The notes beneath the pieces are model-generated. The model did no database searches. It was given only the letters and a program-made list of their open reading frames with translations, and had not been told where the DNA came from. DNA of 64,000 bases, taken from the NCBI GenBank assembly GCA_009885745.1, contig VFKC01000042.1, positions 11,555 through 75,554 on the forward strand, given 5' to 3'. This document shows positions 1 through 64,000 of the stretch, piece after piece; position 1 is the stretch's first letter, and the number at the start of each line of letters is the position of its first letter. A program made the translations under genes and the position numbers. Source of the stretch: Actinomycetota bacterium. GTDB taxonomy: Bacteria; Actinomycetota; Actinomycetes; S36-B12; UBA5976.

Positions 1-64
1 TAGATTGATTCTTCAAACTTAAAAGCATCTAGCCTTACTAATGTTGTCTTATGCTTAATCAATC

Positions 65-86
65 AATCCGTCTAATACGACGGATT
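65..86. other. perfect 8-bp inverted repeat AATCCGTC-N6-GACGGATT in the AT-rich region upstream of sir
   Basis: Read directly from the sequence. No T-run follows on the + strand, so it is not a clear terminator. Function unknown. Confidence 0.3.
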
Positions 87-223
87 CATGTTGATCTACT
101 GCGCATCAATGCGATTGAATTAAATTAAGTTCTCAGTTCATTCACGACCTTGCCATACCAGTAGCCATCACCATTTACATGGCTTCATAAAATCAAATCC
201 ACAGTAAGTAACAGAGGAAAAAC

Positions 224-1903
224 ATGACCGAGCAAAATAAGGCCAAACCAGTACCTGTCAAAAAGGCGCAAGGACAATGGGGTCTTGGGTATCGTGAACC
301 ACTTAACCCCAACGAGCGGATGAAAAAGGACGATGATGGTCTAAATGTTCGGGCCAGAATCGAAAATATATATGCAAAAGGTGGCTTTGACTCTATTCCA
401 GCTGATGACCTTCGCGGACGCATGCGTTGGTGGGGTCTGTACACGCAACGCAAACCAGGTATCGATGGCGGTCGCACGGCAACTCTTGAGCCACATGAGT
501 TGGATGACAAGTACTTTATGCTGCGTATTCGAAGCGACGGCGGTCGACTGACCCTAGAACAACTACGCACAATTGCTGACATCTCTGTGGAATTTGCGCG
601 CGACACAGCAGATATCTCGGACCGTCAAAATATCCAATTACATTGGGTTGCTATTGAGGATGTTCCAGAGATTTGGCGTCGCCTTGAAGCTGTTGGTCTT
701 TCTTCAGCTGAAGCTTGTGGCGATGTGCCTCGCGTAATTTTAGGATCTCCAGTAGCAGGCGTGGCAGCCGATGAATTAATTGACGGCACGCCTGCTATCG
801 AGGAAATCCTGAGCCGCTATCTCCTTGATCCAGCATTCTCAAACTTGCCTCGTAAGTTCAAGAGTGCTGTTAGTGGCTCCCCTCGCCTAGATGTGGTCCA
901 TGAAATTAATGATTTGTCTTTCGTTGGTGTAATACATCCTGAACATGGTGTTGGGTTTGATGTCTGGGTTGGTGGTGGATTATCGACAAATCCTCACCTG
1001 GCTGTTCGATTGAACGCGTGGGTACCACTTGAAGATGTGCCTGAAGTTTGGGCAGGCGTTGTTGGCATATTTCGCGATTACGGTTACCGACGCATGCGCA
1101 CTAAGGCTCGTTTGAAGTTCTTGGTGTCCGACTGGGGGTCAGAGAAATTCCGTCAGGTACTAGAAGATGAATATCTCAAGCGCAAATTGATTGATGGACC
1201 TGCACCTCCTGAGGTAGCCTCTGATGCCCGTGACCATGTTGGTATTTACCCACAACAGGATGGACAGGTCTACGTCGGGGCTGCACCAAAAGTAGGGCGC
1301 ATGTCCGGAACTCGACTGAATCAAGTAGCTGATCTTGCTGAATCCGCAGGAAGCGATCGCGTACACCTAACTGCGCATCAAAAGTTCGTGATTCTTAACG
1401 TCAACCCTGATAAGGCCGATGCGCTAGTTGACGGCTTACAAGGCATCAATCTGGCCGTTGGAAACGCTAGTCGTTTTAGGCGCGGAACTATGGCTTGCAC
1501 TGGAATTGAATATTGCAAGTTGGCGATGGTGGAAACTAAAGGTCGCGCTGGCGAACTTATTGAGAAGCTTGAAGCCAAATTGCCCGATTTCAATCTCCCA
1601 CTTGCAGTTCACGTCAATGGGTGTCCGAATTCATGTGCACGGATCCAAGTAGCCGACATTGGCCTAAAGGGTATCCGAGCACTGGATAAAGATGGGAATG
1701 ACGTAGAAGGGTTCCAAGTCCACCTCGGCGGTCGACTAGGTCAGGGCGCAGAATTTGGTCGCACCGTAAAGGGTCTTCGTTTAGAGGCTGACAAACTTCC
1801 TGAATACGTTGAAGGACTGGTTGAGAAATTCTTAGAAGCTCGCGCCGATGAAGAATCATTCAGCCAGTGGGCGATGCGCGCAGACGAGGCCCTATTCCAG
1901 TGA
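224..1903 (+). CDS. sir: ferredoxin-dependent sulfite reductase (siroheme/[4Fe-4S], NirA/SirA type)
   Basis: 559-aa ORF with a purine-rich SD (AGAGGAAAAAC) before the ATG. Cys cluster CTGIEYCKLA ... NGCPNSCAR is typical of the siroheme-FeS site. Followed by cysH. Confidence 0.9.
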   Translation: MTEQNKAKPVPVKKAQGQWGLGYREPLNPNERMKKDDDGLNVRARIENIYAKGGFDSIPADDLRGRMRWWGLYTQRKPGIDGGRTATLEPHELDDKYFMLRIRSDGGRLTLEQLRTIADISVEFARDTADISDRQNIQLHWVAIEDVPEIWRRLEAVGLSSAEACGDVPRVILGSPVAGVAADELIDGTPAIEEILSRYLLDPAFSNLPRKFKSAVSGSPRLDVVHEINDLSFVGVIHPEHGVGFDVWVGGGLSTNPHLAVRLNAWVPLEDVPEVWAGVVGIFRDYGYRRMRTKARLKFLVSDWGSEKFRQVLEDEYLKRKLIDGPAPPEVASDARDHVGIYPQQDGQVYVGAAPKVGRMSGTRLNQVADLAESAGSDRVHLTAHQKFVILNVNPDKADALVDGLQGINLAVGNASRFRRGTMACTGIEYCKLAMVETKGRAGELIEKLEAKLPDFNLPLAVHVNGCPNSCARIQVADIGLKGIRALDKDGNDVEGFQVHLGGRLGQGAEFGRTVKGLRLEADKLPEYVEGLVEKFLEARADEESFSQWAMRADEALFQ

Positions 1904-2625
1904 CTCCAAATTCCGACATTCCAGCAAACGCAAAGCGCTCTCAAGACCACCTTAAGGTTTTGGCGCGCTATGCCGCAGTGGATTTGTCGGGTGCAAGTGC
2001 TCAAGAAATAATCCGATGGGCAAGTGAGGTATTCGCCTCGCGAGTGGTACTGACGCAGTCGATGGCAAATACCGTGTTGGCACATTTGGTTAATGATGTT
2101 GCACCCAATATTGATGTAATTTTCTTGGATACTGGAGTTCATTTTCCAGCAACGCTTGAGACTCGTGATCGTTTGATTGCCACAACAAACCTGCCCATAA
2201 TCAATTTGACTCCCTCCATGAGCCTTGCTGAACAGGCAGAAAAGCACGGTGCGGAACTCTGGAAAACCAATCCAGACCTGTGCTGTGCAATTCGAAAAGT
2301 GGAGCCAATGGAACAGGCTTTAGAAAACTATGATGCTTGGATTTCTGGAATGCGTCATGCCGCTGCCAAACAACGCAAATCTCGCAAGGTAGTTGAATAC
2401 GACTCTGAGAGAAACGTAATTAAGATTGCCCCGCTTTTGCATTGGTCAGACGAGCAACTCCTGCGATACACACTTGAAAATGATGTAGTTGTGAACCCTC
2501 TCATGTATCAGGGGTATCCATCAATCGGTTGTGTGCCTTGCACTAGGCGCATAGAACCAGGTGAAGATGTGCGAGCAGGACGTTGGAGTGGTTTAGGCAA
2601 AACTGAGTGCGGCTTACACACATGA
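1867..2625 (+). CDS. cysH: adenylyl-sulfate (APS)/PAPS reductase, thioredoxin-dependent
   Basis: C-terminal KTECGLH motif. The CC (DLCCAIRK) plus CVPC pair is typical of the FeS-containing APS-reductase subtype. An in-frame GTG at 1900 forms a GTGA overlap with the sir stop and may be the true start. Confidence 0.9.
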   Translation: MGDARRRGPIPVTPNSDIPANAKRSQDHLKVLARYAAVDLSGASAQEIIRWASEVFASRVVLTQSMANTVLAHLVNDVAPNIDVIFLDTGVHFPATLETRDRLIATTNLPIINLTPSMSLAEQAEKHGAELWKTNPDLCCAIRKVEPMEQALENYDAWISGMRHAAAKQRKSRKVVEYDSERNVIKIAPLLHWSDEQLLRYTLENDVVVNPLMYQGYPSIGCVPCTRRIEPGEDVRAGRWSGLGKTECGLHT

Positions 2626-3824
2626 CATATCCATTGCACCTTCACCTTGTCGGAAAAAAAGTTGTAGTAATCGGGGCGGGGCGAGTTGCCACTCGTCGCG
2701 TCTTGGAATTGGTTAAAGCCAATGCCCTAGTCACCGTCATTGCACCAGAAATTGGCTCAGTTATTTCTGGACTAGCAGCGGAAAACAAGATCGATGTTAT
2801 TCAAAGGAATTACTTCGTCGGAGATCTCCTGGGATCGTGGCTCGTGCACATTGCTACTAACGACGCCCTGACCAACGAGCAAGTGGCCAAGGATGCCTCG
2901 GAGTTACACATTTGGGCGATTCAAGCAGACAATGCGCTTGAAACAGATGCATCCACACCTGCAGTTGGTGCAGTTGATGACATTGCAATATCTGTGACCT
3001 CAGGTGACCCCGGACGAAGTGCCGCGTATAAAAATCAAATCATTGAACAACTCTCGCAAGGACTTCTGCACGAGCGACCGCGTCGACTAAAGGAAAATGG
3101 CTCAGTTGTTTTAATTGGTGCCGGTCCTGGCGATCCAGGATTGATTACAATTCGTGGATACCGGGCCCTACTTGACGCTGATGTGGTTGTCTTTGATCGA
3201 CTCGCACCAGCAGTCCTGCTAGACAATCTGCATCCAGACATAGAACTAATTGATGCCAGCAAGAGTCCTGGCAACCATGTCTTGACCCAAAATGAAATAA
3301 ATGACGTGCTTGTTTCAAGGGCAAAAGAAGGTCTGCGCGTAGTTCGTCTTAAAGGTGGCGATCCATTTGTCTTTGGTAGAGGTTCGGAGGAAGTGAATGC
3401 CTGCGTTCAGGCTGATATCCAAGTGGAAGTCATCCCAGGAATTTCGAGTTCTATTGCCGCGCCTAGTGCAGCCGGAATACCAGTCACACATCGTGGGCTA
3501 AGCACCGGGTTCACAGTAATAAGTGGACATCAAATTGACGACTTAAAAGGTGTAGTCACCTCTGGTCTGACAACTGTGGTCTTGATGGGTGTTGCCACCT
3601 TGGCGAATTTAGTCACTGAATTTACCAAGCATGGCGCTTCTCAATCAACACCCATTGCCATAATCGAAAATGCTTACTTACCTGAGCAAAAAACACTCAC
3701 CTCAACATTGGGTGACGTGGTTCATGATGCTCATCTGGCTAAAGTCACTAATCCAGCAGTGATTGTTATTGGGGAAGTAGTCCATGCAATTTCGCCCGAA
3801 ATACTCAGTGAGGTAACAAAATGA
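2607..3824 (+). CDS. cysG: siroheme synthase: Met8/CysG-N-like precorrin-2 dehydrogenase domain fused to uroporphyrinogen-III C-methyltransferase
   Basis: N-terminal Rossmann VVVIGAGRVATRRV. C-terminal SUMT motifs VVLIGAGPGDPGLIT and RLKGGDPFVFGRG. The ATG at 2622 gives an ATGA overlap with the cysH stop and is an alternative start. Confidence 0.9.
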   Translation: MRLTHMTYPLHLHLVGKKVVVIGAGRVATRRVLELVKANALVTVIAPEIGSVISGLAAENKIDVIQRNYFVGDLLGSWLVHIATNDALTNEQVAKDASELHIWAIQADNALETDASTPAVGAVDDIAISVTSGDPGRSAAYKNQIIEQLSQGLLHERPRRLKENGSVVLIGAGPGDPGLITIRGYRALLDADVVVFDRLAPAVLLDNLHPDIELIDASKSPGNHVLTQNEINDVLVSRAKEGLRVVRLKGGDPFVFGRGSEEVNACVQADIQVEVIPGISSSIAAPSAAGIPVTHRGLSTGFTVISGHQIDDLKGVVTSGLTTVVLMGVATLANLVTEFTKHGASQSTPIAIIENAYLPEQKTLTSTLGDVVHDAHLAKVTNPAVIVIGEVVHAISPEILSEVTK

Positions 3825-4528
3825 TTCCTGTAATCTTGCTAGCCCATGGCAGTCCAGATCCTCGCTCCTCACAAGACACTCGGGATTTGGCGGCTAAGGT
3901 CGCACAGCATATTGATCAGCTAGTTGTCCCGGCCTTCTTGGACAATAATGAACCCACATTGCTACAAACTGTGAACGAGTTAGCTAGCCATGGATTTACT
4001 TCAGCGCTCGTTTTCCCAGCCTTTTTAAGTCACGCTTTTCACGTTCGAGTTGATATTCCAGAAGCGGTTCATGAGGCAGAGTTAGCAACTGGCATGAATC
4101 TTTCAGTTGCTGATCCCATTGGTCCTGACGAGCAATTGCTTGAGGCACTTAACGAACTTATTCCCAGCGGGCCTGCAGTTTTGGCAACAGCTGGTACTTC
4201 CAATGTCAATGCCCAATGGGATTTTGAGCAACTTGCTCGGGTGTGGTCCAAACAGCGCAGCGAGCCCGTCTTAGTCGCATACGCCTCTCAGGCTAAACCG
4301 GATGTTCCTACAGCTATTGCCGAACTTGAGTCTCTCACTGGAAAAGTTGTTTCGGTTGGATCATTTGTCCTATTCCAAGGTGTGTTACCCGATCGAATAA
4401 AGACAGCTTCAGGCAATCGAATCTGCACCACTCCGCTTTGCGATTCCGATGTCCTAGTAAATCTCATTTCACAACGATTAAAAAAGGCTTTAGCTCAAGA
4501 GCTTCATCACTCGAAGGACGATTCATGA
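3821..4528 (+). CDS. sirB: sirohydrochlorin ferrochelatase (CbiX/SirB family)
   Basis: N-terminus VILLAHGSPDPRS is typical of CbiX. ATGA coupling to cysG. Sits inside the siroheme context. Confidence 0.7.
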   Translation: MIPVILLAHGSPDPRSSQDTRDLAAKVAQHIDQLVVPAFLDNNEPTLLQTVNELASHGFTSALVFPAFLSHAFHVRVDIPEAVHEAELATGMNLSVADPIGPDEQLLEALNELIPSGPAVLATAGTSNVNAQWDFEQLARVWSKQRSEPVLVAYASQAKPDVPTAIAELESLTGKVVSVGSFVLFQGVLPDRIKTASGNRICTTPLCDSDVLVNLISQRLKKALAQELHHSKDDS

Positions 4529-5766
4529 TGCTGTGCTTGAGTATAGAATTTCGCGACATATCGCATTCGAGCCGTGCATTTATTTCAAAAAATGTAGATG
4601 TTCTGGAAAATGCTTTTAGCAAGTTGATAGAGGTACATGGCTTTGTACCTCTATCAACTTGTGCCAGAGTGGAGTTTTATTTAGATGCAACCGACTACGC
4701 AATTGTGCATCGGACACTGAAAAACACTTTGGAACATCTGGGCTCAAATAATGATTTTGATATTCAGAAGAACCTAATTGTGCATCATGGCGCTGAGGCA
4801 GTAGAACATTTATTTAGAGTGACGGCTGGGCTTGAATCTCAGGTAATTGGTGAAACTGAAATTCTCGGACAAGTGAGATCAGCATTAGCGATTGCAAGAA
4901 CCAGCGGGAGACTTACACGACCTCTAGAACTAGCCTTTAGCCGGGCGATACATGTATCACGGCAAGCGCGAGCCACATTCTCAATGGGACAAAGAAGTTT
5001 GATTGATTCTGCACTTTCAAAGTTAGATCTTTCTAATGTCCAGCATGCAATTTTGATTGGTACAGGAAATTATGCTCAAGTATGCTCCCAAAGTTTACGA
5101 AGCAATGGCATCACTCAGATTGCTGGATTTTCGCCAAGCGGTCGTCAAAATGCAGAGCTTGATGTTGACTACTACTTGAAGTTTGAGGATTTAGTATCTG
5201 AACTACAGAAGGCCGATCTTGTAGTGACCTGTAGCGGGAATGACTCTCCTGTGATCACAGCATCCCAAATATCCAAAGTTGTCGGGATGCGCCAGAGCGA
5301 GATAACAATTGTTGACCTCGCACTAAGCGCTGATGTCAGCAGAGATGTTGATGCACTTGAAGGCGTTAAAGTCTTGCGACTTGCCAACATAAATTCTTTA
5401 GAAGGTGACTTCTCACAAGCCCAACAAATAATTGCTAAAGGCATTTCTGAGGTAATGCCAAGGATTACGAATACTGAACTAGATGACTTGATTGTCACAC
5501 TCCGCATGCACATCACGAAAATCGTTGAACAGCAACTACAGAGCAGTATGGTCGATTCAGCTTTAACCCATAAGTTAGTCCAAGCGCTCTTGCACGGTCC
5601 CACAATGCGCGCCAGAAGTGCAGCTGCCGTTGGTCGCCTAGATGAAATTCGCACTGCATTCTCGTCATTGTTTGGCATTGAAATATCTAGCGACGCGGAG
5701 ATAATAGAAATGACATTCACCAATTTAGATTTGCGCAGTTTCGAAGAGTTGCTTTCGGTATCGTAA
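4525..5766 (+). CDS. hemA: glutamyl-tRNA reductase
   Basis: Catalytic-Cys motif LSTCARVEFY and GLESQVIGETEILGQV. The ATG at 4525 makes an ATGA overlap with the sirB stop. The longer ORF from 4438 would only re-read the sirB 3' end in another frame. Confidence 0.85.
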   Translation: MMLCLSIEFRDISHSSRAFISKNVDVLENAFSKLIEVHGFVPLSTCARVEFYLDATDYAIVHRTLKNTLEHLGSNNDFDIQKNLIVHHGAEAVEHLFRVTAGLESQVIGETEILGQVRSALAIARTSGRLTRPLELAFSRAIHVSRQARATFSMGQRSLIDSALSKLDLSNVQHAILIGTGNYAQVCSQSLRSNGITQIAGFSPSGRQNAELDVDYYLKFEDLVSELQKADLVVTCSGNDSPVITASQISKVVGMRQSEITIVDLALSADVSRDVDALEGVKVLRLANINSLEGDFSQAQQIIAKGISEVMPRITNTELDDLIVTLRMHITKIVEQQLQSSMVDSALTHKLVQALLHGPTMRARSAAAVGRLDEIRTAFSSLFGIEISSDAEIIEMTFTNLDLRSFEELLSVS

Positions 5767-6690
5767 ATGTCATCTGCAATTAAGTTAGGCACAAGGTCAA
5801 GCGCTCTAGCACTATCTCAATCAGGACATGTAGCGGCAAGTTTGCGCGAACTGGGACATGAAGTAGTAATTGTTCCGATGTTATCTCCTGGGGATTTGAA
5901 TACAATTCCTCTTTCCGGACTAGGTCAAGAGGGTATTTTTGTCTCATCAGTTCGCGAAGCACTCTTGAATAGTGAAATAGACATCGCCGTTCATTCGTTC
6001 AAAGATGTGCCTACCAATCCAGCACAAGGGATTTGGCTTGGCGCCGTGCCATTACGCGTTGACCCCAGAGATACTTTAGTTTCGAGATGGAAGTCCCTCT
6101 CTGATTTACCAATCGGTGCTCGAGTAGGTACTTGTTCAGTGCGTCGCGAGGCTTGGGTGTCTAGAAATCGCTCTGATCTCCAAGTGGTGGCTATTCGAGG
6201 AGACATTAACAAACGAATTGCTGCAATGCACAGCGGCGAATACGACGCCATAATCCTGGCAGCAGCTGGACTTCTCCGTAACGACTTAACCAGTGAAATT
6301 TCACAATTTATTGAAATTAGAGATTTAGTGCCTGCGCCTGCACAGGGCGCATTGGCTGTTGAGTGCCGAAATAGCGACGCGAAAATCAAACAATTTTTAA
6401 CTCAGATTAACCACTTTGAGTCATTGAATGCAGCGCTACTGGAACGCCGTATTTTTAGTCGAATCGACGAAAATGACAACACTGCTTTTGGCGTTCTTGC
6501 GGAATTTGCGACAGATTGGATCCGAGTCGTAGCGGACATTAGTAATCCCGACGGTAGTAATCGACTACTGCTTGAAGAAACTGAACACTTCGCAAACACA
6601 TCCGAAACTCAGGCCGCTATGCAAACACTCGAAGAGAAGATTGTCGCGCAACTTAAATCGCATCAGACTTCGCTGGGAAATGTTATCTAA
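5767..6690 (+). CDS. hemC: porphobilinogen deaminase (hydroxymethylbilane synthase)
   Basis: KLGTRSSALALSQ N-terminus and HSFKDVP motif. The ATG directly follows the hemA TAA. Confidence 0.9.
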   Translation: MSSAIKLGTRSSALALSQSGHVAASLRELGHEVVIVPMLSPGDLNTIPLSGLGQEGIFVSSVREALLNSEIDIAVHSFKDVPTNPAQGIWLGAVPLRVDPRDTLVSRWKSLSDLPIGARVGTCSVRREAWVSRNRSDLQVVAIRGDINKRIAAMHSGEYDAIILAAAGLLRNDLTSEISQFIEIRDLVPAPAQGALAVECRNSDAKIKQFLTQINHFESLNAALLERRIFSRIDENDNTAFGVLAEFATDWIRVVADISNPDGSNRLLLEETEHFANTSETQAAMQTLEEKIVAQLKSHQTSLGNVI

Positions 6691-7466
6691 TGTCTAAGGT
6701 GTTACTCGTGCGAGATATCAGCGCCATGGACTTGGATGCTCAAGCCCTGAAAGCACGCGGCTACGAAACTGTGATTGACCCATACATAGATGTGTCAACC
6801 TCGAGTGACGAACAAGTGCTTTCGAGAGTTGATGAGCTCTTGGGTGGTTTGAAATTGCCAAATTGTTGGTTCATATTGACTTCAGCGGCAGGCATTCGAG
6901 CGCTTCAAGAAATCTTGGGGTTCGGGCATTTGAGTGAAATTTTGCAGCAAGCACAAGTTGACGGAGTGCAATTTGCTGCGGTTGGACCAACCTCGGCAAA
7001 AGCAATTCAGGAACTAGGCGTAACGCAAGTCTTGTATCCCGAAGCAGCCCATACTGCCGCTGAACTCTTCGTCATTTTGGAAAGCAAATCTCCCGGCATT
7101 GCCGTTATCCCGCGTAGCTCGATTGGGAGCACCTATCTGCCTGAAAGCCTCAGCAATAAGGGCTGGTCTGTGTTACAAAGAACTGTTTATGAAACGACAA
7201 CGGTCATTGAAACACCATCGAGTGTAGAGTCACTAAAAGCGGGTCAATTTGCCGCAGTTGTTTTCCGCTCCCCCTCTGCAGCGCGCGCAGTCATCGGGCA
7301 CTGCGGCGCAGTACCACTCGAAACTGCTGTAATTGCCACTGGAACGACGACGGCTAAGGCTCTACTGGACCTCGGCTGCCATGTAACTGGAATATCGGTT
7401 GGCACTGCCGCTGCAGACATTGCTGATTGCATAGACAGCGCATTGGCTAAGACTGGTGCAAAGTAG
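6690..7466 (+). CDS. hemD: uroporphyrinogen-III synthase
   Basis: 258-aa HEM4-sized ORF between hemC and hemB, with a TAATG overlap with hemC. The call rests mainly on position and size. Confidence 0.7.
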   Translation: MSKVLLVRDISAMDLDAQALKARGYETVIDPYIDVSTSSDEQVLSRVDELLGGLKLPNCWFILTSAAGIRALQEILGFGHLSEILQQAQVDGVQFAAVGPTSAKAIQELGVTQVLYPEAAHTAAELFVILESKSPGIAVIPRSSIGSTYLPESLSNKGWSVLQRTVYETTTVIETPSSVESLKAGQFAAVVFRSPSAARAVIGHCGAVPLETAVIATGTTTAKALLDLGCHVTGISVGTAAADIADCIDSALAKTGAK

Positions 7467-8478
7467 TATGCCTAATGTGGATGACACTGAGTTCGAGCAT
7501 TTAACTCACAGGCCGAGGCGCTTGCGCAGAAGTGCCGGCATTCGTCGACTTGTCCAGGAAAACCGACTTTTTGCGGCAGATTTAGTTCTGCCAGTTTTTG
7601 TCCGAGAAGGCCTTAAGCAACCACAACCAATCTCGAGTATGCCGGGTGTTGTGCAACATTCATCGGAGTCTTTTGTAAATGTAGTTGAAGAAGCACTGGC
7701 TAATGGGGTCGGCGGGCTGATGATATTCGGTGTGCCGGTCGAGCGCGATGAAAATGGTGACTCGGCCTGTGATCCTCAGAATGTGCTTGCCCAATCTATT
7801 CGAACTGCAAAAGCAATTGTTGGTGAAAATCTGCCAATTATCGCCGACCTATGCCTTGATGAATTCACCACACATGGTCACTGTGGCGTCTTAGACACAC
7901 ATGGAAATGTTGACAATGATTTAACACTTACCATCTACCAAAAAATGGCAATCATGCTAGCGGAAGCTGGTGCTGACATTTTGGGGTTAAGCGGAATGAT
8001 GGATGGCCAAGTGGGTGCTGTTCGTCGGGCACTTGATGAAGTTGGTCACCGAGACGTCGCACTTTTGGCCTACACCGCAAAGTACGCTTCTGCTTTTTAC
8101 GGGCCATTTCGCGATGCCGTCGATTCCCAACTCAAGGGAGATCGCCTCACCTACCAACAAAATCCTGCGAACGTTATCGAGTCACTCAGGCAAGCACACC
8201 TTGATGCGGCACAAGGCGCAGACATTGTCATGGTTAAACCTGGGTTGCCGTACTTGGACGTTCTTCATCAAGTATCAAAATCCGTACCAGTACCCGTTGC
8301 TACCTACATTGTTTCCGGTGAATACTCCATGATTGAATTCGCGGCTCAGGCAGGAGCGATTGATCGAATCCCCGCAATATTTGAGGCTCTGACAAGCGCA
8401 AAGCGTGCAGGTGCCAACATCATTGTCTGCTACTGGGCCATGGAAATTGCCACAATTTTGTCAGCTGAAAAACGATGA
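7456..8478 (+). CDS. hemB: porphobilinogen synthase (ALA dehydratase)
   Basis: HRPRRLR motif, metal site DLCLDEFTTHGHCG and active-site Lys region MVKPGLPYLD. Start is either GTG 7456 or ATG 7468. Confidence 0.9.
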   Translation: MQSSMPNVDDTEFEHLTHRPRRLRRSAGIRRLVQENRLFAADLVLPVFVREGLKQPQPISSMPGVVQHSSESFVNVVEEALANGVGGLMIFGVPVERDENGDSACDPQNVLAQSIRTAKAIVGENLPIIADLCLDEFTTHGHCGVLDTHGNVDNDLTLTIYQKMAIMLAEAGADILGLSGMMDGQVGAVRRALDEVGHRDVALLAYTAKYASAFYGPFRDAVDSQLKGDRLTYQQNPANVIESLRQAHLDAAQGADIVMVKPGLPYLDVLHQVSKSVPVPVATYIVSGEYSMIEFAAQAGAIDRIPAIFEALTSAKRAGANIIVCYWAMEIATILSAEKR

Positions 8479-9785
8479 ATAACCTAAATTCAGAGGCATT
8501 CTTCAATCGTGCTCAAAAAGTGATTCCTGGCGGAGTTAGTTCACCAGTAAGAGCCTTCAAATCTGTTGGTGGGATTCCGCGCTACGTTGCAAAAGCAATT
8601 GGCTCAACAGTATCTGACGTTGATGGTAATAATTATGTTGATTTAGTAGGGGCATGGGGCCCGATGATTTTAGGTCATGCCCATCCTGCAGTTGTTGATG
8701 CGGTGAGAAGTGTTGCTGAAAAATCATTTTCATATGGCGCTCCTTGTGCCCCTGAAGTTGAACTTGCCGAAGAAATTGTGAAACGAGTAGGCCCGGTGGA
8801 ACGGGTACGTTTCACAAACTCAGGGACAGAAGCAGTCATGACTGCTATCCGTATCGCGAGGGCCAAAACCGGGAGAAACACAATTGTGAAGTTTGCTGGT
8901 TGCTACCACGGCCATGCAGACGCGATGTTGGTAGCCGCTGGATCTGGCGCAATCACTTTGAGCATGCCTGATTCACAGGGCATCCCGCAATCCGTAGCAG
9001 ATGACACTCTAGTAATTCCCTATGGCGATGTCAGTGCTTTGCAGGAAATTTTTTCAGCCAAAGGACATTTGATTGCAGCCGTAATTACTGAGGCTGCTCC
9101 GGCAAACATGGGAGTGGTTGTTCCACCTGCTGGGTTTAATGCTTTAATCTCACAATTGACCAAGACCTACGGCGCACTATTTATTCTTGACGAAGTCATG
9201 ACCGGATTTAGAGTGAGTGTCGCAGGCTGGTGGGGCCTTGATGGCAAAAATGAAAATTGGGCTGCTGATCTCTTCACTTTTGGCAAAGTGATTGGCGGAG
9301 GCATGCCACTGGCCGCGGTAGCCGGGAGTGCTGAATGTCTTGACTTACTGTCTCCCCTAGGTTCGGTTTATCAGGCTGGAACACTTAGCGGCAATCCGAT
9401 TGCAACGACTGCCGGCCTGACGACGTTACAACATTGCACGACAGAGACTTACGAGACGTTAAACAAGAATGCCCAAGAAGTGGGTTCAATAGTTAGCCGA
9501 TCCTTGTTTGCTGCTGGAGTTTCACACCAACTGCAGACTGCAGGCAATTTGTTCAGTGTCTTCTTTACCGAAAATCCAGTGCTGAATTTCGCCCAAGCCA
9601 AATTGCAAAACGCTAACGCATACGCAACTTTCTTTCACGAGATGCTTGCCGCAGGTGTTTGGTTGCCACCATCCGCTTTCGAATCTTGGTTCGTATCTTG
9701 CGCACTGACTCATGATGACTTTGAGATTATCGAGAAGGCTTCAAAGCAAGCAGCAAACGCTGTTGCAAGCACCCTTGCTGAATAA
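8475..9785 (+). CDS. hemL: glutamate-1-semialdehyde 2,1-aminomutase
   Basis: Class-III aminotransferase motifs, with the PLP lysine in FGKVIGGGMP. ATGA overlap with hemB. Confidence 0.9.
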   Translation: MNNLNSEAFFNRAQKVIPGGVSSPVRAFKSVGGIPRYVAKAIGSTVSDVDGNNYVDLVGAWGPMILGHAHPAVVDAVRSVAEKSFSYGAPCAPEVELAEEIVKRVGPVERVRFTNSGTEAVMTAIRIARAKTGRNTIVKFAGCYHGHADAMLVAAGSGAITLSMPDSQGIPQSVADDTLVIPYGDVSALQEIFSAKGHLIAAVITEAAPANMGVVVPPAGFNALISQLTKTYGALFILDEVMTGFRVSVAGWWGLDGKNENWAADLFTFGKVIGGGMPLAAVAGSAECLDLLSPLGSVYQAGTLSGNPIATTAGLTTLQHCTTETYETLNKNAQEVGSIVSRSLFAAGVSHQLQTAGNLFSVFFTENPVLNFAQAKLQNANAYATFFHEMLAAGVWLPPSAFESWFVSCALTHDDFEIIEKASKQAANAVASTLAE

Positions 9786-9820
9786 ATCATCCAAGAAATG
9801 ATAAGAACTTAAAGTTCAAC

Positions 9821-10333
9821 TTAGTTGAGATAGATTCGATCCAACATCATCACCTTGTCCCAAGCAGCGACAAAATCCTTGACGAATTTCTCGCTTGCAT
9901 CAGCACTGGCATAAACCTCGGCCACTGCACACAACTGTGAGTTTGAACCAAAAACCAAATCAACTCTACTTCCAAGCCACTTCACTGTTGATGATGAATG
10001 CGGACGTCCTTCCAACATCTCAGCACCTGTTGATTTTGGTTCCCAATCGATGTTCATGTATAGCAAATTAACAAAAAGTCATTGGTCAAGCCCTCAACTT
10101 GTTCGGTCAAGACACCAACCTGTGAATTGCCGGTATTTGCACCAAGTACGCGTAGCCCATCGACAAGGACTGTAATTCCCGGAGCAGTCCGAGTCAATAA
10201 GTACGCACTTTCGATTAGCAGGAATTCTGCTGCAAGACTTTTAGATTCAGCTGATTAGGCCACTATCTTGATTGTCCTTGCGCACGTTTACTTGTTTTGC
10301 ACTTGGATATGGGCATTTACTTTCGCTGTCCAT
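9821..10333 (-). pseudogene. katG: catalase-peroxidase KatG relic: about 40 N-terminal codons fused to about 145 C-terminal codons, with at least two frameshifts
   Basis: Minus-strand translation from ATG 10333 (AAGGAG SD 7 nt upstream) gives MDSESKCPYPSAKQVNVRKDNQD. After a frame slip it gives [14 protein letters not shown]. It then continues as [52 protein letters not shown]. After another slip it reads [12 protein letters not shown]...[48 protein letters not shown]. Confidence 0.85.
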
Positions 10334-10345
10334 GACGACTCCTTA

Positions 10346-10394
10346 TTTACACGATAGATATTGACACGATATATAACTTGACAAGATAGATAAC
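10346..10394. repeat. three tandem direct repeats of a 17-bp unit TTGACA(C/A)GATA(T/G)ATAAC (first copy 15 bp)
   Basis: tttacacgatagata / ttgacacgatatataac / ttgacaagatagataac, read directly. They lie 13-61 bp upstream of the katG-relic start codon. Confidence 0.8.
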
Positions 10395-10545
10395 TTTAAA
10401 ATCTACTCAAGAGACATTTAAAAAATTTGCAGAATCTTTATCTTTCTGTCCTGTAAGTTCAGGCTAACTAAGTAAAACATTTCTGTCTGAGACTAGGCAG
10501 CTCTTTTTGACCGATACAAATCATTATCCAAAAATCTGTCTCGCC

Positions 10546-12006
10546 TTAGTCCACCACAACACGAAGAGTGCTTAAGTCTTCACTCGATCCACCTCGCAAA
10601 TGTCCAAATGGAGCCTGCGCTGTGGCTTGAAGAAAATCTATTGTCTCTTTGGTTATTAATTCTCCAGGCAAAAGGTTTGGGATACCTGGCGGATACGCGG
10701 CAACACTATCGCCGGAGGTGCGACCTACCGCCAGCGAAGCTGGAACAATCTCGGTTTTTGCAAAATAGGCGTTGCGAACGGTCATGACCATTGGTCCTGG
10801 AGTTGGTAAATCAAAAACTGCTGGCACATCCGCTGGAGCATGTGGCAATTCGTGTAAAGCGCGCAAAATGCGGTCGGTGTCCGGATCAACTCCAGCACCA
10901 ACCAGCAACAGAAGCGCCGAACCAGTCGCTAGTTCACAATGGATCTTGTCCTTTTTGAATAAAATGGACCTTGCTTCATACCCCGAAATTCCACCTACTT
11001 GGGTATTTATTGATATCCGCACTGGATCTATCGCGACAACGTCTGAATAGGCCATTATGTCTTGAGCCATGTCGGCGAAACGATCTACAGCTTTAATGCC
11101 CGCGGAAATACGCGATACCGCATCAATGGTTTTGCCAATCAAACTGTGTCCTTGGGTCGCCATAGTTGATCTGGCTATGTCCAAGGAAGCAAGTAGCAGC
11201 GAATTAACACTTGTTGATTGCAATGAACGAAATGCTCGTTCAAGTAAAGGTTCCAATAAATCCGCGAATGGTCCATTGCTCAAATGCAGCATTGCAGATT
11301 GACTCAAACTTCCAGAAAGTTTGTGCGTGCTACTGATTACTATATCTGCACCAAGTCGATTGGCATTTGTAGGCAAGTCAGGATGAAAACCAAAATGCGC
11401 ACCCCATGCTTCATCAACAACTAGTGGAATGCCATGCGCGTGCGCAACTCTTGCTAGTCCGGCAACATCTGCAACTGCGCCAAAGTAACTAGGGGTAATA
11501 ACATAAGCCGCGCAGGCAGAGGGATTGACTGCTAAAACGGTTTCTAATCCATCTGGAGTGATTCCGTTGGCGATTCCTAGGTGCTTATCAACTGAGGGAA
11601 AAACAAAATCTGCGCTCAGCCCGCTGAAAGCCAAACCATCAATTACCGAGGAGTGAACGCTTCGCTGCAAAACTATGTGATCGCCGATAGCGCGAAGAGC
11701 CAGGCACGCCATCATGTTGCCCATAGATGCCCCATTGGTTAAAAACCAAGTTCGTTTTGCACCCCAAGCAAGTGCGGCAAGTTGTTCAGATTCAGTTAGC
11801 GCAGTTGGATGGGTACCGATATCAATGCCCTCAATTAGCGTCTGGACATCGTGCCGAAGAGCATCTATTCCGAAGAAATCAACTAGTTGCGGGTGAGATC
11901 GAGCACTTACTTGATGTCCTGGTACGCCAAGTCGCAGAAACTCCTTGGCCGCATAGGCTTTCACGGCGTCTGCGTAAGGAGTTCGACTTTGATCCATGTT
12001 TTTCAA
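10546..12006 (-). CDS. PLP-dependent Orn/Lys/Arg decarboxylase (fold-type I, B. subtilis SpeA-like)
   Basis: 486 aa. PLP-lysine motif SSTHKLSGSLSQSAML, N-terminal LGVPGHQ and VVDEAWGAHF. Substrate not assignable from sequence alone. Confidence 0.8.
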   Translation of the reverse strand: MKNMDQSRTPYADAVKAYAAKEFLRLGVPGHQVSARSHPQLVDFFGIDALRHDVQTLIEGIDIGTHPTALTESEQLAALAWGAKRTWFLTNGASMGNMMACLALRAIGDHIVLQRSVHSSVIDGLAFSGLSADFVFPSVDKHLGIANGITPDGLETVLAVNPSACAAYVITPSYFGAVADVAGLARVAHAHGIPLVVDEAWGAHFGFHPDLPTNANRLGADIVISSTHKLSGSLSQSAMLHLSNGPFADLLEPLLERAFRSLQSTSVNSLLLASLDIARSTMATQGHSLIGKTIDAVSRISAGIKAVDRFADMAQDIMAYSDVVAIDPVRISINTQVGGISGYEARSILFKKDKIHCELATGSALLLLVGAGVDPDTDRILRALHELPHAPADVPAVFDLPTPGPMVMTVRNAYFAKTEIVPASLAVGRTSGDSVAAYPPGIPNLLPGELITKETIDFLQATAQAPFGHLRGGSSEDLSTLRVVVD

Positions 12007-12045
12007 GATAACACTTCAGCGCAACACTCGGGGCTCGAAATAATA

Positions 12046-12075
12046 TTGCCAGATTGGCATAAACCCCGCGATAAT
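12046..12075 (+). promoter_or_regulatory. candidate sigma-70-type promoter TTGCCA-N18-GATAAT upstream of the giant gene
   Basis: Hexamers read directly. The -10 sits in the loop of an AAACCC/GGGTTT hairpin (12061-12082). No experimental support. Confidence 0.25.
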
Positions 12076-12143
12076 AGGGTTTAAGGTCCTGCAATCAGTT
12101 AGTCCACGCCAGTTTTTGTGTGAGTCAAAACAAAGGAAATATC

Positions 12144-15100
12144 ATGCAGATTTCACCCAAAGCCACTATCAGCACACTTTTAACTATTCTTTTGTTGATT
12201 TCAGGAGTTGCTATCCCAAACAGCGCCACAGCAAAGACAAATGTTGCCGATAGGGACCTAGCCGCAGAAGTAACAAGTGACGCGATTGTTACAGCGATTA
12301 CTCCAGAAGCTGGAAGTGGAATTGACAATATTTATATCAGTTGGGAATCTGAAGGTACTGACCCAATTTTTTCCGAAGAAGATCCGGATAGCGATCCTCT
12401 TCCATCTGCATATTTTGTCGTGACCGTTGAAGGTGGCGGCTTTGCCAAGTGTGATAGCTCGCTTCCAAATGTCGGTACACATGAAATGGCATTTGACGAG
12501 ACAGGTGACGTTACTTGTCGTGTTGGTGGCCTAGAACTTGATCGAACTGTCGCAATTACGGTGACACCTTTTATCGCTGCTCAAAATGAAGATGAAGTTG
12601 ATGCGATGGGGACATCATTTACGACGGAGTACACAGCCATAGAAGAACCTAATGCCCCAGCAGTCACTGCAACAGTTAGCTCCGCGCGAGAAAGAATCAC
12701 AATTAACTGGACCGCTGGCGCGAATTCTGATGCGGTGAACGGTTGGCGAGTAGATACAGGCGATTTAACCGTAGACGGGGCAGGCACTTGCACATTTTGG
12801 GATGAGAGTTTTGACGACGATACCCAAGAAACGATGTATACCGATACTGGCGAATCATTAGATCTAAACGAAAGTTCATGCTATATCCCGAATGATAACT
12901 ATGATTCTGAAGCGGCTTACGCAATTGTTGTAACACCCATTTACGGTGATTCATTTTTAGCCGGTCCCTTTGGAGCGACATTTATTGGCGCAAAAGCCTC
13001 GGCAACTCCGGGCTTTATCACTGATTTCAGTGTGGCTACCTCTGGCGCAAAAGCAGCAAAAGTTTCGTGGAAAATTCTGGGAATGGCTGGGGCACCCGCA
13101 CTTACCTCTCAAACTGTCAGTGCATTTGACCCGGAAGATACCAGCGATGAGCCTCAAGTATTGGATAAGTGTCTTTTACTTAAAACAACGGATCGTACCT
13201 GCACGCTTACCAAACTCGTTGCGGGCAAGAACTACTTAGTAATCGTGACTGCTGAGAACGAAAATGGGCCAATTGACAACACCGCTTATCCATGGAGTTT
13301 TTACACTCATCCGGTTCCGCCTGACGCACCAAAAGATTTTACCGCAACTGATTACGGAACTGAACTGGTATTCGATTGGAATCCAGGTTGGAATGGTGGC
13401 TCAGCCCTAACTAAATACACTTTGACCGAAGTTGGATCCAACACTCCTGTTTGTGGAACTATTCCTGGCACAGCCATATCTTGTGTGTTCAAGGGAACTA
13501 GTCTGACCAAATCCGAGTACAACTTTGAGTTGATTGCAACAAATGGGTCAAGCTTTAGCGAGCCAGTTACCACCGAGTTTTTCCCGGTATTTCCTGAAGC
13601 AGTATCTAACATTGCTGTTTCGATTACAGGCAAGACCACTGCGGATGTTGTGTGGACTTCAGCATTAGATGCAGCTTCGTATGAAGTGACAGTTAACGGC
13701 AAGGTCGTCGTATGTCCAGAGATTGAAGAGCCGGAGATTGAAGATGAGAGCCAACAAATAGATCCAGATCTTGAACCAGTTGAAGAGCCAATCTCAGACC
13801 AAAACATCTGCACTATTTCAGATTTAGTTTCCAAAAGGACCTACACAATTGGCGTGCAGTCTGTTCGCTGGAATGCCGAATCTGCGATTACCACGACTTC
13901 ATACGTTCACCCATCGGGTCCAACAGTTGGGGTTAGTGTTTATGAAATTGGCGCGAATGGTCGATCCGCAATACTCGAGACAATCGTTGTCAACGAAAAC
14001 AATAATCTTGCGACCTCTTACGTAATCACAACTCAAAATCTGGCCGATGATTCAGTTGTGGACACTCGGGATTGCCCAGAAACACTTTGTGTAATTGAGG
14101 GGCTTTTACCTGGTAACAAGTACAAGTTCTCCGTGGTTGCATCCAACATAGCTGGCTCTTCAACACCGCAGTCCGTCATCGCTACTATGCCAAGCGTGCC
14201 ATCATTTCCCGAAGCCGTTGAAGTACAGGCCACTGCCCCGAACACTGCTGAGGTAACTTGGGGCAAAGTGAAACGCGCTAATTCTTACCTAATTTCTGTG
14301 ACGAACAATGGGCAGACCCAAACTTTCAACACTCAGGAAAATTCAATCAGCATTGATGTGGAAAGCGCACAGACTTACTCAATTTCTGTCGCGGCGATTA
14401 ACGCCGTTGGTCAAGGTCCAGAATCAGCAACAATTAATTACACGCATCCACTTGCACCAGTTGCACCCACTGCAATCCGAGCATTTAGCGAGTCGCTTAC
14501 CTCGGCACTCGTAACTTGGACTGCGAGCAATTCAAAAAATGGTGGACCAGTTGATAGTTACTTGGTTCAGGCCTACTTTAATGGCGAGCTGGTTTCTAGT
14601 TGCCAACCAACAAAAGCGACAATATGTTTACTTCCCGGACTTGAGAGCCAAATCTATGACATTCGGGTTACCGCACAGAATGTCATCGGTACCAGCCCTA
14701 CAGCAAATTATTCATATCAGGCTCCTACTGCCCCTAGTGCGCCAATAGTGTCAGCCGAGGCTTTGAAAAATGATATGTGGAAATCAGCCAAGATTGCCTG
14801 GCGCGTCACTGAAACAGGTGGGCTGCCAATCAAATCGATAACTATCAGTGCCAAAAGCGGCCAAGAGAATGTCAGCATCTCAGGCTCTTGTAGCACTCTG
14901 GCTGTAATGGCATCCGATTGTGTTTTAACGGGTCTAACCGCCGGCAAGGAATATCAGGTAAGTGTGACTATCGCTAATAGCGCCGGCCGGACAACGTCGG
15001 AGACTTCGGTCAAAATCCCGGACACTCCAGCGCCAGTAACCAACATATTGGCAACTCAAACAGATGCAGACAGCGCAAACATCGTGTGGACAAAGTCTCA

Positions 15101-18100
15101 AAATGCTGAATCTTATTCGGTGAAGGTATTGGACATCGATGGTAAGGCAGTGAACTGCATCGGTGGAAATATCACCTACCAACCAACTTGTTTGCTGGAT
15201 GGACTTAACGGCGGTGAGGCGCATTCAATTTCAGTGATTGCTAACTCAAAGGGCATCGGCCAGAGCATTGAGGCGTTTTCTTCATACACTCAGCCAGTTA
15301 TTGTAAACCAATATCAGATTTCCGCCGAGGTCAATCCGGTTAATACCTCAATCCTCAATCTATATTTCACAGCCTTAGACTCAAGCGGTTCAAGTGTTCT
15401 TCCTAAGCCCAATGTGTTCGTGTATAAGATCGACGGAAGCACTAAGGAGCTCATTTGCACAACAACTTCCCTTGGTACCACATGTGAAATGCAGAACCCT
15501 CTCTCACCTGGTGACATTGTTGGAGGAACTTATACCATTGCCGCAAGAGGCATAAAGGCCAATGTTCAAAAAATCCGTGCTATCCGATCGGTAGTAGAGC
15601 CTCCAGCGGAAGATTCTGGTTCATTCAATATTTTGATTCCACTTCCAGCCACCGAGGTTACAAATCTAGATGTGGTTTCACTTTCTCCAACTTCAGCTCT
15701 GGCTTCTTGGGATTCAATTGAAGATACAAGTGTGACTTATGACGTCACAGTTGATGGAAACCTAGTTTGCGAAGACATCACCGAGGCAGAGTGTGAAATC
15801 GCTAACGAACCTGGTGCCCAGTCAGTGATAGTTTCAGTTACAGCGAAGAATCTAACGGGCGAATCAAGCCCCGTCACATTTGATTACGCTGCGCCAGAAA
15901 TGCCAAAGGAACCAACGGACATTGTTTTCGAGACTAATAGCTCGGGATCCATGTTGACCACTTGGTCCGATGAAGCAAATAGTGTCGCTACTACTTACTC
16001 CGTCAAGCTCGATGGTGAAATAATCAGTGAGTGCATCGACCTCGTAAATCCAGTCTGTCTTGTTTCCAATCTTGTGCCAGGTGGCCAGTACCAAATCACA
16101 GTAATCGCTAAGAATATTCTTGGATCCGCCGAAGCCAGCGCCGCACTGGTACAGCCGCTACCCGCAACTGCCCCAATCGTGCAAGCGGAGGTATCTGAAG
16201 ATGGAACTTCTATTCATTTCAGTTGGCTAATTCCTGATACTGGTGGGGCAAAACCTACTGATATCGAGATTCGACTTAACCCCAGCCAAGGAACAACCGG
16301 ATGTTCTGAAATTGACGTGGAAGCAAGTTCCTGCGATCTTGAGGGACTTGTTGCCGGCGTGAACTACACATTTGCTGTTCGCTTGGTCACCGAAGTTGGT
16401 GCAGGTTCATTTGGGTTTGCTTCTGCATCAGCTGGAGAATTACTGGAGTCTCCCGAGAATGTGTCTATTTCTCGGATTGGCGATAATCAGGCTTTCATTA
16501 CTTGGGACGGCTTAGAAAGTGCTGATAGTTACCAGGTTTATGTCAATGGGGAACTAAATGATGTTTGTTCAACTTCAGAAACAAGTTGCACAATTGACAT
16601 CGATGCCACCGAGCCTCTAACAGTAATGGTCTCAGGTGTGAATAGATTCAGTACCAGCGGACTAGCAAAATCTGCCTTAGCGGGGCGCACAGTCATTGGA
16701 CCCAAGCGGGTGGTAGCAGTTTCGAGTGCTGATGGTCGTTCCGTGCTCTTAAGTTGGAAAGCAGACCTAACGACAGCGTCCCAAGAAGTTGAATACGCAG
16801 CTGCAACAGGCATTGCTGGGTGTAGCGATTTAGCGGCATCAACTAGTTCATGCACAATTACTGGCTTAACCCCCGGCACTTCATACTCATTCGTGCTTCG
16901 CACTTATGATGCGGATTCTGTGCTTAATGAATCCGAAGTTATTGCCAACACAAAGGTGCTTCCAACACCTAAGGCTGCTTCGGGATTGGCTGTCGCACTG
17001 GTTAAGAAAGTTGCGACACTAACTTGGGTTTCTTCAGTTGCTCAGATTACAAACAAGGCAGCGCTACCAACATATAGCGTGACACTAAATGGCAAGGCTG
17101 TTAAGTGCAAGATTGAGGCAGCAACGCCATCATGTGCTCTCGGCAAACTTGCGGGCACAGCCAAATATTCGGCAAAGGTCACGGCCAAACTCGGCACAAA
17201 ATCTGCTGTATCGAAAGAGTTCAAGTTCACCGCAAAGTCCGTTGCTAAGGTCGGATTCTTAACTTCGAAGCTGACTACAAGTGGCGCAACTCTTACTTGG
17301 CAGGACCTTCCAAAGATGAAGGCAAGTGCAATTACGGTGGCAGTTTCGCCAAAGGCAACTGGTTGCAAACCAGTGGTTGCCACTGCCAAGAATTGTGCCC
17401 TAACTGGATTGGTCCCTGGAACTTCATACACAGCCACAGTGACTATCAAACATAAGAAGGGTGCGGCAACGAAGATTGTCCGCAACTTTGTCGCTCCCCC
17501 AGCACTATCGGCACCTGCGGATCTTGATGTGCAACTAACCGGTGACAACCAAGCTCGTGTTTGGATCACTCCAGGCTTCGATTCAGTCGGAAGTAGCTAT
17601 GTGTGTTCAGCAACTAACAAAGCACTCACCATTACATTTGATGCGACAACTACCAGTTGCTTGATTTCTAACATCTATTCGGCAACTGTTGCTGATGTTT
17701 CAGTTTATGCAAAGAACGGTGCAAGCAAGAGTTCGCCAAGTTCCGTTACTTGGAAAGCTCCTACAGCGCCTAGAGCAGTTACTGATTTAGAAGCAAACAT
17801 TAAATCAGGATTTGTCACCGTGTCTTGGCTACCAAGCACTAGTGGCAACCAGAACATTACTGGCTACCGGATTACTTCAGCGAAATCTGCTTCGGTTGTT
17901 GTTGATGCAACTACCTTCAGCCGAAAGATTGCTGTTACTGGGGTAACTCCTGGATCTGATGTGACCTTCATCGTGGTGGCATTGAGTCAAGTTGGTGATG
18001 GTACCACTGCAAATGTGATTGCCACGGCACTTGCCCTACCATCCACTGTAGATTCAGACACTATTTTAGGTGACTGGACTAGTGCTTCTTCGGCCACAAT

Positions 18101-18338
18101 TTCTTGGCAGAGCGTTGAATCTAATGCTGACTATGAAGTAAGTATTTCAAGTACCGGTAGTAGCACTACGAAGGCTTGCGAGACTCATGCAACAGCATGT
18201 TTGCTAACCGAGTTGTCGAAGAATAAGGACTATACGATCACAGTGACCGCAATCAATGCAGCGGGATCCACTACTAGTGCCACAGTCATCTGGCATCAAG
18301 GTGCCTCCAATGATGATTCAGAGCTAACGGCTCCATAG
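12144..18338 (+). CDS. giant secreted/surface protein of about 21 tandem fibronectin-type-III-like repeats
   Basis: 6.2-kb ORF. ATG 12144 has an AAAGGA SD and a Sec-type signal (MQISPKATISTLLTILLLISGVAIPNSATA). Roughly 90-100-aa repeats each carry a W early and a Y-x-[IFV]-x-V-x-A-x-N-x-x-G-like tyrosine-corner motif late. The ORF-track start GTG 12120 is less likely. Confidence 0.85.
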   Translation: MQISPKATISTLLTILLLISGVAIPNSATAKTNVADRDLAAEVTSDAIVTAITPEAGSGIDNIYISWESEGTDPIFSEEDPDSDPLPSAYFVVTVEGGGFAKCDSSLPNVGTHEMAFDETGDVTCRVGGLELDRTVAITVTPFIAAQNEDEVDAMGTSFTTEYTAIEEPNAPAVTATVSSARERITINWTAGANSDAVNGWRVDTGDLTVDGAGTCTFWDESFDDDTQETMYTDTGESLDLNESSCYIPNDNYDSEAAYAIVVTPIYGDSFLAGPFGATFIGAKASATPGFITDFSVATSGAKAAKVSWKILGMAGAPALTSQTVSAFDPEDTSDEPQVLDKCLLLKTTDRTCTLTKLVAGKNYLVIVTAENENGPIDNTAYPWSFYTHPVPPDAPKDFTATDYGTELVFDWNPGWNGGSALTKYTLTEVGSNTPVCGTIPGTAISCVFKGTSLTKSEYNFELIATNGSSFSEPVTTEFFPVFPEAVSNIAVSITGKTTADVVWTSALDAASYEVTVNGKVVVCPEIEEPEIEDESQQIDPDLEPVEEPISDQNICTISDLVSKRTYTIGVQSVRWNAESAITTTSYVHPSGPTVGVSVYEIGANGRSAILETIVVNENNNLATSYVITTQNLADDSVVDTRDCPETLCVIEGLLPGNKYKFSVVASNIAGSSTPQSVIATMPSVPSFPEAVEVQATAPNTAEVTWGKVKRANSYLISVTNNGQTQTFNTQENSISIDVESAQTYSISVAAINAVGQGPESATINYTHPLAPVAPTAIRAFSESLTSALVTWTASNSKNGGPVDSYLVQAYFNGELVSSCQPTKATICLLPGLESQIYDIRVTAQNVIGTSPTANYSYQAPTAPSAPIVSAEALKNDMWKSAKIAWRVTETGGLPIKSITISAKSGQENVSISGSCSTLAVMASDCVLTGLTAGKEYQVSVTIANSAGRTTSETSVKIPDTPAPVTNILATQTDADSANIVWTKSQNAESYSVKVLDIDGKAVNCIGGNITYQPTCLLDGLNGGEAHSISVIANSKGIGQSIEAFSSYTQPVIVNQYQISAEVNPVNTSILNLYFTALDSSGSSVLPKPNVFVYKIDGSTKELICTTTSLGTTCEMQNPLSPGDIVGGTYTIAARGIKANVQKIRAIRSVVEPPAEDSGSFNILIPLPATEVTNLDVVSLSPTSALASWDSIEDTSVTYDVTVDGNLVCEDITEAECEIANEPGAQSVIVSVTAKNLTGESSPVTFDYAAPEMPKEPTDIVFETNSSGSMLTTWSDEANSVATTYSVKLDGEIISECIDLVNPVCLVSNLVPGGQYQITVIAKNILGSAEASAALVQPLPATAPIVQAEVSEDGTSIHFSWLIPDTGGAKPTDIEIRLNPSQGTTGCSEIDVEASSCDLEGLVAGVNYTFAVRLVTEVGAGSFGFASASAGELLESPENVSISRIGDNQAFITWDGLESADSYQVYVNGELNDVCSTSETSCTIDIDATEPLTVMVSGVNRFSTSGLAKSALAGRTVIGPKRVVAVSSADGRSVLLSWKADLTTASQEVEYAAATGIAGCSDLAASTSSCTITGLTPGTSYSFVLRTYDADSVLNESEVIANTKVLPTPKAASGLAVALVKKVATLTWVSSVAQITNKAALPTYSVTLNGKAVKCKIEAATPSCALGKLAGTAKYSAKVTAKLGTKSAVSKEFKFTAKSVAKVGFLTSKLTTSGATLTWQDLPKMKASAITVAVSPKATGCKPVVATAKNCALTGLVPGTSYTATVTIKHKKGAATKIVRNFVAPPALSAPADLDVQLTGDNQARVWITPGFDSVGSSYVCSATNKALTITFDATTTSCLISNIYSATVADVSVYAKNGASKSSPSSVTWKAPTAPRAVTDLEANIKSGFVTVSWLPSTSGNQNITGYRITSAKSASVVVDATTFSRKIAVTGVTPGSDVTFIVVALSQVGDGTTANVIATALALPSTVDSDTILGDWTSASSATISWQSVESNADYEVSISSTGSSTTKACETHATACLLTELSKNKDYTITVTAINAAGSTTSATVIWHQGASNDDSELTAP

Positions 18339-18355
18339 TCAGTGACTCAAAATAG

Positions 18356-18402
18356 ATGGTGGGTCTGAGGGAAATCCTTAGGCCCACCATTTTGATTTTT
18401 TT
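18356..18402. terminator. bidirectional rho-independent terminator between the giant gene (+) and the LuxR gene (-)
   Basis: 15-bp stem atggtgggtctgagg / ccttaggcccaccat (two G-U pairs), 5-nt loop, then TTTGATTTTTTT. There is an A-rich run on the other side. Confidence 0.85.
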
Positions 18403-18428
18403 CGCAAGCTTGGTCGCAGATTGTGGGG

Positions 18429-19205
18429 CTATTGACCATTTACTAAATAAAGGAAGGTAGCCGCATGATTTCTATTTCGGGCTCCAATTCGCTCATAAAG
18501 CTTTGATGTTTCAACCCGGATTGTTCCCAAACTCAAATGCATCATGTCGGCTAATTCCTGGTTGGTTAAACCATCAGCGATACCTTGCAAAATGACCTTT
18601 TGTCGCTCTGACAGACTTAATCCTGCGACATCTCGCACCTCGGTAATTCGGTGAGAGTTTTGCGGTGCAAAGCCATTATCTTTATGGTTCGGATCATTTA
18701 TCAGGCCAAATTGATGATAAATAAATTCGGCCGCTACCCGAAGAAACATCACCACATCATGTGAAATTAGTTTCTCCCTAGGAGCATGCGAACTAAAAAC
18801 CAAAAGCCCATCTCGATGATTTTTCTGACCCAGCGCCAGGCAAAAGGTGGAACCGAATTCTAAAACTGCATCCTTCAAAGCAGACCATTCTGGATGGAGC
18901 AGCAGTAACTCTACTAAATCTTCATCTTTACTAAGACTGTTGCTCCCAAGAATTTCCGGCATCATTGATATCACATCAGGTAACTCAAGAACTGCTTGAT
19001 AATCCTGATGTCCACAGCTTGCAACTAAATCCCAATTCATCTTTTGCGATAACGCAAAATAAGCAATGGAAATATCTAATTCGCGAATGAGCGGATGGCT
19101 CGAAGTCCAACGCAACAGGGGCGTTAGTGACATTCCAGTGTTTGGGACACGGAGCAACCCACGAACTTCATTTAAGAATTCTCTGTTCGTATCCTGTTCA
19201 TCCAT
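18429..19205 (-). CDS. LuxR-family transcriptional regulator (C-terminal GerE-type HTH, uncharacterised about 180-aa N-terminal sensor-like domain)
   Basis: C-terminus LSERQKVILQGIADGLTNQELADMMHLSLGTIRVETSKLYERIG matches the LuxR_C HTH pattern. ATG 19205 has a GGAAGG SD 6 nt upstream. Confidence 0.75.
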   Translation of the reverse strand: MDEQDTNREFLNEVRGLLRVPNTGMSLTPLLRWTSSHPLIRELDISIAYFALSQKMNWDLVASCGHQDYQAVLELPDVISMMPEILGSNSLSKDEDLVELLLLHPEWSALKDAVLEFGSTFCLALGQKNHRDGLLVFSSHAPREKLISHDVVMFLRVAAEFIYHQFGLINDPNHKDNGFAPQNSHRITEVRDVAGLSLSERQKVILQGIADGLTNQELADMMHLSLGTIRVETSKLYERIGARNRNHAATFLYLVNGQ

Positions 19206-19344
19206 CAAAATCCTTCCGCACCATAAGCAAAAATCAAATGAACTTTTGCGTGAATGATATTTTTATGATGATAACAACACTCTTTTAAACAACACAATAT
19301 AAAGACTTTATCTATCTGATGCTTACTGATTCCCAGATATCGCT

Positions 19345-19356
19345 AGTGCTAGCACT
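19345..19356. promoter_or_regulatory. perfect 12-bp palindrome AGTGCTAGCACT upstream of the LuxR gene
   Basis: Read directly. It lies in the AT-rich 217-bp gap between the ABC permease stop and the LuxR start. Operator role is speculative. Confidence 0.2.
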
Positions 19357-19425
19357 CATACATAAACAACAGGGTAGATTGCGCTTTCTGATGGTATTTT
19401 CGAGATCCTGAGAATACACGGGTTG

Positions 19426-20217
19426 TTAGTTGGTTACATCTCGCCTTTTGAAGAGCCCCGCGGCTGTCACCGAGCCAATAAATATGTAAAGCAAGGCAAT
19501 AGTAAGCGCCCTACTATACGAGTTATTCAGTGAACCACCCGTGGCTACTGCGCTCAATTGCATACCTGGAAGCCATTTATCAGCATTTTTTACAACAGCG
19601 CTTAGAAGATTTTCTACAATAAGCAACCAAATCACACCAATGGAAATAGCGGTGATTGGCGAGCGCAGAATTAATCCCAGAATCATTCCTAATGTTCCAA
19701 AACCTATAGTGGAAAGCAACGCATTTCCAAGAGCATGAGCTATTGCCAATTTGCCGTGCGATGACGTCCAAAGTGCGGTAGACACTTTTGCATCCGCTGC
19801 CAACGCAAATGATAAACCGATACTTACAACTGCTGAAGCCATGACAATAACAAAGGCAAAAATACTCATCGCTACATACTTGCCTAAAAGAATTCTCATT
19901 CGACTAGGTTCCCGAAGGAGTAGGTTGCGTAAAGTTCCGTATGTATATTCTTGCGCTGTTTGGGCGGCAAAGACACAAAGCGCAATTACCCCGAGTAACG
20001 TTGCAGCACTCTGAAAACTGTAAACAACTCCATTAGATAGCGAGAGTTGCTCTGCACTGACCCTGACACCCTCACGACCATTGCCAGACGGCGAATCGAT
20101 CAGTAAGTACAGCAAAGACGTTGTCAGCGCCGTCAAACCCATAGCGGCGAACAAAGTAGGTAAGGCTAATGTTGGGCGGCGCAGTTTGCGGGTTTCGGCT
20201 CTAAGAACTTTTATCAC
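19426..20217 (-). CDS. ABC-2 type transporter permease
   Basis: 263 aa with about 6 hydrophobic segments. EYTYGTLRNLL motif is typical of ABC-2 permeases. 4-nt overlap with the upstream ATPase gene. Confidence 0.8.
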   Translation of the reverse strand: MIKVLRAETRKLRRPTLALPTLFAAMGLTALTTSLLYLLIDSPSGNGREGVRVSAEQLSLSNGVVYSFQSAATLLGVIALCVFAAQTAQEYTYGTLRNLLLREPSRMRILLGKYVAMSIFAFVIVMASAVVSIGLSFALAADAKVSTALWTSSHGKLAIAHALGNALLSTIGFGTLGMILGLILRSPITAISIGVIWLLIVENLLSAVVKNADKWLPGMQLSAVATGGSLNNSYSRALTIALLYIFIGSVTAAGLFKRRDVTN

Positions 20218-21125
20218 GCTTGCCCCCCGGTCATATCGAAAAAAGTTTCTTCGAGTGTTGGCAGCACCGGTGTTAAAGATTGCAGAGTGATTCCAGCGGC
20301 GAAAGCTAATCGATTAATTTCGGAACTTAAATTTTCTGGAACTAAGACATGCAAAACACCATCTTTGATTTCGACAGTATGCCCTGCAGATTGGATTTCT
20401 TCCATAAGGCGGTCTGAATCAACCTCAAACTCTGGTTTAACTAAAATTTGTGATTGTTGAGCCTCGAGTAGATCAGAGATGAGCCCTGAGAAAATTACTT
20501 TACCTTCGCGCAACATAACGAGATATTCGCTGATCATCTCCAATTCGCTTAATAGGTGAGATGAAACAAAGACTGTAGTGCCGTTCTCGGCGAGTTCGCG
20601 TAACAATGTGCGAATTTCATGGATTCCTGCAGGGTCAAGACCGTTAGTGGGTTCATCCAAAATAAGTAATTTCGGATCCGGTAAAAGAGCTGCGGCAATG
20701 CCTAGCCGTTGCTTCATGCCTAAGGAATAATTCTTGAATTTGGAGTTTCCTCGACCAGTCAAGCCGACTGTATCGATTAATTCCATGACTCTGCTGCCTG
20801 GAAAGCCACCCAGTGTCGCCAAAACGTGTAGATTCTCTTCGCCAGAAAGTGCAGGATAAAACGCTGGGCCTTCAATCATGGCACCGACTTGCGCAAGGTA
20901 TTTTTCTGGGTTGTTGATCGAGTGCCCGAGTACAGTTGCAGACCCAAAAGTTGGCTTGATTAGGCCTAAGAGCATCCTGATTGTTGTAGTTTTGCCAGAG
21001 CCATTTGGTCCAACAAACCCACAAATTGTGCCAAGCGGGACTTCAAAAGTCGCATCTGAGACTGCAACTTGCTCATCATATTTTTTAGTCAAGTTGGAAA
21101 CCGAAATTGCTATTTCATACACCAC
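20214..21125 (-). CDS. ABC transporter ATP-binding protein (ABC-2/DrrA-like exporter subfamily)
   Basis: Walker A GPNGSGKTT, signature YSLGMKQRLG, Walker B LLILDEPTNGLD. Confidence 0.9.
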   Translation of the reverse strand: MVYEIAISVSNLTKKYDEQVAVSDATFEVPLGTICGFVGPNGSGKTTTIRMLLGLIKPTFGSATVLGHSINNPEKYLAQVGAMIEGPAFYPALSGEENLHVLATLGGFPGSRVMELIDTVGLTGRGNSKFKNYSLGMKQRLGIAAALLPDPKLLILDEPTNGLDPAGIHEIRTLLRELAENGTTVFVSSHLLSELEMISEYLVMLREGKVIFSGLISDLLEAQQSQILVKPEFEVDSDRLMEEIQSAGHTVEIKDGVLHVLVPENLSSEINRLAFAAGITLQSLTPVLPTLEETFFDMTGGQA

Positions 21126-21191
21126 TAATGCCTAACTCTTTTGCCCCGTCGCAAATTTGGAAACTGTTGATTTAGGAAACTCTTAACAAGA

Positions 21192-22415
21192 TTAAAGTTC
21201 GTCAATGATGTGGCGATTTGCCCGATCAAAAGTGAGATAGTTCCAGGTCCAATCAGCCATTGTGCCAATCTTGTTTCGGCCACCCAGCAAATAGAAAATG
21301 TGTAACCATAACCAAGCCAGCCAGGCCAAAGGGCCCGATAGCCTGAAGTTTTTCACTTGAACAACGGCCTTGTGCCGTCCAATTGTCGCCATTGAGCCCT
21401 TGTCACGATATACAAATTTCTGCGCTTGTTGACCAGAACCGATTGACTTAATCTGTTTTGCCACCCATTTACCCTGCTGTAATGCCACTGGAGCAACCAT
21501 CGGATACATTCGCCCTTCTTCATCAACCGCACCACCGACATCGCCAATTGCCCAGACGTTTGGATGTCCAGCGACTTGTAATGTGGAACCCACAACAATG
21601 CGTTCGCGATCGATTGGTAGATTCAAATTGTGAATAACTGGGGCTCCCTTGACGCCGGCTGCCCAAATCGTAATCGGTGAAGAAACTGTGGTGTCATCCC
21701 CCAAAACAATCTCACTGGAGCGTACTTCCTTAACCGCAGTATCGACCAAAACTTCTACTCCAAGTTTCTCAAGGTCTAATTTTGTGCGAGCTGAAAGCCT
21801 GGGATCAAACGAAGGTAAAATTCGTGGGCCTGCTTCAATTAAACGTATGTGCATTCTGGCAGCCACTTGTGGCTCGTCATTTTTTAATGGCCCTCTAATG
21901 AGTTCGGCGATGGCGCCAGCCATTTCCACACCCGTTGGTCCACCACCGACAACAGTCAACTCGCAAGTTGCTTCATCATCGATTCGGCATAATCTTTCAA
22001 ACTGACGCATCACAGTCGCCCGAATAGTTAAAGCTTCATGAACGCTCTTCATACCAAGGGTGTTCTCAGTTACTCCCGCAACACCAAAATCTGCCGTGGC
22101 CGAACCCAAAGCCACAATAAGGTGATCAAATCCAAGTACTTGACCACTGTCAAGAGTCACGGTTTGATTCGCATGATCTACCGAAACCGGCGAGCCCATG
22201 GAAAACTTAACACCAGTGCCCCGCAGTGCCCCTCGAATTGGGTAGGCCACGTGATCAGCTGCAAGTCCAGCGGTTGAAACCTGATATAACAGAGGCAAAA
22301 ACGTCTGAAAATTATGGCGATCAACGAGCATGACATCTGCATACTTATGCAGAGACTTAGCAGCTGTGAGGCCACCGAATCCAGCTCCAAGAATTACAAC
22401 ACGAGGCCTAGACAA
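21192..22415 (-). CDS. ndh: type II NADH dehydrogenase (NDH-2)
   Basis: 407 aa. Two dinucleotide folds (VVILGAGFGG, VVGGGPTGVE). TTG start with a GGAGGA SD. Confidence 0.85.
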   Translation of the reverse strand: MSRPRVVILGAGFGGLTAAKSLHKYADVMLVDRHNFQTFLPLLYQVSTAGLAADHVAYPIRGALRGTGVKFSMGSPVSVDHANQTVTLDSGQVLGFDHLIVALGSATADFGVAGVTENTLGMKSVHEALTIRATVMRQFERLCRIDDEATCELTVVGGGPTGVEMAGAIAELIRGPLKNDEPQVAARMHIRLIEAGPRILPSFDPRLSARTKLDLEKLGVEVLVDTAVKEVRSSEIVLGDDTTVSSPITIWAAGVKGAPVIHNLNLPIDRERIVVGSTLQVAGHPNVWAIGDVGGAVDEEGRMYPMVAPVALQQGKWVAKQIKSIGSGQQAQKFVYRDKGSMATIGRHKAVVQVKNFRLSGPLAWLAWLWLHIFYLLGGRNKIGTMADWTWNYLTFDRANRHIIDEL

Positions 22416-22523
22416 ACTGTTTCCTCCATTTAGTTACCTGTAAAGACTAGCGTTTATTAAGAATTTAGCACTATCTTGAGCATCTGAGTCGGTTTTGTGC
22501 TCGCTTGACCTAAGGTAGGGGCT

Positions 22524-23495
22524 ATGCAGGCACCGACGCGCACAAACATTGCTGGTCATCATGACTTAGTAAAACCAGTAATGAATCTCGGACCCACACT
22601 AATTCTGCCGGTGATTCTATTTTCTTTTGCTACTCAAACGACAGCTTTTTCACAGAAGATACCCGCATGGACTATTACATTCGCTGTGATTGCGTTGGCA
22701 CTAGGCACTCCACATGGAGCTGTCGATGACTTAGTACTCGCTAAGAAAACTCCAGCAACCACCTTGCTCAAATTGGCAATTATCTACACCTCTATTGCAG
22801 CTCTGTCAGCAAGCGCAATCTTATGGAAACCGGCAACTATGTTTCTTGGCGTTTTAGTAATGACTATCTGGCACTTTGGTACTGGTGACGTTCAAGCGGC
22901 TTCAGAATTACTTGGTCTAAAAGTAAGCAGTGGATTCAGATACTGGATACATGTGCTTGCTGCAGGCAGTGTCCCAGTGTTGTTGCCGCTAACCTCTCCA
23001 GCCGCAATTTCAACCCTACGTAGTATCCAGCCGAAATTAGCCCAGTCTTTTTCTTCGTATGCAACTAACAATGTTCGAATGGTTGTCCTTCTGATCGCCT
23101 TTGTGTCGCTAGTTTTTCACCTCCTTGGAAACAACATCAGAGGAGCAATCGAACTGAGCACTTTGATTGCGCTCGGCCTTGTGGTCGCTCCATTGCTAGC
23201 CTTTGCTACTTACTTCACTTTTTGGCACGCCACTAGACACACAGCCAGACTTGCATTTAGTGCGCATGGCCAAGTGACACGATTGTCAATGTCCAAGGTA
23301 TTCATCCACGGTTTACCCGCTTTAATGGCAATCAGTGCAGTCTTGATCTGGCTCCTGACAAGGGACTCCTTACTCTCATCAATTCACCAATGGCTTTGGC
23401 TAGGTCTGGCAATCACCTGGGGATTGACAGTGCCACACATGATTGCTGTTGCATACTTTGATCGTTCTTCACGAAAAGGGCTGAGGCGCTCATGA
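22524..23495 (+). CDS. blh: beta-carotene 15,15'-dioxygenase, Brp/Blh family (retinal synthase)
   Basis: Polytopic membrane protein carrying the family His motifs GTPHGAVD, IWHFGTGD, FWHATRH (H-x3-H) and TVPHMIAV. Start is uncertain; an in-frame ATG at 22581 is possible. Confidence 0.85.
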   Translation: MQAPTRTNIAGHHDLVKPVMNLGPTLILPVILFSFATQTTAFSQKIPAWTITFAVIALALGTPHGAVDDLVLAKKTPATTLLKLAIIYTSIAALSASAILWKPATMFLGVLVMTIWHFGTGDVQAASELLGLKVSSGFRYWIHVLAAGSVPVLLPLTSPAAISTLRSIQPKLAQSFSSYATNNVRMVVLLIAFVSLVFHLLGNNIRGAIELSTLIALGLVVAPLLAFATYFTFWHATRHTARLAFSAHGQVTRLSMSKVFIHGLPALMAISAVLIWLLTRDSLLSSIHQWLWLGLAITWGLTVPHMIAVAYFDRSSRKGLRRS

Positions 23496-23803
23496 TTAAG
23501 TCTGTTCTGATTCGTCAATTGTCACCTTTTGAACATGTCGTACTGCTGAAAATGTGCGCCGGACACTCAAATTTCGCAATCGCTAAGGAAACAGGTCGTT
23601 CGATAAAGGTGATTGAAAACACACTTAGTAGAAGTGCTCGTGCATTTGGCATAACCTCCCATTTCGATAGCAACATCCGAATTATTTTGGCGCTGGCCTA
23701 TCGGTGCAAATTTGGAGACGAAGCGGCCGTAAGTTTTGGGTATGAATGTGATTGTTCACAAATTGAGGTCAACCAAACCTGCACTTTAAAAGTCAGTGTC
23801 TAG
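23492..23803 (+). CDS. small stand-alone GerE/LuxR-type HTH protein with Cys-rich C-terminal tail
   Basis: 103 aa. LSPFEHVVLLKMCAGHSNFAIAKETGRSIKVIENTLSRSARAFGI fits the LuxR_C HTH pattern. ATGA overlap with the blh stop. Tail Cys at residues 72, 86, 88 and 97. Confidence 0.6.
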   Translation: MIKSVLIRQLSPFEHVVLLKMCAGHSNFAIAKETGRSIKVIENTLSRSARAFGITSHFDSNIRIILALAYRCKFGDEAAVSFGYECDCSQIEVNQTCTLKVSV

Positions 23804-23837
23804 TATTTTTAAAACAACATAAGCGCATTAAGCCCGA

Positions 23838-25328
23838 TTAGGGTGCAGTCTGAATTTCTTTCTGCTTATCTAACTTCTTAGCAGCTGCTGTGATATTACG
23901 AACCATTGAACCAAAAACAAAGCCATGAAATGGCCAAACTGAGAACCAATAAAGGTGTCCCAATAATCCCTTTGGATGATAAGTAGCACGTTGATGATAT
24001 TCAACTTCGCCATTCTGGTCATGACGAACTTCTAAGTCGAGCCAAGCAAGCCCAGGCATCTTCATTTCTGCCCGTAAACGCAGTAACTTCCCACGCTGAC
24101 ACTCTTCAACTCGCCAAAAGTCCACAATTTCGCCCACTAACAGGCTCTTTGGATTTCTGCGTCCCCTTCTAAGACCTGGCCCGCCGAAAATTCGATCAAT
24201 TAAACCCCGAGTTTCCCAGGCAAGTGGGAATGAGTACCAACCATTTTCCCCACCTACTGCCTCAATCACTTCCCAGAGCGACTCTGCTGTTGCACTTGCA
24301 CATGCCACGCGATCATCTGTGTAAAGAGAACCACCAGCCCAATCGGGGTCAGTAGGTAAAGGGTCACTTGGTGCACCTTCGACCGATGCTGAGGACCATC
24401 GAGATGTGACATTAGCCTGTTTGACTCTTTGCAGAGCCAACCCCACAGCCTGCTCAAAACTCAATAACCCCTCAGGCGGATCTGGAATGAACCGTTTAAT
24501 GTCATCCTCAATGCAAATAACTTCCGACTTCAAACTATCTACTAGTGGTCGCGCTATGTGTGCTGGTACAGGTGTCACTAGGCCGACCCAGCGACTGGAT
24601 AACTTCGGGGACAAAATATTAATGGGCAAAATAATACGACGACGTAAGCCAGCCACTTTTGCGTAACCCTGCATCATTTGCTCGTACGTCAATACATCAG
24701 GTCCGCCGATATCAAATGAACGATTGATCTCCTTGGGGATCTCAATTGCCTCAGTCAAATAGCGAAGTACATCTCGAATGGCAATCGGCTGGATCCTGGT
24801 CCGAACCCAACGTGGAGTAATCATTGCTGGCAAACGTTCAGTAATGTATCGCAACATCTCAAAGGACAAACTTCCAGAACCGATAATCACCGCGGCACCA
24901 AAGGCAATTGTGGACACACCAGAGTTGAGTAGAATTTCGCCAACTTCGGCGCGTGACCTCAAGTGAGCAGAAAGTTTCTCATCATTTTGCAAACCACCTA
25001 AATAGATGATCCGCGAAACGCCCTGATTCTTGGCAGCCTTGGCAAAAATATTGGCTGTATCGCGTTCAATCTTTTCAAAATCACCGCTACTTCCAATTGC
25101 GTGAATCAGGTAGTAGGCGGTACCAACACCTTCAAGCGCTTTGCTGACAGTCGCCTCATCTTCGGCATCTCCAGCGACGATGTCGACTTGATCACGCCAC
25201 GGATGTTGCGCCACACGCTCGGGATGGCGCACCAACACTCGTACTGAATACCCTTGTGCCAGTAGTCGCGGAACCAAACGTCCACCAACATAGCCAGTAG
25301 CTCCAGTTACCAGAATCAAATTACTCAT
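23838..25328 (-). CDS. NAD(P)-binding SDR/NmrA-like oxidoreductase fused to a C-terminal DUF2867-like domain
   Basis: N-terminus ILVTGATGYVGGRL Rossmann motif. 496 aa. The C-terminal domain assignment is from memory of this family architecture. Confidence 0.65.
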   Translation of the reverse strand: MSNLILVTGATGYVGGRLVPRLLAQGYSVRVLVRHPERVAQHPWRDQVDIVAGDAEDEATVSKALEGVGTAYYLIHAIGSSGDFEKIERDTANIFAKAAKNQGVSRIIYLGGLQNDEKLSAHLRSRAEVGEILLNSGVSTIAFGAAVIIGSGSLSFEMLRYITERLPAMITPRWVRTRIQPIAIRDVLRYLTEAIEIPKEINRSFDIGGPDVLTYEQMMQGYAKVAGLRRRIILPINILSPKLSSRWVGLVTPVPAHIARPLVDSLKSEVICIEDDIKRFIPDPPEGLLSFEQAVGLALQRVKQANVTSRWSSASVEGAPSDPLPTDPDWAGGSLYTDDRVACASATAESLWEVIEAVGGENGWYSFPLAWETRGLIDRIFGGPGLRRGRRNPKSLLVGEIVDFWRVEECQRGKLLRLRAEMKMPGLAWLDLEVRHDQNGEVEYHQRATYHPKGLLGHLYWFSVWPFHGFVFGSMVRNITAAAKKLDKQKEIQTAP

Positions 25329-25975
25329 AAGGCAATCTTGGTTGCTATTTGAAAATCTTTCTCGTCAATCGCGGAATCTTGCAAAACTGCTTTGTTGTCA
25401 ATTTTTAAACAGCGTCCCACCGAAATAAGTAACCAAATAATTTGACTAAAAATTAGTAGCCGTTCAAGTAATCCCATCCAATAACTGTCAGTCCACCATG
25501 CAGCTAAGAAAATAAGTCCCACTATCGCAAGCACCACTGTTGCGGTCCAAGCACCTTGTACAGTCAACATCCATGGAGCCTCATGGTGTTTACTTATCGA
25601 AAAAACCGGCCAAAGGCACAAAGAAATAAGCACTACCCCTGCCATGAATGTATGCCAGTTCGAATCAGCCAAAATGTGCGGCACCGGAAATGCGGCAACG
25701 CCGATGACGCCTAATCCGCCAAGACCAAGAACCATCCGACCCGGATTTGCGGCTGTTTTGAATCCATGCGCAGTTACTAGTTGGCATACACCGATAATCA
25801 AGATAACCACAGTCATCATGTTTCGAGTCGGTGCATCCCGAGCGGCTAGTGAACTCAGCGTTTGTTTCATTGGGCTAAAAGTTGTCCATGAGAATTGAGC
25901 ACTTACTAGCCCGGCTAATAGCACTATTGCAGCAATTAGAGTGGCATAAAATGCTTGGGGCTTTGATTCGGACAC
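25325..25975 (-). CDS. integral membrane protein (DUF998-like)
   Basis: 216 aa with about 6 hydrophobic helices. ATGA overlap with the downstream SDR gene. Family assignment is tentative. Confidence 0.5.
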   Translation of the reverse strand: MSESKPQAFYATLIAAIVLLAGLVSAQFSWTTFSPMKQTLSSLAARDAPTRNMMTVVILIIGVCQLVTAHGFKTAANPGRMVLGLGGLGVIGVAAFPVPHILADSNWHTFMAGVVLISLCLWPVFSISKHHEAPWMLTVQGAWTATVVLAIVGLIFLAAWWTDSYWMGLLERLLIFSQIIWLLISVGRCLKIDNKAVLQDSAIDEKDFQIATKIAL

Positions 25976-26084
25976 AACTCGATTCTAAACATATTTATGG
26001 GATAGCGCTTGTATGTAGGGCCACACAGTTACAGTGCTCTATTCTTAATCAATAAGGTAAAAACACAATAGGCGATAACTCATT

Positions 26085-26699
26085 TTGCAGAAAGACTTAC
26101 AGATGACTCAAAAAACCAGCCCTAAACAGGTAACCGCGGCTAGTGCGTGTTTTCTAGTTTCAGTTTGGATAGTCGCAATCGCAAGTATTCCAAGTGCAAG
26201 TAGTTATCGCGAACAGCTTGATGCAGGCAAAGCACCTAAAGATATCGTTACTCTTACGAACTCTTTATCCATAATCACATTAATTGCGTCTATTGGCGCT
26301 TTGTTTATGACGAGTCGGTGGCTTTTTGAACTTTACGACGCACAGGTTGCCGCAAAACCTGGCTCAATCCGATTATCCCGTCGGTGGATCATCTGGTCGT
26401 GGATTGTGCCAGTGGTCTCGCTTTGGTTTCCTAAATTAATTATTGATGACATGCTCAAGGACAAAGAAAAAAGCGGACATGTTGCAACTGAGCAAAAGGA
26501 AAAATCGCCCCTTAATGAAACGCGAACCTGGTGGTCTTGCTTCGTACTTTATAGCCTCATGTCGAACTTAAAAACTGTTTGGGTACTGCTACCAACTGCG
26601 GGTGAAGTGCCGATTCATCCCGAAATTGAACTTGCGAGCGCTTGCATTCTGACTGCGTCTTACACAGTGTGGGTTCGCATTGTTAATCGGCTTGGCTAA
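26085..26699 (+). CDS. membrane protein (DUF4328-like)
   Basis: 204 aa. The W-rich motif RRWIIWSWIVPVVSLWFPKLIIDDM resembles DUF4328. TTG 26085 or ATG 26103 start. Confidence 0.5.
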   Translation: MQKDLQMTQKTSPKQVTAASACFLVSVWIVAIASIPSASSYREQLDAGKAPKDIVTLTNSLSIITLIASIGALFMTSRWLFELYDAQVAAKPGSIRLSRRWIIWSWIVPVVSLWFPKLIIDDMLKDKEKSGHVATEQKEKSPLNETRTWWSCFVLYSLMSNLKTVWVLLPTAGEVPIHPEIELASACILTASYTVWVRIVNRLG

Positions 26700-26770
26700 C
26701 CGCGAAATTTTCTTGAAATCAAGTCTGCAACTTAGATGCGAATTCGCCCATACTCAACTACATTGAAATC

Positions 26771-27469
26771 ATGACAACTCACATCGGTGCTAACCGTGGC
26801 GACATAGCTGAAACAATTCTTTTGCCAGGAGACCCATTGCGCGCTCAGTGGATTGCCGAAAACTTCTTTGAGTCACCTGTTCGATACAACACCGTTCGCA
26901 ATATGTTTGGCTTCACCGGAATTTATAAGGGCAACCGTGTATCAGCACAAGGAACTGGCATGGGTGTGCCATCTCTTTCCATCTATGTAACCGAACTGTT
27001 CAAAGACTTTGATGTTCAAACTGCAATTCGTGTTGGTACATGCGGAGGCATAGGCAAAACAAAACTACGCGACATTGTTATTGCGATGGCCTCATCAACT
27101 GATTCGGGCATTAACCGTCGCATTACTGGTGGCTTAGATTACGCGCCTGTTGCTGATTACGAACTACTGGCTAGCGCAGTGGCAGCGGCTAAGGTGCACG
27201 GAGTTGACTACCATGTTGGTGGCATTGCAACAATGGACTTGTTCTATGACGAAAGTCGCGCTCTTGATGTTCTTGAATCACTCGGTGTACTAGCTGTTGA
27301 GATGGAGACAAGCGGCCTGTATCGACTTGCGGCGCAATACCAAAGGCGCGCTTTAACAATTTGCACAGTCAGCGACATGATTCGTACTCATGAAGTGACC
27401 ACTGCGCAAGAGCGCGAGACAGGCTTTAAGGCCATGATCGAAGTGGCCCTCGAAGCGGCCTTTGCCTGA
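26771..27469 (+). CDS. deoD: purine nucleoside phosphorylase, DeoD type
   Basis: LLPGDPLRAQWIAENF ... FTGIYKGNRVSAQGTGMGVPS ... RVGTCGG is collinear with E. coli DeoD. Confidence 0.9.
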   Translation: MTTHIGANRGDIAETILLPGDPLRAQWIAENFFESPVRYNTVRNMFGFTGIYKGNRVSAQGTGMGVPSLSIYVTELFKDFDVQTAIRVGTCGGIGKTKLRDIVIAMASSTDSGINRRITGGLDYAPVADYELLASAVAAAKVHGVDYHVGGIATMDLFYDESRALDVLESLGVLAVEMETSGLYRLAAQYQRRALTICTVSDMIRTHEVTTAQERETGFKAMIEVALEAAFA

Positions 27470-27470
27470 G

Positions 27471-27543
27471 CTCCCCCGGTTGGACTCGAACCAACAACCG
27501 TTCGATTAACAGTCGAATGCTCTGCCAATTGAGCTACAGGGGA
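27471..27543 (-). tRNA. tRNA-Asn (anticodon GTT)
   Basis: Hand-folded cloverleaf. Acceptor TCCCCTG/CGGGGGA, anticodon stem TTCGA/TCGAA with loop CTGTTAA, T-arm GTTGG-TTCGAGT-CCAAC, discriminator G. CCA is not encoded. The 3' end lies 1 nt from the deoD stop. Confidence 0.95.
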
Positions 27544-27596
27544 TTGAATGGCTCACCAATACTAACAAAGAGCGAGCGAACTTCATACTCGCACTC

Positions 27597-28091
27597 TCAT
27601 ATTCCAAATGTTGCCTGTAAGTGTCCCAAAACTTTGTTCACTTCTAGGGTTCCTCCAGGTGTGCTGGCCAGGTCCGCGTCATCAGCCACGGTCGTCCAAT
27701 TAACACCATTTTTATTACGTCGAGCGATGAACCGTACTCGGCCAACACCTGTTATTTCCTCAACTTGATCAATAACAACTGCGGCTGTGACTCGATCGCG
27801 AACAGCAATTGGCACAAGGCCAGGGGTAACAAGGTTAAATACGAGTTGTTTAGGCAACTCGCTCTGTTCGGATTGGACCACTACAAATAATTCTGGTGGC
27901 TCCCATCGGGCCTGTAACGCGAATTCCCACGGGATTACCTTTGCTGAAGACTCATCGATGCTCACCAGAGAAACATCCGTAACCGCGATAAAACCAGTTA
28001 CTGTCTGTGTCCAAGCCAGTAATCGTTCATTCTTTGGGATTAACTGGATAAGACTTGCAGGAATAGGTTCCTGACGGTCAAAAAATCTCAT
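27597..28091 (-). CDS. hypothetical protein translationally coupled to dnaG
   Basis: 164-aa ORF with an ATGA overlap with the dnaG stop. I recognise no motif. Confidence 0.5.
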   Translation of the reverse strand: MRFFDRQEPIPASLIQLIPKNERLLAWTQTVTGFIAVTDVSLVSIDESSAKVIPWEFALQARWEPPELFVVVQSEQSELPKQLVFNLVTPGLVPIAVRDRVTAAVVIDQVEEITGVGRVRFIARRNKNGVNWTTVADDADLASTPGGTLEVNKVLGHLQATFGI

Positions 28092-29938
28092 GCCTGATCC
28101 CCTACTGCGAACTCGCGCATATCACGTCGATACTTTTCCAGGGAAAGTAAATCTGAAAGAAGTTGAGATTGTTCTTGGGCATCGTTGCCATCCTCAGCAC
28201 GGTTAAGCGCACCTTTAATCTCAGCTATTCGACGTCCGGCATCCATCTCTAAGAGGCGGGCAAGTACTGCTTGCACATAACGCTGATCGGGAGCATCTAA
28301 CGGCAACGGTTCAACAGCCATTGCCCTAATTTGTGATCTGACTTCATCGCTAGGCGCAACTGCGAGCACCGCTGATACCCAATCACTCGATGTACTAAAT
28401 TCCAGTGGATTTCCTGCGCTAACACAAGTTGCAAAGACTGTGGCGGCAACTGGAATAGTGAAAACGGATTCCTCCAGTGACTCAAACCAAGCACCAACAA
28501 GTTGAGGAGCTTGAAGCACACATTTGAGCGCTTCACGCTCGACCAAACCAGCTTGAGTTGCGCCGGCAGCTGGGCCTGGCACTGTTGCAGCGCTCTGACT
28601 GTTCGATTTTTTGCGCATTGAGATGCCAGATTCGGATAGCAGCGCTGATTCACTCATACCGAGCCATCCAGAGACCGTGCGCACATATTCTGGACGTAGC
28701 GCGGGGTCTTTTATCCCAGCCAGAATTGGAGCGACCGCACGCATCGCAGCCACACGCCCTTCGGCCGTATCTAAGTCAAAATCGGAAATAGTAGATCTCA
28801 TTACATACTCAAAAAGTGGGATTCGAGAATCAACTAATGCTTGTACCGCTGATGCGCCACTGCGTAAACGTAAATCGCACGGATCTAGACCATTTGGTTC
28901 AATAGCCACAAATGTGGAAGCAACGAACTTTTGGTCCTCCCCGAATGCCTTGATTGCGGCTTTACGCCCAGCAGCATCACCATCGAATGTGTAAATAACT
29001 TGCGCGTGATGATTGTCATCATCCATCAGAATTCGACGCAATATTTTTACATGGTCAGCGCCAAAGGCAGTGCCACAGGTTGCAACTGCGGTTGTGATCC
29101 CGGCAAGGTGGCAAGCCATAACATCGGTATATCCCTCAACAACTACTGCTTGTTGTTTCTTGGCCATTTCTCGGCGGGCAAGGTCTATGCCATATAAGAC
29201 TTGAGACTTTTTGTAGATTGGAGATTCTGGGGTATTTAAATATTTAGGGCCTTGATCTGAATCACTGAGTTTTCGGGCCCCGAAACCAATTGTGTCTCCA
29301 CCTGAATCGCGGATCGGCCACATCAATCTGTCGCGAAAGCGATCATAGGCACCTCGTTGACCAGATACGGCAAGACCACCTGCCAACATTTCTTCATCTG
29401 TGAAACCACGTGAGCGAAGGTGAGTGCGCAGGCCGTCCCAACCGGCTGGCGAATACCCAACACCGAATGTCACCCAGGACTCTGGGTCAAAACCTCTTTC
29501 GGTTAAGAAAGCCCGAGCATGTTCGGCTTGGGGGCTCTGTAATTGTTGTTGATAGAAGGCACTCGCGGTTTTATGGGCCTCAACAAGACGAGTTCGTTGT
29601 CCTTGCTGATTTGAACCGCCACCACCTGGACCGTCTTCATAACGAAGAACAATTCCATATTTGCCGGCAAGTTTTTCTACTGCTTCGGTAAATGAAAGTG
29701 CATCAATCTTGCGCACAAAAGTTATTACATCGCCACCCTCTCCACATGAGAAGCAATGGTAAAGACCCTTGCTGGGCGTGACGTTGAATGACGGTGATCG
29801 TTCATCATGAAATGGGCATAGACCCTTGTAACTGCCACCACCAGCGGCTTTTAGGGTGACTGTCTCGCGTACCACCTCGTCAATGCGGGCACGGTCGCGA
29901 ACGGTCGATACATCCTCTTCGCGAATTCTGCCGGGCAC
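28088..29938 (-). CDS. dnaG: DNA primase
   Basis: GTG start with N-terminus MPGRIREEDV, zinc finger CPFHDERSPSFNV...CFSCG, Toprim EGYTDV. Confidence 0.95.
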   Translation of the reverse strand: MPGRIREEDVSTVRDRARIDEVVRETVTLKAAGGGSYKGLCPFHDERSPSFNVTPSKGLYHCFSCGEGGDVITFVRKIDALSFTEAVEKLAGKYGIVLRYEDGPGGGGSNQQGQRTRLVEAHKTASAFYQQQLQSPQAEHARAFLTERGFDPESWVTFGVGYSPAGWDGLRTHLRSRGFTDEEMLAGGLAVSGQRGAYDRFRDRLMWPIRDSGGDTIGFGARKLSDSDQGPKYLNTPESPIYKKSQVLYGIDLARREMAKKQQAVVVEGYTDVMACHLAGITTAVATCGTAFGADHVKILRRILMDDDNHHAQVIYTFDGDAAGRKAAIKAFGEDQKFVASTFVAIEPNGLDPCDLRLRSGASAVQALVDSRIPLFEYVMRSTISDFDLDTAEGRVAAMRAVAPILAGIKDPALRPEYVRTVSGWLGMSESALLSESGISMRKKSNSQSAATVPGPAAGATQAGLVEREALKCVLQAPQLVGAWFESLEESVFTIPVAATVFATCVSAGNPLEFSTSSDWVSAVLAVAPSDEVRSQIRAMAVEPLPLDAPDQRYVQAVLARLLEMDAGRRIAEIKGALNRAEDGNDAQEQSQLLSDLLSLEKYRRDMREFAVGDQA

Positions 29939-29948
29939 AACCCCAATG

Positions 29949-31193
29949 TTACGCGCTCACTGCGCCATGCCATTGCACGATACTGACATCTGTCAAGGAA
30001 GCCACATGGTCAATGACCACTCGGGATTTGTCCTGATCACTTGAGGCTTGTAACCACAAATCTTTGTGGAAAGCATCAAGATGGCGTTCAGGGTCAGTGT
30101 TAATTGCCGCTACCAATTCAGTGATTAGTAGCCTTTGACGACTGTAGAGAGTTTCGGCTCCTTCGCGATTCATCACGAAAAGAGCGGCCATGGCCTTGAG
30201 TGCTGTTACTTCATAACGGGCGCTATCAGGCACGATCAAATTGGCCGCATACCTACTCAGCGGATCTGGTCCATACTGTTTGCGTGTTTCTGACTGCGCT
30301 GCCACACAGAAACGGCCGACAAGGGTGCTGGTGAGGTTCTTGAGGCTTGCTAATGCCCGAGTGGTCCCATCATAGGTACCGGGCCAGCTCGGCAACTGAG
30401 CTAGTCGCACCAAAGCCTCCTCAAGTTCGGCTGCTCGGAACTGCGTTCCGTACCATTTGCGAGCAATTTCGATAACCTCACTTCGCCCACTTTGAGAGAG
30501 CATGGCATCAATATTTAAGTGACCGCCATAGATCGCATCTTCGATGTCATGAACACAATATGAAACATCATCCGACCAATCCATAACTTGGGCTTCAAAA
30601 CAAGTTTGGTCATCGGTGCGGCCATTACGAACCCAAGTGAAGACATCTACGTCATCTTCATAAACGCCAAATTTTGCTTGTTCTGCTCGTCGCGCCCAAG
30701 GGTATTTGGAAGCAGCATCAAGGGTTGCTCTGGTCAGATTTAAACCAATCGATTGGTTAGGCCTTGGGCCATCGGGCGCACTAAATGCCTTAGGTTCTAA
30801 TCGAGTTAAAAGTCGAAATGATTGAGCGTTCCCCTCGAAACCACCAATGTCTGCTGCTAGTTCATTTAGCGCAGTTTCGCCATTATGCCCAAAGGGAGGG
30901 TGACCAAGGTCATGCGCCAAACAAGCAGCGTCAACTAAATCTGGATCACATCCCAACGCGGCACCAAGTTCACGGCCTACCTGTGCGCACTCTAGTGAGT
31001 GCGTTAACCGAGTGCGCGGAAAATCATCGAGGCCTGCTTCCATAACTTGGGTCTTAACCCCGAGTCTGCGCAAAGCTGAACTATGCATCACCCGTGCGCG
31101 ATCACGGGCAAATTCTGTGCGTTGAACACCTTTGTTCGGCTCATCGACCCAACGCATAGCGTCAATTGACTCGTAACCAATTAAAGATTTCAT
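29949..31193 (-). CDS. dgt: dGTP triphosphohydrolase-like HD-domain protein
   Basis: HD motifs RLTHSLECAQVGR and AHDLGHPPFGH. Conserved position upstream of dnaG. Confidence 0.9.
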   Translation of the reverse strand: MKSLIGYESIDAMRWVDEPNKGVQRTEFARDRARVMHSSALRRLGVKTQVMEAGLDDFPRTRLTHSLECAQVGRELGAALGCDPDLVDAACLAHDLGHPPFGHNGETALNELAADIGGFEGNAQSFRLLTRLEPKAFSAPDGPRPNQSIGLNLTRATLDAASKYPWARRAEQAKFGVYEDDVDVFTWVRNGRTDDQTCFEAQVMDWSDDVSYCVHDIEDAIYGGHLNIDAMLSQSGRSEVIEIARKWYGTQFRAAELEEALVRLAQLPSWPGTYDGTTRALASLKNLTSTLVGRFCVAAQSETRKQYGPDPLSRYAANLIVPDSARYEVTALKAMAALFVMNREGAETLYSRQRLLITELVAAINTDPERHLDAFHKDLWLQASSDQDKSRVVIDHVASLTDVSIVQWHGAVSA

Positions 31194-31217
31194 CGCACCT
31201 ACCTCAATACCATTTTG

Positions 31218-32384
31218 CTATCCGCCACTGACACTTAGTTCAGCTTCGCGAACAGTTTCTTGTTCTTCAGTGGACATTGATTGCGACAGGAGCCAGCCCT
31301 GCGGAAGGTTTACTCGTCTATCTGGAGTAGTCCTTCCACGAGGTGACTTCGCAATTTCATCAGACAATAACTGCGCACGATCAATTGTGTTAAGCAATTC
31401 ATCTAGCTGCGAAAGTGATGACAGTAACGATAGGGCTCCCCTGGTTTCGCTACCTGCAACAATTCCTTTTAGATACCAAGCCATGTGCTTGCGCATTTCC
31501 TGACAACCACGAAATTCGTCACCATTCATTTCAGCAAGTAACTGGGCATGACGGCGCATAAAATCAACGATGAATCCGGCATTTGGCTCATTTGGGATCT
31601 CTTCACCCGCGAAAGCCGCACGAATTTGGCCAAAAAGCCATGGTCTACCCAAACAGCCACGACCAATAACAACTCCACGAGCGCCCGTATGCGCAATCAT
31701 TTGTTTCGCATCATGCGCTGTCCAAATGTCGCCGTTGCCCAGCACTGGAGTATCTGGAATATGTTCAACGAGTCGTGCGATTGCATCCCAATCGGCTTGA
31801 CCACCGTAATACTGTGCTGCGGTTCTGCCATGAAGTGCAACCCAGGTGACCCCAGCTTCGGCCGCGATTTTTCCAGCATCAAGGTAAGTAATGTGATCAT
31901 CATCTATCCCGATACGCATCTTTATGGTTACCGGGACTTTGCCTTGAGCGCCAGCAACCGCTGCATTAACAATTGATGAAAATAAATCACGCTTCCAAGG
32001 CAGTGCGCTACCGCCACCTTTGCGGGTAACTTTGGGAACCGGGCAACCAAAATTCAAGTCAACATGATCTGCCATGTCCTCATCAACAAGCATCCGAACT
32101 GCATCGCCGACAATTTTGGGATCGACACCATAAAGTTGCGCACTTCGAATTTGCTCATCTTCATCAAAAGTCACTAGATCTATAGTTTCTGGATGTCGCA
32201 GCAACAGTGCCTGTGACGTGGTCATCTCCGCTACATAGATTGTTCCTTGCGTGTCTGTCTGCCCATTGGAGGCACGGATTGCAGTTGATGCTTCTCTACA
32301 GACCCGACGAAAGGCTCTGTTGGTAATCCCAGCCATCGGCGCGAGCTCGATGACTGGATTGGTGGCAAGTAGGTCAGCGAACAT
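31218..32384 (-). CDS. dus: tRNA-dihydrouridine synthase
   Basis: LAPMAGITNRAFR and NFGCP motifs. The ATG at 32384 overlaps the glyQS TGA by 1 nt (TGATG). The longer ORF-track start at 32414 is unlikely. Confidence 0.9.
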   Translation of the reverse strand: MFADLLATNPVIELAPMAGITNRAFRRVCREASTAIRASNGQTDTQGTIYVAEMTTSQALLLRHPETIDLVTFDEDEQIRSAQLYGVDPKIVGDAVRMLVDEDMADHVDLNFGCPVPKVTRKGGGSALPWKRDLFSSIVNAAVAGAQGKVPVTIKMRIGIDDDHITYLDAGKIAAEAGVTWVALHGRTAAQYYGGQADWDAIARLVEHIPDTPVLGNGDIWTAHDAKQMIAHTGARGVVIGRGCLGRPWLFGQIRAAFAGEEIPNEPNAGFIVDFMRRHAQLLAEMNGDEFRGCQEMRKHMAWYLKGIVAGSETRGALSLLSSLSQLDELLNTIDRAQLLSDEIAKSPRGRTTPDRRVNLPQGWLLSQSMSTEEQETVREAELSVSGG

Positions 32385-33760
32385 CAGCAGCCAACGAGAC
32401 GCTCGGCCAACCATCCAACGATTGAATCAAGCCCAACACGCACTTGTTCCATCGTGTCTCGATCGCGCACAGTCACAGCATTATCTTCTAGTGTTTCAAA
32501 GTCCACTGTGATGCAAAATGGAGTACCGATTTCATCTTGGCGACGATAACGTCGACCGATTGCGCCGGCATCATCGAACTCAATGTTCCAGTTTTTGCGA
32601 AGTTCACTCGCTAAATCGCGAGCCTTAGGACTGAGGTCAGCATTGCGTGACAGAGGTAAGACTGCTGCTTTCACAGGGGCAAGTCGTCGGTCAAAGCGCA
32701 TAACCACTCGGGTGTCAACGCCACCCTTTGTGTTTGGTGCTTGATCTTCGTCATATGCCTCAAGCATGAATGCCAAAACAGCACGAGTTAAACCTGCAGC
32801 AGGCTCAATCACGTAAGGGACATACTTCTCGCCGGTTTCTTGATCAAAGAACGAGAGGTCTTTGCCAGAGTGTTCCATGTGAGTTTTAAGGTCGAAGTCG
32901 GTACGGTTTGCAACACCTTCAAGTTCACCGAATTCGTTGCCACCAAATTCAAACTTGTATTCGATGTCTACAGTGCGCTTTGAGTAGTGCGACAGTTTTT
33001 CTTTTGGATGTTCAAAGTAGCGAAGATTCTCAGGAGAAAGACCTAAATCGACATACCAATTCCAGCGTTCTTGTAGCCAGTAGTCATGCCACTGCTCGTC
33101 AGTGCCAGGTGGGACAAAGAATTCCATTTCCATCTGTTCAAATTCACGAGTGCGGAATATGAAGTTGCCCGGTGTAATTTCATTGCGGAAAGATTTTCCA
33201 GTTTGCCCGATACCAAATGGTGGCTTCTTGCGAGCTGAAGATGCGACATTTGCATAGTTAACAAAAATTCCCTGCGCTGTTTCAGGTCGTAGATAATGAA
33301 GTGAATTTTCATCCACGACAGGACCAACATGTGTGGAAAGTAACCCATTGAACATTTTTGGTTCGGTGAATTGACCCTTTTGACCGCAATTTGGACAAGG
33401 TATGTCAGCTAGCCCATTTTCGGCCGGGCGACCTTTGCGGCCTTCAAATTCTTCAAGTAGGTGGTCTTCACGGAAACGCTTGTGGCAACCGAGGCACTCA
33501 GTGAGTGGATCGACGAAAGCGGAGATGTGTCCTGAAGCAACCCAAACTTGGGGAGCCAAAATCACAGATGAATCAAGACCAACAACATCTTCGCGAGCCT
33601 GAACAACCGATTTCCACCATTGGCGACGAACATTTTCTTTCAGTTCAACACCTAGTGGCCCGTAATCCCAAGCTGAACGGGTGCCACCATAAATCTCACT
33701 GGATGGAAATACAAAGCCACGACGCTTGGACAGATTAACGACTGATTCAACGCGATCCAT
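32384..33760 (-). CDS. glyQS: glycine--tRNA ligase (alpha2 type)
   Basis: [15 protein letters not shown] near the N-terminus. 458 aa. Confidence 0.95.
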
Positions 33761-33853
33761 TTTTCACTCAACTATTCCTTGGGCCAGCCGACTGGTTGCC
33801 GGCCACGATTCTTTTTAGTCTATCGGGGCAAATGACTAGGTTTTGGCACTTAG

Positions 33854-34195
33854 TTACTCGCTCACGCTGGTGTCATAGGTTCGAATTTCCACTGGAGTGA
33901 CTTGCAATAAAGTTTCATAAGCACTTGGCTGATCAATCATGCCTGCCAGAAAGGGCCACACTATCATTTTGGATTCGGTGCTTGAAAGCGCTCGACGATA
34001 GGAACCTACGTCTTGCCACTCGCAAGTAACTAAGTGACGCTGTGGCTCATCTGGGCTACGAATGATTGCGCCTGCTATAAATCCGTCTTTGATCTGGAGA
34101 ACTTCAAGGGCTGATAGCGCAGCTGCTGACCAGGTTGTCAGGTCATCTACGTCAAATGCCCAGACCGAATTGAAAGTTCCTAATTGGGCGCTCAA
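33854..34195 (-). CDS. small cytoplasmic protein, possibly ABM (antibiotic-biosynthesis-monooxygenase)-fold
   Basis: 113-aa ORF with a 4-nt overlap with the upstream small membrane ORF. The fold guess rests on size and pattern only. Confidence 0.35.
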   Translation of the reverse strand: MSAQLGTFNSVWAFDVDDLTTWSAAALSALEVLQIKDGFIAGAIIRSPDEPQRHLVTCEWQDVGSYRRALSSTESKMIVWPFLAGMIDQPSAYETLLQVTPVEIRTYDTSVSE

Positions 34196-34476
34196 TTTAG
34201 GAATCTAACTACAGCAGAAACGATAACTAGCAAGACCGCTAAGGCGCGAAGCAACCTTGTCCTTGGCTCTAGTAATGGCCAAGAAAGTAGAAGTAACCAG
34301 CCGATAAATATTGCCACAACCAGCAATGCGATGAATCCAAGAATCCCTGTATTAACGAGACCGATAAACATCAGCCCAACTAGAACTATGAGCACAGTAG
34401 CGCGAGGTAGGCCATGAATAAAGATCAAAATCGGGGCACTATTGCGCTCAAATGAATTGCGTAGCGAAGTTCTCAT
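34192..34476 (-). CDS. small membrane protein (two hydrophobic helices)
   Basis: 94-aa ORF with two long hydrophobic stretches, coupled to the downstream ORF. Confidence 0.45.
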   Translation of the reverse strand: MRTSLRNSFERNSAPILIFIHGLPRATVLIVLVGLMFIGLVNTGILGFIALLVVAIFIGWLLLLSWPLLEPRTRLLRALAVLLVIVSAVVRFLN

Positions 34477-34487
34477 GACTTAAGTCA
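34476..34487. promoter_or_regulatory. perfect 12-bp palindrome TGACTTAAGTCA filling the 14-bp divergent gap between the small-membrane ORF and the ZIP gene
   Basis: Read directly. It overlaps the first base of the minus-strand ATG and ends 3 nt before ATG 34491. Confidence 0.3.
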
Positions 34488-34490
34488 AAC

Positions 34491-35282
34491 ATGTTTGCAT
34501 TAAATTTCAGACCACCGAACCACTGCGCTAGGCTTGCAGTTATGGCAATCCTGTTGGCAATCATCACAGTGTGCTCAACTGCACTTGGCGGAACTCTCGC
34601 GTTGCGCTCAAAAGACAGTATGCATCTACTGCTTGGACTTTCTGGTGGGTTGCTATTAGGGCTTGCTTCGTTTGATCTAATTCCTGAGGTTTTTGAACTA
34701 AACACCGCCACCTTGGGCAAGGTTCCGACCGTCATGGTCTTGTTGGTACTTGGCTTTTTGTCACTGCATATTTTGGAAGGTGTTTCCGGCGCGCATGAGC
34801 CTGCTGAGTCTGACTACGCACACGACCACGAGCACACTCACAATCTAAGTGCGGGTCTCGTAGGTGCATCAGCGATGGTGGTGCATGTATTTCTCGACGG
34901 AGTGGCACTAGGACTCGCCTTTCAAGTTTCTAACGCACTGGGTATTGCTGTTGCGATTGCGGTTGTTGTCCATGCGTTTACCGACGGCTTGAACACCGTT
35001 GCCTTGTTAGTAAATTCGGGTAACTGGAAACGCAAATCCGCATACTTGCTCGCAGTAGATGGCGTTGCACGAATTTCCGGCGCAGCTTTAGGAACCTACA
35101 TTGCCATTAGCAACGTCCTGCTGGGAAGTTACTTAGCCGTCTTTGCCGGAATGTTGATTTATCTGGCTACTTCACACATTTTGCCCGAAGCACACAGTAA
35201 GCATCCATCGAGGCTAACGCTCTTGAGTACAGTACTGGGCGTCGTAATTATGTTCACAATTGTGAACTTCACGGCTCACTAA
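34491..35282 (+). CDS. ZIP-family divalent metal (zinc) transporter
   Basis: About 8 TM segments, a His-rich loop [16 protein letters not shown] and a HAFTDG motif. An alternative start at ATG 34542 (MAILLAI) is possible. Confidence 0.8.
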
Positions 35283-36079
35283 TCTGTCGGCAATTCATTT
35301 GGAATTGCTCCACCATAACGGCGATCACGCGATGCAAATATTTCACAGGCGTGCCACAAATGGCGGCGGTCGAAATCTGGCCAGAGCGTTGGCAGGAAAA
35401 CAAATTCGGCATAGGCGCTTTGCCATAACAAGAAGTTGCTTATTCTTTGTTCCCCACTTGATCGCACAAACAAATCAACATCAGGCATATCTGGTTCATC
35501 CATAAATTTGCGCAACGTTTTTTCAGTCACTTTTTTTGGATCAAGCGTTCCATCGGCAACTGCTTGCGCGATTGCGGAGGCTGCATCGACAATTTCAGCG
35601 CGACCGCCATAATTAACACACATTGTTAAAGTTAGTTTCGTATTCTTTGCGGTCAGTTTTTCAGCAGTTTCTAGTTCCTCAATTACCGAACGCCAAAGCT
35701 TTGGGCGTCTACCAGCCCAACGAATCCGGACCCCTAAGTCATTCATTTCATCGCGGCGGCGGCGAATCACATCTCGATTAAATCCCATCAGGAATTTAAC
35801 TTCCTCTGGTGAACGACGCCAATTCTCTGTAGAAAAAGCATAAGCAGAGATCCAGCCGATTCCCAGTTCTAGTGCGCCATGAACGCAATCGAGCAGACTT
35901 GATTCGCCTGCCTCATGTCCGGCTGTTCGCGGTAAACCTCGTTCTTTAGCCCATCTGCCATTTCCATCCATGACTATCGCGACATGGTTTGGCACAAGTT
36001 CCTTGGGAATCTGTGGCGCCTCGGCTCCAGACACATGCTTCACAGGTTCAGACCACATGTTGTAATCCTGCCATGTCAC
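35279..36079 (-). CDS. uppS: isoprenyl transferase / undecaprenyl-diphosphate synthase
   Basis: [13 protein letters not shown] and FSTENWRR motifs. Confidence 0.95.
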
Positions 36080-36813
36080 TACCCATTGCGGTCAACGAGA
36101 GGTAACGAACGCAAACCACGTTCAAGATGCCACTGGACGTATGCAGAGACTAATCCAGATACGAGACTTCGCTCACTCGGTTGCGCCGCATCAACCACTT
36201 CCCAATCACCTTGAAGAAGCGCACGCAGGAGCTGCCAAGACTCAGGTTTTGGCGCGACACTTCCTGGCACTCGATGCTCTGCGCACAATGCGCCTCCAGT
36301 TGCCACATGGAAGAAAGGTTGGTCGCCCATGTCGCCGCATGTGATGCAACTATCCAGCGAAGGTGCGTAACCGGCAAGTGACATGGCTCGCAACAAATAA
36401 GAGTTGAGTACCAGCGGCGAATCGTGTTCTGCAGTTACCAACGTTCTAAGTCCACCAACTAACAAAAGATACTGTGCCTCGACTGAGACTGACTCCTCTG
36501 CTGCCATTCGCTCTGCTGTTTCTAGCATGGTTTGGCCCGCTGTCCACAGTGTGTAGTCCGCAGCAAGTTCCTGCCCGAAGGAACTCAAAGACTCGGCCTG
36601 GGTGATTATGTCAAGGTTTTTGCCCTGGTGAATCAGTAGGTCAACACGACTAAATGGCTCTAAGCGAGAGCCAAATTTACTGCGTGTACGCCGTACACCT
36701 TTAGCAACAGCACGAACTTTGCCACGCTCTCGGGTAAGCAATGTGATGATTCGATCAGCTTCACCTAATTTGTGTGTGCGCAAGACAATAGCTTCGGCGC
36801 GATAACTAGGCAT
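36079..36813 (-). CDS. recO: DNA repair protein RecO
   Basis: N-terminal OB-fold pattern [15 protein letters not shown], Zn motif CITCG...CAEH, and synteny era-recO-uppS. Confidence 0.85.
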
Positions 36814-36865
36814 TGCCCTATCGTGTCACGCTTTGGATATAAATTTCATCAGGTAACCTGCAGTT

Positions 36866-37990
36866 ATGACTAATAACGAACATCAACATCAAAAAAATAT
36901 TCAATTTATCGAGCTCGAGCAGCATTCACTGAACCGCACTCTGCGCACCATAACTTTGTGGGTAATTGGATTTTTGTTGTTTGCCTGGATTTTTCAACAC
37001 AATCGCAGTTTCTTGCTATTGCTGGCCATATCCTGGCTATTTGCTATTGCGATGGATCCCGCCATCAGATCCTTGTCAGATCGCGGCTGGAAACGTGGCC
37101 GAGCAACAGGTCTAGTTCTATTTCTTGTGGTTTTAGTTTCAATTGCATTCGTAGGGATTTTTGGTGGTGTGCTCTTTAGTCAGGCGGCGTCATTAGTACA
37201 GGCAATTCCGTCTCTTGTGACTGACATTGTGCAGTGGATTAGTAAAACTTTCTCATTAAATCTTGACCCCACAACCATTGTCGATAAGCTCAATGTTTCT
37301 CCGTCACAGATGGCTGCCTGGGCAAGCAACTTCGCTGGTGGGGCAGTCGGGATCTTAGGCGCAATTGTTGGTGGACTTTTCCAAATTTTGACCACATTAC
37401 TTTTCACGTTCTACTTCGCTGCTGAAGGTCCTCGGGCCCGCAGCTTAATTGGCTCGTGGCTAAATCCCACTGCTCAAGAAATTTTCGTGACGACTTGGGA
37501 CGTTGCAGTTAAGAAAACTGGTGGGTTTGTAGTTTCTAAAGTCTTTATGGCAGCAGCCTCAATAACTGCGCATTCCATATTCTTTGCCGTGATTGGGGTT
37601 CCTTATTGGTTACCAATGGCGATTATTACTGGCGTGACGAGTCAATTCATCCCAACTATCGGCACCTACTTAGGCATCCTGATTCCTGCCTTGTTCGCCT
37701 TGTTTAATGAGCCAGTAAGTGCGATTTACATTCTTATTTTCGCCACGATTTATCAGCAATTCGAAAACTATGTGATTTCGCCAAGAATTAGCAAAATGAC
37801 AATGGACATACATCCGGCAATCGCATTTGGATCTGTAATTGTTTTCGCAAACCTCTTTGGTGCTATGGGCGCTGTTGTTTCGATTCCAATTGCTGCTGCA
37901 CTAGTTTCTATAGTTGGCACCTACGGACAGCGTTACGAATTGATTCCGGCACTTCGCGAAGCCAAAGAACACGAAGCGCTTGTTGAATAG
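36866..37990 (+). CDS. AI-2E family transporter (PerM-like permease)
   Basis: 374 aa and polytopic. The C-terminal half pattern (VPYWLPMAIITGV...IPTIG) is typical of the AI-2E/PerM family. Confidence 0.75.
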   Translation: MTNNEHQHQKNIQFIELEQHSLNRTLRTITLWVIGFLLFAWIFQHNRSFLLLLAISWLFAIAMDPAIRSLSDRGWKRGRATGLVLFLVVLVSIAFVGIFGGVLFSQAASLVQAIPSLVTDIVQWISKTFSLNLDPTTIVDKLNVSPSQMAAWASNFAGGAVGILGAIVGGLFQILTTLLFTFYFAAEGPRARSLIGSWLNPTAQEIFVTTWDVAVKKTGGFVVSKVFMAAASITAHSIFFAVIGVPYWLPMAIITGVTSQFIPTIGTYLGILIPALFALFNEPVSAIYILIFATIYQQFENYVISPRISKMTMDIHPAIAFGSVIVFANLFGAMGAVVSIPIAAALVSIVGTYGQRYELIPALREAKEHEALVE

Positions 37991-37993
37991 AAA

Positions 37994-38911
37994 TTAAAAC
38001 CCAAGTCGTGAAAGTTGTTTTGGATCTCGTTGCCAGTCTTTCGCTATTTTGACTCGTAAATCAAGAAAAACTGGTACGCCTAGCAATTTACTTATCGACT
38101 CGCGCGAGATTGTGCCAACAGCCTTTAACCGACTTCCACCCTTGCCAATAACAATGTGCTTTTGGCTCTCGCGCTCAAGATACAAGATTGCATAAATGTC
38201 CATCAGTGGTCGGTCGGCTGGACGGTCTGCCCGCAAAGCCATCTCATCAACCACTACTGCGATGGAGTGTGGCAATTCGTCTCGCACTCCGTCAAGAGCT
38301 GCTTCGCGAATTAGTTCAGCAATCATGATGATCTCGGGCTCATCAGTTAAATCGCCATCTGGATATAAAGCGGGACCTTCGGGAAGAAGCTCGAGTAAAA
38401 GATTACTTAATAGATCAACTTGGTCATGTTCAACCGCAGAGACGGGAACTAGATGAGTCCAGTCAATTCCCACATCAACACCAAGTTGGTGGACTGCTAG
38501 CAATTGTTCACCAATCGCCTGCTTACCCATCAGGTCGGTTTTTGTAATTACTGCAACCTTTGGAACCTTGGGCACAAGGGCAAGCTGTTCCGCGATAAAA
38601 CGATCGCCTGGGCCAATAGGCTCGTTGGCCGGGAAGCACATAACAATGACATCGACCTCAGACCATGTGTCTGAAACAAGAGCGTTTAGGCGCTCACCAA
38701 GCAATGTTCTAGGGCGGTGCACTCCTGGTGTGTCAACCAAGATTAATTGACCATCGGGGCGATGAACAATGCCGCGAATGGTGTGACGAGTGGTCTGGGG
38801 CCGATCAGAAGTTATCGCAATCTTCTGTCCCACTAAGGCGTTGGTGAGTGTGGACTTGCCAACGTTTGGTCGACCCACGATACAAGCAAATCCACTGTGC
38901 ATATCATTCAC
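37994..38911 (-). CDS. era: GTPase Era
   Basis: G1 GRPNVGKST, G3 DTPG, C-terminal KH domain. Confidence 0.95.
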   Translation of the reverse strand: MNDMHSGFACIVGRPNVGKSTLTNALVGQKIAITSDRPQTTRHTIRGIVHRPDGQLILVDTPGVHRPRTLLGERLNALVSDTWSEVDVIVMCFPANEPIGPGDRFIAEQLALVPKVPKVAVITKTDLMGKQAIGEQLLAVHQLGVDVGIDWTHLVPVSAVEHDQVDLLSNLLLELLPEGPALYPDGDLTDEPEIIMIAELIREAALDGVRDELPHSIAVVVDEMALRADRPADRPLMDIYAILYLERESQKHIVIGKGGSRLKAVGTISRESISKLLGVPVFLDLRVKIAKDWQRDPKQLSRLGF

Positions 38912-38965
38912 TCTAACCAGTAACTGGCAAAGTAGTGCATTTGCTCAGATTGCTTGATGCCAAAC

Positions 38966-39310
38966 TCAAGTTGACAGGGTCTCTAACAGGTCTCCGACCA
39001 GCGAAACATGATGAAGGGGTATCCCTTGACCTGCAAAGCCTCGGACGTATTCAAGATCAGCTTGGGTAATTGGGAAATCAACAGATGCACAAATAACTAT
39101 TGCTTCGATTCCATCGGCACCAGAGGCGACGGCTTGAGAAACAACTAGAGCAATCGCAGAGAACTTGAGTGTTTCTACATTTACTTCAGCACTGGCATAT
39201 GTTCGCCCAGTTGAATCTCTTAATGCAGCCGAACTTTGTGCCTGAATTCGACTTCTTGCCGAGCGGGCCAGCGTCACTAACTTTTCATCTTCACTAGACC
39301 AATTACTCAT
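38966..39310 (-). CDS. conserved hypothetical protein in the corC-era interval (possibly a degenerate cytidine-deaminase-like fold)
   Basis: ORF in the position of M. tuberculosis Rv2365c. No zinc-ligand CAE/PCxxC motifs are visible. ATG 39310 overlaps the corC end by 8 nt. Confidence 0.35.
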   Translation of the reverse strand: MSNWSSEDEKLVTLARSARSRIQAQSSAALRDSTGRTYASAEVNVETLKFSAIALVVSQAVASGADGIEAIVICASVDFPITQADLEYVRGFAGQGIPLHHVSLVGDLLETLST

Positions 39311-40592
39311 TTGTGCCCTGCAATTCTTCATCTGCTAAATTCTCGCGAGTAACCAATACTGAGTCGATTCGATGTCTGCGTCCTGCTACCGACTCCGCGG
39401 TGAGAGTCCATTCGCCAATTTTTACTTGAGCACCTGGAATGGGCACAATACCTAAGCGTTTACCCATCAGACCGCTAACAGTATCCACGCCATCATCTTC
39501 TAACTCTTGCGATATTAATTCAGCGAAGTCATCAATGTGGAGCCGCGAACTTACTCGGAATTCTCCATTTGGCAATTCGGCAATTTCTGGACCGAGTACG
39601 TCATACTCGTCTGAGATGTCACCAACAATTTCTTCCAATACATCCTCGATAGTGACAAGGCCGGCCGTGCCACCATACTCATCAACCAACACGGCGAGAT
39701 GTTTACGAGCGGTCTGCATGTCTCGCAGCAATTCATCTACTAATCGGCTGTCTGGAACCATGTAGGCCGGTCGCATCAGATCCTCAACATGCTCTGTTGT
39801 TTGCGCTTCGCTATGTTCGAAAACTCTTTTGGCAATGTCCTTTATGTAAATAACGCCAACGATGTCATCTATTCCATCCCCCACGACTGGAATACGCGAA
39901 TACCCTGAGCGTAAACCAAGAGACATCGCTTGGCGCAAGGTCTTGTGCTTTTCAATCCAAACCATTTCAGTACGAGGAACCATAACCTCACGAGCAACAG
40001 TGTCACCTAATTCAAAAACAGAATGAATCATTGCTCGCTCTTCATCTTCGATTAAAAGATCTGCCCCCGCCAAGTCCACTAGCTCGCGTAATTCAGCCTG
40101 AGTCGAAAAAGGTCCTTCCCGATATCCTTTTCCGGGAGTTATAGCATTTCCTACCAAAATAAATAATTTAGTTAATGGCGCTAGAAAGATTGTGACTAAT
40201 CGAGTGAGTCGAACTGTTCCCAATGCAATCTTGTCGGCACGCTGGCGACCTAAAGTTTCAGGAGCAACCCCAAGAATTACGTAACCAACGACTACCATGA
40301 CAAAGACCGCAGTGGCTAGGGCCGCAGTGTCATCAGCAATTAGATTTAGGCAGACTTTTGTTACGAAGACGACTGAGACTGTTTCCAAAGTTAAGTGAGC
40401 GAAAAGTAGTGCATTTACATAGCGCGCCCGCTGATCAAGAATCTTAAGAAGTGAATCAGCTTTGCGATTACCATCGCGCTTCAACTGCTCGATAGAAACA
40501 CGACTTACTCGCACCAATGCTGATTCAGCAGCGGTAAGCACGCACGCAAAAATCACAAAGAATACCGACAAGGCGATTAACAATTGATTCAC
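39303..40592 (-). CDS. hemolysin-family/CorC-type protein (DUF21 membrane domain + CBS pair + CorC_HlyC)
   Basis: 429 aa. N-terminal TM helices, central CBS-like region and C-terminal transporter-associated domain. Synteny ybeY-corC-era. Confidence 0.85.
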   Translation of the reverse strand: MNQLLIALSVFFVIFACVLTAAESALVRVSRVSIEQLKRDGNRKADSLLKILDQRARYVNALLFAHLTLETVSVVFVTKVCLNLIADDTAALATAVFVMVVVGYVILGVAPETLGRQRADKIALGTVRLTRLVTIFLAPLTKLFILVGNAITPGKGYREGPFSTQAELRELVDLAGADLLIEDEERAMIHSVFELGDTVAREVMVPRTEMVWIEKHKTLRQAMSLGLRSGYSRIPVVGDGIDDIVGVIYIKDIAKRVFEHSEAQTTEHVEDLMRPAYMVPDSRLVDELLRDMQTARKHLAVLVDEYGGTAGLVTIEDVLEEIVGDISDEYDVLGPEIAELPNGEFRVSSRLHIDDFAELISQELEDDGVDTVSGLMGKRLGIVPIPGAQVKIGEWTLTAESVAGRRHRIDSVLVTRENLADEELQGTNE

Positions 40593-41059
40593 ACTTCATC
40601 CCGGCGATTACGTTCGCCTTCCCATTCCGCTAACAATTGCGCTTGCATACCGAACATAACTTTATGTTCCTCTGGTTCGGCGTGATCATGGCCCAGTAGA
40701 TGTAGCACCCCATGAGTTAACAAAAGCCTAAGTTCCACATCTGTGGAATGTCCGGCTGCAATACCTTGACGTTCGGCTACTGCCGGACACAAAACTACGT
40801 CACCCAAGATGCCCTCAGCGCTGGGTTCATCGGCAGTTCCTTCGCGCAGTTCGTCCATTGGGAAACTTAAAACATCAGTTGAACCTGGCTCGTCCATAAA
40901 ACGTTCATGCAGATTGGCCATTACGACTTCATTTACCAACATGATTGATAGTTCCGCCGCAGGATTAATGTGTAGTCGTCTTAACAAGAATTCACTCTGA
41001 TCGGATAATTCCTTTTCATCCAATTCATATTCTGATTCATTGCAAATATCTATTGGCAT
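40589..41059 (-). CDS. ybeY: rRNA maturation endoribonuclease YbeY
   Basis: Metal-binding motif HGVLHLLGHDH. Confidence 0.95.
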   Translation of the reverse strand: MPIDICNESEYELDEKELSDQSEFLLRRLHINPAAELSIMLVNEVVMANLHERFMDEPGSTDVLSFPMDELREGTADEPSAEGILGDVVLCPAVAERQGIAAGHSTDVELRLLLTHGVLHLLGHDHAEPEEHKVMFGMQAQLLAEWEGERNRRDEV

Positions 41060-41061
41060 GT

Positions 41062-42081
41062 TTACGCACGATCCTGTCTAAGCCCAGCTTGGGTGGCATT
41101 TGCCTGCCGTTGTTCGTCATAACGGGTGTAGGCGTCCACTATTTGTCCCACTAACCTGTGGCGAACCACGTCAGTAGATGTAAGTTCGCAGAAAGACACA
41201 TCTTCCACGCCAGCAAGAATTTCACGAACTACCCGCAAACCACTTGTTGTGCCAGAGGGTAAATCAACTTGAGTGATGTCACCAGTAATGACCATTGTTG
41301 AGCCAAACCCAAGTCGAGTCAGAAACATTTTCATCTGTTCAGCAGAGGTATTTTGTGCCTCATCCAAAATGATGAACGCATCGTTGAGTGTGCGACCACG
41401 CATGTAGGCAAGAGGTGCGACTTCAATCACGCCACTGGTGATTAGCCGAGGTATCGAATCTGGATCAAGCATGTCATGTAGCGCGTCATAAAGCGGGCGT
41501 AAATACGGGTCAATCTTTTCACTCAGAGTTCCTGGTAAAAAGCCAAGTCGCTCGCCAGCTTCAACCGCTGGTCTAGTCAGGATAATTCGAGAGATTTGTT
41601 TATTTTGTAATGCTTGTATTGCCTTGGCAACAGCCAAGTAGGTTTTTCCAGTTCCGGCTGGACCAATTCCAAAAACGACAGTATTTTTATCAATTGCATC
41701 AACATAATGTTTTTGATTAAGAGTTTTTGCTCTAATAGTTTTGCCACGACTCGACAAAATGCTTGAGGTGAGCACATCCGCTGGCTTTACATCAGAGCGA
41801 AGCATCGTAATTGAGCGTTCGACGGACTCAGTAGTTAAACCTTGACCAGTTCGCAAAACGAGAATCATCTGCGCAATCAGGCTCTCAATTAGTCCGATAG
41901 TTTCGGATGGGCCATCAAGGGTTATCTCATTTCCGCGCGTCATGATTACAACGTCCTTGAATGCGCCCTCAATAACTCGCATGAGTTCATCACGATGTCC
42001 AAGAATGGAAACCATCGGTGTTGAAGTGGGCACCACGATTACTGCGTGTACCGGCTCATCAGAAATTGTCATTGGTTCCAT
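41062..42081 (-). CDS. phoH: PhoH-family ATPase
   Basis: Walker A GPAGTGKT and ILDEAQN. Confidence 0.9.
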   Translation of the reverse strand: MEPMTISDEPVHAVIVVPTSTPMVSILGHRDELMRVIEGAFKDVVIMTRGNEITLDGPSETIGLIESLIAQMILVLRTGQGLTTESVERSITMLRSDVKPADVLTSSILSSRGKTIRAKTLNQKHYVDAIDKNTVVFGIGPAGTGKTYLAVAKAIQALQNKQISRIILTRPAVEAGERLGFLPGTLSEKIDPYLRPLYDALHDMLDPDSIPRLITSGVIEVAPLAYMRGRTLNDAFIILDEAQNTSAEQMKMFLTRLGFGSTMVITGDITQVDLPSGTTSGLRVVREILAGVEDVSFCELTSTDVVRHRLVGQIVDAYTRYDEQRQANATQAGLRQDRA

Positions 42082-42099
42082 TGTAAGTGAGGTTTTTCG

Positions 42100-42441
42100 C
42101 TATCCGGGTGGCCAGGTCAAACTGCGTCCGCCAAGGACATGTAAGTGCATGTGATCAACGCTTTGGCCACCATCATCACCGATGTTGGAAACCACACGGT
42201 AGCCACCTTCAAGGCCTTCTAAAACGGCAACGTCTGAGGCTGCGGTAAAGACTTTTGCTGCCAATTCTGGGTTGTGAGTTACCAGCGAAGTTAAGTTGTC
42301 ATAGTGTTCACGGGGAATGATTAGGACATGCGTTGGCGCTTGAGGCGAAACATCTCGAAATGCCAGTACCTCAGCGGTTTCAAGCACAACGGTTGCCGGG
42401 ATTTTGCCCGCTACGATCTCACAGAAAATGCAATCACTCAT
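42100..42441 (-). CDS. histidine triad (HIT) family nucleotide hydrolase
   Basis: DCIFCEI N-terminus and histidine triad HMHLHVLGG. Confidence 0.9.
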   Translation of the reverse strand: MSDCIFCEIVAGKIPATVVLETAEVLAFRDVSPQAPTHVLIIPREHYDNLTSLVTHNPELAAKVFTAASDVAVLEGLEGGYRVVSNIGDDGGQSVDHMHLHVLGGRSLTWPPG

Positions 42442-42475
42442 AAAGACATTCTGACACTTGAATACGAATTAACAA

Positions 42476-43210
42476 CTAATTCCACCGAGAAGTACCCGCT
42501 GAGATTACCGCAGTCGCAACAGCCCCGGCAGTTGAGGTGCGCATGACACTCGGACCCATTTGCACAATCTTGGCGCCTGCACTGGCAAACATAAGTAGTT
42601 CATCTTGCGATATGCCGCCTTCTGGACCCACCACAATAACTATTTGACCATCTTGGGGCGCGTTTATCTCAGACATGCTTTGATCAGCACTTTCATGAAG
42701 TACAACTGCTAAATCAGCGGCTGCTATTAAGTCGCAAATTGATTCACTCGATTGCAGGCCTTCAACGAACGGAATCCATGCGCGGCGTGACTGTTTGGTG
42801 GCTTCGCGCACAGTTCGACGCCAACGCTCTAGGGCCTTTTCTGCGTTGTCCCACTTAACCACGCTGTGGTGTGCTCGCCAAGGAACTATGACATCTACCC
42901 CGACTTCAGTTAGCATCTCGACAGCCAACTCAGCACGATCACCTTTAGCCAATGCCTGAACGACAACTACCTGAAGTGCGGGCAACTCTTCGATTTCTAC
43001 GGTTTCAACCAAGATAAAGATTGATTCCTTTTTAACTTCGCAGACAGTTCCAGTAGCCCGCACACCTTCACCATTGCAAAGGTCAACTACTTCGCCCAAT
43101 TTGATACGCCGAACAACGCCAGCGTGGCGACCTTCATCACCTGCAAGGTGCACAGTTGCTCCGGCACTTAGCCCGCTAGGCAATTCGCAGATAAAAACTG
43201 GATTGCTCAT
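42476..43210 (-). CDS. rsmE: 16S rRNA (uracil1498-N3)-methyltransferase
   Basis: RsmE-size ORF with the C-terminal GPEGG motif (VVGPEGGISQDE). Synteny dnaJ-rsmE. Confidence 0.85.
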   Translation of the reverse strand: MSNPVFICELPSGLSAGATVHLAGDEGRHAGVVRRIKLGEVVDLCNGEGVRATGTVCEVKKESIFILVETVEIEELPALQVVVVQALAKGDRAELAVEMLTEVGVDVIVPWRAHHSVVKWDNAEKALERWRRTVREATKQSRRAWIPFVEGLQSSESICDLIAAADLAVVLHESADQSMSEINAPQDGQIVIVVGPEGGISQDELLMFASAGAKIVQMGPSVMRTSTAGAVATAVISAGTSRWN

Positions 43211-44322
43211 CGACCTGAGAATGCATCTTTGAGTTTGCCGAATAATCCAGATGGATGTTCATTTAGTCCAGCTTCAGGCTTTTCTTCACCGCGCAATGCA
43301 GCAAGCTGGCGCAAGAGTAATTCCTGTTCCTCATCAATAGCCACTGGAGTGAGCACCTCAAGATGTACGTGCAAATCGCCTCGGCCTGAACTACGAAGCC
43401 TCGGCATTCCTTGTCCACGTAAAGTCACTGTTGATCCAGATTGAGTTCCTGGTTTGATGGTTATGGATTCAAGCCCATCTAGTGTCTCAATCTCCATAGT
43501 TGCCCCGAGCGCAGCCGCTGTCATTGGCAAAGTCAAAGTTGCATGGAGTTGATCGCCTTGGCGCTGAAAAAGCGGATGAGCTTGTTCAATGATTTCAACG
43601 TACAAATCTCCGGCAGGACCACCACCAGGACCAACTTCTCCCTGGCCAGTCATTTGGATTCGGGTACCACCATCAACACCAGGCGGAATGTTCACGGTAA
43701 TTGTATGACGAGTTCGAACTCGACCGTCTCCTGCACATTCTGCACATGGATGAGGGTTCAAGGTGCCAAAGCCGGAACATTGTGGGCATGGACGCGAAGT
43801 CATGACTTGACCCAAGAATGACTTTTGGACTGATTGAATTTCGCCGCGACCATGACACATTGAACAGTCGATGATGTTGGCACCTGCGGAAGTGCCAGCA
43901 CCTTGACAATCCCCACAGGCAACAGCCGTATCGACCGCAATTTCACGAGTTGTGCCAAAAGCAGCTTCATTCAAAGTCACCTGAAGACGGATCAACGCAT
44001 CTTGACCACGACGTCGACGCGAGCGGGGACCTCTTTGTCCGCCACCACCAAAAAATGCGTCAACAATATCGCCAAAACCAAACCCAGCAGCTGGATTGAA
44101 TCCACCAGAGGAGAATGGATCGCCACCCAGGTCATACATCTCACGCTTTTGTGGATCAGAAAGTACCTCGTAGGCAGCAGTGACTTCTTTGAATCGTTCA
44201 GCGGCATCTGCGCCATCATTTATGTCCGGGTGCAGTTCGCGAGCAAGTTTGCGATAGGACCGCTTCATCTCTTCAGCAGTTGCATCACGGCTCACACCGA
44301 GGACTTGATAATAATCAGACAC
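43207..44322 (-). CDS. dnaJ: molecular chaperone DnaJ
   Basis: J domain DYYQVLGV...HPD, G/F region and four CxxCxG zinc motifs. Confidence 0.95.
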   Translation of the reverse strand: MSDYYQVLGVSRDATAEEMKRSYRKLARELHPDINDGADAAERFKEVTAAYEVLSDPQKREMYDLGGDPFSSGGFNPAAGFGFGDIVDAFFGGGGQRGPRSRRRRGQDALIRLQVTLNEAAFGTTREIAVDTAVACGDCQGAGTSAGANIIDCSMCHGRGEIQSVQKSFLGQVMTSRPCPQCSGFGTLNPHPCAECAGDGRVRTRHTITVNIPPGVDGGTRIQMTGQGEVGPGGGPAGDLYVEIIEQAHPLFQRQGDQLHATLTLPMTAAALGATMEIETLDGLESITIKPGTQSGSTVTLRGQGMPRLRSSGRGDLHVHLEVLTPVAIDEEQELLLRQLAALRGEEKPEAGLNEHPSGLFGKLKDAFSGR

Positions 44323-45339
44323 TTACTTCTCCATCAGAATTTGGCCGACGTAACGCGCTACTGCACGAACTGCGGCTATCGAACCTGGGTAATCCATTCG
44401 GGTTGGGCCAAGTACACCCATATTTGCAATCGCTTGATCGCCAGTGCCATAGCCAACTGTCACAACTGAAGCTGACCGGAATTCTTCAACTGGATTTTCA
44501 TGACCAATGCGCACAGTTAGAGCATCCGGTGAGACGCTCTCGCCGAAGAGGCGAAGCAGTACCACGTGCTCTTCAAGGGCTTCTAAAACTGGACCGACTT
44601 CAGTTACAAAAGTCTCCCCAACTCTGGCGAGATTGGCGGTACCACCGATAACAACTCGTTCGTCATTTTGAGTGACGACAGATTCCAACAATGTTGCTAC
44701 TACTGCATTAATCACCGGCTGTTGACTTGGTGAAAAGTGGCTTGCCAAATCCTGCACACAATCAGGAATTTCAGTGAATAGGCGGCCATCGACAGCGATG
44801 TTCAATTTTGTTCGAAGCGCACTCAAGAGAGCGTCATCAATTTCTAACGGCGTCTCAATTGAACGCTGTTCAACGCGACCGGTATCGGCGATAACAATCA
44901 TGAGTAGTCGACTTGGACCCGTGGTCAGCAACTCAATATGACGAACTGAACTGCGCCCTATTGATGGGTACTGCACCAGGGCAACTTGTTTTGTTAGTTG
45001 AGAAAGCAAACGCACAGTACGACCCATAACATCATCGAGGTCAACGGCTTGGTCCAAGAAAGAATGAATCGCCCGTTGCTCAGCGCCAGAAAGTGGCTTG
45101 ACTGTGCTTAGTTTGTCGACAAATAGTCGGTAACCCTTGTCCGTTGGGATTCGACCGGCACTGGTGTGCGGTGCGCTGATTAAACCCTCATCTTCAAGCG
45201 TGGCCATGTCATTACGGATTGTTGCTGATGAGACGCCAAGGCTGTGGCGATCGGCTAAAGCCTTTGACCCAACAGGTTCTTTAGTATGCACATAGTCTTC
45301 GACGATGGCGCGCAGAATAGATAATCTGCGATCTTCCAC
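44323..45339 (-). CDS. hrcA: heat-inducible transcription repressor HrcA
   Basis: N-terminal winged helix [24 protein letters not shown] start with a GGGGAGG SD. A CIRCE element lies immediately upstream. Confidence 0.9.
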
Positions 45340-45349
45340 GGCGCCTCCC

Positions 45350-45376
45350 CTAGCACTCGGTAACCCTGAGTGCCAG
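45350..45376. promoter_or_regulatory. CIRCE operator (HrcA binding site)
   Basis: CTAGCACTC-N9-GAGTGCCAG versus consensus TTAGCACTC-N9-GAGTGCTAA. It ends 10 nt upstream of the hrcA start. Confidence 0.8.
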
Positions 45377-45387
45377 TCTAACCCCGA

Positions 45388-46536
45388 TTAAGCCCACAAG
45401 CGCGCGACTAAGCCGTCAGCTAATAGTCGGCCGGTAAAAGTTAGGACTGCCAAGTCGCTTTCAAATTTCGCAGAGTCAAGCAAGCCATCGAGAACTGCTT
45501 GTTTTGCCTCTTTGAGACCATCTCCACTCAATACGCCAAGCGGCAGTCCTTCGCGCAGGCGCAGGCGCAACATAATTTCTTCGTGGGCAATATCAACAGG
45601 CGTTAGTGCTTCGCTCTCATGTGCGGGCGATTCCAAAGCATCTACTCGCGCAGCCCAAGCCGCAGGATGTTTCACATTCCAACTTCGCATGCCAGCCGTA
45701 TGAGCATGCGCACCTGGTCCGATGCCAAGCCAATCTTGATTGCGCCAGTAAGCCAAGTTGTGCTGGCATTCTGCTCCTTGGCGCGACCAGTTGCTGACTT
45801 CATACCAAGACAAACCCATTTCGGATAAATGCTTGTCGATAATCGCATACCTTGTGGCCGCTACATCATCACTTGGTGAAGGTACTTCCCCGCGGGCAAC
45901 TCGAGCAGCAAGCCGTGTGCCAGGCTCAACAATCAATGAGTAAGCACTCACATGATCCACATCTGCCTTGGCCACATCCGCCAGTGTGTTAGCCAGATCC
46001 TCTTCGGTTTCTCCCGGAGAGCCATAAATCAAATCAACACTGACGTGCTCGAAGCCAACTTCACGAGCCCACTTGATTGCTTGCCAAGTTTTACCAGGAG
46101 TGTGCGTTCGCTCTAGGAGTGCCAAAACATTTGGGGCGCTACTTTGATGACCGAACGAGATGCGCGTGAATCCGCCATCCTTGAGCGTTCGTAAATATTC
46201 CAAATCAACTGAATCAGGATTGGCTTCAGTTGTGACCTCGGCAACGGGATCAAGCCCATAATTTTTGCGAAGTGCATCCAAAATCAAAACTAAATCCCTC
46301 GCAGCCAGCAGCGTCGGGGTTCCACCACCGAAAAATACTGTGCTGATTGGTCGGACATCCTGCGGTGTTTGAGACTTGGTCCACTCAATTTCGGCAACCA
46401 CTCGTTGAGCATAAGTTACTGCAGTTATTACCGTTTCGTCGCGCTGTAACTCTGCAGCGGTATAGGTATTGAAATCACAGTAGCCACAACGAGATGCACA
46501 AAAAGGAACGTGGACATAAGCCCCTAAAGTTCGCAT
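45388..46536 (-). CDS. hemW: radical-SAM heme chaperone HemW (formerly HemN-like coproporphyrinogen oxidase)
   Basis: CxxxCxxC motif FCASRCGYCDF. ATG 46536 lies 4 nt after the lepA stop, so the longer ORF-track start at 46590 is unlikely. Confidence 0.85.
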   Translation of the reverse strand: MRTLGAYVHVPFCASRCGYCDFNTYTAAELQRDETVITAVTYAQRVVAEIEWTKSQTPQDVRPISTVFFGGGTPTLLAARDLVLILDALRKNYGLDPVAEVTTEANPDSVDLEYLRTLKDGGFTRISFGHQSSAPNVLALLERTHTPGKTWQAIKWAREVGFEHVSVDLIYGSPGETEEDLANTLADVAKADVDHVSAYSLIVEPGTRLAARVARGEVPSPSDDVAATRYAIIDKHLSEMGLSWYEVSNWSRQGAECQHNLAYWRNQDWLGIGPGAHAHTAGMRSWNVKHPAAWAARVDALESPAHESEALTPVDIAHEEIMLRLRLREGLPLGVLSGDGLKEAKQAVLDGLLDSAKFESDLAVLTFTGRLLADGLVARLWA

Positions 46537-46540
46537 CGAA

Positions 46541-48397
46541 TTACTTTGCTTTCGGCTTGGCACCATTGTCATCGGTGGAAAGAGCTGCAATAAATGCTTC
46601 TTGTGGAATTTCTACGCGGCCAACCATCTTCATGCGCTTCTTTCCTTCCTTCTGCTTTTCTAGAAGTTTGCGCTTACGCGAAATGTCACCACCGTAACAT
46701 TTTGCCAAAACATCTTTGCGCATCGCGCGGATTGTTTCGCGGGCAATTACTCGAGCGCCAATAGCGGCTTGAATTGGTACTTCGAACTGTTGGCGCGGAA
46801 TAAGTTCTTTGAGTTTCGCAGCCATCGCAACACCGTATGCATAAGCCTTGTCCTTGTGCACGATTGCGCTAAAGGCATCCACGGGATCGCCATGAAGCAA
46901 GATATCGACCTTGACCAAGTCTGCTGACTGTTCACCTGTTGGTTCGTAATCAAGCGATGCATACCCACGAGTGCGAGACTTCAACTGATCAAAGAAATCG
47001 AAAACAATTTCAGCCAAAGGCAAGGTGTAGCGCATTTCAACACGATCTTCGGACAGGTAATCCATTCCGTGCAAAGTGCCACGTCGATTTTGGCAAAGTT
47101 CCATAATCGCACCAACGAATTCATGAGGGGTCAAAATCGTTGAGCGCACAACTGGTTCATTTACCTCTGAAATTTTGCCCGTTGGAAATTCGCTTGGGTT
47201 GGTAACAATGTGTTCACTATCATCATCCATGACCACTCGATAGACCACGTTTGGCGCGGTAGAAATCAGTTCCAGATTAAATTCACGCTCAAGACGTTCG
47301 CGGACAATTTCAAGGTGCAAAAGCCCAAGAAACCCACAACGGAAACCAAAGCCTAATGCGACTGAAGATTCTGGTTCATAGACCAAAGCAGCATCATTTA
47401 GTTTCAATTTATCTAGTGCCTCGCGAAGCACTGGGAAATCAGAGCCATCCATTGGAAACAGACCTGAGAAAACCATTGGTACTGGATCGCGATAACCACC
47501 AAGCGCCTCAGTCGCACCTCGATTAGCCATCGTCACGGTGTCACCTACTCGTGACTGGCGTACATCTTTAACCCCAGTGATGAAGTAACCCACTTCACCA
47601 ACACCGATTGCTTGAGATGGCATCGGATCTGGTGAAATTACACCAACTTCTAAAGTCTCGTGTGTCTCGCCAGTACTCATCATTTTGATGCGCTCGCGAT
47701 CGGCGAAGCGGCCATCAATTACTCGTACATAAGTTACAACTCCGCGGTAGGTATCGTAGACCGAATCAAAAATCAAAGCGCGAGCTGGTGCGTTCTCGTC
47801 ACCAACAGGCGCAGGGACCAACTTCACAACTTCGTTTAGTAGTTCTTCAACACCAAGACCGGTCTTTGCGCTAACTCGTAGAACCGTCGAAGGATCGCAA
47901 CCAATAATGTGGGCAATCTCTGCTGCGTACTTTTCTGGCTGAGCAGATGGCAAGTCGATCTTGTTCAACACCGGAATAATTGTGAGGTTATTTTCCAAGG
48001 CTAAGTAGAGGTTCGCCAAAGTCTGCGCCTCGATTCCTTGAGCCGCATCGACAAGCAAAACCGCACCCTCACAAGCTGCCAGACTGCGACTTACCTCGTA
48101 AGTAAAGTCAACGTGGCCAGGAGTATCAATCAAGTTCAAAACATAAGTAACGCCATCATCGGCAGCGAATGGCAACCTGACAGCTTGACTCTTGATTGTG
48201 ATGCCACGCTCACGTTCAATGTCCATTCGATCGAGATACTGCGCGCGCATATTTCGCGGGTCAACAATGCCGGTTAATTGCAACATTCGATCGGCTAGCG
48301 TTGATTTGCCGTGGTCAATGTGCGCAATGATGCAGAAATTGCGGATTATTGCTGGGTCGGTGGCGCCAGGTACAGGTGCTTTGGCAGCCATGGACAT
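46541..48397 (-). CDS. lepA: translation elongation factor 4
   Basis: G domain [14 protein letters not shown] and DTPGHVDF. 618 aa. Confidence 0.95.
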
Positions 48398-48525
48398 CCT
48401 TTAAAAATCAGGGCAGAACATAAGTTTCGCGACCTCATATTCCCACATAAGTAGTGGATTTGAGCAATTGGGCTAAATACAGGTAACCTAGGGGTTCGTT
48501 CACTGACATTGTAAAGAGGCAAATC

Positions 48526-48786
48526 GTGGCCAACATTAAGTCCCAGAAGAAGCGCATCCTGCAGAATGCTGCTGCCCAAGAACGCAACAAGTCTGTTCGC
48601 AGCGCGCTTAAGACCAAGATCCGTCGCTTCCGCGAGGCACTAGTTGCTGGTGATCAGGCTCAGGTTGACGCAACTCTTACCGAGGCATCACGTGCTTTGG
48701 ATAAGGCTGCCTCAAAGGGTGTAATCCACAAGAACCAGGCAGCTAACCGCAAGTCATCAATGGCAAGCGCAGCCAATAAGGCTTAA
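48526..48786 (+). CDS. rpsT: 30S ribosomal protein S20
   Basis: GTG start with an [24 protein letters not shown]-terminus. Confidence 0.95.
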
Positions 48787-48803
48787 ATAGCAAAACTTCA
48801 AGT

Positions 48804-48838
48804 AAAGCCCCGCCAATACGGTGGGGCTTTACTTTTGT
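48804..48838. terminator. bidirectional rho-independent terminator between rpsT (+) and holA (-)
   Basis: 11-bp stem AAAGCCCCGCC / GGTGGGGCTTT (one G-U pair), loop AATAC, then a T-rich tail. The 3' arm overlaps the holA stop codon by 2 nt. Confidence 0.8.
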
Positions 48839-49872
48839 ACTGGTGGCCTAATCGCCATCAATGCTTTTTCAATTTGATACCGGCTTTGTGCATGCTCAAG
48901 ACTCAATCCCCCAGGCACGCCAATCTCGTACACCGTACCTTTACTCGCGCGATCTGCCAGAGTCAGTAGACGCGCTGCCATCGCCAATTGTTCAGGATTC
49001 CATTTTTGCTTTTGAGTGCGAAAGAATTTCAATCGCCAAGGCGGCACACCAACAAGACCAGCTAATTCGCCTTCACTCATTCCAGCAGGGGCGCTCGCAT
49101 ACTTAATTAGTCCACGAAGGCCATTAGAGATTGCAATCAGGAGCGGGATTGCCGAACTTGAATCAGACTCCAATGCCCAGCGCAACTTTTCTAAAACTTC
49201 AACAGGTTTTGCATTCCACATGTCATCACTGATCTGCCAACCCATAACATCTGATACACCTTCGTAGTATCGAGATACGGCCTCCCCATCAATCAGATTT
49301 TCTTCGACATCTGCACACAACTGCGAAACCGCAGCCATTAGATCGCCAAGACCTGAACCAACTGAAGTTTGTAACTGTTGAATAGCCTCACTGGTGGCTT
49401 TGCGACCGTGTCTTTTGAACTCAGCAACTAATGCTGACTGTAAATCTGCACCCTTTAACTCGGCACAAGTTGCTTCGAGTGCGCCACCCTTGCGCAATGT
49501 GTCAAGGAGCTTCTTGCCCTTGACCCCACCAGGATGGGTTGCGAGGATTCGAACATTTTCTGGAATTTGAGATATTGATGAAATCAACAATTCTGCTAGC
49601 GCATCTGTGGCCCCATCTATGCCGGAAATAACAACCACAGTTAACTCGCCAAATAAGGATGGAGAAAGGGCCTGAGTTAACTCGACTGAGGCATCCTCAT
49701 GATTTGCGGCGATATCTTGCCGAACCGTATTGGGGTCTACTTTTCTGGCAGCGGCCAGCACGGTGGCGATTACCCTTTGAGTCAAAACAGATTCTTTGCC
49801 GACCGCCAAGACTAGCTGTGCGGAGTCGACTCCAGATTTAGTGGCCACAAGATTGAGTATGCCAGCAACCAA
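48829..49872 (-). CDS. holA: DNA polymerase III subunit delta
   Basis: 347-aa ORF in the conserved comEC-holA-rpsT position. The call rests mainly on synteny and size. Confidence 0.7.
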   Translation of the reverse strand: MVAGILNLVATKSGVDSAQLVLAVGKESVLTQRVIATVLAAARKVDPNTVRQDIAANHEDASVELTQALSPSLFGELTVVVISGIDGATDALAELLISSISQIPENVRILATHPGGVKGKKLLDTLRKGGALEATCAELKGADLQSALVAEFKRHGRKATSEAIQQLQTSVGSGLGDLMAAVSQLCADVEENLIDGEAVSRYYEGVSDVMGWQISDDMWNAKPVEVLEKLRWALESDSSSAIPLLIAISNGLRGLIKYASAPAGMSEGELAGLVGVPPWRLKFFRTQKQKWNPEQLAMAARLLTLADRASKGTVYEIGVPGGLSLEHAQSRYQIEKALMAIRPPVQK

Positions 49873-49896
49873 TGACGCAGGTGTCGTGTGGTCGTC

Positions 49897-51900
49897 CTAA
49901 CGCATGGTTAGGGAACCATAGCCGTTGTACTTGGAGTAACGAATCCAGTCCACCTTCATTGAAGTGGTTTGCAGGCTCGATGGAATCGGACCACTGAAAT
50001 TGGGATTCATCGCCACATTCAAGATCAAGAACATTTCTTTATTGAACTGCCAGCAACTAGCACAAGACACATCGCTCTTTCGTACTTCAACTTTTTTAAC
50101 ACCATCGAAGGTCCAGCGAATGTAATCGGGCTCCCACTCAATTCCATATGTGTGGAAATCATCAGCCAATGAGGTTGTATGGGTAATGGTATTTAAATCC
50201 GGTTTTTGCGCATGACTTAGGCCGCCACAATATGGCATGCACGCCGAAGTCGGTGAATGGGCAGTCATCCAGAGCACATTTGGATTTCCACCGCTGGCTT
50301 CCATGATGTCTATTTCGCCAGTGCCAGGCCATGGATTTTGATCGATGTCTTGACCAAGCATCCAAAACGCGGGAAACGCACCAGAGCCCGCGGGGACTTT
50401 TATGCGTGCTTCAATCTTTCCGTATTTGAAACTCACTCGGTCTTTGGTTAACAACTTTCCGGATGTCCAAGCGCAAGCATTTCCTGAGGAACAGGTGTAA
50501 CTGCTCGCCCCAGCTCTCTTTGCTGTCATCACCAGATTGCCTAATCCATCTAGGGCATTATTTTCTGCTTGATAGCTGATGTAATCTCCGCCAGCGATAC
50601 CGCACAATCTCGGACAACCATTGCCTAGACCTGGTTCCCACTGACTTGAATTATTCGCGCTCGCACTAAATGCACTCGCAGTTTCATTAAACTCCGCGCA
50701 CCATAGATAGCCGATGGCGCAACTTGGACGGGCAGCACCTGTTGGTATTGGCTTATGGAACTGAAAGTCGATGAGGTCAACGGCTTCACTTGGCTGGCCA
50801 AGTATTGAAGGCATGACTTGGCTGAATATTCGCGAATCAGCCGAGTTGTTTTCAAATTTATCGGTGTAATTTCCAACCTGATTGGCTGTATTTGTATTTG
50901 TAATCGTGAATGAAACATTGCCATTAACATCTGTTGTTCCGCTTAATAAACCACCATTTTGGCTTATTGCAACTGGAGTAATTGTGGCTCCAGTAGCAGG
51001 CACGAAGAACGATGCATTGGAACTGCTGTACTGCTTATTGACCGCTAATCGGACAACTTTATTAACCAGCGGCAAGCCAACCTGATCTGTCGCGTGATAA
51101 GTCAAAGTCAAAGTAGCACCTACGGCAACTTCGTGCGTTAGGTACTTTAACCCACTTGCAAACCAACCCTGATTAACAAAATGGGTAGCTGAGCCTTCTT
51201 GCACCATTGAATTAGAGAAATCAACCAACGGGGCAATCAATCGAATATTTGCGAAGGTAAGTGGCTGCTGGATACCTGGCGCAGTTGGAGTGGAATTTGA
51301 AATCACAAATGATTTGCTGATGTTCTTAGCGATTTTGACCTCGGAGTTACCCGGGTTCGATGCAGTAAGTCTGCAAGTTCCCTTGGCGAGCGCCCGCACC
51401 TTATTTAAAATAACGCGGCAGATTGTTGGAGTGGTGCTGTAGATTCTTGTTTCTCCACCTGATGCACTGACCAATAAGACTTGATCTTGATCATTCACCT
51501 TCATCGCCGTTGGCGATGTGAAAGTAATTACATTCACTAACGCGGTAGAAACCCCTGACTTAATCGCAACAATTCCGTTGCCTACCGCATTTACAGCTCG
51601 AGTAGAAATGCTGTATGTGCGGCCATTTACTAGACCAGTTAAAACAATTGGGCTCTGTGCGCTTGTTAACCAAGTACTTCCAGCATCTGTTGAGTACTCA
51701 ACCCGTAAAATTTCAGAACCGTTTGATGCCCCCAGCATGTAGGGAAATGACAATTGCGCGCTGCGTGTCTTGTCAACAGTTAATAAAATCAACTTACTCG
51801 GCACTTTAGGTGCACTAGCAGAAATTGCCACTCCACTCGTCTGGCTAAAAATTACGCCAAAGGCAAGTGCCATTACGACTATGCGCATCTTAAAGTTCAT
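49897..51900 (-). CDS. secreted multidomain glycoside hydrolase family 16 (laminarinase-like beta-glucanase) with N-terminal Fn3/Ig-like modules
   Basis: C-terminal GH16 signature FPAFWMLG...WPGTGEIDIMEA (E-x-D-x-x-E). Upstream Fn3-like and Ig-like segments. Signal peptide MNFKMRIVVMALAFGVIFSQTSGVAISA from ATG 51900; the ORF-track start is 51963. Confidence 0.85.
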   Translation of the reverse strand: MNFKMRIVVMALAFGVIFSQTSGVAISASAPKVPSKLILLTVDKTRSAQLSFPYMLGASNGSEILRVEYSTDAGSTWLTSAQSPIVLTGLVNGRTYSISTRAVNAVGNGIVAIKSGVSTALVNVITFTSPTAMKVNDQDQVLLVSASGGETRIYSTTPTICRVILNKVRALAKGTCRLTASNPGNSEVKIAKNISKSFVISNSTPTAPGIQQPLTFANIRLIAPLVDFSNSMVQEGSATHFVNQGWFASGLKYLTHEVAVGATLTLTYHATDQVGLPLVNKVVRLAVNKQYSSSNASFFVPATGATITPVAISQNGGLLSGTTDVNGNVSFTITNTNTANQVGNYTDKFENNSADSRIFSQVMPSILGQPSEAVDLIDFQFHKPIPTGAARPSCAIGYLWCAEFNETASAFSASANNSSQWEPGLGNGCPRLCGIAGGDYISYQAENNALDGLGNLVMTAKRAGASSYTCSSGNACAWTSGKLLTKDRVSFKYGKIEARIKVPAGSGAFPAFWMLGQDIDQNPWPGTGEIDIMEASGGNPNVLWMTAHSPTSACMPYCGGLSHAQKPDLNTITHTTSLADDFHTYGIEWEPDYIRWTFDGVKKVEVRKSDVSCASCWQFNKEMFLILNVAMNPNFSGPIPSSLQTTSMKVDWIRYSKYNGYGSLTMR

Positions 51901-51970
51901 AAATCCACTATGCCCTAGTGTTAGCGATCTGGGAATCTTTGCAAAACTTCGAATTCTTAGCACTTAGCCG

Positions 51971-54346
51971 TTATTTCCTGCCGATGACTTTAAGGTCGCC
52001 CTTGTCTAGGACAATCGCCAAGTCTGAATGTTCATCTGTGCGAAATACTTGTGCCCCAGTATTCTCATACATTTCGATGGTTTGTCTTGCTGGATGTCCG
52101 TAATCATTGTCCTTACCCACCGAAATTGTGGCTAGTTTGGCGTGAGCCCATTGCGCAAATGCTAAAGATTGATTGCGCGAACCGTGATGAGAAATCTTAA
52201 TCAAATCTATACCGAAATCAGGATTCTCCTGTTGCACTGCCGTTTGAACAGCTGGCTCAATATCGCCCGTAAGCAAGAAATTTTTTCCTTGGGTTGAAAC
52301 CAGCAATACGATGCTGGAATTATTCGCATCACTTCCCTGGCCCAGAATAATTCGCGTGGGCCAGATACATGTCAGAGTAACTTCTTTGACCTTTATCTGA
52401 GTTGGGGCTGTCATGACATTCTCAGGCAGATTGTGTGCGCGTAAAACAGCTCTCACACTTGCAGTAGTTGTCGGGGGATCTGGTAGCGGACTAACCCAGA
52501 CTTGCCCAACAGTTCTTTTAGTCAAAACAGATGCCAAACCCATTACATGGTCGGCATGAAAGTGAGTGAGCACGAGAACTGGGATGCTAGTTACGCCTAG
52601 GTCACGTAAACAGCGATCCATAGCTACATCATCAACACCGACATCAATAACAACTGCCTCACTTGGTCCTGTACGCATAACCGTCCCATCACCTTGACCG
52701 ACGTCACATTGGATCATCAGCCAATTTCGTGGAGGCCATGGCTTCGTAGGTAATTCAGGAGGCAGCCAAATGAATGAGATGAAACAAATGAGCGAACTAG
52801 CAACCATAGATTTTGCTACCCGGTTCAGATTTTTCCATTGAATCCAAATGTGAATAATCATCCCAACGGTAACCAATGATAGAAACAGTCCTAATGTTCC
52901 TTTTGGCCAAGGAATTTCCAGCCAGGTCAGTGACGCGAAAAATCTAGCCAAGATTGTGATTCCTTGCGCTATGAAGGCCGCACAGATAGCGACCAGATGC
53001 CCTAGTGGGAGCCAGATAGCGGCTAGTAAGGCCGCAATCACACCCAACACCATTACTGGTCCGGCCAAGGGCACAGCAATCATGTTGGCTGGGATGCTGG
53101 CAATGGACAGCGTGGAATCTAAAGCAACCAGCATTGGGAAAACTGCAATTTGTGCACACATCGTGATTGCTAAAATCTCAAGAATCCATTTTGGAATTCC
53201 TCTAGGTAGATGCTTATCTAGCCATACCAACATTTGTTTTGAACCAAGCAATAATCCAGCAGTTGCAGCTACAGAAAGAGCAAATCCAAAGGACATGGCT
53301 AACCACGGATCAAGCAGAACTAAACCAACTATCGCAAAACCAAGGGCAGGCAACGCCGATTTTTCAAAATGCCAATAACCCGCAACGAGAGCGACTACTC
53401 CCATAACTGTGGCACGCAACACTGATGGTTGGGGACGCACTAAAACGACAAACGCAATCAAGACAAAAATTGCCACAACATACCAATACTTTCGCCTGCT
53501 GGTAACACGACGCATAAGAGATAAAACCAGGGAAAGAAGAAGCGTTACGTTGGTTCCAGAAACCGCGACCAGATGTGTTAGCCCGGCATCACGCATGTCC
53601 TGACTCAATTGAGAACTGATTTTTGAGGTATCGCCCAAAGCCAAACCTGGAACAAGTACCTGTCCGTCAGTATTCGTCCCCTGGAGAGCCAAGTGCAATT
53701 TATTGCGAAGTGCCAGAGCCAAAACTTGAAACCTAGGTGCACTCTTTTCTACGACTAAACCATCAAGCAGGTTTGCGGTAGCCGCAACGGGCTGACCTGG
53801 CCTAGCAAGTGAAAGCGCAGCATTGAAATTTATGACTGTGCCTGGCGCCATGCCTCGAAAGGTTTTTATTCTTTTAGGGTCCGAAGTGAACAGGATTATC
53901 GGCACACGCACCTTGCTCGTACGACCTCGTGCAATGATTTGTTCCACTCGGACATTTATTCTGCCGATGACTTTACTGTTCCAATCCAGTCCTGATTTCT
54001 TTTCAGTTACTACCAAGTCGCTTACTGTGCTGGCCCGAAGGTGAACTACGGCCTGCTCCTGTGCCGCAAGATAAACAGGACCGGAAATAATCGGCTGCAG
54101 TCTGGCTATTGCTGCGAGAGTCCCAATCACCAAACCAATTGAGCAGAACAGCACGATGTTTCTGGCTGGAATCTGATGTGACTGAGCCACACTCACTTTG
54201 ATTCTTGAAATCACGGCAAGGAGCAACAGGGCAAGAACACCCAGCCAAACCAAAATCCAAGTGGAACTGACGTGAGTGCCGATAACCAAGACCCCAGCAG
54301 CACCAAGCCATGCCCCCAAAGCCAAAGGCCAGAGCCTTAGGTCCAT
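51971..54346 (-). CDS. comEC: DNA internalization competence protein ComEC/Rec2
   Basis: 791 aa. Polytopic competence domain plus C-terminal metallo-beta-lactamase motif LTHFHADHVMG. Confidence 0.9.
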   Translation of the reverse strand: MDLRLWPLALGAWLGAAGVLVIGTHVSSTWILVWLGVLALLLLAVISRIKVSVAQSHQIPARNIVLFCSIGLVIGTLAAIARLQPIISGPVYLAAQEQAVVHLRASTVSDLVVTEKKSGLDWNSKVIGRINVRVEQIIARGRTSKVRVPIILFTSDPKRIKTFRGMAPGTVINFNAALSLARPGQPVAATANLLDGLVVEKSAPRFQVLALALRNKLHLALQGTNTDGQVLVPGLALGDTSKISSQLSQDMRDAGLTHLVAVSGTNVTLLLSLVLSLMRRVTSRRKYWYVVAIFVLIAFVVLVRPQPSVLRATVMGVVALVAGYWHFEKSALPALGFAIVGLVLLDPWLAMSFGFALSVAATAGLLLGSKQMLVWLDKHLPRGIPKWILEILAITMCAQIAVFPMLVALDSTLSIASIPANMIAVPLAGPVMVLGVIAALLAAIWLPLGHLVAICAAFIAQGITILARFFASLTWLEIPWPKGTLGLFLSLVTVGMIIHIWIQWKNLNRVAKSMVASSLICFISFIWLPPELPTKPWPPRNWLMIQCDVGQGDGTVMRTGPSEAVVIDVGVDDVAMDRCLRDLGVTSIPVLVLTHFHADHVMGLASVLTKRTVGQVWVSPLPDPPTTTASVRAVLRAHNLPENVMTAPTQIKVKEVTLTCIWPTRIILGQGSDANNSSIVLLVSTQGKNFLLTGDIEPAVQTAVQQENPDFGIDLIKISHHGSRNQSLAFAQWAHAKLATISVGKDNDYGHPARQTIEMYENTGAQVFRTDEHSDLAIVLDKGDLKVIGRK

Positions 54347-55078
54347 TTAGATGCGGACCAATGGCTTTAGATTCGCGAAGACTTTAGGCCCAATACCTGG
54401 CACCTCTTGAAGTTCTTCAATAGAACTAAATCCTTGATGTTGCACTCGCCACGCCAATATGCGCGAAGACATCACTGGGCCAACCCCTGGCAACGCATCA
54501 AGCTGGTCCGCTGTTGCAGTATTTAGATTGACTGATGCTTGCGTTCCGCCAGCAGTTTGATTAGCGTTGACATTGGTTGAATCCGCACGATTTGATGTAC
54601 TCGACACAACAATTAATTGACCGTCAGAGACTTTTTCAGCCAAATTGATGGATCCGCCCGGTAGTCGTTTGCGCAATCCACCCGCAGCCTTAATGGCATC
54701 GGCAATACGTGAACCCGCAGGCAAAGTCTTTAATCCAGGATTGCGCACCGCTCCTTCAACATCTACCACAATCATCAGCGGTGTTGTTGAGGCAGAAACT
54801 GCCGCCAAAGGTGTGCCTGATATGGCAACGACAGGTTCACTGATAGTTTGCGGACGATTGAGCCAAGCTAAACCAAATAGAAATACGACGACAACAGTAA
54901 GGAAAGTTGCAACCGATCGGATGCTGGATTTTTCGGATACCAAAAGTGCTGGCGAAGTTGGTTCTATGGTGATTTCTTCACGCGGATTCATTATTCGCAT
55001 CAGCCTTTGGGTGGCAGCCATAGCGAGCGCATCACGATTTTGCGCAAGATTAAGCATGAGCAAGACATTAAAAGACAA
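54347..55078 (-). CDS. comEA: competence protein ComEA (helix-hairpin-helix DNA receptor)
   Basis: Single TM segment, SLBB-like middle and C-terminal tandem HhH LNTATADQLDALPGVGPV...LQEVPGIGPKV. The start codon is uncertain (TTG 55078 or downstream ATGs). Confidence 0.85.
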   Translation of the reverse strand: MSFNVLLMLNLAQNRDALAMAATQRLMRIMNPREEITIEPTSPALLVSEKSSIRSVATFLTVVVVFLFGLAWLNRPQTISEPVVAISGTPLAAVSASTTPLMIVVDVEGAVRNPGLKTLPAGSRIADAIKAAGGLRKRLPGGSINLAEKVSDGQLIVVSSTSNRADSTNVNANQTAGGTQASVNLNTATADQLDALPGVGPVMSSRILAWRVQHQGFSSIEELQEVPGIGPKVFANLKPLVRI

Positions 55079-55154
55079 AACCTAAGACCAGAGAACATTC
55101 AGGCTCACCGTGGACAAGATACAGGTGTTGATTGCTAAAAAATTACCTAATTAA

Positions 55155-55997
55155 TTAAGCGACGACTGGCGCCACGACAACCGCGACTGCGCCAGGACCC
55201 ACGTGGGCACCTACGACTGCACCAACTGGCGTTATGGTCACACTTGGGATTTTTAGACGCTCGCATAGTTGTTGAGCAACTTCGCTGGCTCTATCAAAAG
55301 CATCAACATGATGTACCGCAATCTCGCTAGGTATTTGAGATGCGCGTTCAGTTGCGATCTCGACAAGTCGTTCAACCGCTTTTGATGAAGTGCGAACTAG
55401 TTCGTGTTGGACAACTCGTCCATCTTCGATGTGAAGCAATGGCTTGACTGACAAAGCCCGTCCAACGCGGGAACGAGTATTGGAAATGCGTCCATTTCTT
55501 TGCAAGAACTCTAAAGTGTCAACATAAAATTCGATGGTCGAGTCATGACATCTAGTTACAACTGCCCGTTCGACCTCATCAATGCTGGCGCCTGCTTGGG
55601 CCATTCGGGCACCTGTCTCAACGGCAAAGCCAAACATCATTGCCACGGCGCGAGAGTCAATTACTCGGATTGGAATTTGAAATTTTTGACTAGCCAAAAA
55701 AGCTGATTCGTAAGTGCCAGAGAGTTCACCGGAGAGGTGGACGCTCACAATTGAATCGCAACCATTTTTAATCAGTTGCTCATACGTGCTGATAAATTTA
55801 TCAGGATTGGGTCGTGATGTTGTGACTGATTTACCTGCCCGAAGTGCGGCAGTTACTTCTTCAACCGTTATCCCAGTTAATTCATCGAGAGCCTGGCCAT
55901 CAACCACAACCTGGACTGGCACAACCTCAATCGCCAATGCTGAAGTAACGGCCTCTGGTAGGTAGGCAGTTGAATCAGTGACAATCCCGACAGTCAT
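55155..55997 (-). CDS. DegV family fatty-acid-binding protein
   Basis: N-terminus VGIVTDSTAYLP, 280 aa. Typical position next to comEA in Actinobacteria. Confidence 0.85.
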   Translation of the reverse strand: MTVGIVTDSTAYLPEAVTSALAIEVVPVQVVVDGQALDELTGITVEEVTAALRAGKSVTTSRPNPDKFISTYEQLIKNGCDSIVSVHLSGELSGTYESAFLASQKFQIPIRVIDSRAVAMMFGFAVETGARMAQAGASIDEVERAVVTRCHDSTIEFYVDTLEFLQRNGRISNTRSRVGRALSVKPLLHIEDGRVVQHELVRTSSKAVERLVEIATERASQIPSEIAVHHVDAFDRASEVAQQLCERLKIPSVTITPVGAVVGAHVGPGAVAVVVAPVVA

Positions 55998-56001
55998 GAA
56001 C

Positions 56002-58479
56002 CTAGCCCAGAACTACGTTTACCAGTTTGGGCTGACGCACTACGACAACCTTGGGAGTCGCCCCCGCAATCGCAGCAATAACCGACGCTTGACCCATTGC
56101 CAATTCTCGAAGTTCATCTTGAGAAATATTTGGGGAAACTTCAAGCCGCTCTTTAATTTTGCCATTGACCTGTACAACACACTGAACTGAGTCTTCGACA
56201 AGCAGCCCCGGATCCACAATTGGCCAAGGCGCCAATGCCATCGGCGGTTGATGACCAAGTCGTTCCCACATTTCCTCTGAAGTGTAAGGCGCTACTAAGG
56301 ACAACATGATTGCCACGGCTTGCGTTGCTTCACGAACAGCAGGATCTGCTCCCCCACAGCCAGTATCAATTGCCTTGCGAGTGACGTTAACCAATTCCAT
56401 TGTGCGGGCAACTGCGACATTGAATCGATAAGTTTCTACCGCTAGTTGCGCATCGGCTACGGCGCGGTGTGTCGCTTTACGCAGAGTTAAATCGCCATTA
56501 GCAAAATCAACATCTGGTGCACTGGTGACATCACCAGAAAGTCGCCATGCCCGAGCCAAGAATTTCTTAGCGCCGTGGGGCGAAACATCTGCCCAATCCA
56601 CATCATCTTCTGGCGGTCCGGCGAACACCATAGTTAAGCGAATAGCATCGACACCATTATCGGCAAGCTCGTCACTGAGTCGGACTAGATTGCCGCGACT
56701 CTTACTCATGGCCGATCCATCCATAACAACCATGCCTTGATTTAGTAAGCGGGTGAATGGTTCTTCAAAATTAACCATTCCCATATCAAATAAGACCTTG
56801 GTGAAGAATCGACTGTACAAAAGATGCAGGATTGCGTGTGTGACTCCACCTACATACTGATCAACGGGGAGCCACTTGTTTGCCTCAGCTGTTTCAAAGG
56901 GGGCTGTATCTAACTGCGGATTTAGATAACGCAGGTAATACCAGGATGAATCCACGAAGGTATCCATCGTGTCAGTATCTCGACGCGCTGGTTGTGCACA
57001 TTTTGGACACGGCACATTTGCCCATTCATCGGCTGCACCTAATGGTGAAGTGCCCTTTGGCGACAGATCAAGATCACTAGCATCTGGCAAAAGAACCGGA
57101 AGTTGATCTAGTGGGACTGGCACCTCGCCACATGATGGGCAATGAATAATCGGAATTGGTGTACCCCAATAGCGCTGACGAGAAATTAACCAATCGCGAA
57201 GTCGGTAGTTGGTCGCAGGAGTGCCAAGTTTGCGCTCAGCCAAAATCTCAATCATCTTCTCAATACCTTCGTGCTTACCCAGACCATCAAGCGGACCAGA
57301 ATTAATGTGCGCACCATCATCGGCAGTGGCTTGGCCGGTTACCGCTGGATCGGTCTCAGACTCAACAACAACGCGAATCGGTAAATCAAATTTCTTGGCG
57401 AAATCTAGATCTCGTTGATCATGTGCCGGTACGGCCATAATCGCACCAGTGCCATAATCTGCTAAAACATAATCGCTTGCCCAAATCTGGATTCGCTCAC
57501 CATTGACTGGATTGATTGCATACCTGTTAAGGAATACGCCTGATTTCGGTCGATCCGTTGCAAGCCGATCCATTTCGCTGATTGCCTTAACACCTTCAAG
57601 GTATTCGTTGAAAGCAACTTCGCTCTCAGTGCCCGTGGCTAGTTCACTGGCTAAATCACTATCGGCGGCAACAACAAAGAAAGTAGCACCAAACAAAGTG
57701 TCTGGCCTTGTGGTGTAAACCACAACAGGTTCCGCGCGACCCTCGATTTCGAAGCTGACTTCTGCGCCTTTGGATCGACCAATCCAGTTGCGTTGCATAA
57801 GCAAAACTTTTTCAGGCCACTGACCTTCAAGTTGTGACATGTCATCAAGTAAACGATCTGCATAATCAGTGATTTTGAAATACCACTGGTTAAGTTTCTT
57901 CTTTGTGACCGCACTATCGCAGCGTTCGCATAAACCGCCAACGACTTGTTCATTTGCTAAAACTGTCTGACATGATGGGCACCAATTGACGGCAGAGTCC
58001 TTACGATAAGCCAAACCACGCTCATACATTTTCAGGAACAACCATTGATTCCATTTGTAATACGCCGGATCACATGTGTTCATAACGCGATCCCAGTCAA
58101 ATGAGCATGCGTATCTGCGCATTGATGACTTTTGCATCTCAATGTTTTCGTAAGTCCAAGTTTGTGGATTTTCACCACGCTTGATTGCGGCATTTTCAGC
58201 AGGAAGACCGAAAGCATCCCAGCCAATTGGATGCAAAACATTGAAACCTTGGTGGACCCAATAACGAGCGATCACATCGCCAAGGGCGTAGGCCTCGGCA
58301 TGGCCCATGTGCAAGTCACCTGATGGATAAGGGAACATATCCAAAACATATTTAGTGGGCCTCGCATCATCAGCGCGACCAGACTTAAATGGAGCTAACT
58401 CGTCCCAAACAGGAAGCCACTTATCCTGCACGCCATGGACATCGTAGGTGTTGGGATCTAATTGGGACTGTTCGCTCAT
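56002..58479 (-). CDS. leuS: leucine--tRNA ligase
   Basis: HIGH-type motif [11 protein letters not shown] and KMSKS-type [11 protein letters not shown] 58479, or TTG 58488 which has an AAGG SD at 5 nt. The ORF-track start at 58581 is an unlikely extension. Confidence 0.95.
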
Positions 58480-58640
58480 GATTATCAAGGATACCTTGCC
58501 GCCCTTATGTTTATACTCGGTGAGCGACCTAAACGCGAGTGGTTTCTGATGGCGAGCATTCTTTGATGCCAAAGGATACATTTTTAAGTGATTTAGAAAT
58601 TTTTAGTATCAACTCACCCAATCTGAAAAGCGAGATAGGT

Positions 58641-59711
58641 CTAATCGGTATATAGATACCCTCGGACATATTGTTTAGGCCAAGGTACTTGCTCGCCAAG
58701 ATCTTTAGCCGCTTGCAATGGCCAACGAGGATTGCCAAGCAGGGCCCGACCAATCATTACTGCAGATATATGGCCTGACTCAAGGATTTCTTCTGCCTGT
58801 CGACCTGACTGAATTCCACCCACCGCGACCGTAGGCATTCCGGTTTCCTGCTGAATTTGCTTTGCGAAGTCAACTTGGTATCCAGGTCCAAAAGGAATCT
58901 GTGCTGTTGCCACATTGCCACCTGACGAACAATCAATCATGTCAACGCCACGAGCCTGCAATTGCCTGGCAAGTTCCACACTGTCTTTAATGTCCCAACC
59001 GCCTTCAACCCAGTCGCTGGCAGAAATGCGAACTATTAACGCTCTATTTGCTGGAATCACTGATCTAACTTGCGAAGCGATGTCACAAAGTAGGCGCATG
59101 CGATTTTCTAATGAGCCGCCATATTGATCAGTTCGCTGATTAGATATCGGGGATAAGAATGAATGCAAGAGATAGCCATGTGCAGCATGAATCTCGACAA
59201 CATCAAAGTCGGCCACTAAAGCCCGCTCGGCAGCCGCCACAAAATCTGCCTTGATTAATTCAATCTCGGGGATTGTCAGTTCTCTTGGATTTGGATATTC
59301 TCCAAACGCCAAGGGCGAGGCACTTTCGCCTTGCCATCCACCATCTTCTAAAGAAAGCGGTGAGCCACCGTTCCAAGGAGCATGAATGGCAGCCTTACGA
59401 CCAGCATGCGCGATTTGAATGCCTGCGATCACTCCATGAGCATGTGCGAACCGGGGAATTTCAGCAAGTAACTGCGCCTGCTGATCGGTCCAAATACCGA
59501 CATCTCCCGGTGTGATGCGACCCTCAGGTCGCACAGCGGCTGCCTCAACCATTACTAGACCGGCGCCACCTGTTATGAAAGCACCATAGTGAACCGCATG
59601 CCAATCTTGGATCAATCCATTGATTGCTGAGTACTGACACATGGGACTAACCCACGCCCTGTTCTTAACTTTTACTCCACCTATTTGGATGGGCGTGAAG
59701 AGCTGGCTCAC
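58641..59711 (-). CDS. NADH:flavin oxidoreductase, Old Yellow Enzyme family (YqjM/NamA-like)
   Basis: N-terminus [26 protein letters not shown], with [14 protein letters not shown]. Confidence 0.85.
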
Positions 59712-60709
59712 AAATCACCGATTGTGGCAACCATGATGGCTTTAATGGTGTGCAACCTATTTTCGGCTTGATCAAAGACCACACTGTTTGGGGATTCAAA
59801 AACCTCGTGGGTTACTTCCAGGCCATCATGCATACCTGTCTTGTCCGCAATTTCTCGACCAACCGTAGTTTGTTCATTATGGAAGCCGGGCAGACAGTGC
59901 ATAAATTTAGACTCTGGCTTGCCAGTTAATGCCATTGCCTCGGCGTTTACTTGATAGTCGCTCAACAATGAAACGCGCTCATTCCAAACTTCAACAGATT
60001 CACCCATTGACACCCACACATCGGTGTGCACAAAGTCAGCACCAGGAAGTGCCTCTTCCATACTTTCGGTGAGTGTGATTTTTGCGCCGCTTTTTTGCGC
60101 TAGATCTGCCGCGATTTTTTGCACATCTTCAGTAGGCCAAAGTTTGGCAGGAGCAGCAAATCGAACATCCGCTCCGAGTAATGCACCGGAAACCAGAAGT
60201 GAGTTACCCATGTTCGAACGCGTATCCCCTACATAAGCAAAGCAGATGTCACTTGGGCGTCGACCTGTTTGCTCAACCATTGTCTGGAAATCAGCCAACA
60301 TCTGAGTCGGATGCCATTCGTCAGTCAGTCCGTTATAGACAGGGACATCTGAAAAAGCGGCCAACTCTTCGACAATCGCTTGGGTCTTACCGCGGTATTG
60401 AATTGCATCGTAATAGCGACTTAGCACGCGAGCCGTATCAGCAATAGATTCCTTGTGTCCTACTTGCGACGAGGATCCATCAAGATAAGTAGTGTGTGCA
60501 CCTTGATCAAAGGCCGCAACTTCAAAAGCGCAGCGAGTACGAGTCGAAGTCTTTTCGAATATGAGAGCAATGTTTCGACCAACCATGCGGGCAACCTCAC
60601 GGCGCTCTCGCTTTGCAGCCTTAAGTTCAATCGCCAGATCAATCAGATAAAGGAATTCATCCTGAGTAAAGTCAAGTTCCTTTAGGAAATCACGGTTTTG
60701 CAGATTCAT
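59708..60709 (-). CDS. argF: ornithine carbamoyltransferase
   Basis: STRTR, HPTQ, DVWVSMG and HCLP motifs are all present. 333-aa ArgI/ArcB-like long form. Confidence 0.9.
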
Positions 60710-60815
60710 AGACGCTCCGAGGAAAAGTTAGGGAGTCAAAGGTCAAGACTACCGATGTTGTGCTACCGATACGAACATTTCTAGTTGCAAATGTGCCAGT
60801 TAGGCTTGCTTGGGG

Positions 60816-62309
60816 TTAGCCGTTGGTTGGGAAACCTAGGTTTATTCCACCGTGGCTTGGATCAAGCCAGCGACTGGTAACTACTTTGCCGCGAGTGAAA
60901 AAATGTACACCCTCGGCGCCATGGGCATGAGTATCGCCAAATAATGAAGATTTCCAGCCGCCAAATGAGTAATAAGCCATTGGGACAGGAATTGGCACAT
61001 TGATGCCAATCATGCCAACTTCTACTTCATTTTGGAACCGTCGCGCTGCGCCACCATCGTTGGTGAAAATCGCAGTTCCATTTCCGTATGGATGATCATT
61101 GATGAGCTTTAATCCTTCGTCATAAGTTGCAACGCGAACAACTGATAAAACAGGACCGAAAATCTCATCCGTGTAAATGCTCATATCGGTTGTTACATTG
61201 TCGAACAAAGTTGGTCCAATGAAATAGCCCGCACCATCGCTATCGGCAATCACATCACGACCATCAACAACAATTGTTGCTCCTTGGGCCACACCTTCAT
61301 CAATGTACGACTTGACCTTGTCGCGATGGGCTGCAGTTACTAATGGGCCCATATCGCTATCACGCGTACCGTCACCCGTGCGAATCTTGGAAACACGTTC
61401 AGCGATTTTTGCAACCAGCGCATCTGCGATTGGCTCAATGGCCACCAGGGCTGAGATTGCCATGCATCGTTCACCCGCTGATCCGAAACCGGCGTTTACC
61501 GCAGAGTCTGCTGCCAAATCTAAATCAGCATCGGGCAGAACAAGCATGTGATTTTTTGCACCACCAAGTGCTTGCACTCGTTTGCCGTGTGCAGTTCCAG
61601 TTTCGTAAATGTATTTTGCAATCGGCGTTGATCCAACGAAGCTAATGCTCTTTATGTCTGGATGTGTGAGCATCCGGTCAACGGCTTCCTTGTCGCCATG
61701 GATTACATTGAAAACGCCATCAGGTAAGCCCGCATCTTTCCACAATTGTGCGATGAAGTTTTGGGCCGAGGGATCTTTTTCACTTGGCTTGATGATCACG
61801 GTATTTCCCGCGGCTATCGCTATAGGGAAGAACCACATTGGCACCATCGCCGGAAAATTAAATGGTGAAATTACGCCGACAACTCCGAGAGGTTGACGGA
61901 TGCTGTACACATCAACCCCAGTAGATACAGATTCACTAAAACCACCCTTGAGAAGGTGAGGTATGCCGCAAGCAAATTCAACAACTTCTTGACCACGAGA
62001 GATTTCACCAAGTGCATCTGAAAGCACCTTGCCGTGCTCGGCGGTAATGATTGCCGCTAGTTCCTCTTTGCGTGCATTCAGTAATTCGCGGAAGGCAAAC
62101 ATGATGCTCACGCGCTTGGTGATGGAAGTAGCCGCCCAGTCAATGCTTGCTTGCTTTGCGACAGCAACGGCGTGGTCCATTAGCTCTGTATTGGCAAAAT
62201 CAACAGTGCCCGATTGCGCGCCAGTTGCTGGATTAAATACTGCTCCAGTGCGCTCGGCCATTCCTGACCATTCCTGGCCACCAATCCAATGGGTGATGCG
62301 TGTGCTCAT
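60816..62309 (-). CDS. mmsA: CoA-acylating methylmalonate-semialdehyde dehydrogenase
   Basis: 497-aa aldehyde dehydrogenase with an MmsA/IolA-like N-terminus (ITHWIGGQEW) and catalytic Cys region GERCMA. AGGAG SD. Confidence 0.8.
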   Translation of the reverse strand: MSTRITHWIGGQEWSGMAERTGAVFNPATGAQSGTVDFANTELMDHAVAVAKQASIDWAATSITKRVSIMFAFRELLNARKEELAAIITAEHGKVLSDALGEISRGQEVVEFACGIPHLLKGGFSESVSTGVDVYSIRQPLGVVGVISPFNFPAMVPMWFFPIAIAAGNTVIIKPSEKDPSAQNFIAQLWKDAGLPDGVFNVIHGDKEAVDRMLTHPDIKSISFVGSTPIAKYIYETGTAHGKRVQALGGAKNHMLVLPDADLDLAADSAVNAGFGSAGERCMAISALVAIEPIADALVAKIAERVSKIRTGDGTRDSDMGPLVTAAHRDKVKSYIDEGVAQGATIVVDGRDVIADSDGAGYFIGPTLFDNVTTDMSIYTDEIFGPVLSVVRVATYDEGLKLINDHPYGNGTAIFTNDGGAARRFQNEVEVGMIGINVPIPVPMAYYSFGGWKSSLFGDTHAHGAEGVHFFTRGKVVTSRWLDPSHGGINLGFPTNG

Positions 62310-62490
62310 AACAAAACTCCTCGGTTCACTAAGTCAAATCTATTGCACGATTGGGCTGTCGGTGACGAGTTCTTGGCGCTGAGCGCTAGAAGGCCCCTGC
62401 GCATTTGAGCATCGTGGAGAGGCTTGGCAGGGGCTCGTTCAGGACTTAGTCGGCCGTCACCCAGAATGTGTTGGTGAGTGAATCAGTTCT

Positions 62491-63072
62491 TCAGTGCGTC
62501 AGTGCTGAGCCGACAATGTCTCCCACTTCGACTTTGACGGGCATTCCGGTGATTTCCTCATAAATCATCGTGAGTTGCTCCATGGATTTAGACTTCAGCG
62601 CTGCGGAGCCTGTCGACACCATGAGTCCATCTCGCGATTGGGTGCCATGTATAAGAGTGGGTTGCCATGGCAGCCCTCTCAACTTGGACATGAGTAGTCG
62701 TGCAGCGGACATAATTTCGCCCCCGGAGTAGATAGCTGGCTGAACGACCAAAGTGACTCCCTCCGAGGTCGCCACGGATTTCAGGTCGATTAACTCAGAA
62801 GGAAGTTCTCCCTTCCAGCGCACGATCAGGGTCTGGTTAGGCACATCGACTTCGGCACCAGCAAAACCAGTCTTATCTGGTAGGGCATACACGCGATCAG
62901 CAATGGAGTCGAGTAGTTCATCGGTCTTTGCAGAGGCAGAAATCGAGACATGTGCCCTGGGGGTTGCTGATGGTTCCACTGCGCCGGTAGCGTTCGCAAA
63001 ATTAACGACGAAGCTACAGACTGCTAGGGCACTCACCGTCAGGAGTGCTGTGCGCTTATTTGAAATGACCAT
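62491..63072 (-). CDS. secreted protein resembling a free-standing alpha-lytic/streptogrisin (S1E) protease prodomain, with no catalytic domain
   Basis: Signal peptide MVISNKRTALLTVSALAVCSFVVNFANATGA. FAGAEVDVPNQTLIVRWKG...GVTLVVQPAIYS and a second similar unit mirror the SGPB propeptide pattern. ATG 63072 has an AAAGG SD; the ORF-track GTG is 63081. Confidence 0.4.
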   Translation of the reverse strand: MVISNKRTALLTVSALAVCSFVVNFANATGAVEPSATPRAHVSISASAKTDELLDSIADRVYALPDKTGFAGAEVDVPNQTLIVRWKGELPSELIDLKSVATSEGVTLVVQPAIYSGGEIMSAARLLMSKLRGLPWQPTLIHGTQSRDGLMVSTGSAALKSKSMEQLTMIYEEITGMPVKVEVGDIVGSALTH

Positions 63073-63346
63073 GCGTTTCACCTTTCGTAGCCTTCATACC
63101 ATTATGTGCCAAGACCGCTCGTTCCTGCAGGTATAAATGATCTTCTTTGCAATATGTTGAAATAATTGAGTATCACACTAATCAGTTCCGCTCATAGCCC
63201 TGCGTTTTCTATGAGATTTGCGCTAATCACAAAGCCCTTGACAGACGATTAACAAGCCTAGGAAAACCACAGGGAACGATGGGTCGACGCCCTGAACAAG
63301 TGAGAGCGCTTTGTTGCATACAATGCAGCGTGCTCTGCCTAACTCC

Positions 63347-64000
63347 TCATGGGGATGTCTCCAACGAGACGCCCCAGAAAGTCAGCAGGGGGTTGATACC
63401 GACGTAAAAAAACTGGTCGGCGCACAGAACACCAGGGACGGCCAAACTAGGACATGAAACTGTCCAACCACTAGCGAATCCAGAAATGATCCCCTTGGCG
63501 CGAACACGACCATCGGCGTTATATCCGTAAACAGGACCACCGCTGTCACCTTGAGCGATAGCAATGTCTTGATTGGATGAAGTGGCGACACTTCCGTAGC
63601 AGTCAAACCCTGTCACGGGACAACCGAAGAGTGCTTGAGAGTCTGTCACGGTCAGCCCGCAGTGTTCCCCCGAATTTGCTCCAGATGTACACACTGAGTT
63701 GCCGACGACAGTCGCAGATGGGGCAGCCACGCTTAATTTGTAATGCGGATGAGCACTGGTGGCATACCATGGACCGCCATGCACTTTGCCTTGTGTGCCA
63801 TTTGTAGGATCTATCAATAGTGATTCCCAATCGTGCTGTCGAACTTGAACAAATGCAGCGCCGTTAGTCAGCTGCACAGACCCAACGCCGTTGGACCACG
63901 CGGCGTTTCCTGACAAGTCACAATGAGCGGCAGACAACAAACGCCCGGCACTACCACTAAGCACCGCGAATCCGGTTGAGCAATAGCCTGAGGTTTCAGA
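63347..64000 (-). CDS. chymotrypsin-fold serine protease, streptogrisin/alpha-lytic (S1E) type; 5' end lies outside the window
   Basis: The frame is open to the window edge (SETSGYCSTGFAVLSGSAGRLLSAAHC). Catalytic His in AAHC and Ser in GDSGGPVY. Paired Cys are typical of S1E. Confidence 0.85.
   Translation of the reverse strand, partial: SETSGYCSTGFAVLSGSAGRLLSAAHCDLSGNAAWSNGVGSVQLTNGAAFVQVRQHDWESLLIDPTNGTQGKVHGGPWYATSAHPHYKLSVAAPSATVVGNSVCTSGANSGEHCGLTVTDSQALFGCPVTGFDCYGSVATSSNQDIAIAQGDSGGPVYGYNADGRVRAKGIISGFASGWTVSCPSLAVPGVLCADQFFYVGINPLLTFWGVSLETSP

Follow-up and report, generated by a model that had tools for sequence, protein, structure and literature searches.

The gap between hemL and a gene for a PLP-dependent decarboxylase was analysed in a 64-kb stretch of actinobacterial DNA, which is called the window here. 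In the window, the G+C content is 47-48%, coding sequence makes up 94% and the gaps between genes have a median of 71 bp; at 760 bp, the hemL-decarboxylase gap is the largest non-coding stretch. Read on the minus strand, positions 10333-9821 within this gap correspond to residues 1-38 of a catalase-peroxidase (KatG) joined to its last ~136 residues, in four successive frames. This katG relic is 513 bp long, with ~174 codons left in the four frames. The relic and its surroundings are made up of the following features, in which L165 denotes a contig of a sister species that carries an intact katG, and L081 and L167 denote two contigs that carry the same relic:

8475..9785, plus strand: hemL (glutamate-1-semialdehyde aminomutase), convergent with the relic, 35 bp from the katG stop
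9821..10333, minus strand: the whole katG relic, from the start codon to the original stop of a former catalase-peroxidase gene of ~2,190 bp
10265..10333, minus strand: segment A, codons 1-23 (MDSESKCPYPSAKQVNVRKDNQD) in the ATG frame, aligned with L165 KatG residues 1-23
10221..10262, minus strand: segment B, Trp25 to Ser38 in a second frame, its protein identical to L165 KatG residues 25-38
10073..10230, minus strand: segment C1, 52 residues in a third frame, up to a shortened T run; positions 591-642 of the PRK15061 model
9821..10072, minus strand: segment C2, in a fourth frame (the ATG phase) and including the TAA stop; positions 645-724 of PRK15061
10339..10344, minus strand: Shine-Dalgarno AAGGAG of the former katG, also present in the sister species (AATAAGGAGTnnTCATG)
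10346..10392, minus strand: tandem repeat, three copies of a 15-nt unit that reads TATCTATCGTGT[C/A]AA in the katG sense, directly upstream of the Shine-Dalgarno
10334..10545, minus strand: former katG upstream region, with 6 SNPs and one 2-bp indel in 212 bp relative to L081/L167
10546..12006, minus strand: Orn/Lys/Arg-type PLP decarboxylase, the upstream neighbor and syntenic anchor, with 88% amino-acid identity to the sister species

Identity of the relic and its intact ortholog

The strings of KatG residues were reproduced by three-frame translation of the minus strand of 9780-10460. The former start codon (ATG, 10333-10331) opens MDSESKCPYPSAKQVNVRKDNQD, the former stop codon (TAA) lies at 9823-9821, and segment C2 contains an 81-aa ORF with a TTG start, for which an exact look-up returned nothing on record. 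When the segments are stitched together, the resulting 174-residue peptide matches KatG chains in the PDB at E=4e-51 (phmmer), with relic residues 1-39 on KatG 1-37 and residues 34-172 on KatG 588-726 of a 728-residue chain. The stitched peptide likewise matches PRK15061 (NCBIfam) at E=9e-53; taken separately, the two C-terminal pieces give 8.6e-14 and 1.4e-27, and the N-terminal piece alone gives a weak 1.4e-3. On the 725-position catalase-peroxidase profile, the pieces occupy positions 3-35, 591-642 and 645-724, and positions ~36-588 are absent. KatG proteins are modeled as TIGR00198 and PRK15061 in NCBIfam and by two occurrences of PF00141 in Pfam. A full-length, two-domain KatG of ~720-750 aa is expected to score above the curated cutoffs, whereas the relic scores 179.6 versus 981 bits for PRK15061 and 166.5 versus 770 bits for TIGR00198. 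A sequence-only reading of this DNA had recognized the N-terminal and extreme C-terminal blocks of KatG behind an intact Shine-Dalgarno (10344-10339) and ATG; both signals are in place, and the attribution to KatG is borne out by the PDB and NCBIfam matches as well as by the comparison with an intact ortholog.

The intact ortholog is encoded by L165 (ENA ERZ27315751, contig k119_323491, 32.7 kb), which was found by searching from the decarboxylase flank after synteny anchored on hemL had proved uninformative. This contig carries an intact KatG of 729 aa in the gene order giant Fn3 protein, decarboxylase, TehB-like methyltransferase, katG, followed by TrkA and peptide ABC-transporter genes. Like the relic, the L165 gene has the giant Fn3 protein and the decarboxylase as upstream neighbors, the same Shine-Dalgarno/ATG context and the same lineage-specific strings. 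Unlike the relic, it has its full length and encodes every catalytic motif, a TehB-like methyltransferase stands between it and the decarboxylase, and TrkA lies downstream where the window has hemL. Identity between the relic and L165 KatG is 134/172 residues (77.9%), amounting to 89% in the N-terminal piece (32 of 36 residues) and 75% in the C-terminal pieces. By these shared features, L165 KatG is clearly orthologous to the relic. No KatG closer than this 78%-identical protein was found in the non-exhaustive searches made; a protein search with the C-terminal part of the relic, which topped at ~65%, missed L165 as well.

Taken together, the features expected of a unitary pseudogene are found at this locus, namely an intact syntenic ortholog, reproducible lesions and decay without purifying selection, the latter two being described below. 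With a probability of about 0.93, the region is thus a pseudogene without function, left behind by a katG that had been inherited vertically.

Lesions and the deletion junction

Alignment with the syntenic L165 locus resolves three lesions, all on the minus strand:

10263..10264: lesion 1, the 'AG' that is left of the Trp24 codon TGG after deletion of one base and a G-to-A change; frameshift
10221..10232: lesion 2, the deletion junction, one surviving copy of a direct repeat (CAGCAGAATTCC) with 1,675 bp missing
10073..10077: lesion 3, one T lost from a run that spans two Phe codons and is now T5; frameshift

At lesion 1, the ortholog reads GAC TGG TGG CCA (GACTGGTGGCC) and the relic GAT AG TGG CCT (GA-TAGTGGCC). 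At lesion 3, TTC TTC of the ortholog (GATTTCTTCATC) is aligned with TT- TTT of the relic (GACTT-TTTGTT). With these two single-base deletions and the internal one, the length of the relic relative to intact L165 katG closes exactly (2190 - 1675 - 1 - 1 = 513 bp). The sequence-only reading had described each of these injuries, and all of them can now be placed: the damaged Trp-Trp codons, where the first Trp codon is cut to 'AG' and the text resumes in the next frame; the direct jump near 10222-10235, which is the junction at 10221-10232; and the slip in the run at 10073-10077, one base short of the ortholog. Its estimate of an internal deletion of 1.6-1.7 kb compares with the 1,675 bp measured against L165 katG, and its minimum of two frameshifts with the two single-base deletions that accompany the deletion of 1,675 bp, itself frame-shifting.

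The missing 1,675 bp correspond to codons ~39-592 plus one base. KatG enzymes bind heme in a pocket that comprises a distal Arg-Trp-His, a proximal His and a Met-Tyr-Trp adduct, and this pocket is lacking from the relic. In the ortholog, the catalytic motifs FIRMAWHSAGTYR (distal site) and TVALIAGGHTFGKAHG (proximal His, GGHTFGKAHG), whose residues we take to be the distal Arg-Trp-His and the proximal His of established KatG biochemistry, lie within residues 39-592, which is the deleted interval. Since the heme-pocket motifs fall inside this interval, catalase or peroxidase activity is impossible, and the remnant is predicted to make no enzyme.

The deletion is bounded by a short direct repeat. 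The repeat is 11-12 nt long, CAGCAGAATTC(C), and the junction copy CAGCAGAATTCC translates to Q-Q-N-S when read in the frame of the N-side and to (A)-A-E-F in that of the C-side. In the L165 ortholog, CAGCAGAATTC is present at katG nt 1778, within CCA GCA GAA TTC (P-A-E-F), and the homologous sequence at nt 103 is CAACAAAACTCA (Q-Q-N-S), with four synonymous differences. These differences break the N-side copy, and L165 katG has no direct repeat of at least 11 nt. The spacing of the two sites in the ortholog is 1675, that is, 1 mod 3, and it is because of this distance that the frame changes at the junction. The 12-nt junction matches the C-side DNA of the ortholog at 11/12 bases, and its N-side QQNS is the same in the ortholog. 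As the junction codes for both the N-side and the C-side residues, and neither set is one that the opposite side could have yielded by chance, both ancestral sites would have carried nearly the same sequence; the ancestral N-side copy is deduced in this way, and the pre-deletion sequence has never been directly seen. An 11-nt repeat in a gene of katG size is unremarkable in itself (~0.6 expected), but this one would be the longest in the gene and would hence lend itself best to slippage.

Direct repeats are known to give rise to RecA-independent deletions in bacteria, by slipped-strand or short-homology events. As in such deletions, the endpoints of the relic's deletion lie at a short repeat, a single copy is kept at the junction, the loss is of kilobase scale and there is no filler, with the exact length accounting leaving no base for inserted or mobile-element DNA; the C-side copy is seen in the ortholog, and the N-side copy is the reconstructed one. 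From this scar, we infer a slippage or microhomology mechanism. The katG of the species' ancestor would by chance have held the 11-12-nt direct repeat CAGCAGAATTC(C), with one copy at codons 35-38 (Q-Q-N-S) and the other at codons ~593-596 (P-A-E-F), 1,675 bp further downstream and in another reading frame. A slipped-strand or microhomology-mediated deletion between the copies would then have removed one copy together with the whole interval, which took in all of the catalytic N-terminal domain and roughly half of the C-terminal one, and shifted the frame. A one-base deletion in the Trp24 codon (with the G-to-A change) and another in the T run would have completed the inactivation, and the three events may have occurred in any order. 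The remnant would subsequently have drifted neutrally, and it presumably persists since deletion has yet to remove it.

Two JGI metagenome contigs, L081 and L167, carry all three lesions exactly as the window does. L081 comes from a co-assembly of High-Arctic Lake A (3300033064) and is 99.57% identical to the window over 10.2 kb, while L167 (sample 3300032607) is 99.4% identical. The three contigs differ at SNPs elsewhere, and no two of them encode the same decarboxylase protein. The window may come from the same lake as L081, in which case the two would be less independent than they seem. One frameshift lies in a homopolymer run and the window itself, whose HemL is identical to a protein on an NCBI contig of 80,341 bp, probably derives from a metagenome-assembled contig. 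Both would suit the explanation that the cell has an intact gene, broken only by misassembly or homopolymer errors. This explanation is effectively refuted. The same deletion and both frameshifts recur in three contigs that have SNPs elsewhere and stem from the NCBI record and no fewer than two JGI data sets, and identical lesions in separately assembled contigs are not those of an assembly artefact. In addition, the remnant holds substitutions of the kind that follows relaxed constraint, which assembly error could not produce.

Neutral decay, probable age and fixation of the loss in the sampled haplotypes

Between the window and the haplotype shared by L081 and L167, the relic differs at 4 of 513 positions (0.0078), which compares with dS 0.0076 and dN 0.0021 in the flanking genes. 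Of these four SNPs, two replace a residue radically at a site that is invariant in the family (Leu to Arg in LLTLTAP; Arg to Cys in SQLRA), and in both cases the window haplotype has the derived state. Within the population, the relic is thus seen to be still collecting radical substitutions. The same pattern is found over the longer time since the split from the sister species. Relative-rate counts of replacements specific to the relic and to the ortholog are 17:5, 18:4 and 20:5 with the nearest outgroups (p = 0.003-0.02), so that the branch of the relic has 3-4 times more amino-acid changes than that of the ortholog, and 44/44 outgroup KatGs are closer to the L165 ortholog than to the relic. 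At near-invariant columns (at least 90% conserved), the relic departs at 10 of 59, compared with a mean of 1.95 and a maximum of 7 among the 44 intact KatGs; at invariant columns, it departs at 3 of 30, where the maximum for an intact KatG is 1. The dN to L165 is 0.136 for the relic versus 0.069 for the neighboring decarboxylase, with dS saturated at ~1.6. These counts are small and show direction rather than a precise dN/dS, and they indicate that the relic is evolving neutrally, without purifying selection.

The rate of decay also bears on whether the remnant still encodes something of use, be it a regulatory RNA or a short protein such as that of the 81-aa C-terminal ORF. Its Shine-Dalgarno and ATG have survived intact and are shared with the sister species, and an isolated C-terminal domain of KatG is known to be stable in the case of E. 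coli (PDB 1u2j and 1u2k, both among the matches of the relic). Residual function is nevertheless highly improbable: translation from the ATG stops after 31 codons, the 81-aa ORF begins at a TTG inside the old gene with no Shine-Dalgarno seen before it, and the remnant is less than half of the C-terminal domain. Moreover, the divergence of the relic equals dS and includes radical changes at invariant residues, and neither the relic nor the upstream region contains an Rfam element at E<=1. A family of continuous 'mini-KatG' proteins was also searched for and does not exist. Three candidates (L085, L091 and L126) seemed continuous across the junction, but their ORFs are full-length KatGs or are cut by a contig end, and the apparent continuity reflects a faint resemblance of ...FRNYLNKAVQEPAEF... 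to the 14-residue relic string.

The excess of replacements in the relic, about 13-15 over ~397 non-synonymous sites, suggests as a rough estimate that ~0.03-0.04 substitutions per site have accumulated since constraint was lost. Of the branch that dates from the sister-species split, this makes up a few percent, and the loss of katG would thus be late. The estimate is also ~ten times as large as the dS per lineage among the relic haplotypes sampled (0.004) and somewhat above the per-lineage divergence (0.022) to a more divergent lineage, L084 (dS 0.044). From these values, we infer that katG was lost recently relative to the species split, that the loss is older than the sampled strain diversity and that it is fixed in the sampled haplotypes. 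The sequence-only reading had proposed that the gene was lost fairly recently and that the event was still in progress. The first proposal stands insofar as the loss falls late on the species branch but must be qualified in that it predates the divergence of the sampled strains. The second does not agree with the data, as all lesions are shared by three of three junction-spanning haplotypes and the estimated age is ~ten times their per-lineage dS.

It could still be supposed that the loss is polymorphic, with intact alleles persisting in the same species. Only three junction-spanning haplotypes were recovered, among them two with the same relic haplotype, and the L084 contig ends after covering just the last 77 bp of the relic, with no decarboxylase-side contig from the L084 sample in the cluster. 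The L084 lineage or other populations might therefore keep an intact katG at this position, which would leave the loss unfixed species-wide, but this is rather unlikely. Every spanning haplotype carries all three lesions, the age estimate exceeds even the per-lineage divergence to L084, and no KatG nearer than the sister ortholog was found, in searches that were non-exhaustive. An exact search for the junction 35-mer in metagenome contigs gave 0 matches and has no bearing on prevalence, as it also missed L081, in which the junction is unchanged.

Genomic context and the meaning of katG loss

Gene content around the relic does not point to a functional link with the tetrapyrrole genes. Upstream of hemL, the window encodes sulfite reductase, PAPS reductase, a siroheme-synthase-like protein, CbiX, hemA, hemC, hemD and hemB, and hemL is the last gene of this sulfite-reductase/siroheme/hemACDBL cluster. 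By its gene content, this is a sulfite-reduction/siroheme plus early-tetrapyrrole cluster and not a complete heme pathway. Among the matches listed for 80 hemL loci from other actinobacteria, katG was found within 10 kb of hemL in none (0/80), and neither the decarboxylase nor the giant protein was found within that distance (0/80), in a set from which close relatives may be missing. In the sister species, katG adjoins TrkA and transporters rather than hemL, and the adjacency of the relic to tetrapyrrole genes is thus a lineage-specific rearrangement. The sequence-only reading had treated the position next to a heme operon as meaningful; with katG followed by TrkA in the sister species, no katG at the hemL loci listed and an incomplete cluster, the adjacency appears to be without evident functional meaning.

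The former upstream region has changed as well. The sister species has its extra TehB-like methyltransferase gene where the window has 10334..10545, and no remnant of such a gene was found in what was the katG promoter region of the window. The 15-nt tandem array is not in the intact sister locus and differs between haplotypes, and most of the differences in 10334..10545 fall inside it. Promoter and terminator scans of the region gave counts no higher than those of shuffled sequence.

The nearest HemL proteins from reference genomes share just 62-68% identity with that of the window and belong to Candidatus Nanopelagicales, Nanopelagicaceae or Actinomycetota MAGs, which suggests that the host is an under-sampled planktonic actinobacterium in or near Nanopelagicales. 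The window also encodes a beta-carotene dioxygenase.

Loss of katG is known from other bacteria with reduced genomes. In Mycobacterium leprae, which has a reductive genome, katG is a recognizable pseudogene with deletions and frameshifts. Both cases concern an actinobacterial katG kept in recognizable form, but M. leprae lives as an obligate intracellular pathogen and has undergone massive pseudogenization throughout its genome, whereas the relic is isolated in compact surroundings. Loss of katG in Prochlorococcus is said to be the founding Black Queen example, put forward by Morris et al. in 2012, with helper dependence reportedly shown by experiment. Prochlorococcus is a streamlined plankter without catalase-peroxidase that relies on the community for H2O2 removal. 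Its katG is simply absent, with no relic or visible deletion mechanism known, while the host of the window keeps a scar and its dependence on helpers is hypothetical.

Removal of H2O2 by KatG is a leaky function, which is what the Black Queen idea requires: neighbors would detoxify H2O2, loss of katG would be favored and the organism would come to depend on its helpers. The window is compact (94% coding), and none of its ~53 ORFs encodes another catalase, peroxidase or peroxiredoxin. In its strict form, this explanation, which the sequence-only reading had invoked, is plausible for the relic but less likely than not. Favored loss and merely tolerated loss leave the same sequence signature, and the view is limited to 64 kb, such that AhpC, other catalases or a second katG may be encoded elsewhere. 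The lake from which L081 originates is perennially ice-covered, and low photochemical H2O2 there would give plain relaxed selection instead. In freshwater Nanopelagicales (acI), the presence and absence of katG is patchy and has been discussed as Black Queen gene loss (PMC7527133; Kim et al., bioRxiv 10.1101/343640). Like the host of the relic, these are planktonic actinobacteria of the same order-level neighborhood. The acI reports, however, describe clean absence ('repair cassette without katG') or intact genes of low activity and not a decaying remnant, and they place katG in a DNA-repair cassette or close to a tRNA, neither of which is the setting of the relic. Members of acI (Nanopelagicaceae) have also been reported as heme auxotrophs, in contrast with the presence of hemA, C, D, B and L in the window.

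A second functional katG or another catalase elsewhere in the genome, for example a xenolog acquired horizontally, could alternatively have made this copy dispensable. Within Nanopelagicales, katG has been reported to fall into two groups that are phylogenetically distinct and show evidence of horizontal transfer, and replacement is therefore a known pattern for the wider group (PMC7527133). Such decay of a redundant copy is unlikely, since the 64-kb window holds no second copy and compact genomes seldom keep paralogs.

Whichever pressure was at work, the relic itself is an ordinary pseudogene formed by a well-known mechanism, and it involves no new kind of biology. The acI catalase paper makes no mention of a pseudogene, and a decaying katG remnant in the neighborhood of Nanopelagicales appears to be undescribed in the literature searched. 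Only if an intact allele were still segregating within the species would the relic gain in interest. In that case, it would offer a natural within-species pair with and without katG, with a datable scar, in a relative of acI that bears tetrapyrrole genes, and the frequency-dependent coexistence of helpers and beneficiaries expected under the Black Queen idea would be directly testable in polar-lake time series. As it stands, the relic points to a lineage in which early tetrapyrrole and siroheme genes are retained while a major heme enzyme has been discarded. Loss of katG in streamlined plankton is usually inferred from absence, whereas here the surviving scar shows the mechanism, the ancestral state and the rough timing of the loss. 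The relic thus offers a useful, concrete case to draw on when reductive evolution and the Black Queen idea are discussed for the neighborhood of Nanopelagicales.

Deletion junction and former katG promoter

The junction left by the deletion in the dead katG, the catalase-peroxidase pseudogene, contains an EcoRI site (GAATTC, 10225-10230). Because environmental contigs L081 and L167, which carry the same lesions, share an identical junction, this site was rejected as a sign of cloning and is a coincidence of the repeat sequence. Immediately upstream of the Shine-Dalgarno sequence of the dead gene lies the following array:

10346-10392, three tandem 15-nt units

The excess variation of the former promoter falls mostly within this array. 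In L081, from High-Arctic Lake A, it is near-perfect (units TATCTATCGTGTCAA, TATCTATCGTGTAAA, and TATCTATCGTGTAAA), whereas the window copy is more degenerate and features a 2-bp insertion. The units are not present at the intact sister-species locus, L165. The array may once have served as an operator, or it may be debris left by slippage during or after silencing.

Locus structure relative to the sister species

In the sister species, a 203-aa TehB-like SAM methyltransferase is encoded between the PLP decarboxylase and katG (L165, 9788-10399; L166, 3323-3889), whereas the window counterpart of this interval (10334-10545) spans just 212 bp and has no detectable remnant of the methyltransferase. 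Either the window lineage underwent a second, older deletion here, or the sister lineage gained an insertion. On the other side, synteny is lost ~15 bp beyond the katG stop codon (window 9786-9820 versus L165 12752-13204), which places a rearrangement endpoint directly beside the gene that later died. Past this break, the window leads into the convergent hemL; in the sister species, the genes that follow are an 87-aa ORF, TrkA_N, and a peptide ABC transporter.

A further gene retains its position in both species:

12120-18338, giant 2,072-aa secreted-type protein with many fibronectin type III repeats

Its sister counterpart has 2,080 aa, yet identity is only 70% with a dN of 0.19, and it is diverging far more rapidly than the neighboring genes.

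A large protein-database search with the C-terminal part of the relic gave nothing above ~65% identity among the matches listed, and the 78%-identical KatG ortholog on L165 was not among them; absences in this search and in the genome-collection scan hold only among the matches listed, which are not exhaustive.

Tetrapyrrole genes and other genes of the window

224-9785, contiguous cluster of sulfite reductase, PAPS reductase, siroheme-synthase-like protein, CbiX, hemA, hemC, hemD, hemB, and hemL
22524-23495, beta-carotene 15,15'-dioxygenase family protein (Pfam BCD, E=5e-28)
51971-55078, adjacent ComEC-like and ComEA-like genes
27597-28091, 33854-34195, 62491-63081, and 63347-63964, four ORFs of 113-205 aa with no significant Pfam or NCBIfam family

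Among the four ORFs, only the last has any match, a weak, sub-threshold one to the Rv1815-type serine proteinase model. The ComEC-like protein (791 aa, Competence and metallo-beta-lactamase domains) and the ComEA-like protein (243 aa, SLBB and helix-hairpin-helix) form a pair indicating predicted DNA-uptake machinery in a compact genome.

No late heme steps are encoded within the 64-kb window. While heme biosynthesis is reported missing from acI Nanopelagicaceae, the presence of the tetrapyrrole cluster means that this acI relative retains at least the early tetrapyrrole and siroheme branch. The dioxygenase gene points to a capacity to make retinal and, through it, to possible use of light by a rhodopsin, in which this lineage would resemble other planktonic actinobacteria.

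Follow-up and report, generated by a model that had tools for sequence, protein, structure and literature searches.

The gene and its flanking signals

In the window (i.e., the whole 64-kb stretch of DNA analyzed), we found a single and intact open reading frame (12120/12144..18338, + strand) that encodes a protein of 2064 aa as counted from the ATG at 12144, consistent with the one 6.2-kb ORF reported in the initial annotation. The gene stands alone: a promoter-like site and a Shine-Dalgarno sequence of its own precede it, and a strong terminator follows. The 137-nt intergenic region that contains the promoter-like site is common to this gene and a divergent decarboxylase gene. The window also encodes a secreted GH16 enzyme, and the ABC-2 genes found nearby are not kept beside the orthologs of the 2064-aa gene. 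The features of the locus, including the 21 Fn3-like domains that follow the signal peptide, are listed below.

12046..12075, + strand: promoter-like site TTGCCA-18-GATAAT (10/12 matches; consensus match only)
12132..12139, + strand: Shine-Dalgarno-like AAAGGAAA, read directly from the sequence; ends 4 nt before the ATG, with the AAGGA core 6 nt before it
12144..12233, + strand: signal peptide (residues 1-30), the sole hydrophobic segment of the protein; predicted cleavage after ATA
12285..13028, + strand: N1-N2 (residues 48-295), insert-bearing Fn3-like pair that makes up a very acidic head (net charge -38), with a Cys pair in each domain
13029..13613, + strand: D3-D4 (residues 296-490), flavor-B Fn3 domains, kept with N1-N2 in the 660-aa short form
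13614..15311, + strand: D5-D10 (residues 491-1056), acidic spacer Fn3 domains, missing from the short form P0010; D7 without Cys
15312..15668, + strand: X11 (residues 1057-1175), degenerate beta domain of the Fn3-like type, with a Cys pair; a low-confidence linker comes after it
15669..16985, + strand: D12-D16 (residues 1176-1614), acidic spacer Fn3 domains
16986..17522, + strand: D17-D18 (residues 1615-1793), Lys-rich basic Fn3 pair, a candidate wall-binding or self-association module
17523..18302, + strand: D19-D21 (residues 1794-2053), near-neutral C-terminal Fn3 domains; D20 without Cys
18303..18338, + strand: 11-residue acidic tail GASNDDSELTAP and stop codon, without a sorting motif
18354..18402, + strand: intrinsic terminator, with an 18-bp stem (18354-18392) and then a T run

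Domain array, cysteine pairs, and conservation

Once the signal peptide is removed, the protein consists of 21 Fn3-like beta-sandwich domains in tandem, with short proline-rich linkers between them. The Pfam fn3 model (PF00041) matched 15 stretches (E = 6e-93; 305.6 bits against a cut-off of 25), and a purpose-built iterated HMM recovered 17 strong domains; N1, N2, D4, and X11 are divergent. The strand-B Trp is nearly invariant, and a Tyr-x-hydrophobic-x-hydrophobic motif in strand F is found in most domains. When searched against PDB, the domain profile matched titin and fibronectin FnIII. For D10 and D12, seven strands (A, B, C, C', E, F, and G) are predicted in each of the AlphaFold models, and D12 has pLDDT values of 76-94 (means of 10-residue blocks). 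The Foldseek searches matched the models of N1-N2 and D10-X11-D12 to tandem FnIII structures, with neogenin FN5-6, the insulin receptor, and LepR CRH2 among the best matches of N1-N2 (pLDDT 64). X11 has no Pfam match and its all-beta model is of low confidence, and the D10-X11-D12 model aligns to tandems of three FnIII domains.

Based on tyrosine-corner motifs, the initial annotation counted approximately 21 Fn3-like repeats; the count holds, the motifs that it quoted are all present, and the Fn3-like nature of the repeats is borne out by Pfam fn3, the AlphaFold models, and Foldseek. Its two flavors of repeats are also real according to profile-profile scores. The proposed alternation from the fifth repeat onward needs to be narrowed: the order is BBABAABA[X11]AABABABABA, with 13 alternations out of 17 (permutation p = 0.035), and strict alternation is confined to D13-D21.

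The protein contains 38 Cys residues in 19 intradomain pairs, with none in D7 and D20. Thus, the earlier observation that most repeats carry a Cys pair is correct (19/21 domains), and the spacing of 7-12 residues given there applies to 14 of the 19 pairs in a full range of 5-32 residues. All 38 residues align in both the 70%-identity and the 36%-identity orthologs (chance ~1e-6 and ~1e-17, respectively), while the domains of the ordinary bacterial multi-Fn3 proteins retrieved alongside contain no Cys. In the models of D10 and D12, one Cys is located in strand C' and the other in strand E. Actinobacteria are known to form disulfides in Sec-exported proteins, and the aerobic members have a bias toward even numbers of Cys in such proteins (PMC2823432). 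The protein combines Sec export with an even number of conserved Cys residues placed close to each other in the modeled fold, as in the disulfide-bonded substrates of MdbA/VKOR in Actinobacteria, and these pairs are predicted to be oxidized to disulfides. For the disulfide-stapled and rod-like surface or extracellular fiber suggested in the initial annotation, the secreted Fn3 beads with Cys pairs are supported by Pfam, models, and fold search, and the disulfides stay at the level of prediction.

Comparisons with the relatives indicate a fixed architecture that is orthologous domain by domain, rather than a plastic repeat expansion. Both a syntenic ortholog (70% identical) and a 2045-aa homolog (36% identical) are collinear with this protein domain for domain, such that a comparison of repeat number across related genomes, which the initial annotation had proposed, finds the 21-domain order kept. 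The roles put forward in the initial annotation (adhesion, a grazing or phage shield, or polymer capture) stay candidates; the overall dN/dS of ~0.13 points to purifying selection, with no sign of an arms race overall. X11 is the fastest-evolving domain (dN/dS = 0.47; 22% identity to P0009). The family is very rare: clustering at 90% identity leaves approximately five clusters in roughly 15 billion proteins, its members come from just a few assemblies of freshwater Actinobacteria, and no member was found in the JGI metagenome contigs. Adjoining the decarboxylase genes of relatives with 43-63% identity, no such gene is present, and the synteny around the decarboxylase is lost at that distance. 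A third genome (MAG contig L002) carries the 5' end of the gene, and the contig ends inside it. This truncation is the one observation in favor of an assembly artifact with collapsed or expanded repeats, or of a decaying gene. Such a reading has practically negligible probability and is refuted in practice: pairwise identities between domains are only 6-34%, no DNA repeat longer than 21 nt occurs within the gene, independent assemblies provide collinear proteins of 2080 and 2045 aa (the latter on 14 contigs of up to 429 kb), and the dN/dS is low.

Export, charge polarity, and attachment

The N-terminus consists of MQISPK, an 18-residue hydrophobic core, and then PNSATA|K. The AXA site and the Pro preceding it are kept in five relatives (including P0002, P0009, P0010, and P0011) that differ in their h-regions, as expected if the signal peptide is cleaved. 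Based on these sequences, the protein is Sec-exported with a cleavable-looking signal peptide, and the previously proposed cleavage after SATA agrees with this conserved site. No second hydrophobic segment was found across the 2064 aa. The protein has no LPXTG with a hydrophobic tail and contains only internal LPATA-like strings. Its acidic tail is similar to that of P0002 and dissimilar to that of P0009. Searches for SLH, LysM, GW, choline-binding, or other wall-binding modules produced no Pfam/NCBIfam match even at E <= 1. Among the ORFs of at least 150 aa in the window, no sortase gene was found, and teichoic-acid, LCP, MdbA, DsbA, and VKOR genes are all absent within the 64 kb. These results rule out a sortase-anchored LPXTG protein or pilin, given the acidic C-terminus that lacks a hydrophobic segment, as well as an SLH-, LysM-, GW-, or choline-binding wall protein. 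The initial annotation was therefore right in describing a protein without a recognizable wall anchor. The attachment that it left unexplained can now be narrowed to a candidate, namely, the conserved and Lys-rich D17-D18.

This pair contains 25 Lys and four Asp/Glu residues (pI 10.2; net charge +22 in the computed per-domain charges) inside a protein of pI 4.4, with a Lys enrichment of p = 1e-8. The basic charge is kept in P0002, P0009, and P0010 (i.e., in four family members when the window protein is included), and no domains are better conserved than D17 and D18 in the comparison with P0009. The short form P0010 (660 aa) consists of N1-N2-D3-D4-D17-D18 only, with the basic pair located at its C-terminus and genes for GH16, GT4, and DUF4012 as neighbors. 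Among the variants of this short form, 53 of the 54 substitutions are in the head and only one is in the basic pair (p = 2e-8). N1-N2 is shared by only three further clusters at 50% identity among 1.84 billion representatives. From these analyses, D17-D18 emerges as a concrete candidate for a module that binds the wall non-covalently. Alternatively, the pair could bind the acidic head of a neighboring molecule or an external polyanion. In the long forms, three further domains lie C-terminal to the basic pair, which is odd for a terminal anchor.

Our preferred reading, to which we give slightly less than an even chance (probability of about 0.45), is an oxidatively folded rod of ~75 nm that displays the acidic head and that the basic pair attaches to anionic wall polymers without a covalent bond. 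The structural part, namely, secreted Fn3 beads with Cys pairs, is well supported, while its attachment and role are what we infer. The actinobacterial extracytoplasmic oxidoreductases (MdbA/DsbA-like proteins and VKOR) would oxidize every Cys pair, and the resulting disulfide would close the exposed C'-E loop and make each bead more resistant to unfolding and proteolysis. With ~3.5 nm for each Fn3 domain, the rod may be roughly 70-80 nm in length. It would be polar, with the four N-terminal domains as a strongly acidic and more variable head and D5-D16 as a spacer. The Lys-rich D17-D18 would bind anionic cell-wall glycopolymers electrostatically, such that the protein is held without a covalent anchor and the head is projected outward. 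The use of a high-pI region for electrostatic wall binding has been described in Lactobacillus S-layer proteins (PMC3666127). On a planktonic cell of very small size, the protein would likely serve as a stand-off coat or an adhesive fibril, and the short (6-domain) and long (21-domain) family members may set different reach. A more specific and distinctly doubtful extension is a spacer brush of fixed length around ultra-small freshwater Actinobacteria, in which disulfide rods of ~75 nm held by the cationic pair provide stand-off against phage adsorption or flagellate ingestion, with the 6- and 21-domain forms as coat thicknesses. In this extension, X11 may be a selected interaction site, as it is fast-evolving and has signs of a separate history.

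The charge polarity may also be explained by an S-layer-like or mesh coat, in which the acidic N1-N2 (-38) of one molecule contacts the basic D17-D18 (+22) of its neighbor to form a lattice or network instead of independent fibrils. We consider this unlikely. The head and the basic pair are indeed complementary in charge and are the same two modules retained in the short form, and the bulk of the protein is acidic with no covalent anchor. Work by Tarao and colleagues from 2009, cited in PMC3666127 and PMC12817590, reportedly, as judged from its title, ties surface structures of freshwater Actinobacteria to grazing resistance. Moreover, S-layer proteins attach and assemble non-covalently via a high-pI wall-binding part (PMC3666127). 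Nevertheless, 21 beads on a string would be an atypical lattice subunit, SLH or other S-layer modules are absent, there is no sign of very high expression, and the family is very rare, occurring in only a handful of freshwater-actinobacterial assemblies.

If D17-D18 instead binds an external polyanion (e.g., algal or humic polymers, or other cells), the protein may be released as a free fiber or matrix component. The Sec signal, conserved cleavage site, and lack of a recognizable anchor are compatible with this reading, and the two GH16 enzymes, one in the same window and another beside the short form, hint at polysaccharide-related exoproteins. We regard release as quite unlikely, because a 220-kDa product would be lost by dilution from a small-genome planktonic cell, and the conserved fixed length and polarity better suit a cell-attached spacer. 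Furthermore, the basic pair is far better conserved than the head, as expected for the binding of a self component. It is even less probable that the N-terminus stays uncleaved as a signal-anchor tether with the chain running outward C-terminus first, which would place the basic pair and D19-D21 distally. The h-region is long (~18 residues) and is the only hydrophobic segment available for such a tether, but it is the -3/-1 AXA and upstream Pro that are conserved in the five relatives and not the h-region sequence, and the short form retains the N-terminal head as if it were a functional module.

Significance and comparison with known systems

Freshwater Actinobacteria of the plankton rank among the most abundant lake bacteria, and their resistance to grazing and phages has been ascribed to surface structures that are poorly known. 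For such a structure, this family provides a concrete protein candidate that is expressible and testable, although its ecological weight may be small given that it is very rare. The design is unusual in having a Cys pair in most Fn3 beads, a one-for-one bead order kept down to ~36% identity, and a cationic Fn3 pair in place of the known anchors. Should the basic pair bind the wall, this would add a new non-covalent module to the anchors known from Gram-positive surface proteins. Confirmation of the disulfide would make the beads a natural template for stabilized Fn3 scaffolds.

As a kind, the multi-Fn3 bacterial surface protein is familiar, while the Cys-paired form with 21 domains is unusual and rare. 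Similar to the window protein, bacterial multi-Fn3 surface proteins (e.g., P0004-P0008) have long PF00041 arrays behind an N-terminal signal, are rich in Ser/Thr/Ala, and are presumed to be on the surface. However, their Fn3 domains lack Cys, and the arrays end in a TM tail, SLH repeats, or another domain, whereas the window protein is Cys-paired in 19/21 domains, has no terminal module, and has a fixed orthologous order of 21 domains with an embedded basic pair. The sole distant match that is also Cys-paired is P0003, a metagenomic protein of 3390 aa with two Cys in 21 of its 24 detected Fn3 domains (23% identity over 75% of the query). P0003 differs in its genomic context, in its near-identical recent repeats (by eye) that are absent in the window protein, and in having ~430 extra C-terminal residues that end in Phe and look like an outer-membrane beta-barrel, which we infer only from appearance because this region has no Pfam match. 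An autotransporter-like C-terminal beta-barrel anchor is ruled out for the window protein, which stops 11 residues past D21. A giant RTX/BIg adhesin of the T1SS type (LapA, SiiE, and MpIBP) is ruled out as well by the Sec signal, the fn3 rather than BIg domains, and the ABC-2 genes that are not conserved beside the orthologs.

In the Lactobacillus S-layer proteins SlpA and CbsA, which are likewise attached non-covalently, a high-pI region lies apart from a more variable exposed region, and its proposed ligands are anionic wall polymers, teichoic acids among them (PMC3666127). In contrast to the basic module here, which is an Fn3 pair and a candidate binder, these proteins are unrelated in sequence and fold, are 40-60 kDa in size, and have a demonstrated lattice. 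For cationic Fn3 domains, the precedent is fibronectin FnIII 12-14, in which basic FnIII domains bind a polyanionic glycan (heparin) via a cationic surface. Structures of this heparin-binding segment (1fnh and 3r8q) are among the fold matches of the three-domain model, although fibronectin is eukaryotic, the relationship is in fold only, and D17-D18 is a putative binder. For Cys-paired Fn3 domains, class I cytokine receptors have disulfides between neighboring strands, including a C'-E bond, and one of them, LepR CRH2, matched the N1-N2 model in the fold search. Those receptors differ in having two Cys pairs per domain rather than one and in the WSXWS motif that is absent here, and no sequence similarity to them was found at E <= 1e-5. 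In titin, as in this family, each domain position is conserved between orthologs and not between neighbors. The titin A-band FnIII super-repeats likewise have domains of distinct flavors in a patterned order and gave the top PDB matches for both the domain profile (8q6t and 8g4l) and the three-domain model (8bnq). Unlike the window protein, titin is eukaryotic and intracellular, lacks a signal peptide, mixes in Ig domains, and binds myosin; no Cys pair aligns in the best matches shown, such that the resemblance is one of fold and organization only.

Domain architecture and cysteine pairs

The giant gene is one uninterrupted ORF of 2064 codons, with an in-frame GTG eight codons upstream of its ATG. 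With a Shine-Dalgarno-like sequence, a promoter-like site, and a terminator of its own, it looks like a stand-alone transcription unit.

Signals of the giant gene
12046-12075: promoter-like TTGCCA-18-GATAAT, 5' of the gene
6 nt before the ATG: AAGGA core of the Shine-Dalgarno-like AAAGGAAA, as read from the sequence
12144-18338 (+): giant gene
Directly 3' of the stop codon: terminator with an 18-bp stem and a T run

In the encoded protein, Pfam fn3 matches 15 stretches (E = 6e-93), and an HMM iterated on the protein itself delimits 17 strong domains of 73-100 residues each. Four more segments are divergent, namely, N1 (residues 48-175), N2 (176-295), D4, and X11 (1057-1175), giving a total of 21 domains (N1, N2, D3-D10, X11, and D12-D21), in agreement with the approximately 21 repeats counted in the initial annotation. 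AlphaFold models of N1-N2 (pLDDT 64) and of D10-X11-D12 (pLDDT 66; block means of 76-94 in D12) are all-beta, and the best PDB matches of both are tandem FnIII structures: neogenin FN5-6, insulin receptor, LepR CRH2, contactin FN1-3, titin A84-A86, and fibronectin 10-12. X11 itself is poorly modelled and has no Pfam match; with moderate confidence, it may be regarded as a degenerate Fn3-like domain. Pfam searches with X11 alone and N1-N2 alone gave no meaningful match, the N-terminal region had no PDB sequence match above chance level, and the whole protein matched no NCBIfam family and no PDB sequence at E ≤ 1e-5. The interdomain linkers are short and Pro-rich (11.9% Pro vs. 5.2% overall). 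Because the domains are just 6-34% identical to each other and repeats in the DNA of the gene, whether tandem or dispersed, do not exceed 21 nt, an assembly artefact through collapse or expansion of repeats, which had been named as a possible refutation, is rejected. The structural description of this protein is solid.

The repeats had also been described as two mostly alternating flavours. Per-domain profiles built from three orthologs and compared all versus all by hhalign form two groups.

Flavours of the Fn3-like domains (hhalign groups)
Flavour A: D5, D7, D8, D10, D12, D13, D15, D17, D19, D21
Flavour B: D3, D4, D6, D9, D14, D16, D18, D20

The resulting order, BBABAABA[X11]AABABABABA, has 13 alternations out of 17 (permutation p = 0.035) and is strict from D13 to D21. 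The description holds in substance, except for D8, which has a GG-x-P-like motif yet belongs to flavour A. Raw pairwise identity between domains gave no i/i+2 signal.

The 38 Cys of the protein make up 19 intradomain pairs, and D7 and D20 have none. The pair reported for most repeats is thus present in 19 of 21 domains; its spacing ranges from 5 to 32 residues and falls within the reported 7-12 in 14 of the 19. The models of D10 and D12 place each pair across two strands: one Cys is in C', and its partner follows in E, immediately ahead of the (L/I)xGL turn.

Positions of the Cys pairs in the models
D10: model residues 46 and 57, in strands 46-48 and 56-60
D12: model residues 250 and 258, in strands 247-253 and 257-261

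When 15 domains are aligned, only the column of the E-strand Cys is without variation. Among the proteins retrieved by the sequence search for relatives, ordinary bacterial multi-Fn3 proteins have no Cys in any Fn3 domain, and the two-Cys type is shared only with one distant protein of 3390 aa (P0003). The pair is not aligned in the best-matching solved FnIII domains in the alignments displayed. Aerobic Actinobacteria have an even-Cys bias and form disulfides in Sec-exported proteins (PMC2823432), and we infer on good grounds that the Cys pairs of this protein are oxidized.

P0003 is encoded on an unrelated metagenomic contig (L084, 6001-16173). It has the two-Cys Fn3 type in 21 of 24 detected domains, near-identical internal repeats (by eye), and approximately 430 C-terminal residues, the last of which is Phe. 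This C-terminus looks like an outer-membrane barrel; since Pfam matched only fn3 and no autotransporter barrel model in the C-terminal 547 aa, the barrel stays a reading of the sequence.

Relatives and genomic setting

The family is rare. A word-index search of 5.8 billion clusters returned an NCBI entry identical to the window protein and a single ENA protein of 2080 aa with 70% identity to it (P0002, on contig L001), and all other matches were generic Fn3 similarity. The P0002 gene adjoins the same decarboxylase gene as the giant gene (88% identical), and P0002 can be aligned with the window protein over the full length, each domain having one counterpart and 38/38 Cys being conserved. An exhaustive HMMER search of 1.84 billion representatives with the N1-N2 head found only three more clusters. 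One of these, P0009, was recovered from lake metagenomes (ENA ERZ19026232, GROS21), where 14 contigs carry it, the longest measuring 429 kb; it is collinear with the window protein domain for domain (22-47% identity per domain), matches it at 38/38 Cys positions, and likewise has no Cys in D7 and D20. The short form P0010 reads as SP-N1-N2-D3-D4-D17-D18 by best-match assignment. In addition, the MAG contig L002 breaks off within the giant gene after its first 270 codons (92% identity), so MAG assemblies may be interrupted at this locus.

Further relatives of the giant gene
L002, 1-812: 5' part of the giant gene (MAG Ja1_bin-3476, contig CAIVPQ010000092.1, 2.1 kb); also carries the decarboxylase, 92% identical
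Clusters with the N1-N2 head: P0009, 2045 aa; P0010, 660 aa; one fragment

Scans of JGI metagenome contigs with the full-length and the D17-D18 alignments found no relatives. In a word-index protein search with the D17-D18 alignment, 0 of 8000 candidates scored; K/T/A-rich words probably swamped the list. Among 80 decarboxylase loci of GTDB species representatives, no Fn3 giant gene lies next door besides that of L002. A search of the literature on Fn3 giants in Nanopelagicales and of metaproteomic evidence found nothing on this family.

The Orn/Lys/Arg-decarboxylase gene is transcribed divergently from the giant gene on one side, and a LuxR-type gene converges on it from the other. Core chromosome genes surround it, namely, sulfite and PAPS reductase followed by siroheme and heme synthesis upstream, and NDH-2, blh, dnaG, glyS, uppS, recO, era, dnaJ/hrcA, lepA, comEC, and leuS downstream. 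The G+C content is approximately 47% throughout the window, with no compositional break at the giant gene. Synteny around the decarboxylase is kept only in the closest relatives. Unrelated genes replace the LuxR gene on L001, and P0009 and P0010 are found in other contexts. As the neighbours differ between L001, L082 (the P0009 contig), and the P0010 contig, no conserved partner, secretion, or anchoring gene lies beside the giant gene in these three and the window.

Other genes observed in the window and on related contigs
Window 224-2625: sulfite reductase and PAPS reductase (assimilatory sulfate reduction)
Window 22524-23495: Blh beta-carotene dioxygenase (retinal synthesis)
Window 49897-51963 (-): 688-aa protein (pI 9.0, 12 Cys); begins with a hydrophobic stretch resembling a signal, has a C-terminal GH16 domain, and includes a weak Fn3-like domain that lacks the Cys pair
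Window 63347-63964 (-): ORF of 205 aa close to the end of the window; 7 Cys; its GDSGGP motif is characteristic of chymotrypsin-like serine proteases
L001 17106-18104 (-): ORF with collagen-like G-X-Y repeats (ATGPKGDTGATGPKGDTG...), two genes downstream of the ortholog and reaching the contig end
L082 1-6393: type I restriction-modification set (HsdM, HsdS, HsdR-like) and a GmrSD-family gene

The best matches of the neighbouring decarboxylase are freshwater actinobacterial MAGs, several labelled Nanopelagicales. Sulfate assimilation is not known from typical acI Nanopelagicales, and the host may thus belong to an atypical lineage. A GH16 gene also adjoins the P0010 gene, together with GT4/DUF4012 genes. 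The 205-aa ORF has no Pfam match at E ≤ 1e-5, and its listed GTG start may be internal to a longer gene. The collagen-like ORF has no equivalent in the window. The restriction-modification set and GmrSD-family gene lie approximately 3.6 kb from the P0009 gene, with two genes between, which suggests a variable, defence-rich neighbourhood.

Charge polarity and selection

The charge polarity of the window protein is a new point beyond the initial annotation. The mature protein has a pI of 4.4, and N1-N2 carry a net charge of -38. By comparison, D17-D18 (residues 1615-1793) have 25 Lys and just 4 Asp/Glu, with a net charge of +22 and a pI of 10.2 (Lys enrichment, Fisher p 1e-8). P0002 and P0009 carry the same basic block in the corresponding position, and the short form P0010 has it as its C-terminal part. 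D17 (80%) and D18 (78%) are, with D4 (81%), the three domains best conserved in the 70% ortholog. In P0009, D17 and D18 have the highest identity of all domains (44% and 47%).

Between the window and L001, the giant gene has a dN of 0.19 and a dS of 1.47 (near saturation), a ratio of approximately 0.13, compared with approximately 0.04 for the decarboxylase. Against the closer L002, dN/dS values are 0.040/0.27 for the first 270 codons and 0.046/0.41 for the decarboxylase. The protein is under purifying selection that is more relaxed than that on the housekeeping enzyme. Variation within clusters is strongly localized: the short forms P0010 and P0022 have 54 differences, of which 53 are confined to residues 1-454 and a single one affects the basic pair (p = 2e-8), and 29 of the 34 between P0009 and its variant P0019 fall in spacer residues 565-1331 (p = 1e-8). 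Together with the conservation of D17-D18, these patterns indicate that in this family the acidic head is variable, the spacer tolerates change, and the cationic pair is under tight constraint.

Codons ~960-1230 (window ~15021-15834; D10, X11, and the start of D12) have a third-codon-position identity to the L001 ortholog of 60-77%, compared with 25-57% in most of the remaining gene (one window near codons 632-691 reaches 67%). Their dS is 0.53-0.55 and their dN/dS 0.27-0.47, vs. ~0.1 elsewhere in the gene. Despite its high third-position identity, X11 has the lowest amino-acid identity in the protein. This segment could reflect a recombination block, fast evolution of X11, or nucleotide-level constraint.

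Export, attachment, and comparison with known systems

An AXA site after Pro is kept in five relatives while the hydrophobic core varies, and this pattern argues for cleavage of the signal peptide. Tat export was rejected for lack of a twin-arginine motif, and a lipoprotein for lack of a lipobox Cys. The protein also lacks the defining features of T1SS adhesins, SLH-type S-layer proteins, autotransporters, and sortase substrates, the last having an LPXTG with a hydrophobic tail that is absent here; none of the window's ORFs of at least 150 aa was identified as a sortase. The missing wall anchor noted initially is borne out, as we found no LPXTG with a hydrophobic tail, no second hydrophobic segment, no lipobox, and, with Pfam and NCBIfam, no SLH, LysM, GW, or other wall-binding module. 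Given these absences, the best candidate for retention is the cationic pair D17-D18, which may plausibly bind anionic wall polymers. One precedent is the heparin-binding FnIII 12-14 of fibronectin. Another is provided by Lactobacillus S-layer proteins, which have high-pI wall-binding regions (PMC3666127). Two other readings fit the same data: the acidic head of one molecule may bind the basic pair of another in head-to-tail self-association, or the basic pair may bind an external polyanion.

In the mechanism proposed, the protein would be exported by Sec, lose its signal peptide, and fold oxidatively domain by domain to form 19 C'-E disulfides. An Fn3 domain is ~3.5 nm long, and the product would be a stiff rod of ~70-80 nm (21 x ~3.5 nm) that docks electrostatically on the wall through D17-D18 and displays the acidic N1-D4 head outward. 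Reach would then be the main difference between long and short family members. The protein is likely a stand-off coat or an adhesive fibril; adhesion, grazing protection, and phage protection fit the present data alike.

The window protein belongs to the broad class of bacterial multi-Fn3 surface proteins, from which it is set apart by four features: a conserved Cys pair per domain; a strictly orthologous, titin-like domain order; the lack of a recognised anchor; and a cationic pair embedded in the array, along with the existence of a natural "mini" form.

Follow-up and report, generated by a model that had tools for sequence, protein, structure and literature searches.

The small open reading frame that directly follows the retinal synthase gene blh in this DNA is a conserved gene maintained by purifying selection. 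Its family is widespread, often with several copies, in the freshwater acI Actinobacteria (Nanopelagicales). The gene (23,492–23,803, + strand; positions are those of the window, i.e. the whole 64-kb stretch analysed) encodes a protein of 103 residues, and its homologues and dN/dS values place it in a blh-linked subgroup of this acI/Nanopelagicales-wide family of putative stand-alone LuxR_C-type helix-turn-helix (HTH) proteins. We regard it as probable, if well short of certain, that the whole arrangement is explained by a stand-alone LuxR_C regulator, a palindromic operator and the placement of one copy behind blh in a narrow lineage. A 14-bp palindrome would be bound by a dimer of the family protein, as with other LuxR_C proteins, and the copy located immediately after blh in this one lineage, where its start codon overlaps the stop codon of blh, would rely on the blh promoter for its transcription and probably be translationally coupled to blh. 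The blh-linked gene would then not be a special retinal regulator; it would be a relocated representative of a family of mini LuxR proteins found throughout the lineage.

Relative to its relatives the small gene shows a dN/dS of 0.27–0.36, with values well below 1 in the HTH core and in the tail alike. A search with the single sequence recovered 16 homologue clusters and a profile query 1,749, and 426 tblastn matches were found in the GTDB species genomes. Coding-type conservation, presupposed by an earlier note on this DNA that took the frame for a gene, is borne out by these figures; a JGI source annotates a nearly identical protein as 'DNA-binding CsgD family transcriptional regulator'. The family architecture consists of a four-helix HTH domain followed by a tail of approximately 30 residues.

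The HTH core was delimited to residues 12–74 (23,525–23,713, + strand) from the AF2 model, Foldseek comparison and profile searches against the PDB. Helices are predicted at residues 12–22, 27–34, 38–51 and 62–74, with pLDDT values of 94–97 over residues 11–50 and of 79–87 over residues 51–70; residues 38–51, KVIENTLSRSARAF, form the predicted recognition helix, which is nearly invariant family-wide. The model agrees with the LuxR_C bundle of four helices, in which the second and third make up the HTH and the fourth serves for dimerisation. The best Foldseek matches are the DNA-binding domains of LiaR, VraR, DosR, NarL and GerE, at a target-normalised TM-score of around 0.8 and an rmsd of around 2 Å, and nearly all of the top 50 are LuxR_C domains, with target-normalised TM-scores of 0.75–0.9 and rmsd values of 1.2–2.5 Å. 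When the family profile was compared with the PDB, the LiaR DNA-binding domain came first (E 1.2e-4), followed by VraR, ComA, DosR, NarL and GerE. The Pfam entry PF00196 is matched by 66 of the 75 aligned family members (E up to 0.01; best 2.4e-6). Among the remote matches of an exhaustive HMM search, the two checked against Pfam, of 215 and 223 residues, carry GerE at their C-terminal ends, and many more proteins of 200–220 residues align at the same C-terminal position.

The copy in the window gives no match to Pfam GerE at E up to 0.1 (gathering score 23.5 bits), its best Pfam match being Sigma70_r4_2 with 13.9 bits and E 0.044 (cut-off 25.7). Direct assignment from Pfam or NCBIfam was set aside, as sigma region 4, BglJ, FixJ and SigH were the sole candidates and all lie below threshold. 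Identity with sigma-70 region 4 was rejected on the sub-threshold Sigma70_r4_2 score, on SigH scores of around 15 bits where more than 200 is required and on the lack of region 2, and a NarL/FixJ response regulator was rejected on the length of 103 residues, an HTH beginning at residue 12 and the lack of a Response_reg match. The single LuxR_C-type HTH described in the earlier note thus stands as regards the Pfam matches of the family, its profile and its fold, but not as regards a Pfam GerE match of the window copy itself; that the core adopts a LuxR_C/GerE-type four-helix HTH is supported indirectly, at the family level.

The upstream partner, blh (22,524–23,495, + strand; 323 residues), is a bona fide Brp/Blh gene, for which formation of retinal by a β-carotene 15,15'-dioxygenase is predicted. 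Its product exceeds the curated cut-offs of both Brp/Blh models, with 98.8 bits for PF15461 (cut-off 28) and 117.7 bits for TIGR03753 (cut-off 95.25). In an alignment of 17 homologues of 40–83% identity, H64, H117, H235, H239 and H305 are invariant; the first four correspond to the conserved iron ligands, which the earlier note had rightly found to be all present. The dN/dS of blh is 0.10–0.16 against relatives. The window Blh is 45–49% identical to typical acI Blh proteins, and retinal-forming cleavage has been demonstrated for a different acI Blh (Dwulit-Smith et al., bioRxiv 10.1101/367102). Divergent from blh lies ndh2 (21,192–22,415, − strand), which encodes a type-II NADH dehydrogenase-like protein (PF07992, 159.8 bits; NDH2_C, 31.4 bits) and whose synteny is conserved in the loci L001, L085, L087 and L091. 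On the other side the pair is bounded by a convergent SDR/NmrA-DUF2867 gene (23,838–25,328, − strand), assigned from Pfam matches, which abuts blh directly in sister lineages. Among the window's open reading frames of at least 90 residues no opsin or crt gene was found; the multi-TM candidates proved to be transporters, one of the ZIP and one of the AI-2E type.

At the junction between the two genes (23,483–23,495, + strand), read directly in the sequence, an SD-like GAGG (23,483–23,486) ends 5 nt before the ATG of the small gene at 23,492, and this ATG shares the tetranucleotide ATGA (23,492–23,495) with the blh stop codon TGA (23,493–23,495), exactly as first reported. Relatives show the same junction as TAATG, with an overlap of 1 nt, and an overlap of either kind is kept in all five related versions; junction and reading-frame length are both retained down to 64% identity. 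Overlaps of 4 nt or 1 nt are, however, found in 11 of the 41 co-directional adjacent gene pairs of this window (27%), many of them functionally unrelated, so the overlap of blh with the HTH gene says little by itself and reflects the local norm instead of a special signal. A consensus scan for an internal promoter or terminator around the pair gave nothing above shuffle expectation on the + strand, and a search of positions 18,300–24,000 for structured RNA with Rfam returned just a chance miRNA match (E 0.17). From the overlap, and because nothing resembling a promoter was seen within the pair on the + strand, we infer that the small gene is co-transcribed with blh. The divergent ndh2-blh intergenic region (22,416–22,523) presumably contains the promoter of both genes.

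The pairing with blh is restricted to one lineage. It occurs in five closely related versions (the window, L082-84, L001/L091, L081 and L093), all with Blh at least 82% identical, and is cleanly absent from L085 and L087, which have identical synteny and a Blh of 71% identity; in L085 blh ends 6 bp from the stop of the SDR gene, and in L087 the two genes overlap by 4 nt. Three more distant acI blh loci carry other genes downstream and no HTH gene, a scan of metagenomes with a Blh alignment gave a single locus (45% identity), without the HTH gene, the lineage being rare in that collection, and 79 of the 80 family loci in the GTDB species genomes are not near blh. The small frame is therefore kept downstream of blh within the clade of at least 82% Blh identity, but not beyond it. 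Since the family is found across acI in other neighbourhoods, the link to retinal appears to be a recent arrangement of a narrow lineage and not a dedicated chromophore switch.

This distribution bears directly on the proposal of the earlier note, in which the HTH protein is produced at a constant ratio to Blh as a dedicated regulator, so that the supply of retinal is coupled to the expression of opsin or carotenoid genes or of blh itself, and in which retinal (an aldehyde), redox state or a metal is sensed by the Cys cluster. The overlap conserved in five versions behind an SD-like GAGG, the presence of all four tail cysteines in the full-length blh-linked members and, in a further genomic context of the family (D), carotenoid genes (cruF-like and a glycosyltransferase) approximately 3 kb downstream of the HTH gene are what such a regulator would lead one to expect. 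Against it, besides the narrow pairing with syntenic sisters devoid of the gene, the 79 other family loci and three distant blh loci that are unpaired, and the frequency of overlaps in the window, stand the lack of opsin and crt genes over 64 kb, an allele in which C97 is missing and the nature of the blh promoter region. The latter is strongly conserved in the window, L001, L081, L082 and L083, and equally so in L085, a lineage without the HTH gene; it contains no inverted repeat (22,380–22,560), and its best match to the family palindrome described below has 4–6 mismatches, which corresponds to background. An operator of the small protein at the blh promoter was rejected on these grounds, namely the lack of a palindrome and a conservation independent of the HTH gene, and we consider a regulator dedicated to chromophore supply decidedly improbable.

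A candidate operator was found elsewhere. The window contains two sites with at most one mismatch to GAGTGC-NN-GCACTC, where 0.14 are expected, and two were reached in none of 100 shuffled sequences. One of them, at 61,566–61,579, lies inside an aldehyde-dehydrogenase gene and was judged incidental. The other, TAGTGCTAGCACTC (19,344–19,357, no strand assigned), is a copy with one mismatch, supported by the scan and by recurrence in other loci, which lies about 4 kb from blh and with its proximal edge 136 nt upstream of the start of a gene for a 259-residue regulator (18,429–19,208, − strand), built from an N-terminal domain of approximately 190 residues and a C-terminal GerE domain (PF00196, 44.5 bits, residues 198–252). 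L001 and L091 have a perfect copy at the corresponding intergenic site; L085 keeps the 259-residue gene and lacks both palindrome and small HTH gene, this contrast being one of two HTH-bearing lineages with one HTH-less contig. As the palindrome of this lineage is located upstream of the 259-residue gene, the likely direct target is that regulator and not blh, opsin or crt genes; as none is found near the blh-linked copy, the latter would be transcribed from the promoter of blh.

The palindrome and the small-HTH family occur together. Across 784 kb of family loci 33 sites with at most one mismatch were counted, and 30 of these fall within 400 bp of an HTH gene. With up to two mismatches the motif is present in 19 of 23 upstream regions of context B and in 29 of 43 downstream spacers of context A, compared with 2.2% of random 200-nt pieces; since loci that share a context are related by descent, these counts overstate independence. 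The stronger argument is the recurrence across contexts (A, B, C and E); in A, B and C the palindrome adjoins the HTH genes, and in L035 and L056 it forms tandem pairs 27 bp apart. Context A has no conserved palindrome upstream of the HTH gene, and its sites lie downstream, before the membrane-protein gene. These patterns point to GAGTGC-NN-GCACTC as the candidate operator of the family.

Its position directly upstream of the 259-residue gene is also a classic one for autoregulation, and since the palindrome was assigned to the small protein by co-occurrence it is a candidate site for any factor; another protein, either the 259-residue GerE protein or a global regulator, might bind it, the small HTH genes being mere targets or neighbours. 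We hold this to be quite unlikely, given that the other 79 family loci, most of which have the palindrome, contain no homologue of the 259-residue protein, and that L085 possesses this gene in the absence of the palindrome. The concentration of sites within 400 bp of small-HTH genes in three gene contexts speaks in the same direction, as does a near-invariant recognition helix, which is expected of proteins sharing an operator.

The blh-linked copies might, on the other hand, have no function tied to their place, being neutral piggy-back or decaying copies lodged between blh and the SDR gene of a streamlined genome and read from the blh promoter. They are the most divergent members, on the longest branch of the family, and 51–54% identical to all others; their dN/dS exceeds that of blh, the window copy falls below the GerE model, and in the L082-84 population a premature stop removes the tail including C97 (one natural allele). 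The clean presence or absence between sister lineages and the commonness of overlaps in the window would also suit this explanation. It is nevertheless unlikely in our view, as selection acts on core and tail, the invariant residues of the recognition helix are intact in the blh-linked copy, junction and length persist among the diverged versions, and the matching palindrome is conserved in both of the gene-bearing lineages.

Under the preferred explanation, a stand-alone family regulator placed behind blh, a protein of 103 residues must be controlled either through its tail (residues 72–103; 23,705–23,800, + strand) or through its expression level. C72, C86-x-C88 and C97, within RCKFG, YECDCSQ and QTC, were correctly located before, and a fifth cysteine, C22, invariant in the family, had been overlooked. 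The alignments, including one of 85 sequences, show C86, C97 and C22 to be the sole family-wide cysteines, C72 and C88 being specific to the blh-linked subgroup. The usual tail has the pattern C-x-H...C-x-x-H, with C86, H88, C97 and H100 each at least 90% conserved among 75 sequences, and the blh-linked subgroup has C72, C-x-C and C97 in its place; all four cysteines are present in its full-length members. The Cys/His pattern is missing from distant members of the family. In a metal site of the zinc-ribbon or zinc-knuckle type, with which the tail was compared, four Cys/His ligands would surround a β-hairpin. Such a hairpin is predicted for residues 88–92 and 96–99 with pLDDT below 50, and a deeper alignment improved the core and left the tail below this value, so that a metal or redox role remains conjectural. 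Most plausibly the tail would be a small module, either metal-binding (Zn-type) or thiol-redox, through which dimerisation or DNA binding is modulated.

In most genomes the family gene is separately transcribed and stands beside a gene for a 2-TM membrane protein, a cytochrome-b-containing cluster or cydABCD, with the palindrome in the neighbouring intergenic spacer, and a further neighbourhood combines zf-CDGSH with a disulfide oxidoreductase. A more far-reaching reading would make the family undescribed one-component redox, oxygen or metal switches, in which a Cys/His hairpin binding Zn, Fe-S or haem gates the binding of the palindrome and controls respiratory or O2-dependent functions; here a copy would have been wired behind an O2-dependent retinal synthase, switching retinal production and the 259-residue regulator together. 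The functions named in that reading are cytochrome bd, the cytochrome-b cluster, the CDGSH/disulfide-reductase pair and the conserved 2-TM protein. We put it forward tentatively and rate it as rather unlikely.

The acI/Nanopelagicales are the dominant bacterioplankton of fresh water. They are difficult to cultivate and possess very few regulators, and to our knowledge the control of phototrophy and respiration in these bacteria is largely not understood. From the present analysis the small HTH family gains GAGTGC-NN-GCACTC as an operator that can be tested and the Cys/His tail as a candidate sensing module; its predicted targets are the 259-residue regulator here and the 2-TM protein, the cyd operon and the cytochrome-b cluster elsewhere. 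Should the tail prove to be a redox or metal sensor, the family would represent a compact and ecologically relevant means of regulation; otherwise the case described here would be an ordinary lineage-specific gene arrangement.

Among known systems GerE of Bacillus subtilis is similar in consisting of a single four-helix HTH of approximately 70 residues with no N-terminal regulatory domain, and the likeness extends to a fold match (1fse, target-normalised TM-score about 0.8) and a profile match. GerE lacks the C-terminal Cys/His extension of about 30 residues, however, and the small HTH family differs from it in being confined to acI/Nanopelagicales-type Actinobacteria, in having no link to sporulation and in the window copy falling below the GerE HMM. 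With stand-alone LuxR_C regulators in general it shares a palindromic candidate site that fits binding by a dimer. Its best profile and structural matches are the DNA-binding domains of LiaR, VraR, DosR and NarL; unlike NarL/FixJ regulators, the small protein has no receiver domain, and no histidine kinase is encoded nearby. DosR regulates the response to hypoxia in actinobacteria and binds its palindromic site in dimeric form; its role in hypoxia is paralleled by the cyd and cytochrome-b neighbourhoods of the small HTH family.

PedR, too, is of LuxR type, small and devoid of a receiver domain, and its activity follows the redox state delivered by thioredoxin, and hence light (PMC4361706). The two are not orthologous, as the small protein has no match to the PedR model NF052366 at E up to 0.1 (the 259-residue protein reaches 24.2 bits, cut-off 120), and the Cys/His patterns of PedR and the family differ; PedR is nonetheless an existing example, from a light-using bacterium, of a mini LuxR regulator whose action depends on Cys. 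As regards blh, the statement of the earlier note that no regulator paired with it has been described agrees with the literature searched, which describes none of LuxR type: Dwulit-Smith et al. (10.1101/367102) report no regulator beside blh, and the term 'LuxR' has 0 occurrences in their text. In the acI genomes that they describe, blh is located apart from actR and at variable distance from the crt genes, as is the blh of the window. In their clades, blh is usually near crtYc/crtYd; the blh of the window differs in lying between ndh2 and the SDR gene, with the HTH gene attached.

Analysis of the blh junction shows that the 323-residue ORF (22524–23495) ends with a TGA stop at 23493–23495, and that the 103-residue ORF of the small HTH gene starts with the ATG at 23492 and ends at 23803, which bears out the stop-start overlap described in the earlier note. 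The window sequence at 23480–23500 reads ...GCTGAGGCGCTCATGATTAAG..., with a GAGG 5 nt ahead of the HTH gene ATG. By sequence, the product of the 323-residue ORF is a Brp/Blh beta-carotene dioxygenase, as had been proposed: it exceeds the cut-offs of both PF15461 (98.8 bits, cut-off 28) and TIGR03753 (117.7 bits, cut-off 95.25), and H64, H117, H235, H239 and H305 are invariant among 17 homologues.

Judged by its homologues and its substitution pattern, the small ORF is clearly a real gene. A single-sequence search recovered 16 homologue clusters and a family-profile search 1,749, and tblastn gave 426 matches in GTDB species genomes, nearly all of them acI/Nanopelagicales MAGs or isolates. Its dN/dS ratio is 0.27–0.36 versus 0.10–0.16 for blh (Nei–Gojobori, three relatives), and is below 0.4 for the HTH core and the tail alike. 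The assignment to the GerE/LuxR type holds for the family but not for the small protein taken alone, which falls below the GerE HMM in Pfam (top match Sigma70_r4_2, 13.9 bits) and in NCBIfam gives just matches of about 15 bits to the BglJ, FixJ and SigH models. Among 75 diverse family members, 66 match PF00196, and the family profile searched against solved structures finds the LiaR DNA-binding domain (E 1.2e-4) and also VraR, ComA, DosR, NarL and GerE. An exhaustive HMM search yielded about 40 representative clusters below 1e-10, followed by many proteins of 200–220 residues aligned at their C-terminal ends; both of the two remote matches tested with Pfam carry a GerE domain at that end. AlphaFold2, run on a 75-sequence alignment, predicts helices at residues 12–22, 27–34, 38–51 and 62–74 (pLDDT 94–97 over residues 11–50), and the best Foldseek matches of the predicted fold are all LuxR_C domains, with a target-normalised TM score of about 0.8. 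Taken together, the PF00196 and profile matches, the predicted helices and the Foldseek results support, at the family level, a divergent stand-alone LuxR_C-type protein lacking a receiver domain. Database labels on family members read "LuxR C-terminal-related", "NarL/FixJ" or "CsgD family".

The pairing of this gene with blh is confined to a narrow clade. Among the comparison loci from other genomes, a blh–HTH pair with a TAATG 1-nt overlap occurs at L001/L091 (HTH 68% identical, Blh 83%), L081 (HTH 67%), L082–84 (86%) and L093 (64%). Identities of the Blh homologues drop steeply (100, 83, 71 and 71%, then 49% or less). Loci L085 and L087 (Blh 71%) show the gene order of the window, namely ndh2, blh, SDR-DUF2867, DUF998, DUF4328 and PNP, the longer contig L085 also retaining GerE-259, a 259-residue regulator gene, and ABC genes upstream of ndh2. 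In both, the HTH gene is absent from the syntenic blh locus and no remnant of it was seen there; 6 bp separate the end of blh from the stop of the convergent SDR gene in L085, and the two genes overlap in L087. More distant acI blh loci have unrelated genes downstream of blh. Conservation of the HTH gene downstream of blh thus holds within the clade but not beyond it, and among 80 family loci from species genomes blh lies within 6 kb only at L001. The blh-linked proteins form the longest family branch, being 51–54% identical to all others, whereas the others are 58–73% identical among themselves.

The earlier note also proposed that the small protein couples chromophore supply to opsin or crt genes. 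The results do not support this proposal: the blh promoter region is alike in lineages with and without the HTH gene, and the neighbourhood of the pair in the window contains neither opsin nor crt genes. The divergent ndh2–blh intergenic region (22416–22523, 108 bp) retains almost every base between lineages with Blh proteins only 71% identical, a conservation far above the expectation from the surrounding synonymous divergence (dS about 0.9–1.3); neither an Rfam match nor an inverted repeat was found in the window copy.

Clustering of neighbour genes defined four recurring contexts of the family. Context A (about 45 loci) comprises an SDR and an enoyl-CoA hydratase on the opposite strand, the HTH gene, a 2-TM membrane protein, ino1 and PadR; the 2-TM protein, conserved, of about 190 residues and without a Pfam match, is encoded by the most frequent family neighbour (62 loci). 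At the 23 loci of context B the HTH gene and a cytochrome b cluster are divergently oriented, the latter also encoding an unassigned 318-residue protein, DinB, an MpaB/Lcp-type oxygenase and a LigB dioxygenase, and in context C (L009, L014, L025, L049) it lies directly upstream of cydA, cydB and cydCD. Context D (5–6 loci, including L057, L029, L039, L070 and L072) has the order TauE, HTH, 2-TM protein; about 3 kb downstream from the HTH gene come a CruF-like carotenoid gene (PF04240) and one for a glycosyltransferase (L057 9118–11000). Apart from the blh pair, this is the only indication of a carotenoid setting for the family. Two copies are present in some genomes, as on JAGWWW010000024.1, where about 8 kb separate L009 and L025.

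Reading of the upstream regions of family genes revealed a palindrome, GAGTGC-NN-GCACTC. With two mismatches or fewer it is present in 19 of 23 context-B loci, about 56 nt ahead of the HTH start, and in 29 of 43 context-A loci, in the spacer between the HTH and 2-TM genes; 2.2% of random 200-nt pieces from the same loci reach this level. Tandem copies, (A/T)AGTGC(C/T)AGCACTC, lie 27 bp apart in context A (L035 6320–6370, L056 6350–6390). In context C the palindrome precedes the HTH gene (L014, L049), and a second one precedes cydA in L049. Over 784 kb of loci, 30 of the 33 palindromes with at most one mismatch have an HTH gene within 400 bp. Across the family the recognition helix, K-V-[IV]-E-N-T-x-S-R, hardly varies, which fits a common operator.

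No palindrome adjoins the blh-linked HTH copies. The window contains two with at most one mismatch, against 0.14 expected. The first, TAGTGCTAGCACTC (19344–19357), occupies a spacer flanked by an ABC-2 permease gene and by GerE-259 (18429–19208, reverse strand), whose start is 136 nt downstream. The GerE-259 product ends in a GerE domain, and about 190 residues of its N-terminal part make up an unassigned domain. L001 and L091 have a perfect palindrome at the same position, surrounded by diverged sequence; in L085, where GerE-259 is kept and the HTH gene is absent, it was not found at that spacer. The second, the near-perfect AAGTGCTTGCACTC (61566–61579), is inside an aldehyde-dehydrogenase gene (60816–62309, reverse strand), and a comparable one in L051 (at 9345) is within an unrelated membrane-protein gene; both are probably coincidental. 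Elsewhere in the window, a 2,072-residue ORF (12120–18338, forward strand), very large for a streamlined genome, has an N-terminal signal-like segment and many repeat modules of about 90–100 residues, and by eye resembles a surface protein built of fibronectin-III-type repeats. From about 10 kb onward, up to the window end, cumulative GC skew declines steadily.

We propose that a dimer of the stand-alone LuxR_C protein probably binds the palindrome, which in most acI genomes is located at the HTH gene's own promoter or a neighbouring one. In the window lineage the HTH gene, having no apparent promoter or operator of its own, would be read from the blh promoter, with translation probably coupled to that of blh; through this readthrough and coupling the level of the protein would track blh expression, and its probable direct target would be GerE-259. 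This wiring may have been selected, so that retinal production and the regulatory cascade respond together, or it may have followed neutrally when the gene was relocated within a compact genome. The overlap by itself is not unusual within the window: of the 41 pairs of adjacent co-directional genes, nine share exactly 4 nt and two others 1 nt, functionally unrelated genes among them; this proportion (11/41) fits a compact, streamlined genome.

Cys72, Cys86, Cys88 and Cys97 of the small protein lie where they had been placed, C22 being additional. In window numbering, C86, H88, C97 and H100 each reach 90% conservation or more across 75 members; the tail pattern is C-x-H followed by C-x-x-H, with about eight residues in between that include a G-x-D-G turn. 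The blh-linked subgroup has Cys for H88, a hairpin two residues shorter and the additional C72, and its fourth position varies (K100 in the window protein). Metal ligands typically show Cys/His exchange at kept spacing. AlphaFold2 places a beta-hairpin at 88–92 and 96–99 with pLDDT below 50. The case for a sensing tail is weakened by three observations: the pattern is absent from more distant family members, such as the tail-less P0016 (L094 524–2489), whose gene is followed by those of a 71-residue iron-sulfur protein of the zf-CDGSH type and of a pyridine-nucleotide disulfide oxidoreductase that has a dimerisation domain; C22, at the small-residue position of the first helix before a conserved Gly, is more likely structural; and the L082–84 allele has lost C97 through a GAG to TAG change at codon 92 (L082, about 1488–1490), common to the ENA, Logan and JGI assemblies, with sequence downstream still alignable to the lost tail, Cys97 codon included. 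A metal or redox role of the tail is plausible but unproven; were it true, control of respiratory and oxygen-dependent genes in abundant bacteria would be of greater interest.

Neither a LuxR-type partner of blh nor the small-HTH family in Nanopelagicales is mentioned in the acI blh paper (bioRxiv 10.1101/367102) or in the literature searched. Stand-alone GerE-like regulators are already known as a kind; the variant described here is new in its Cys/His tail, its defined palindrome and its copy attached to blh.
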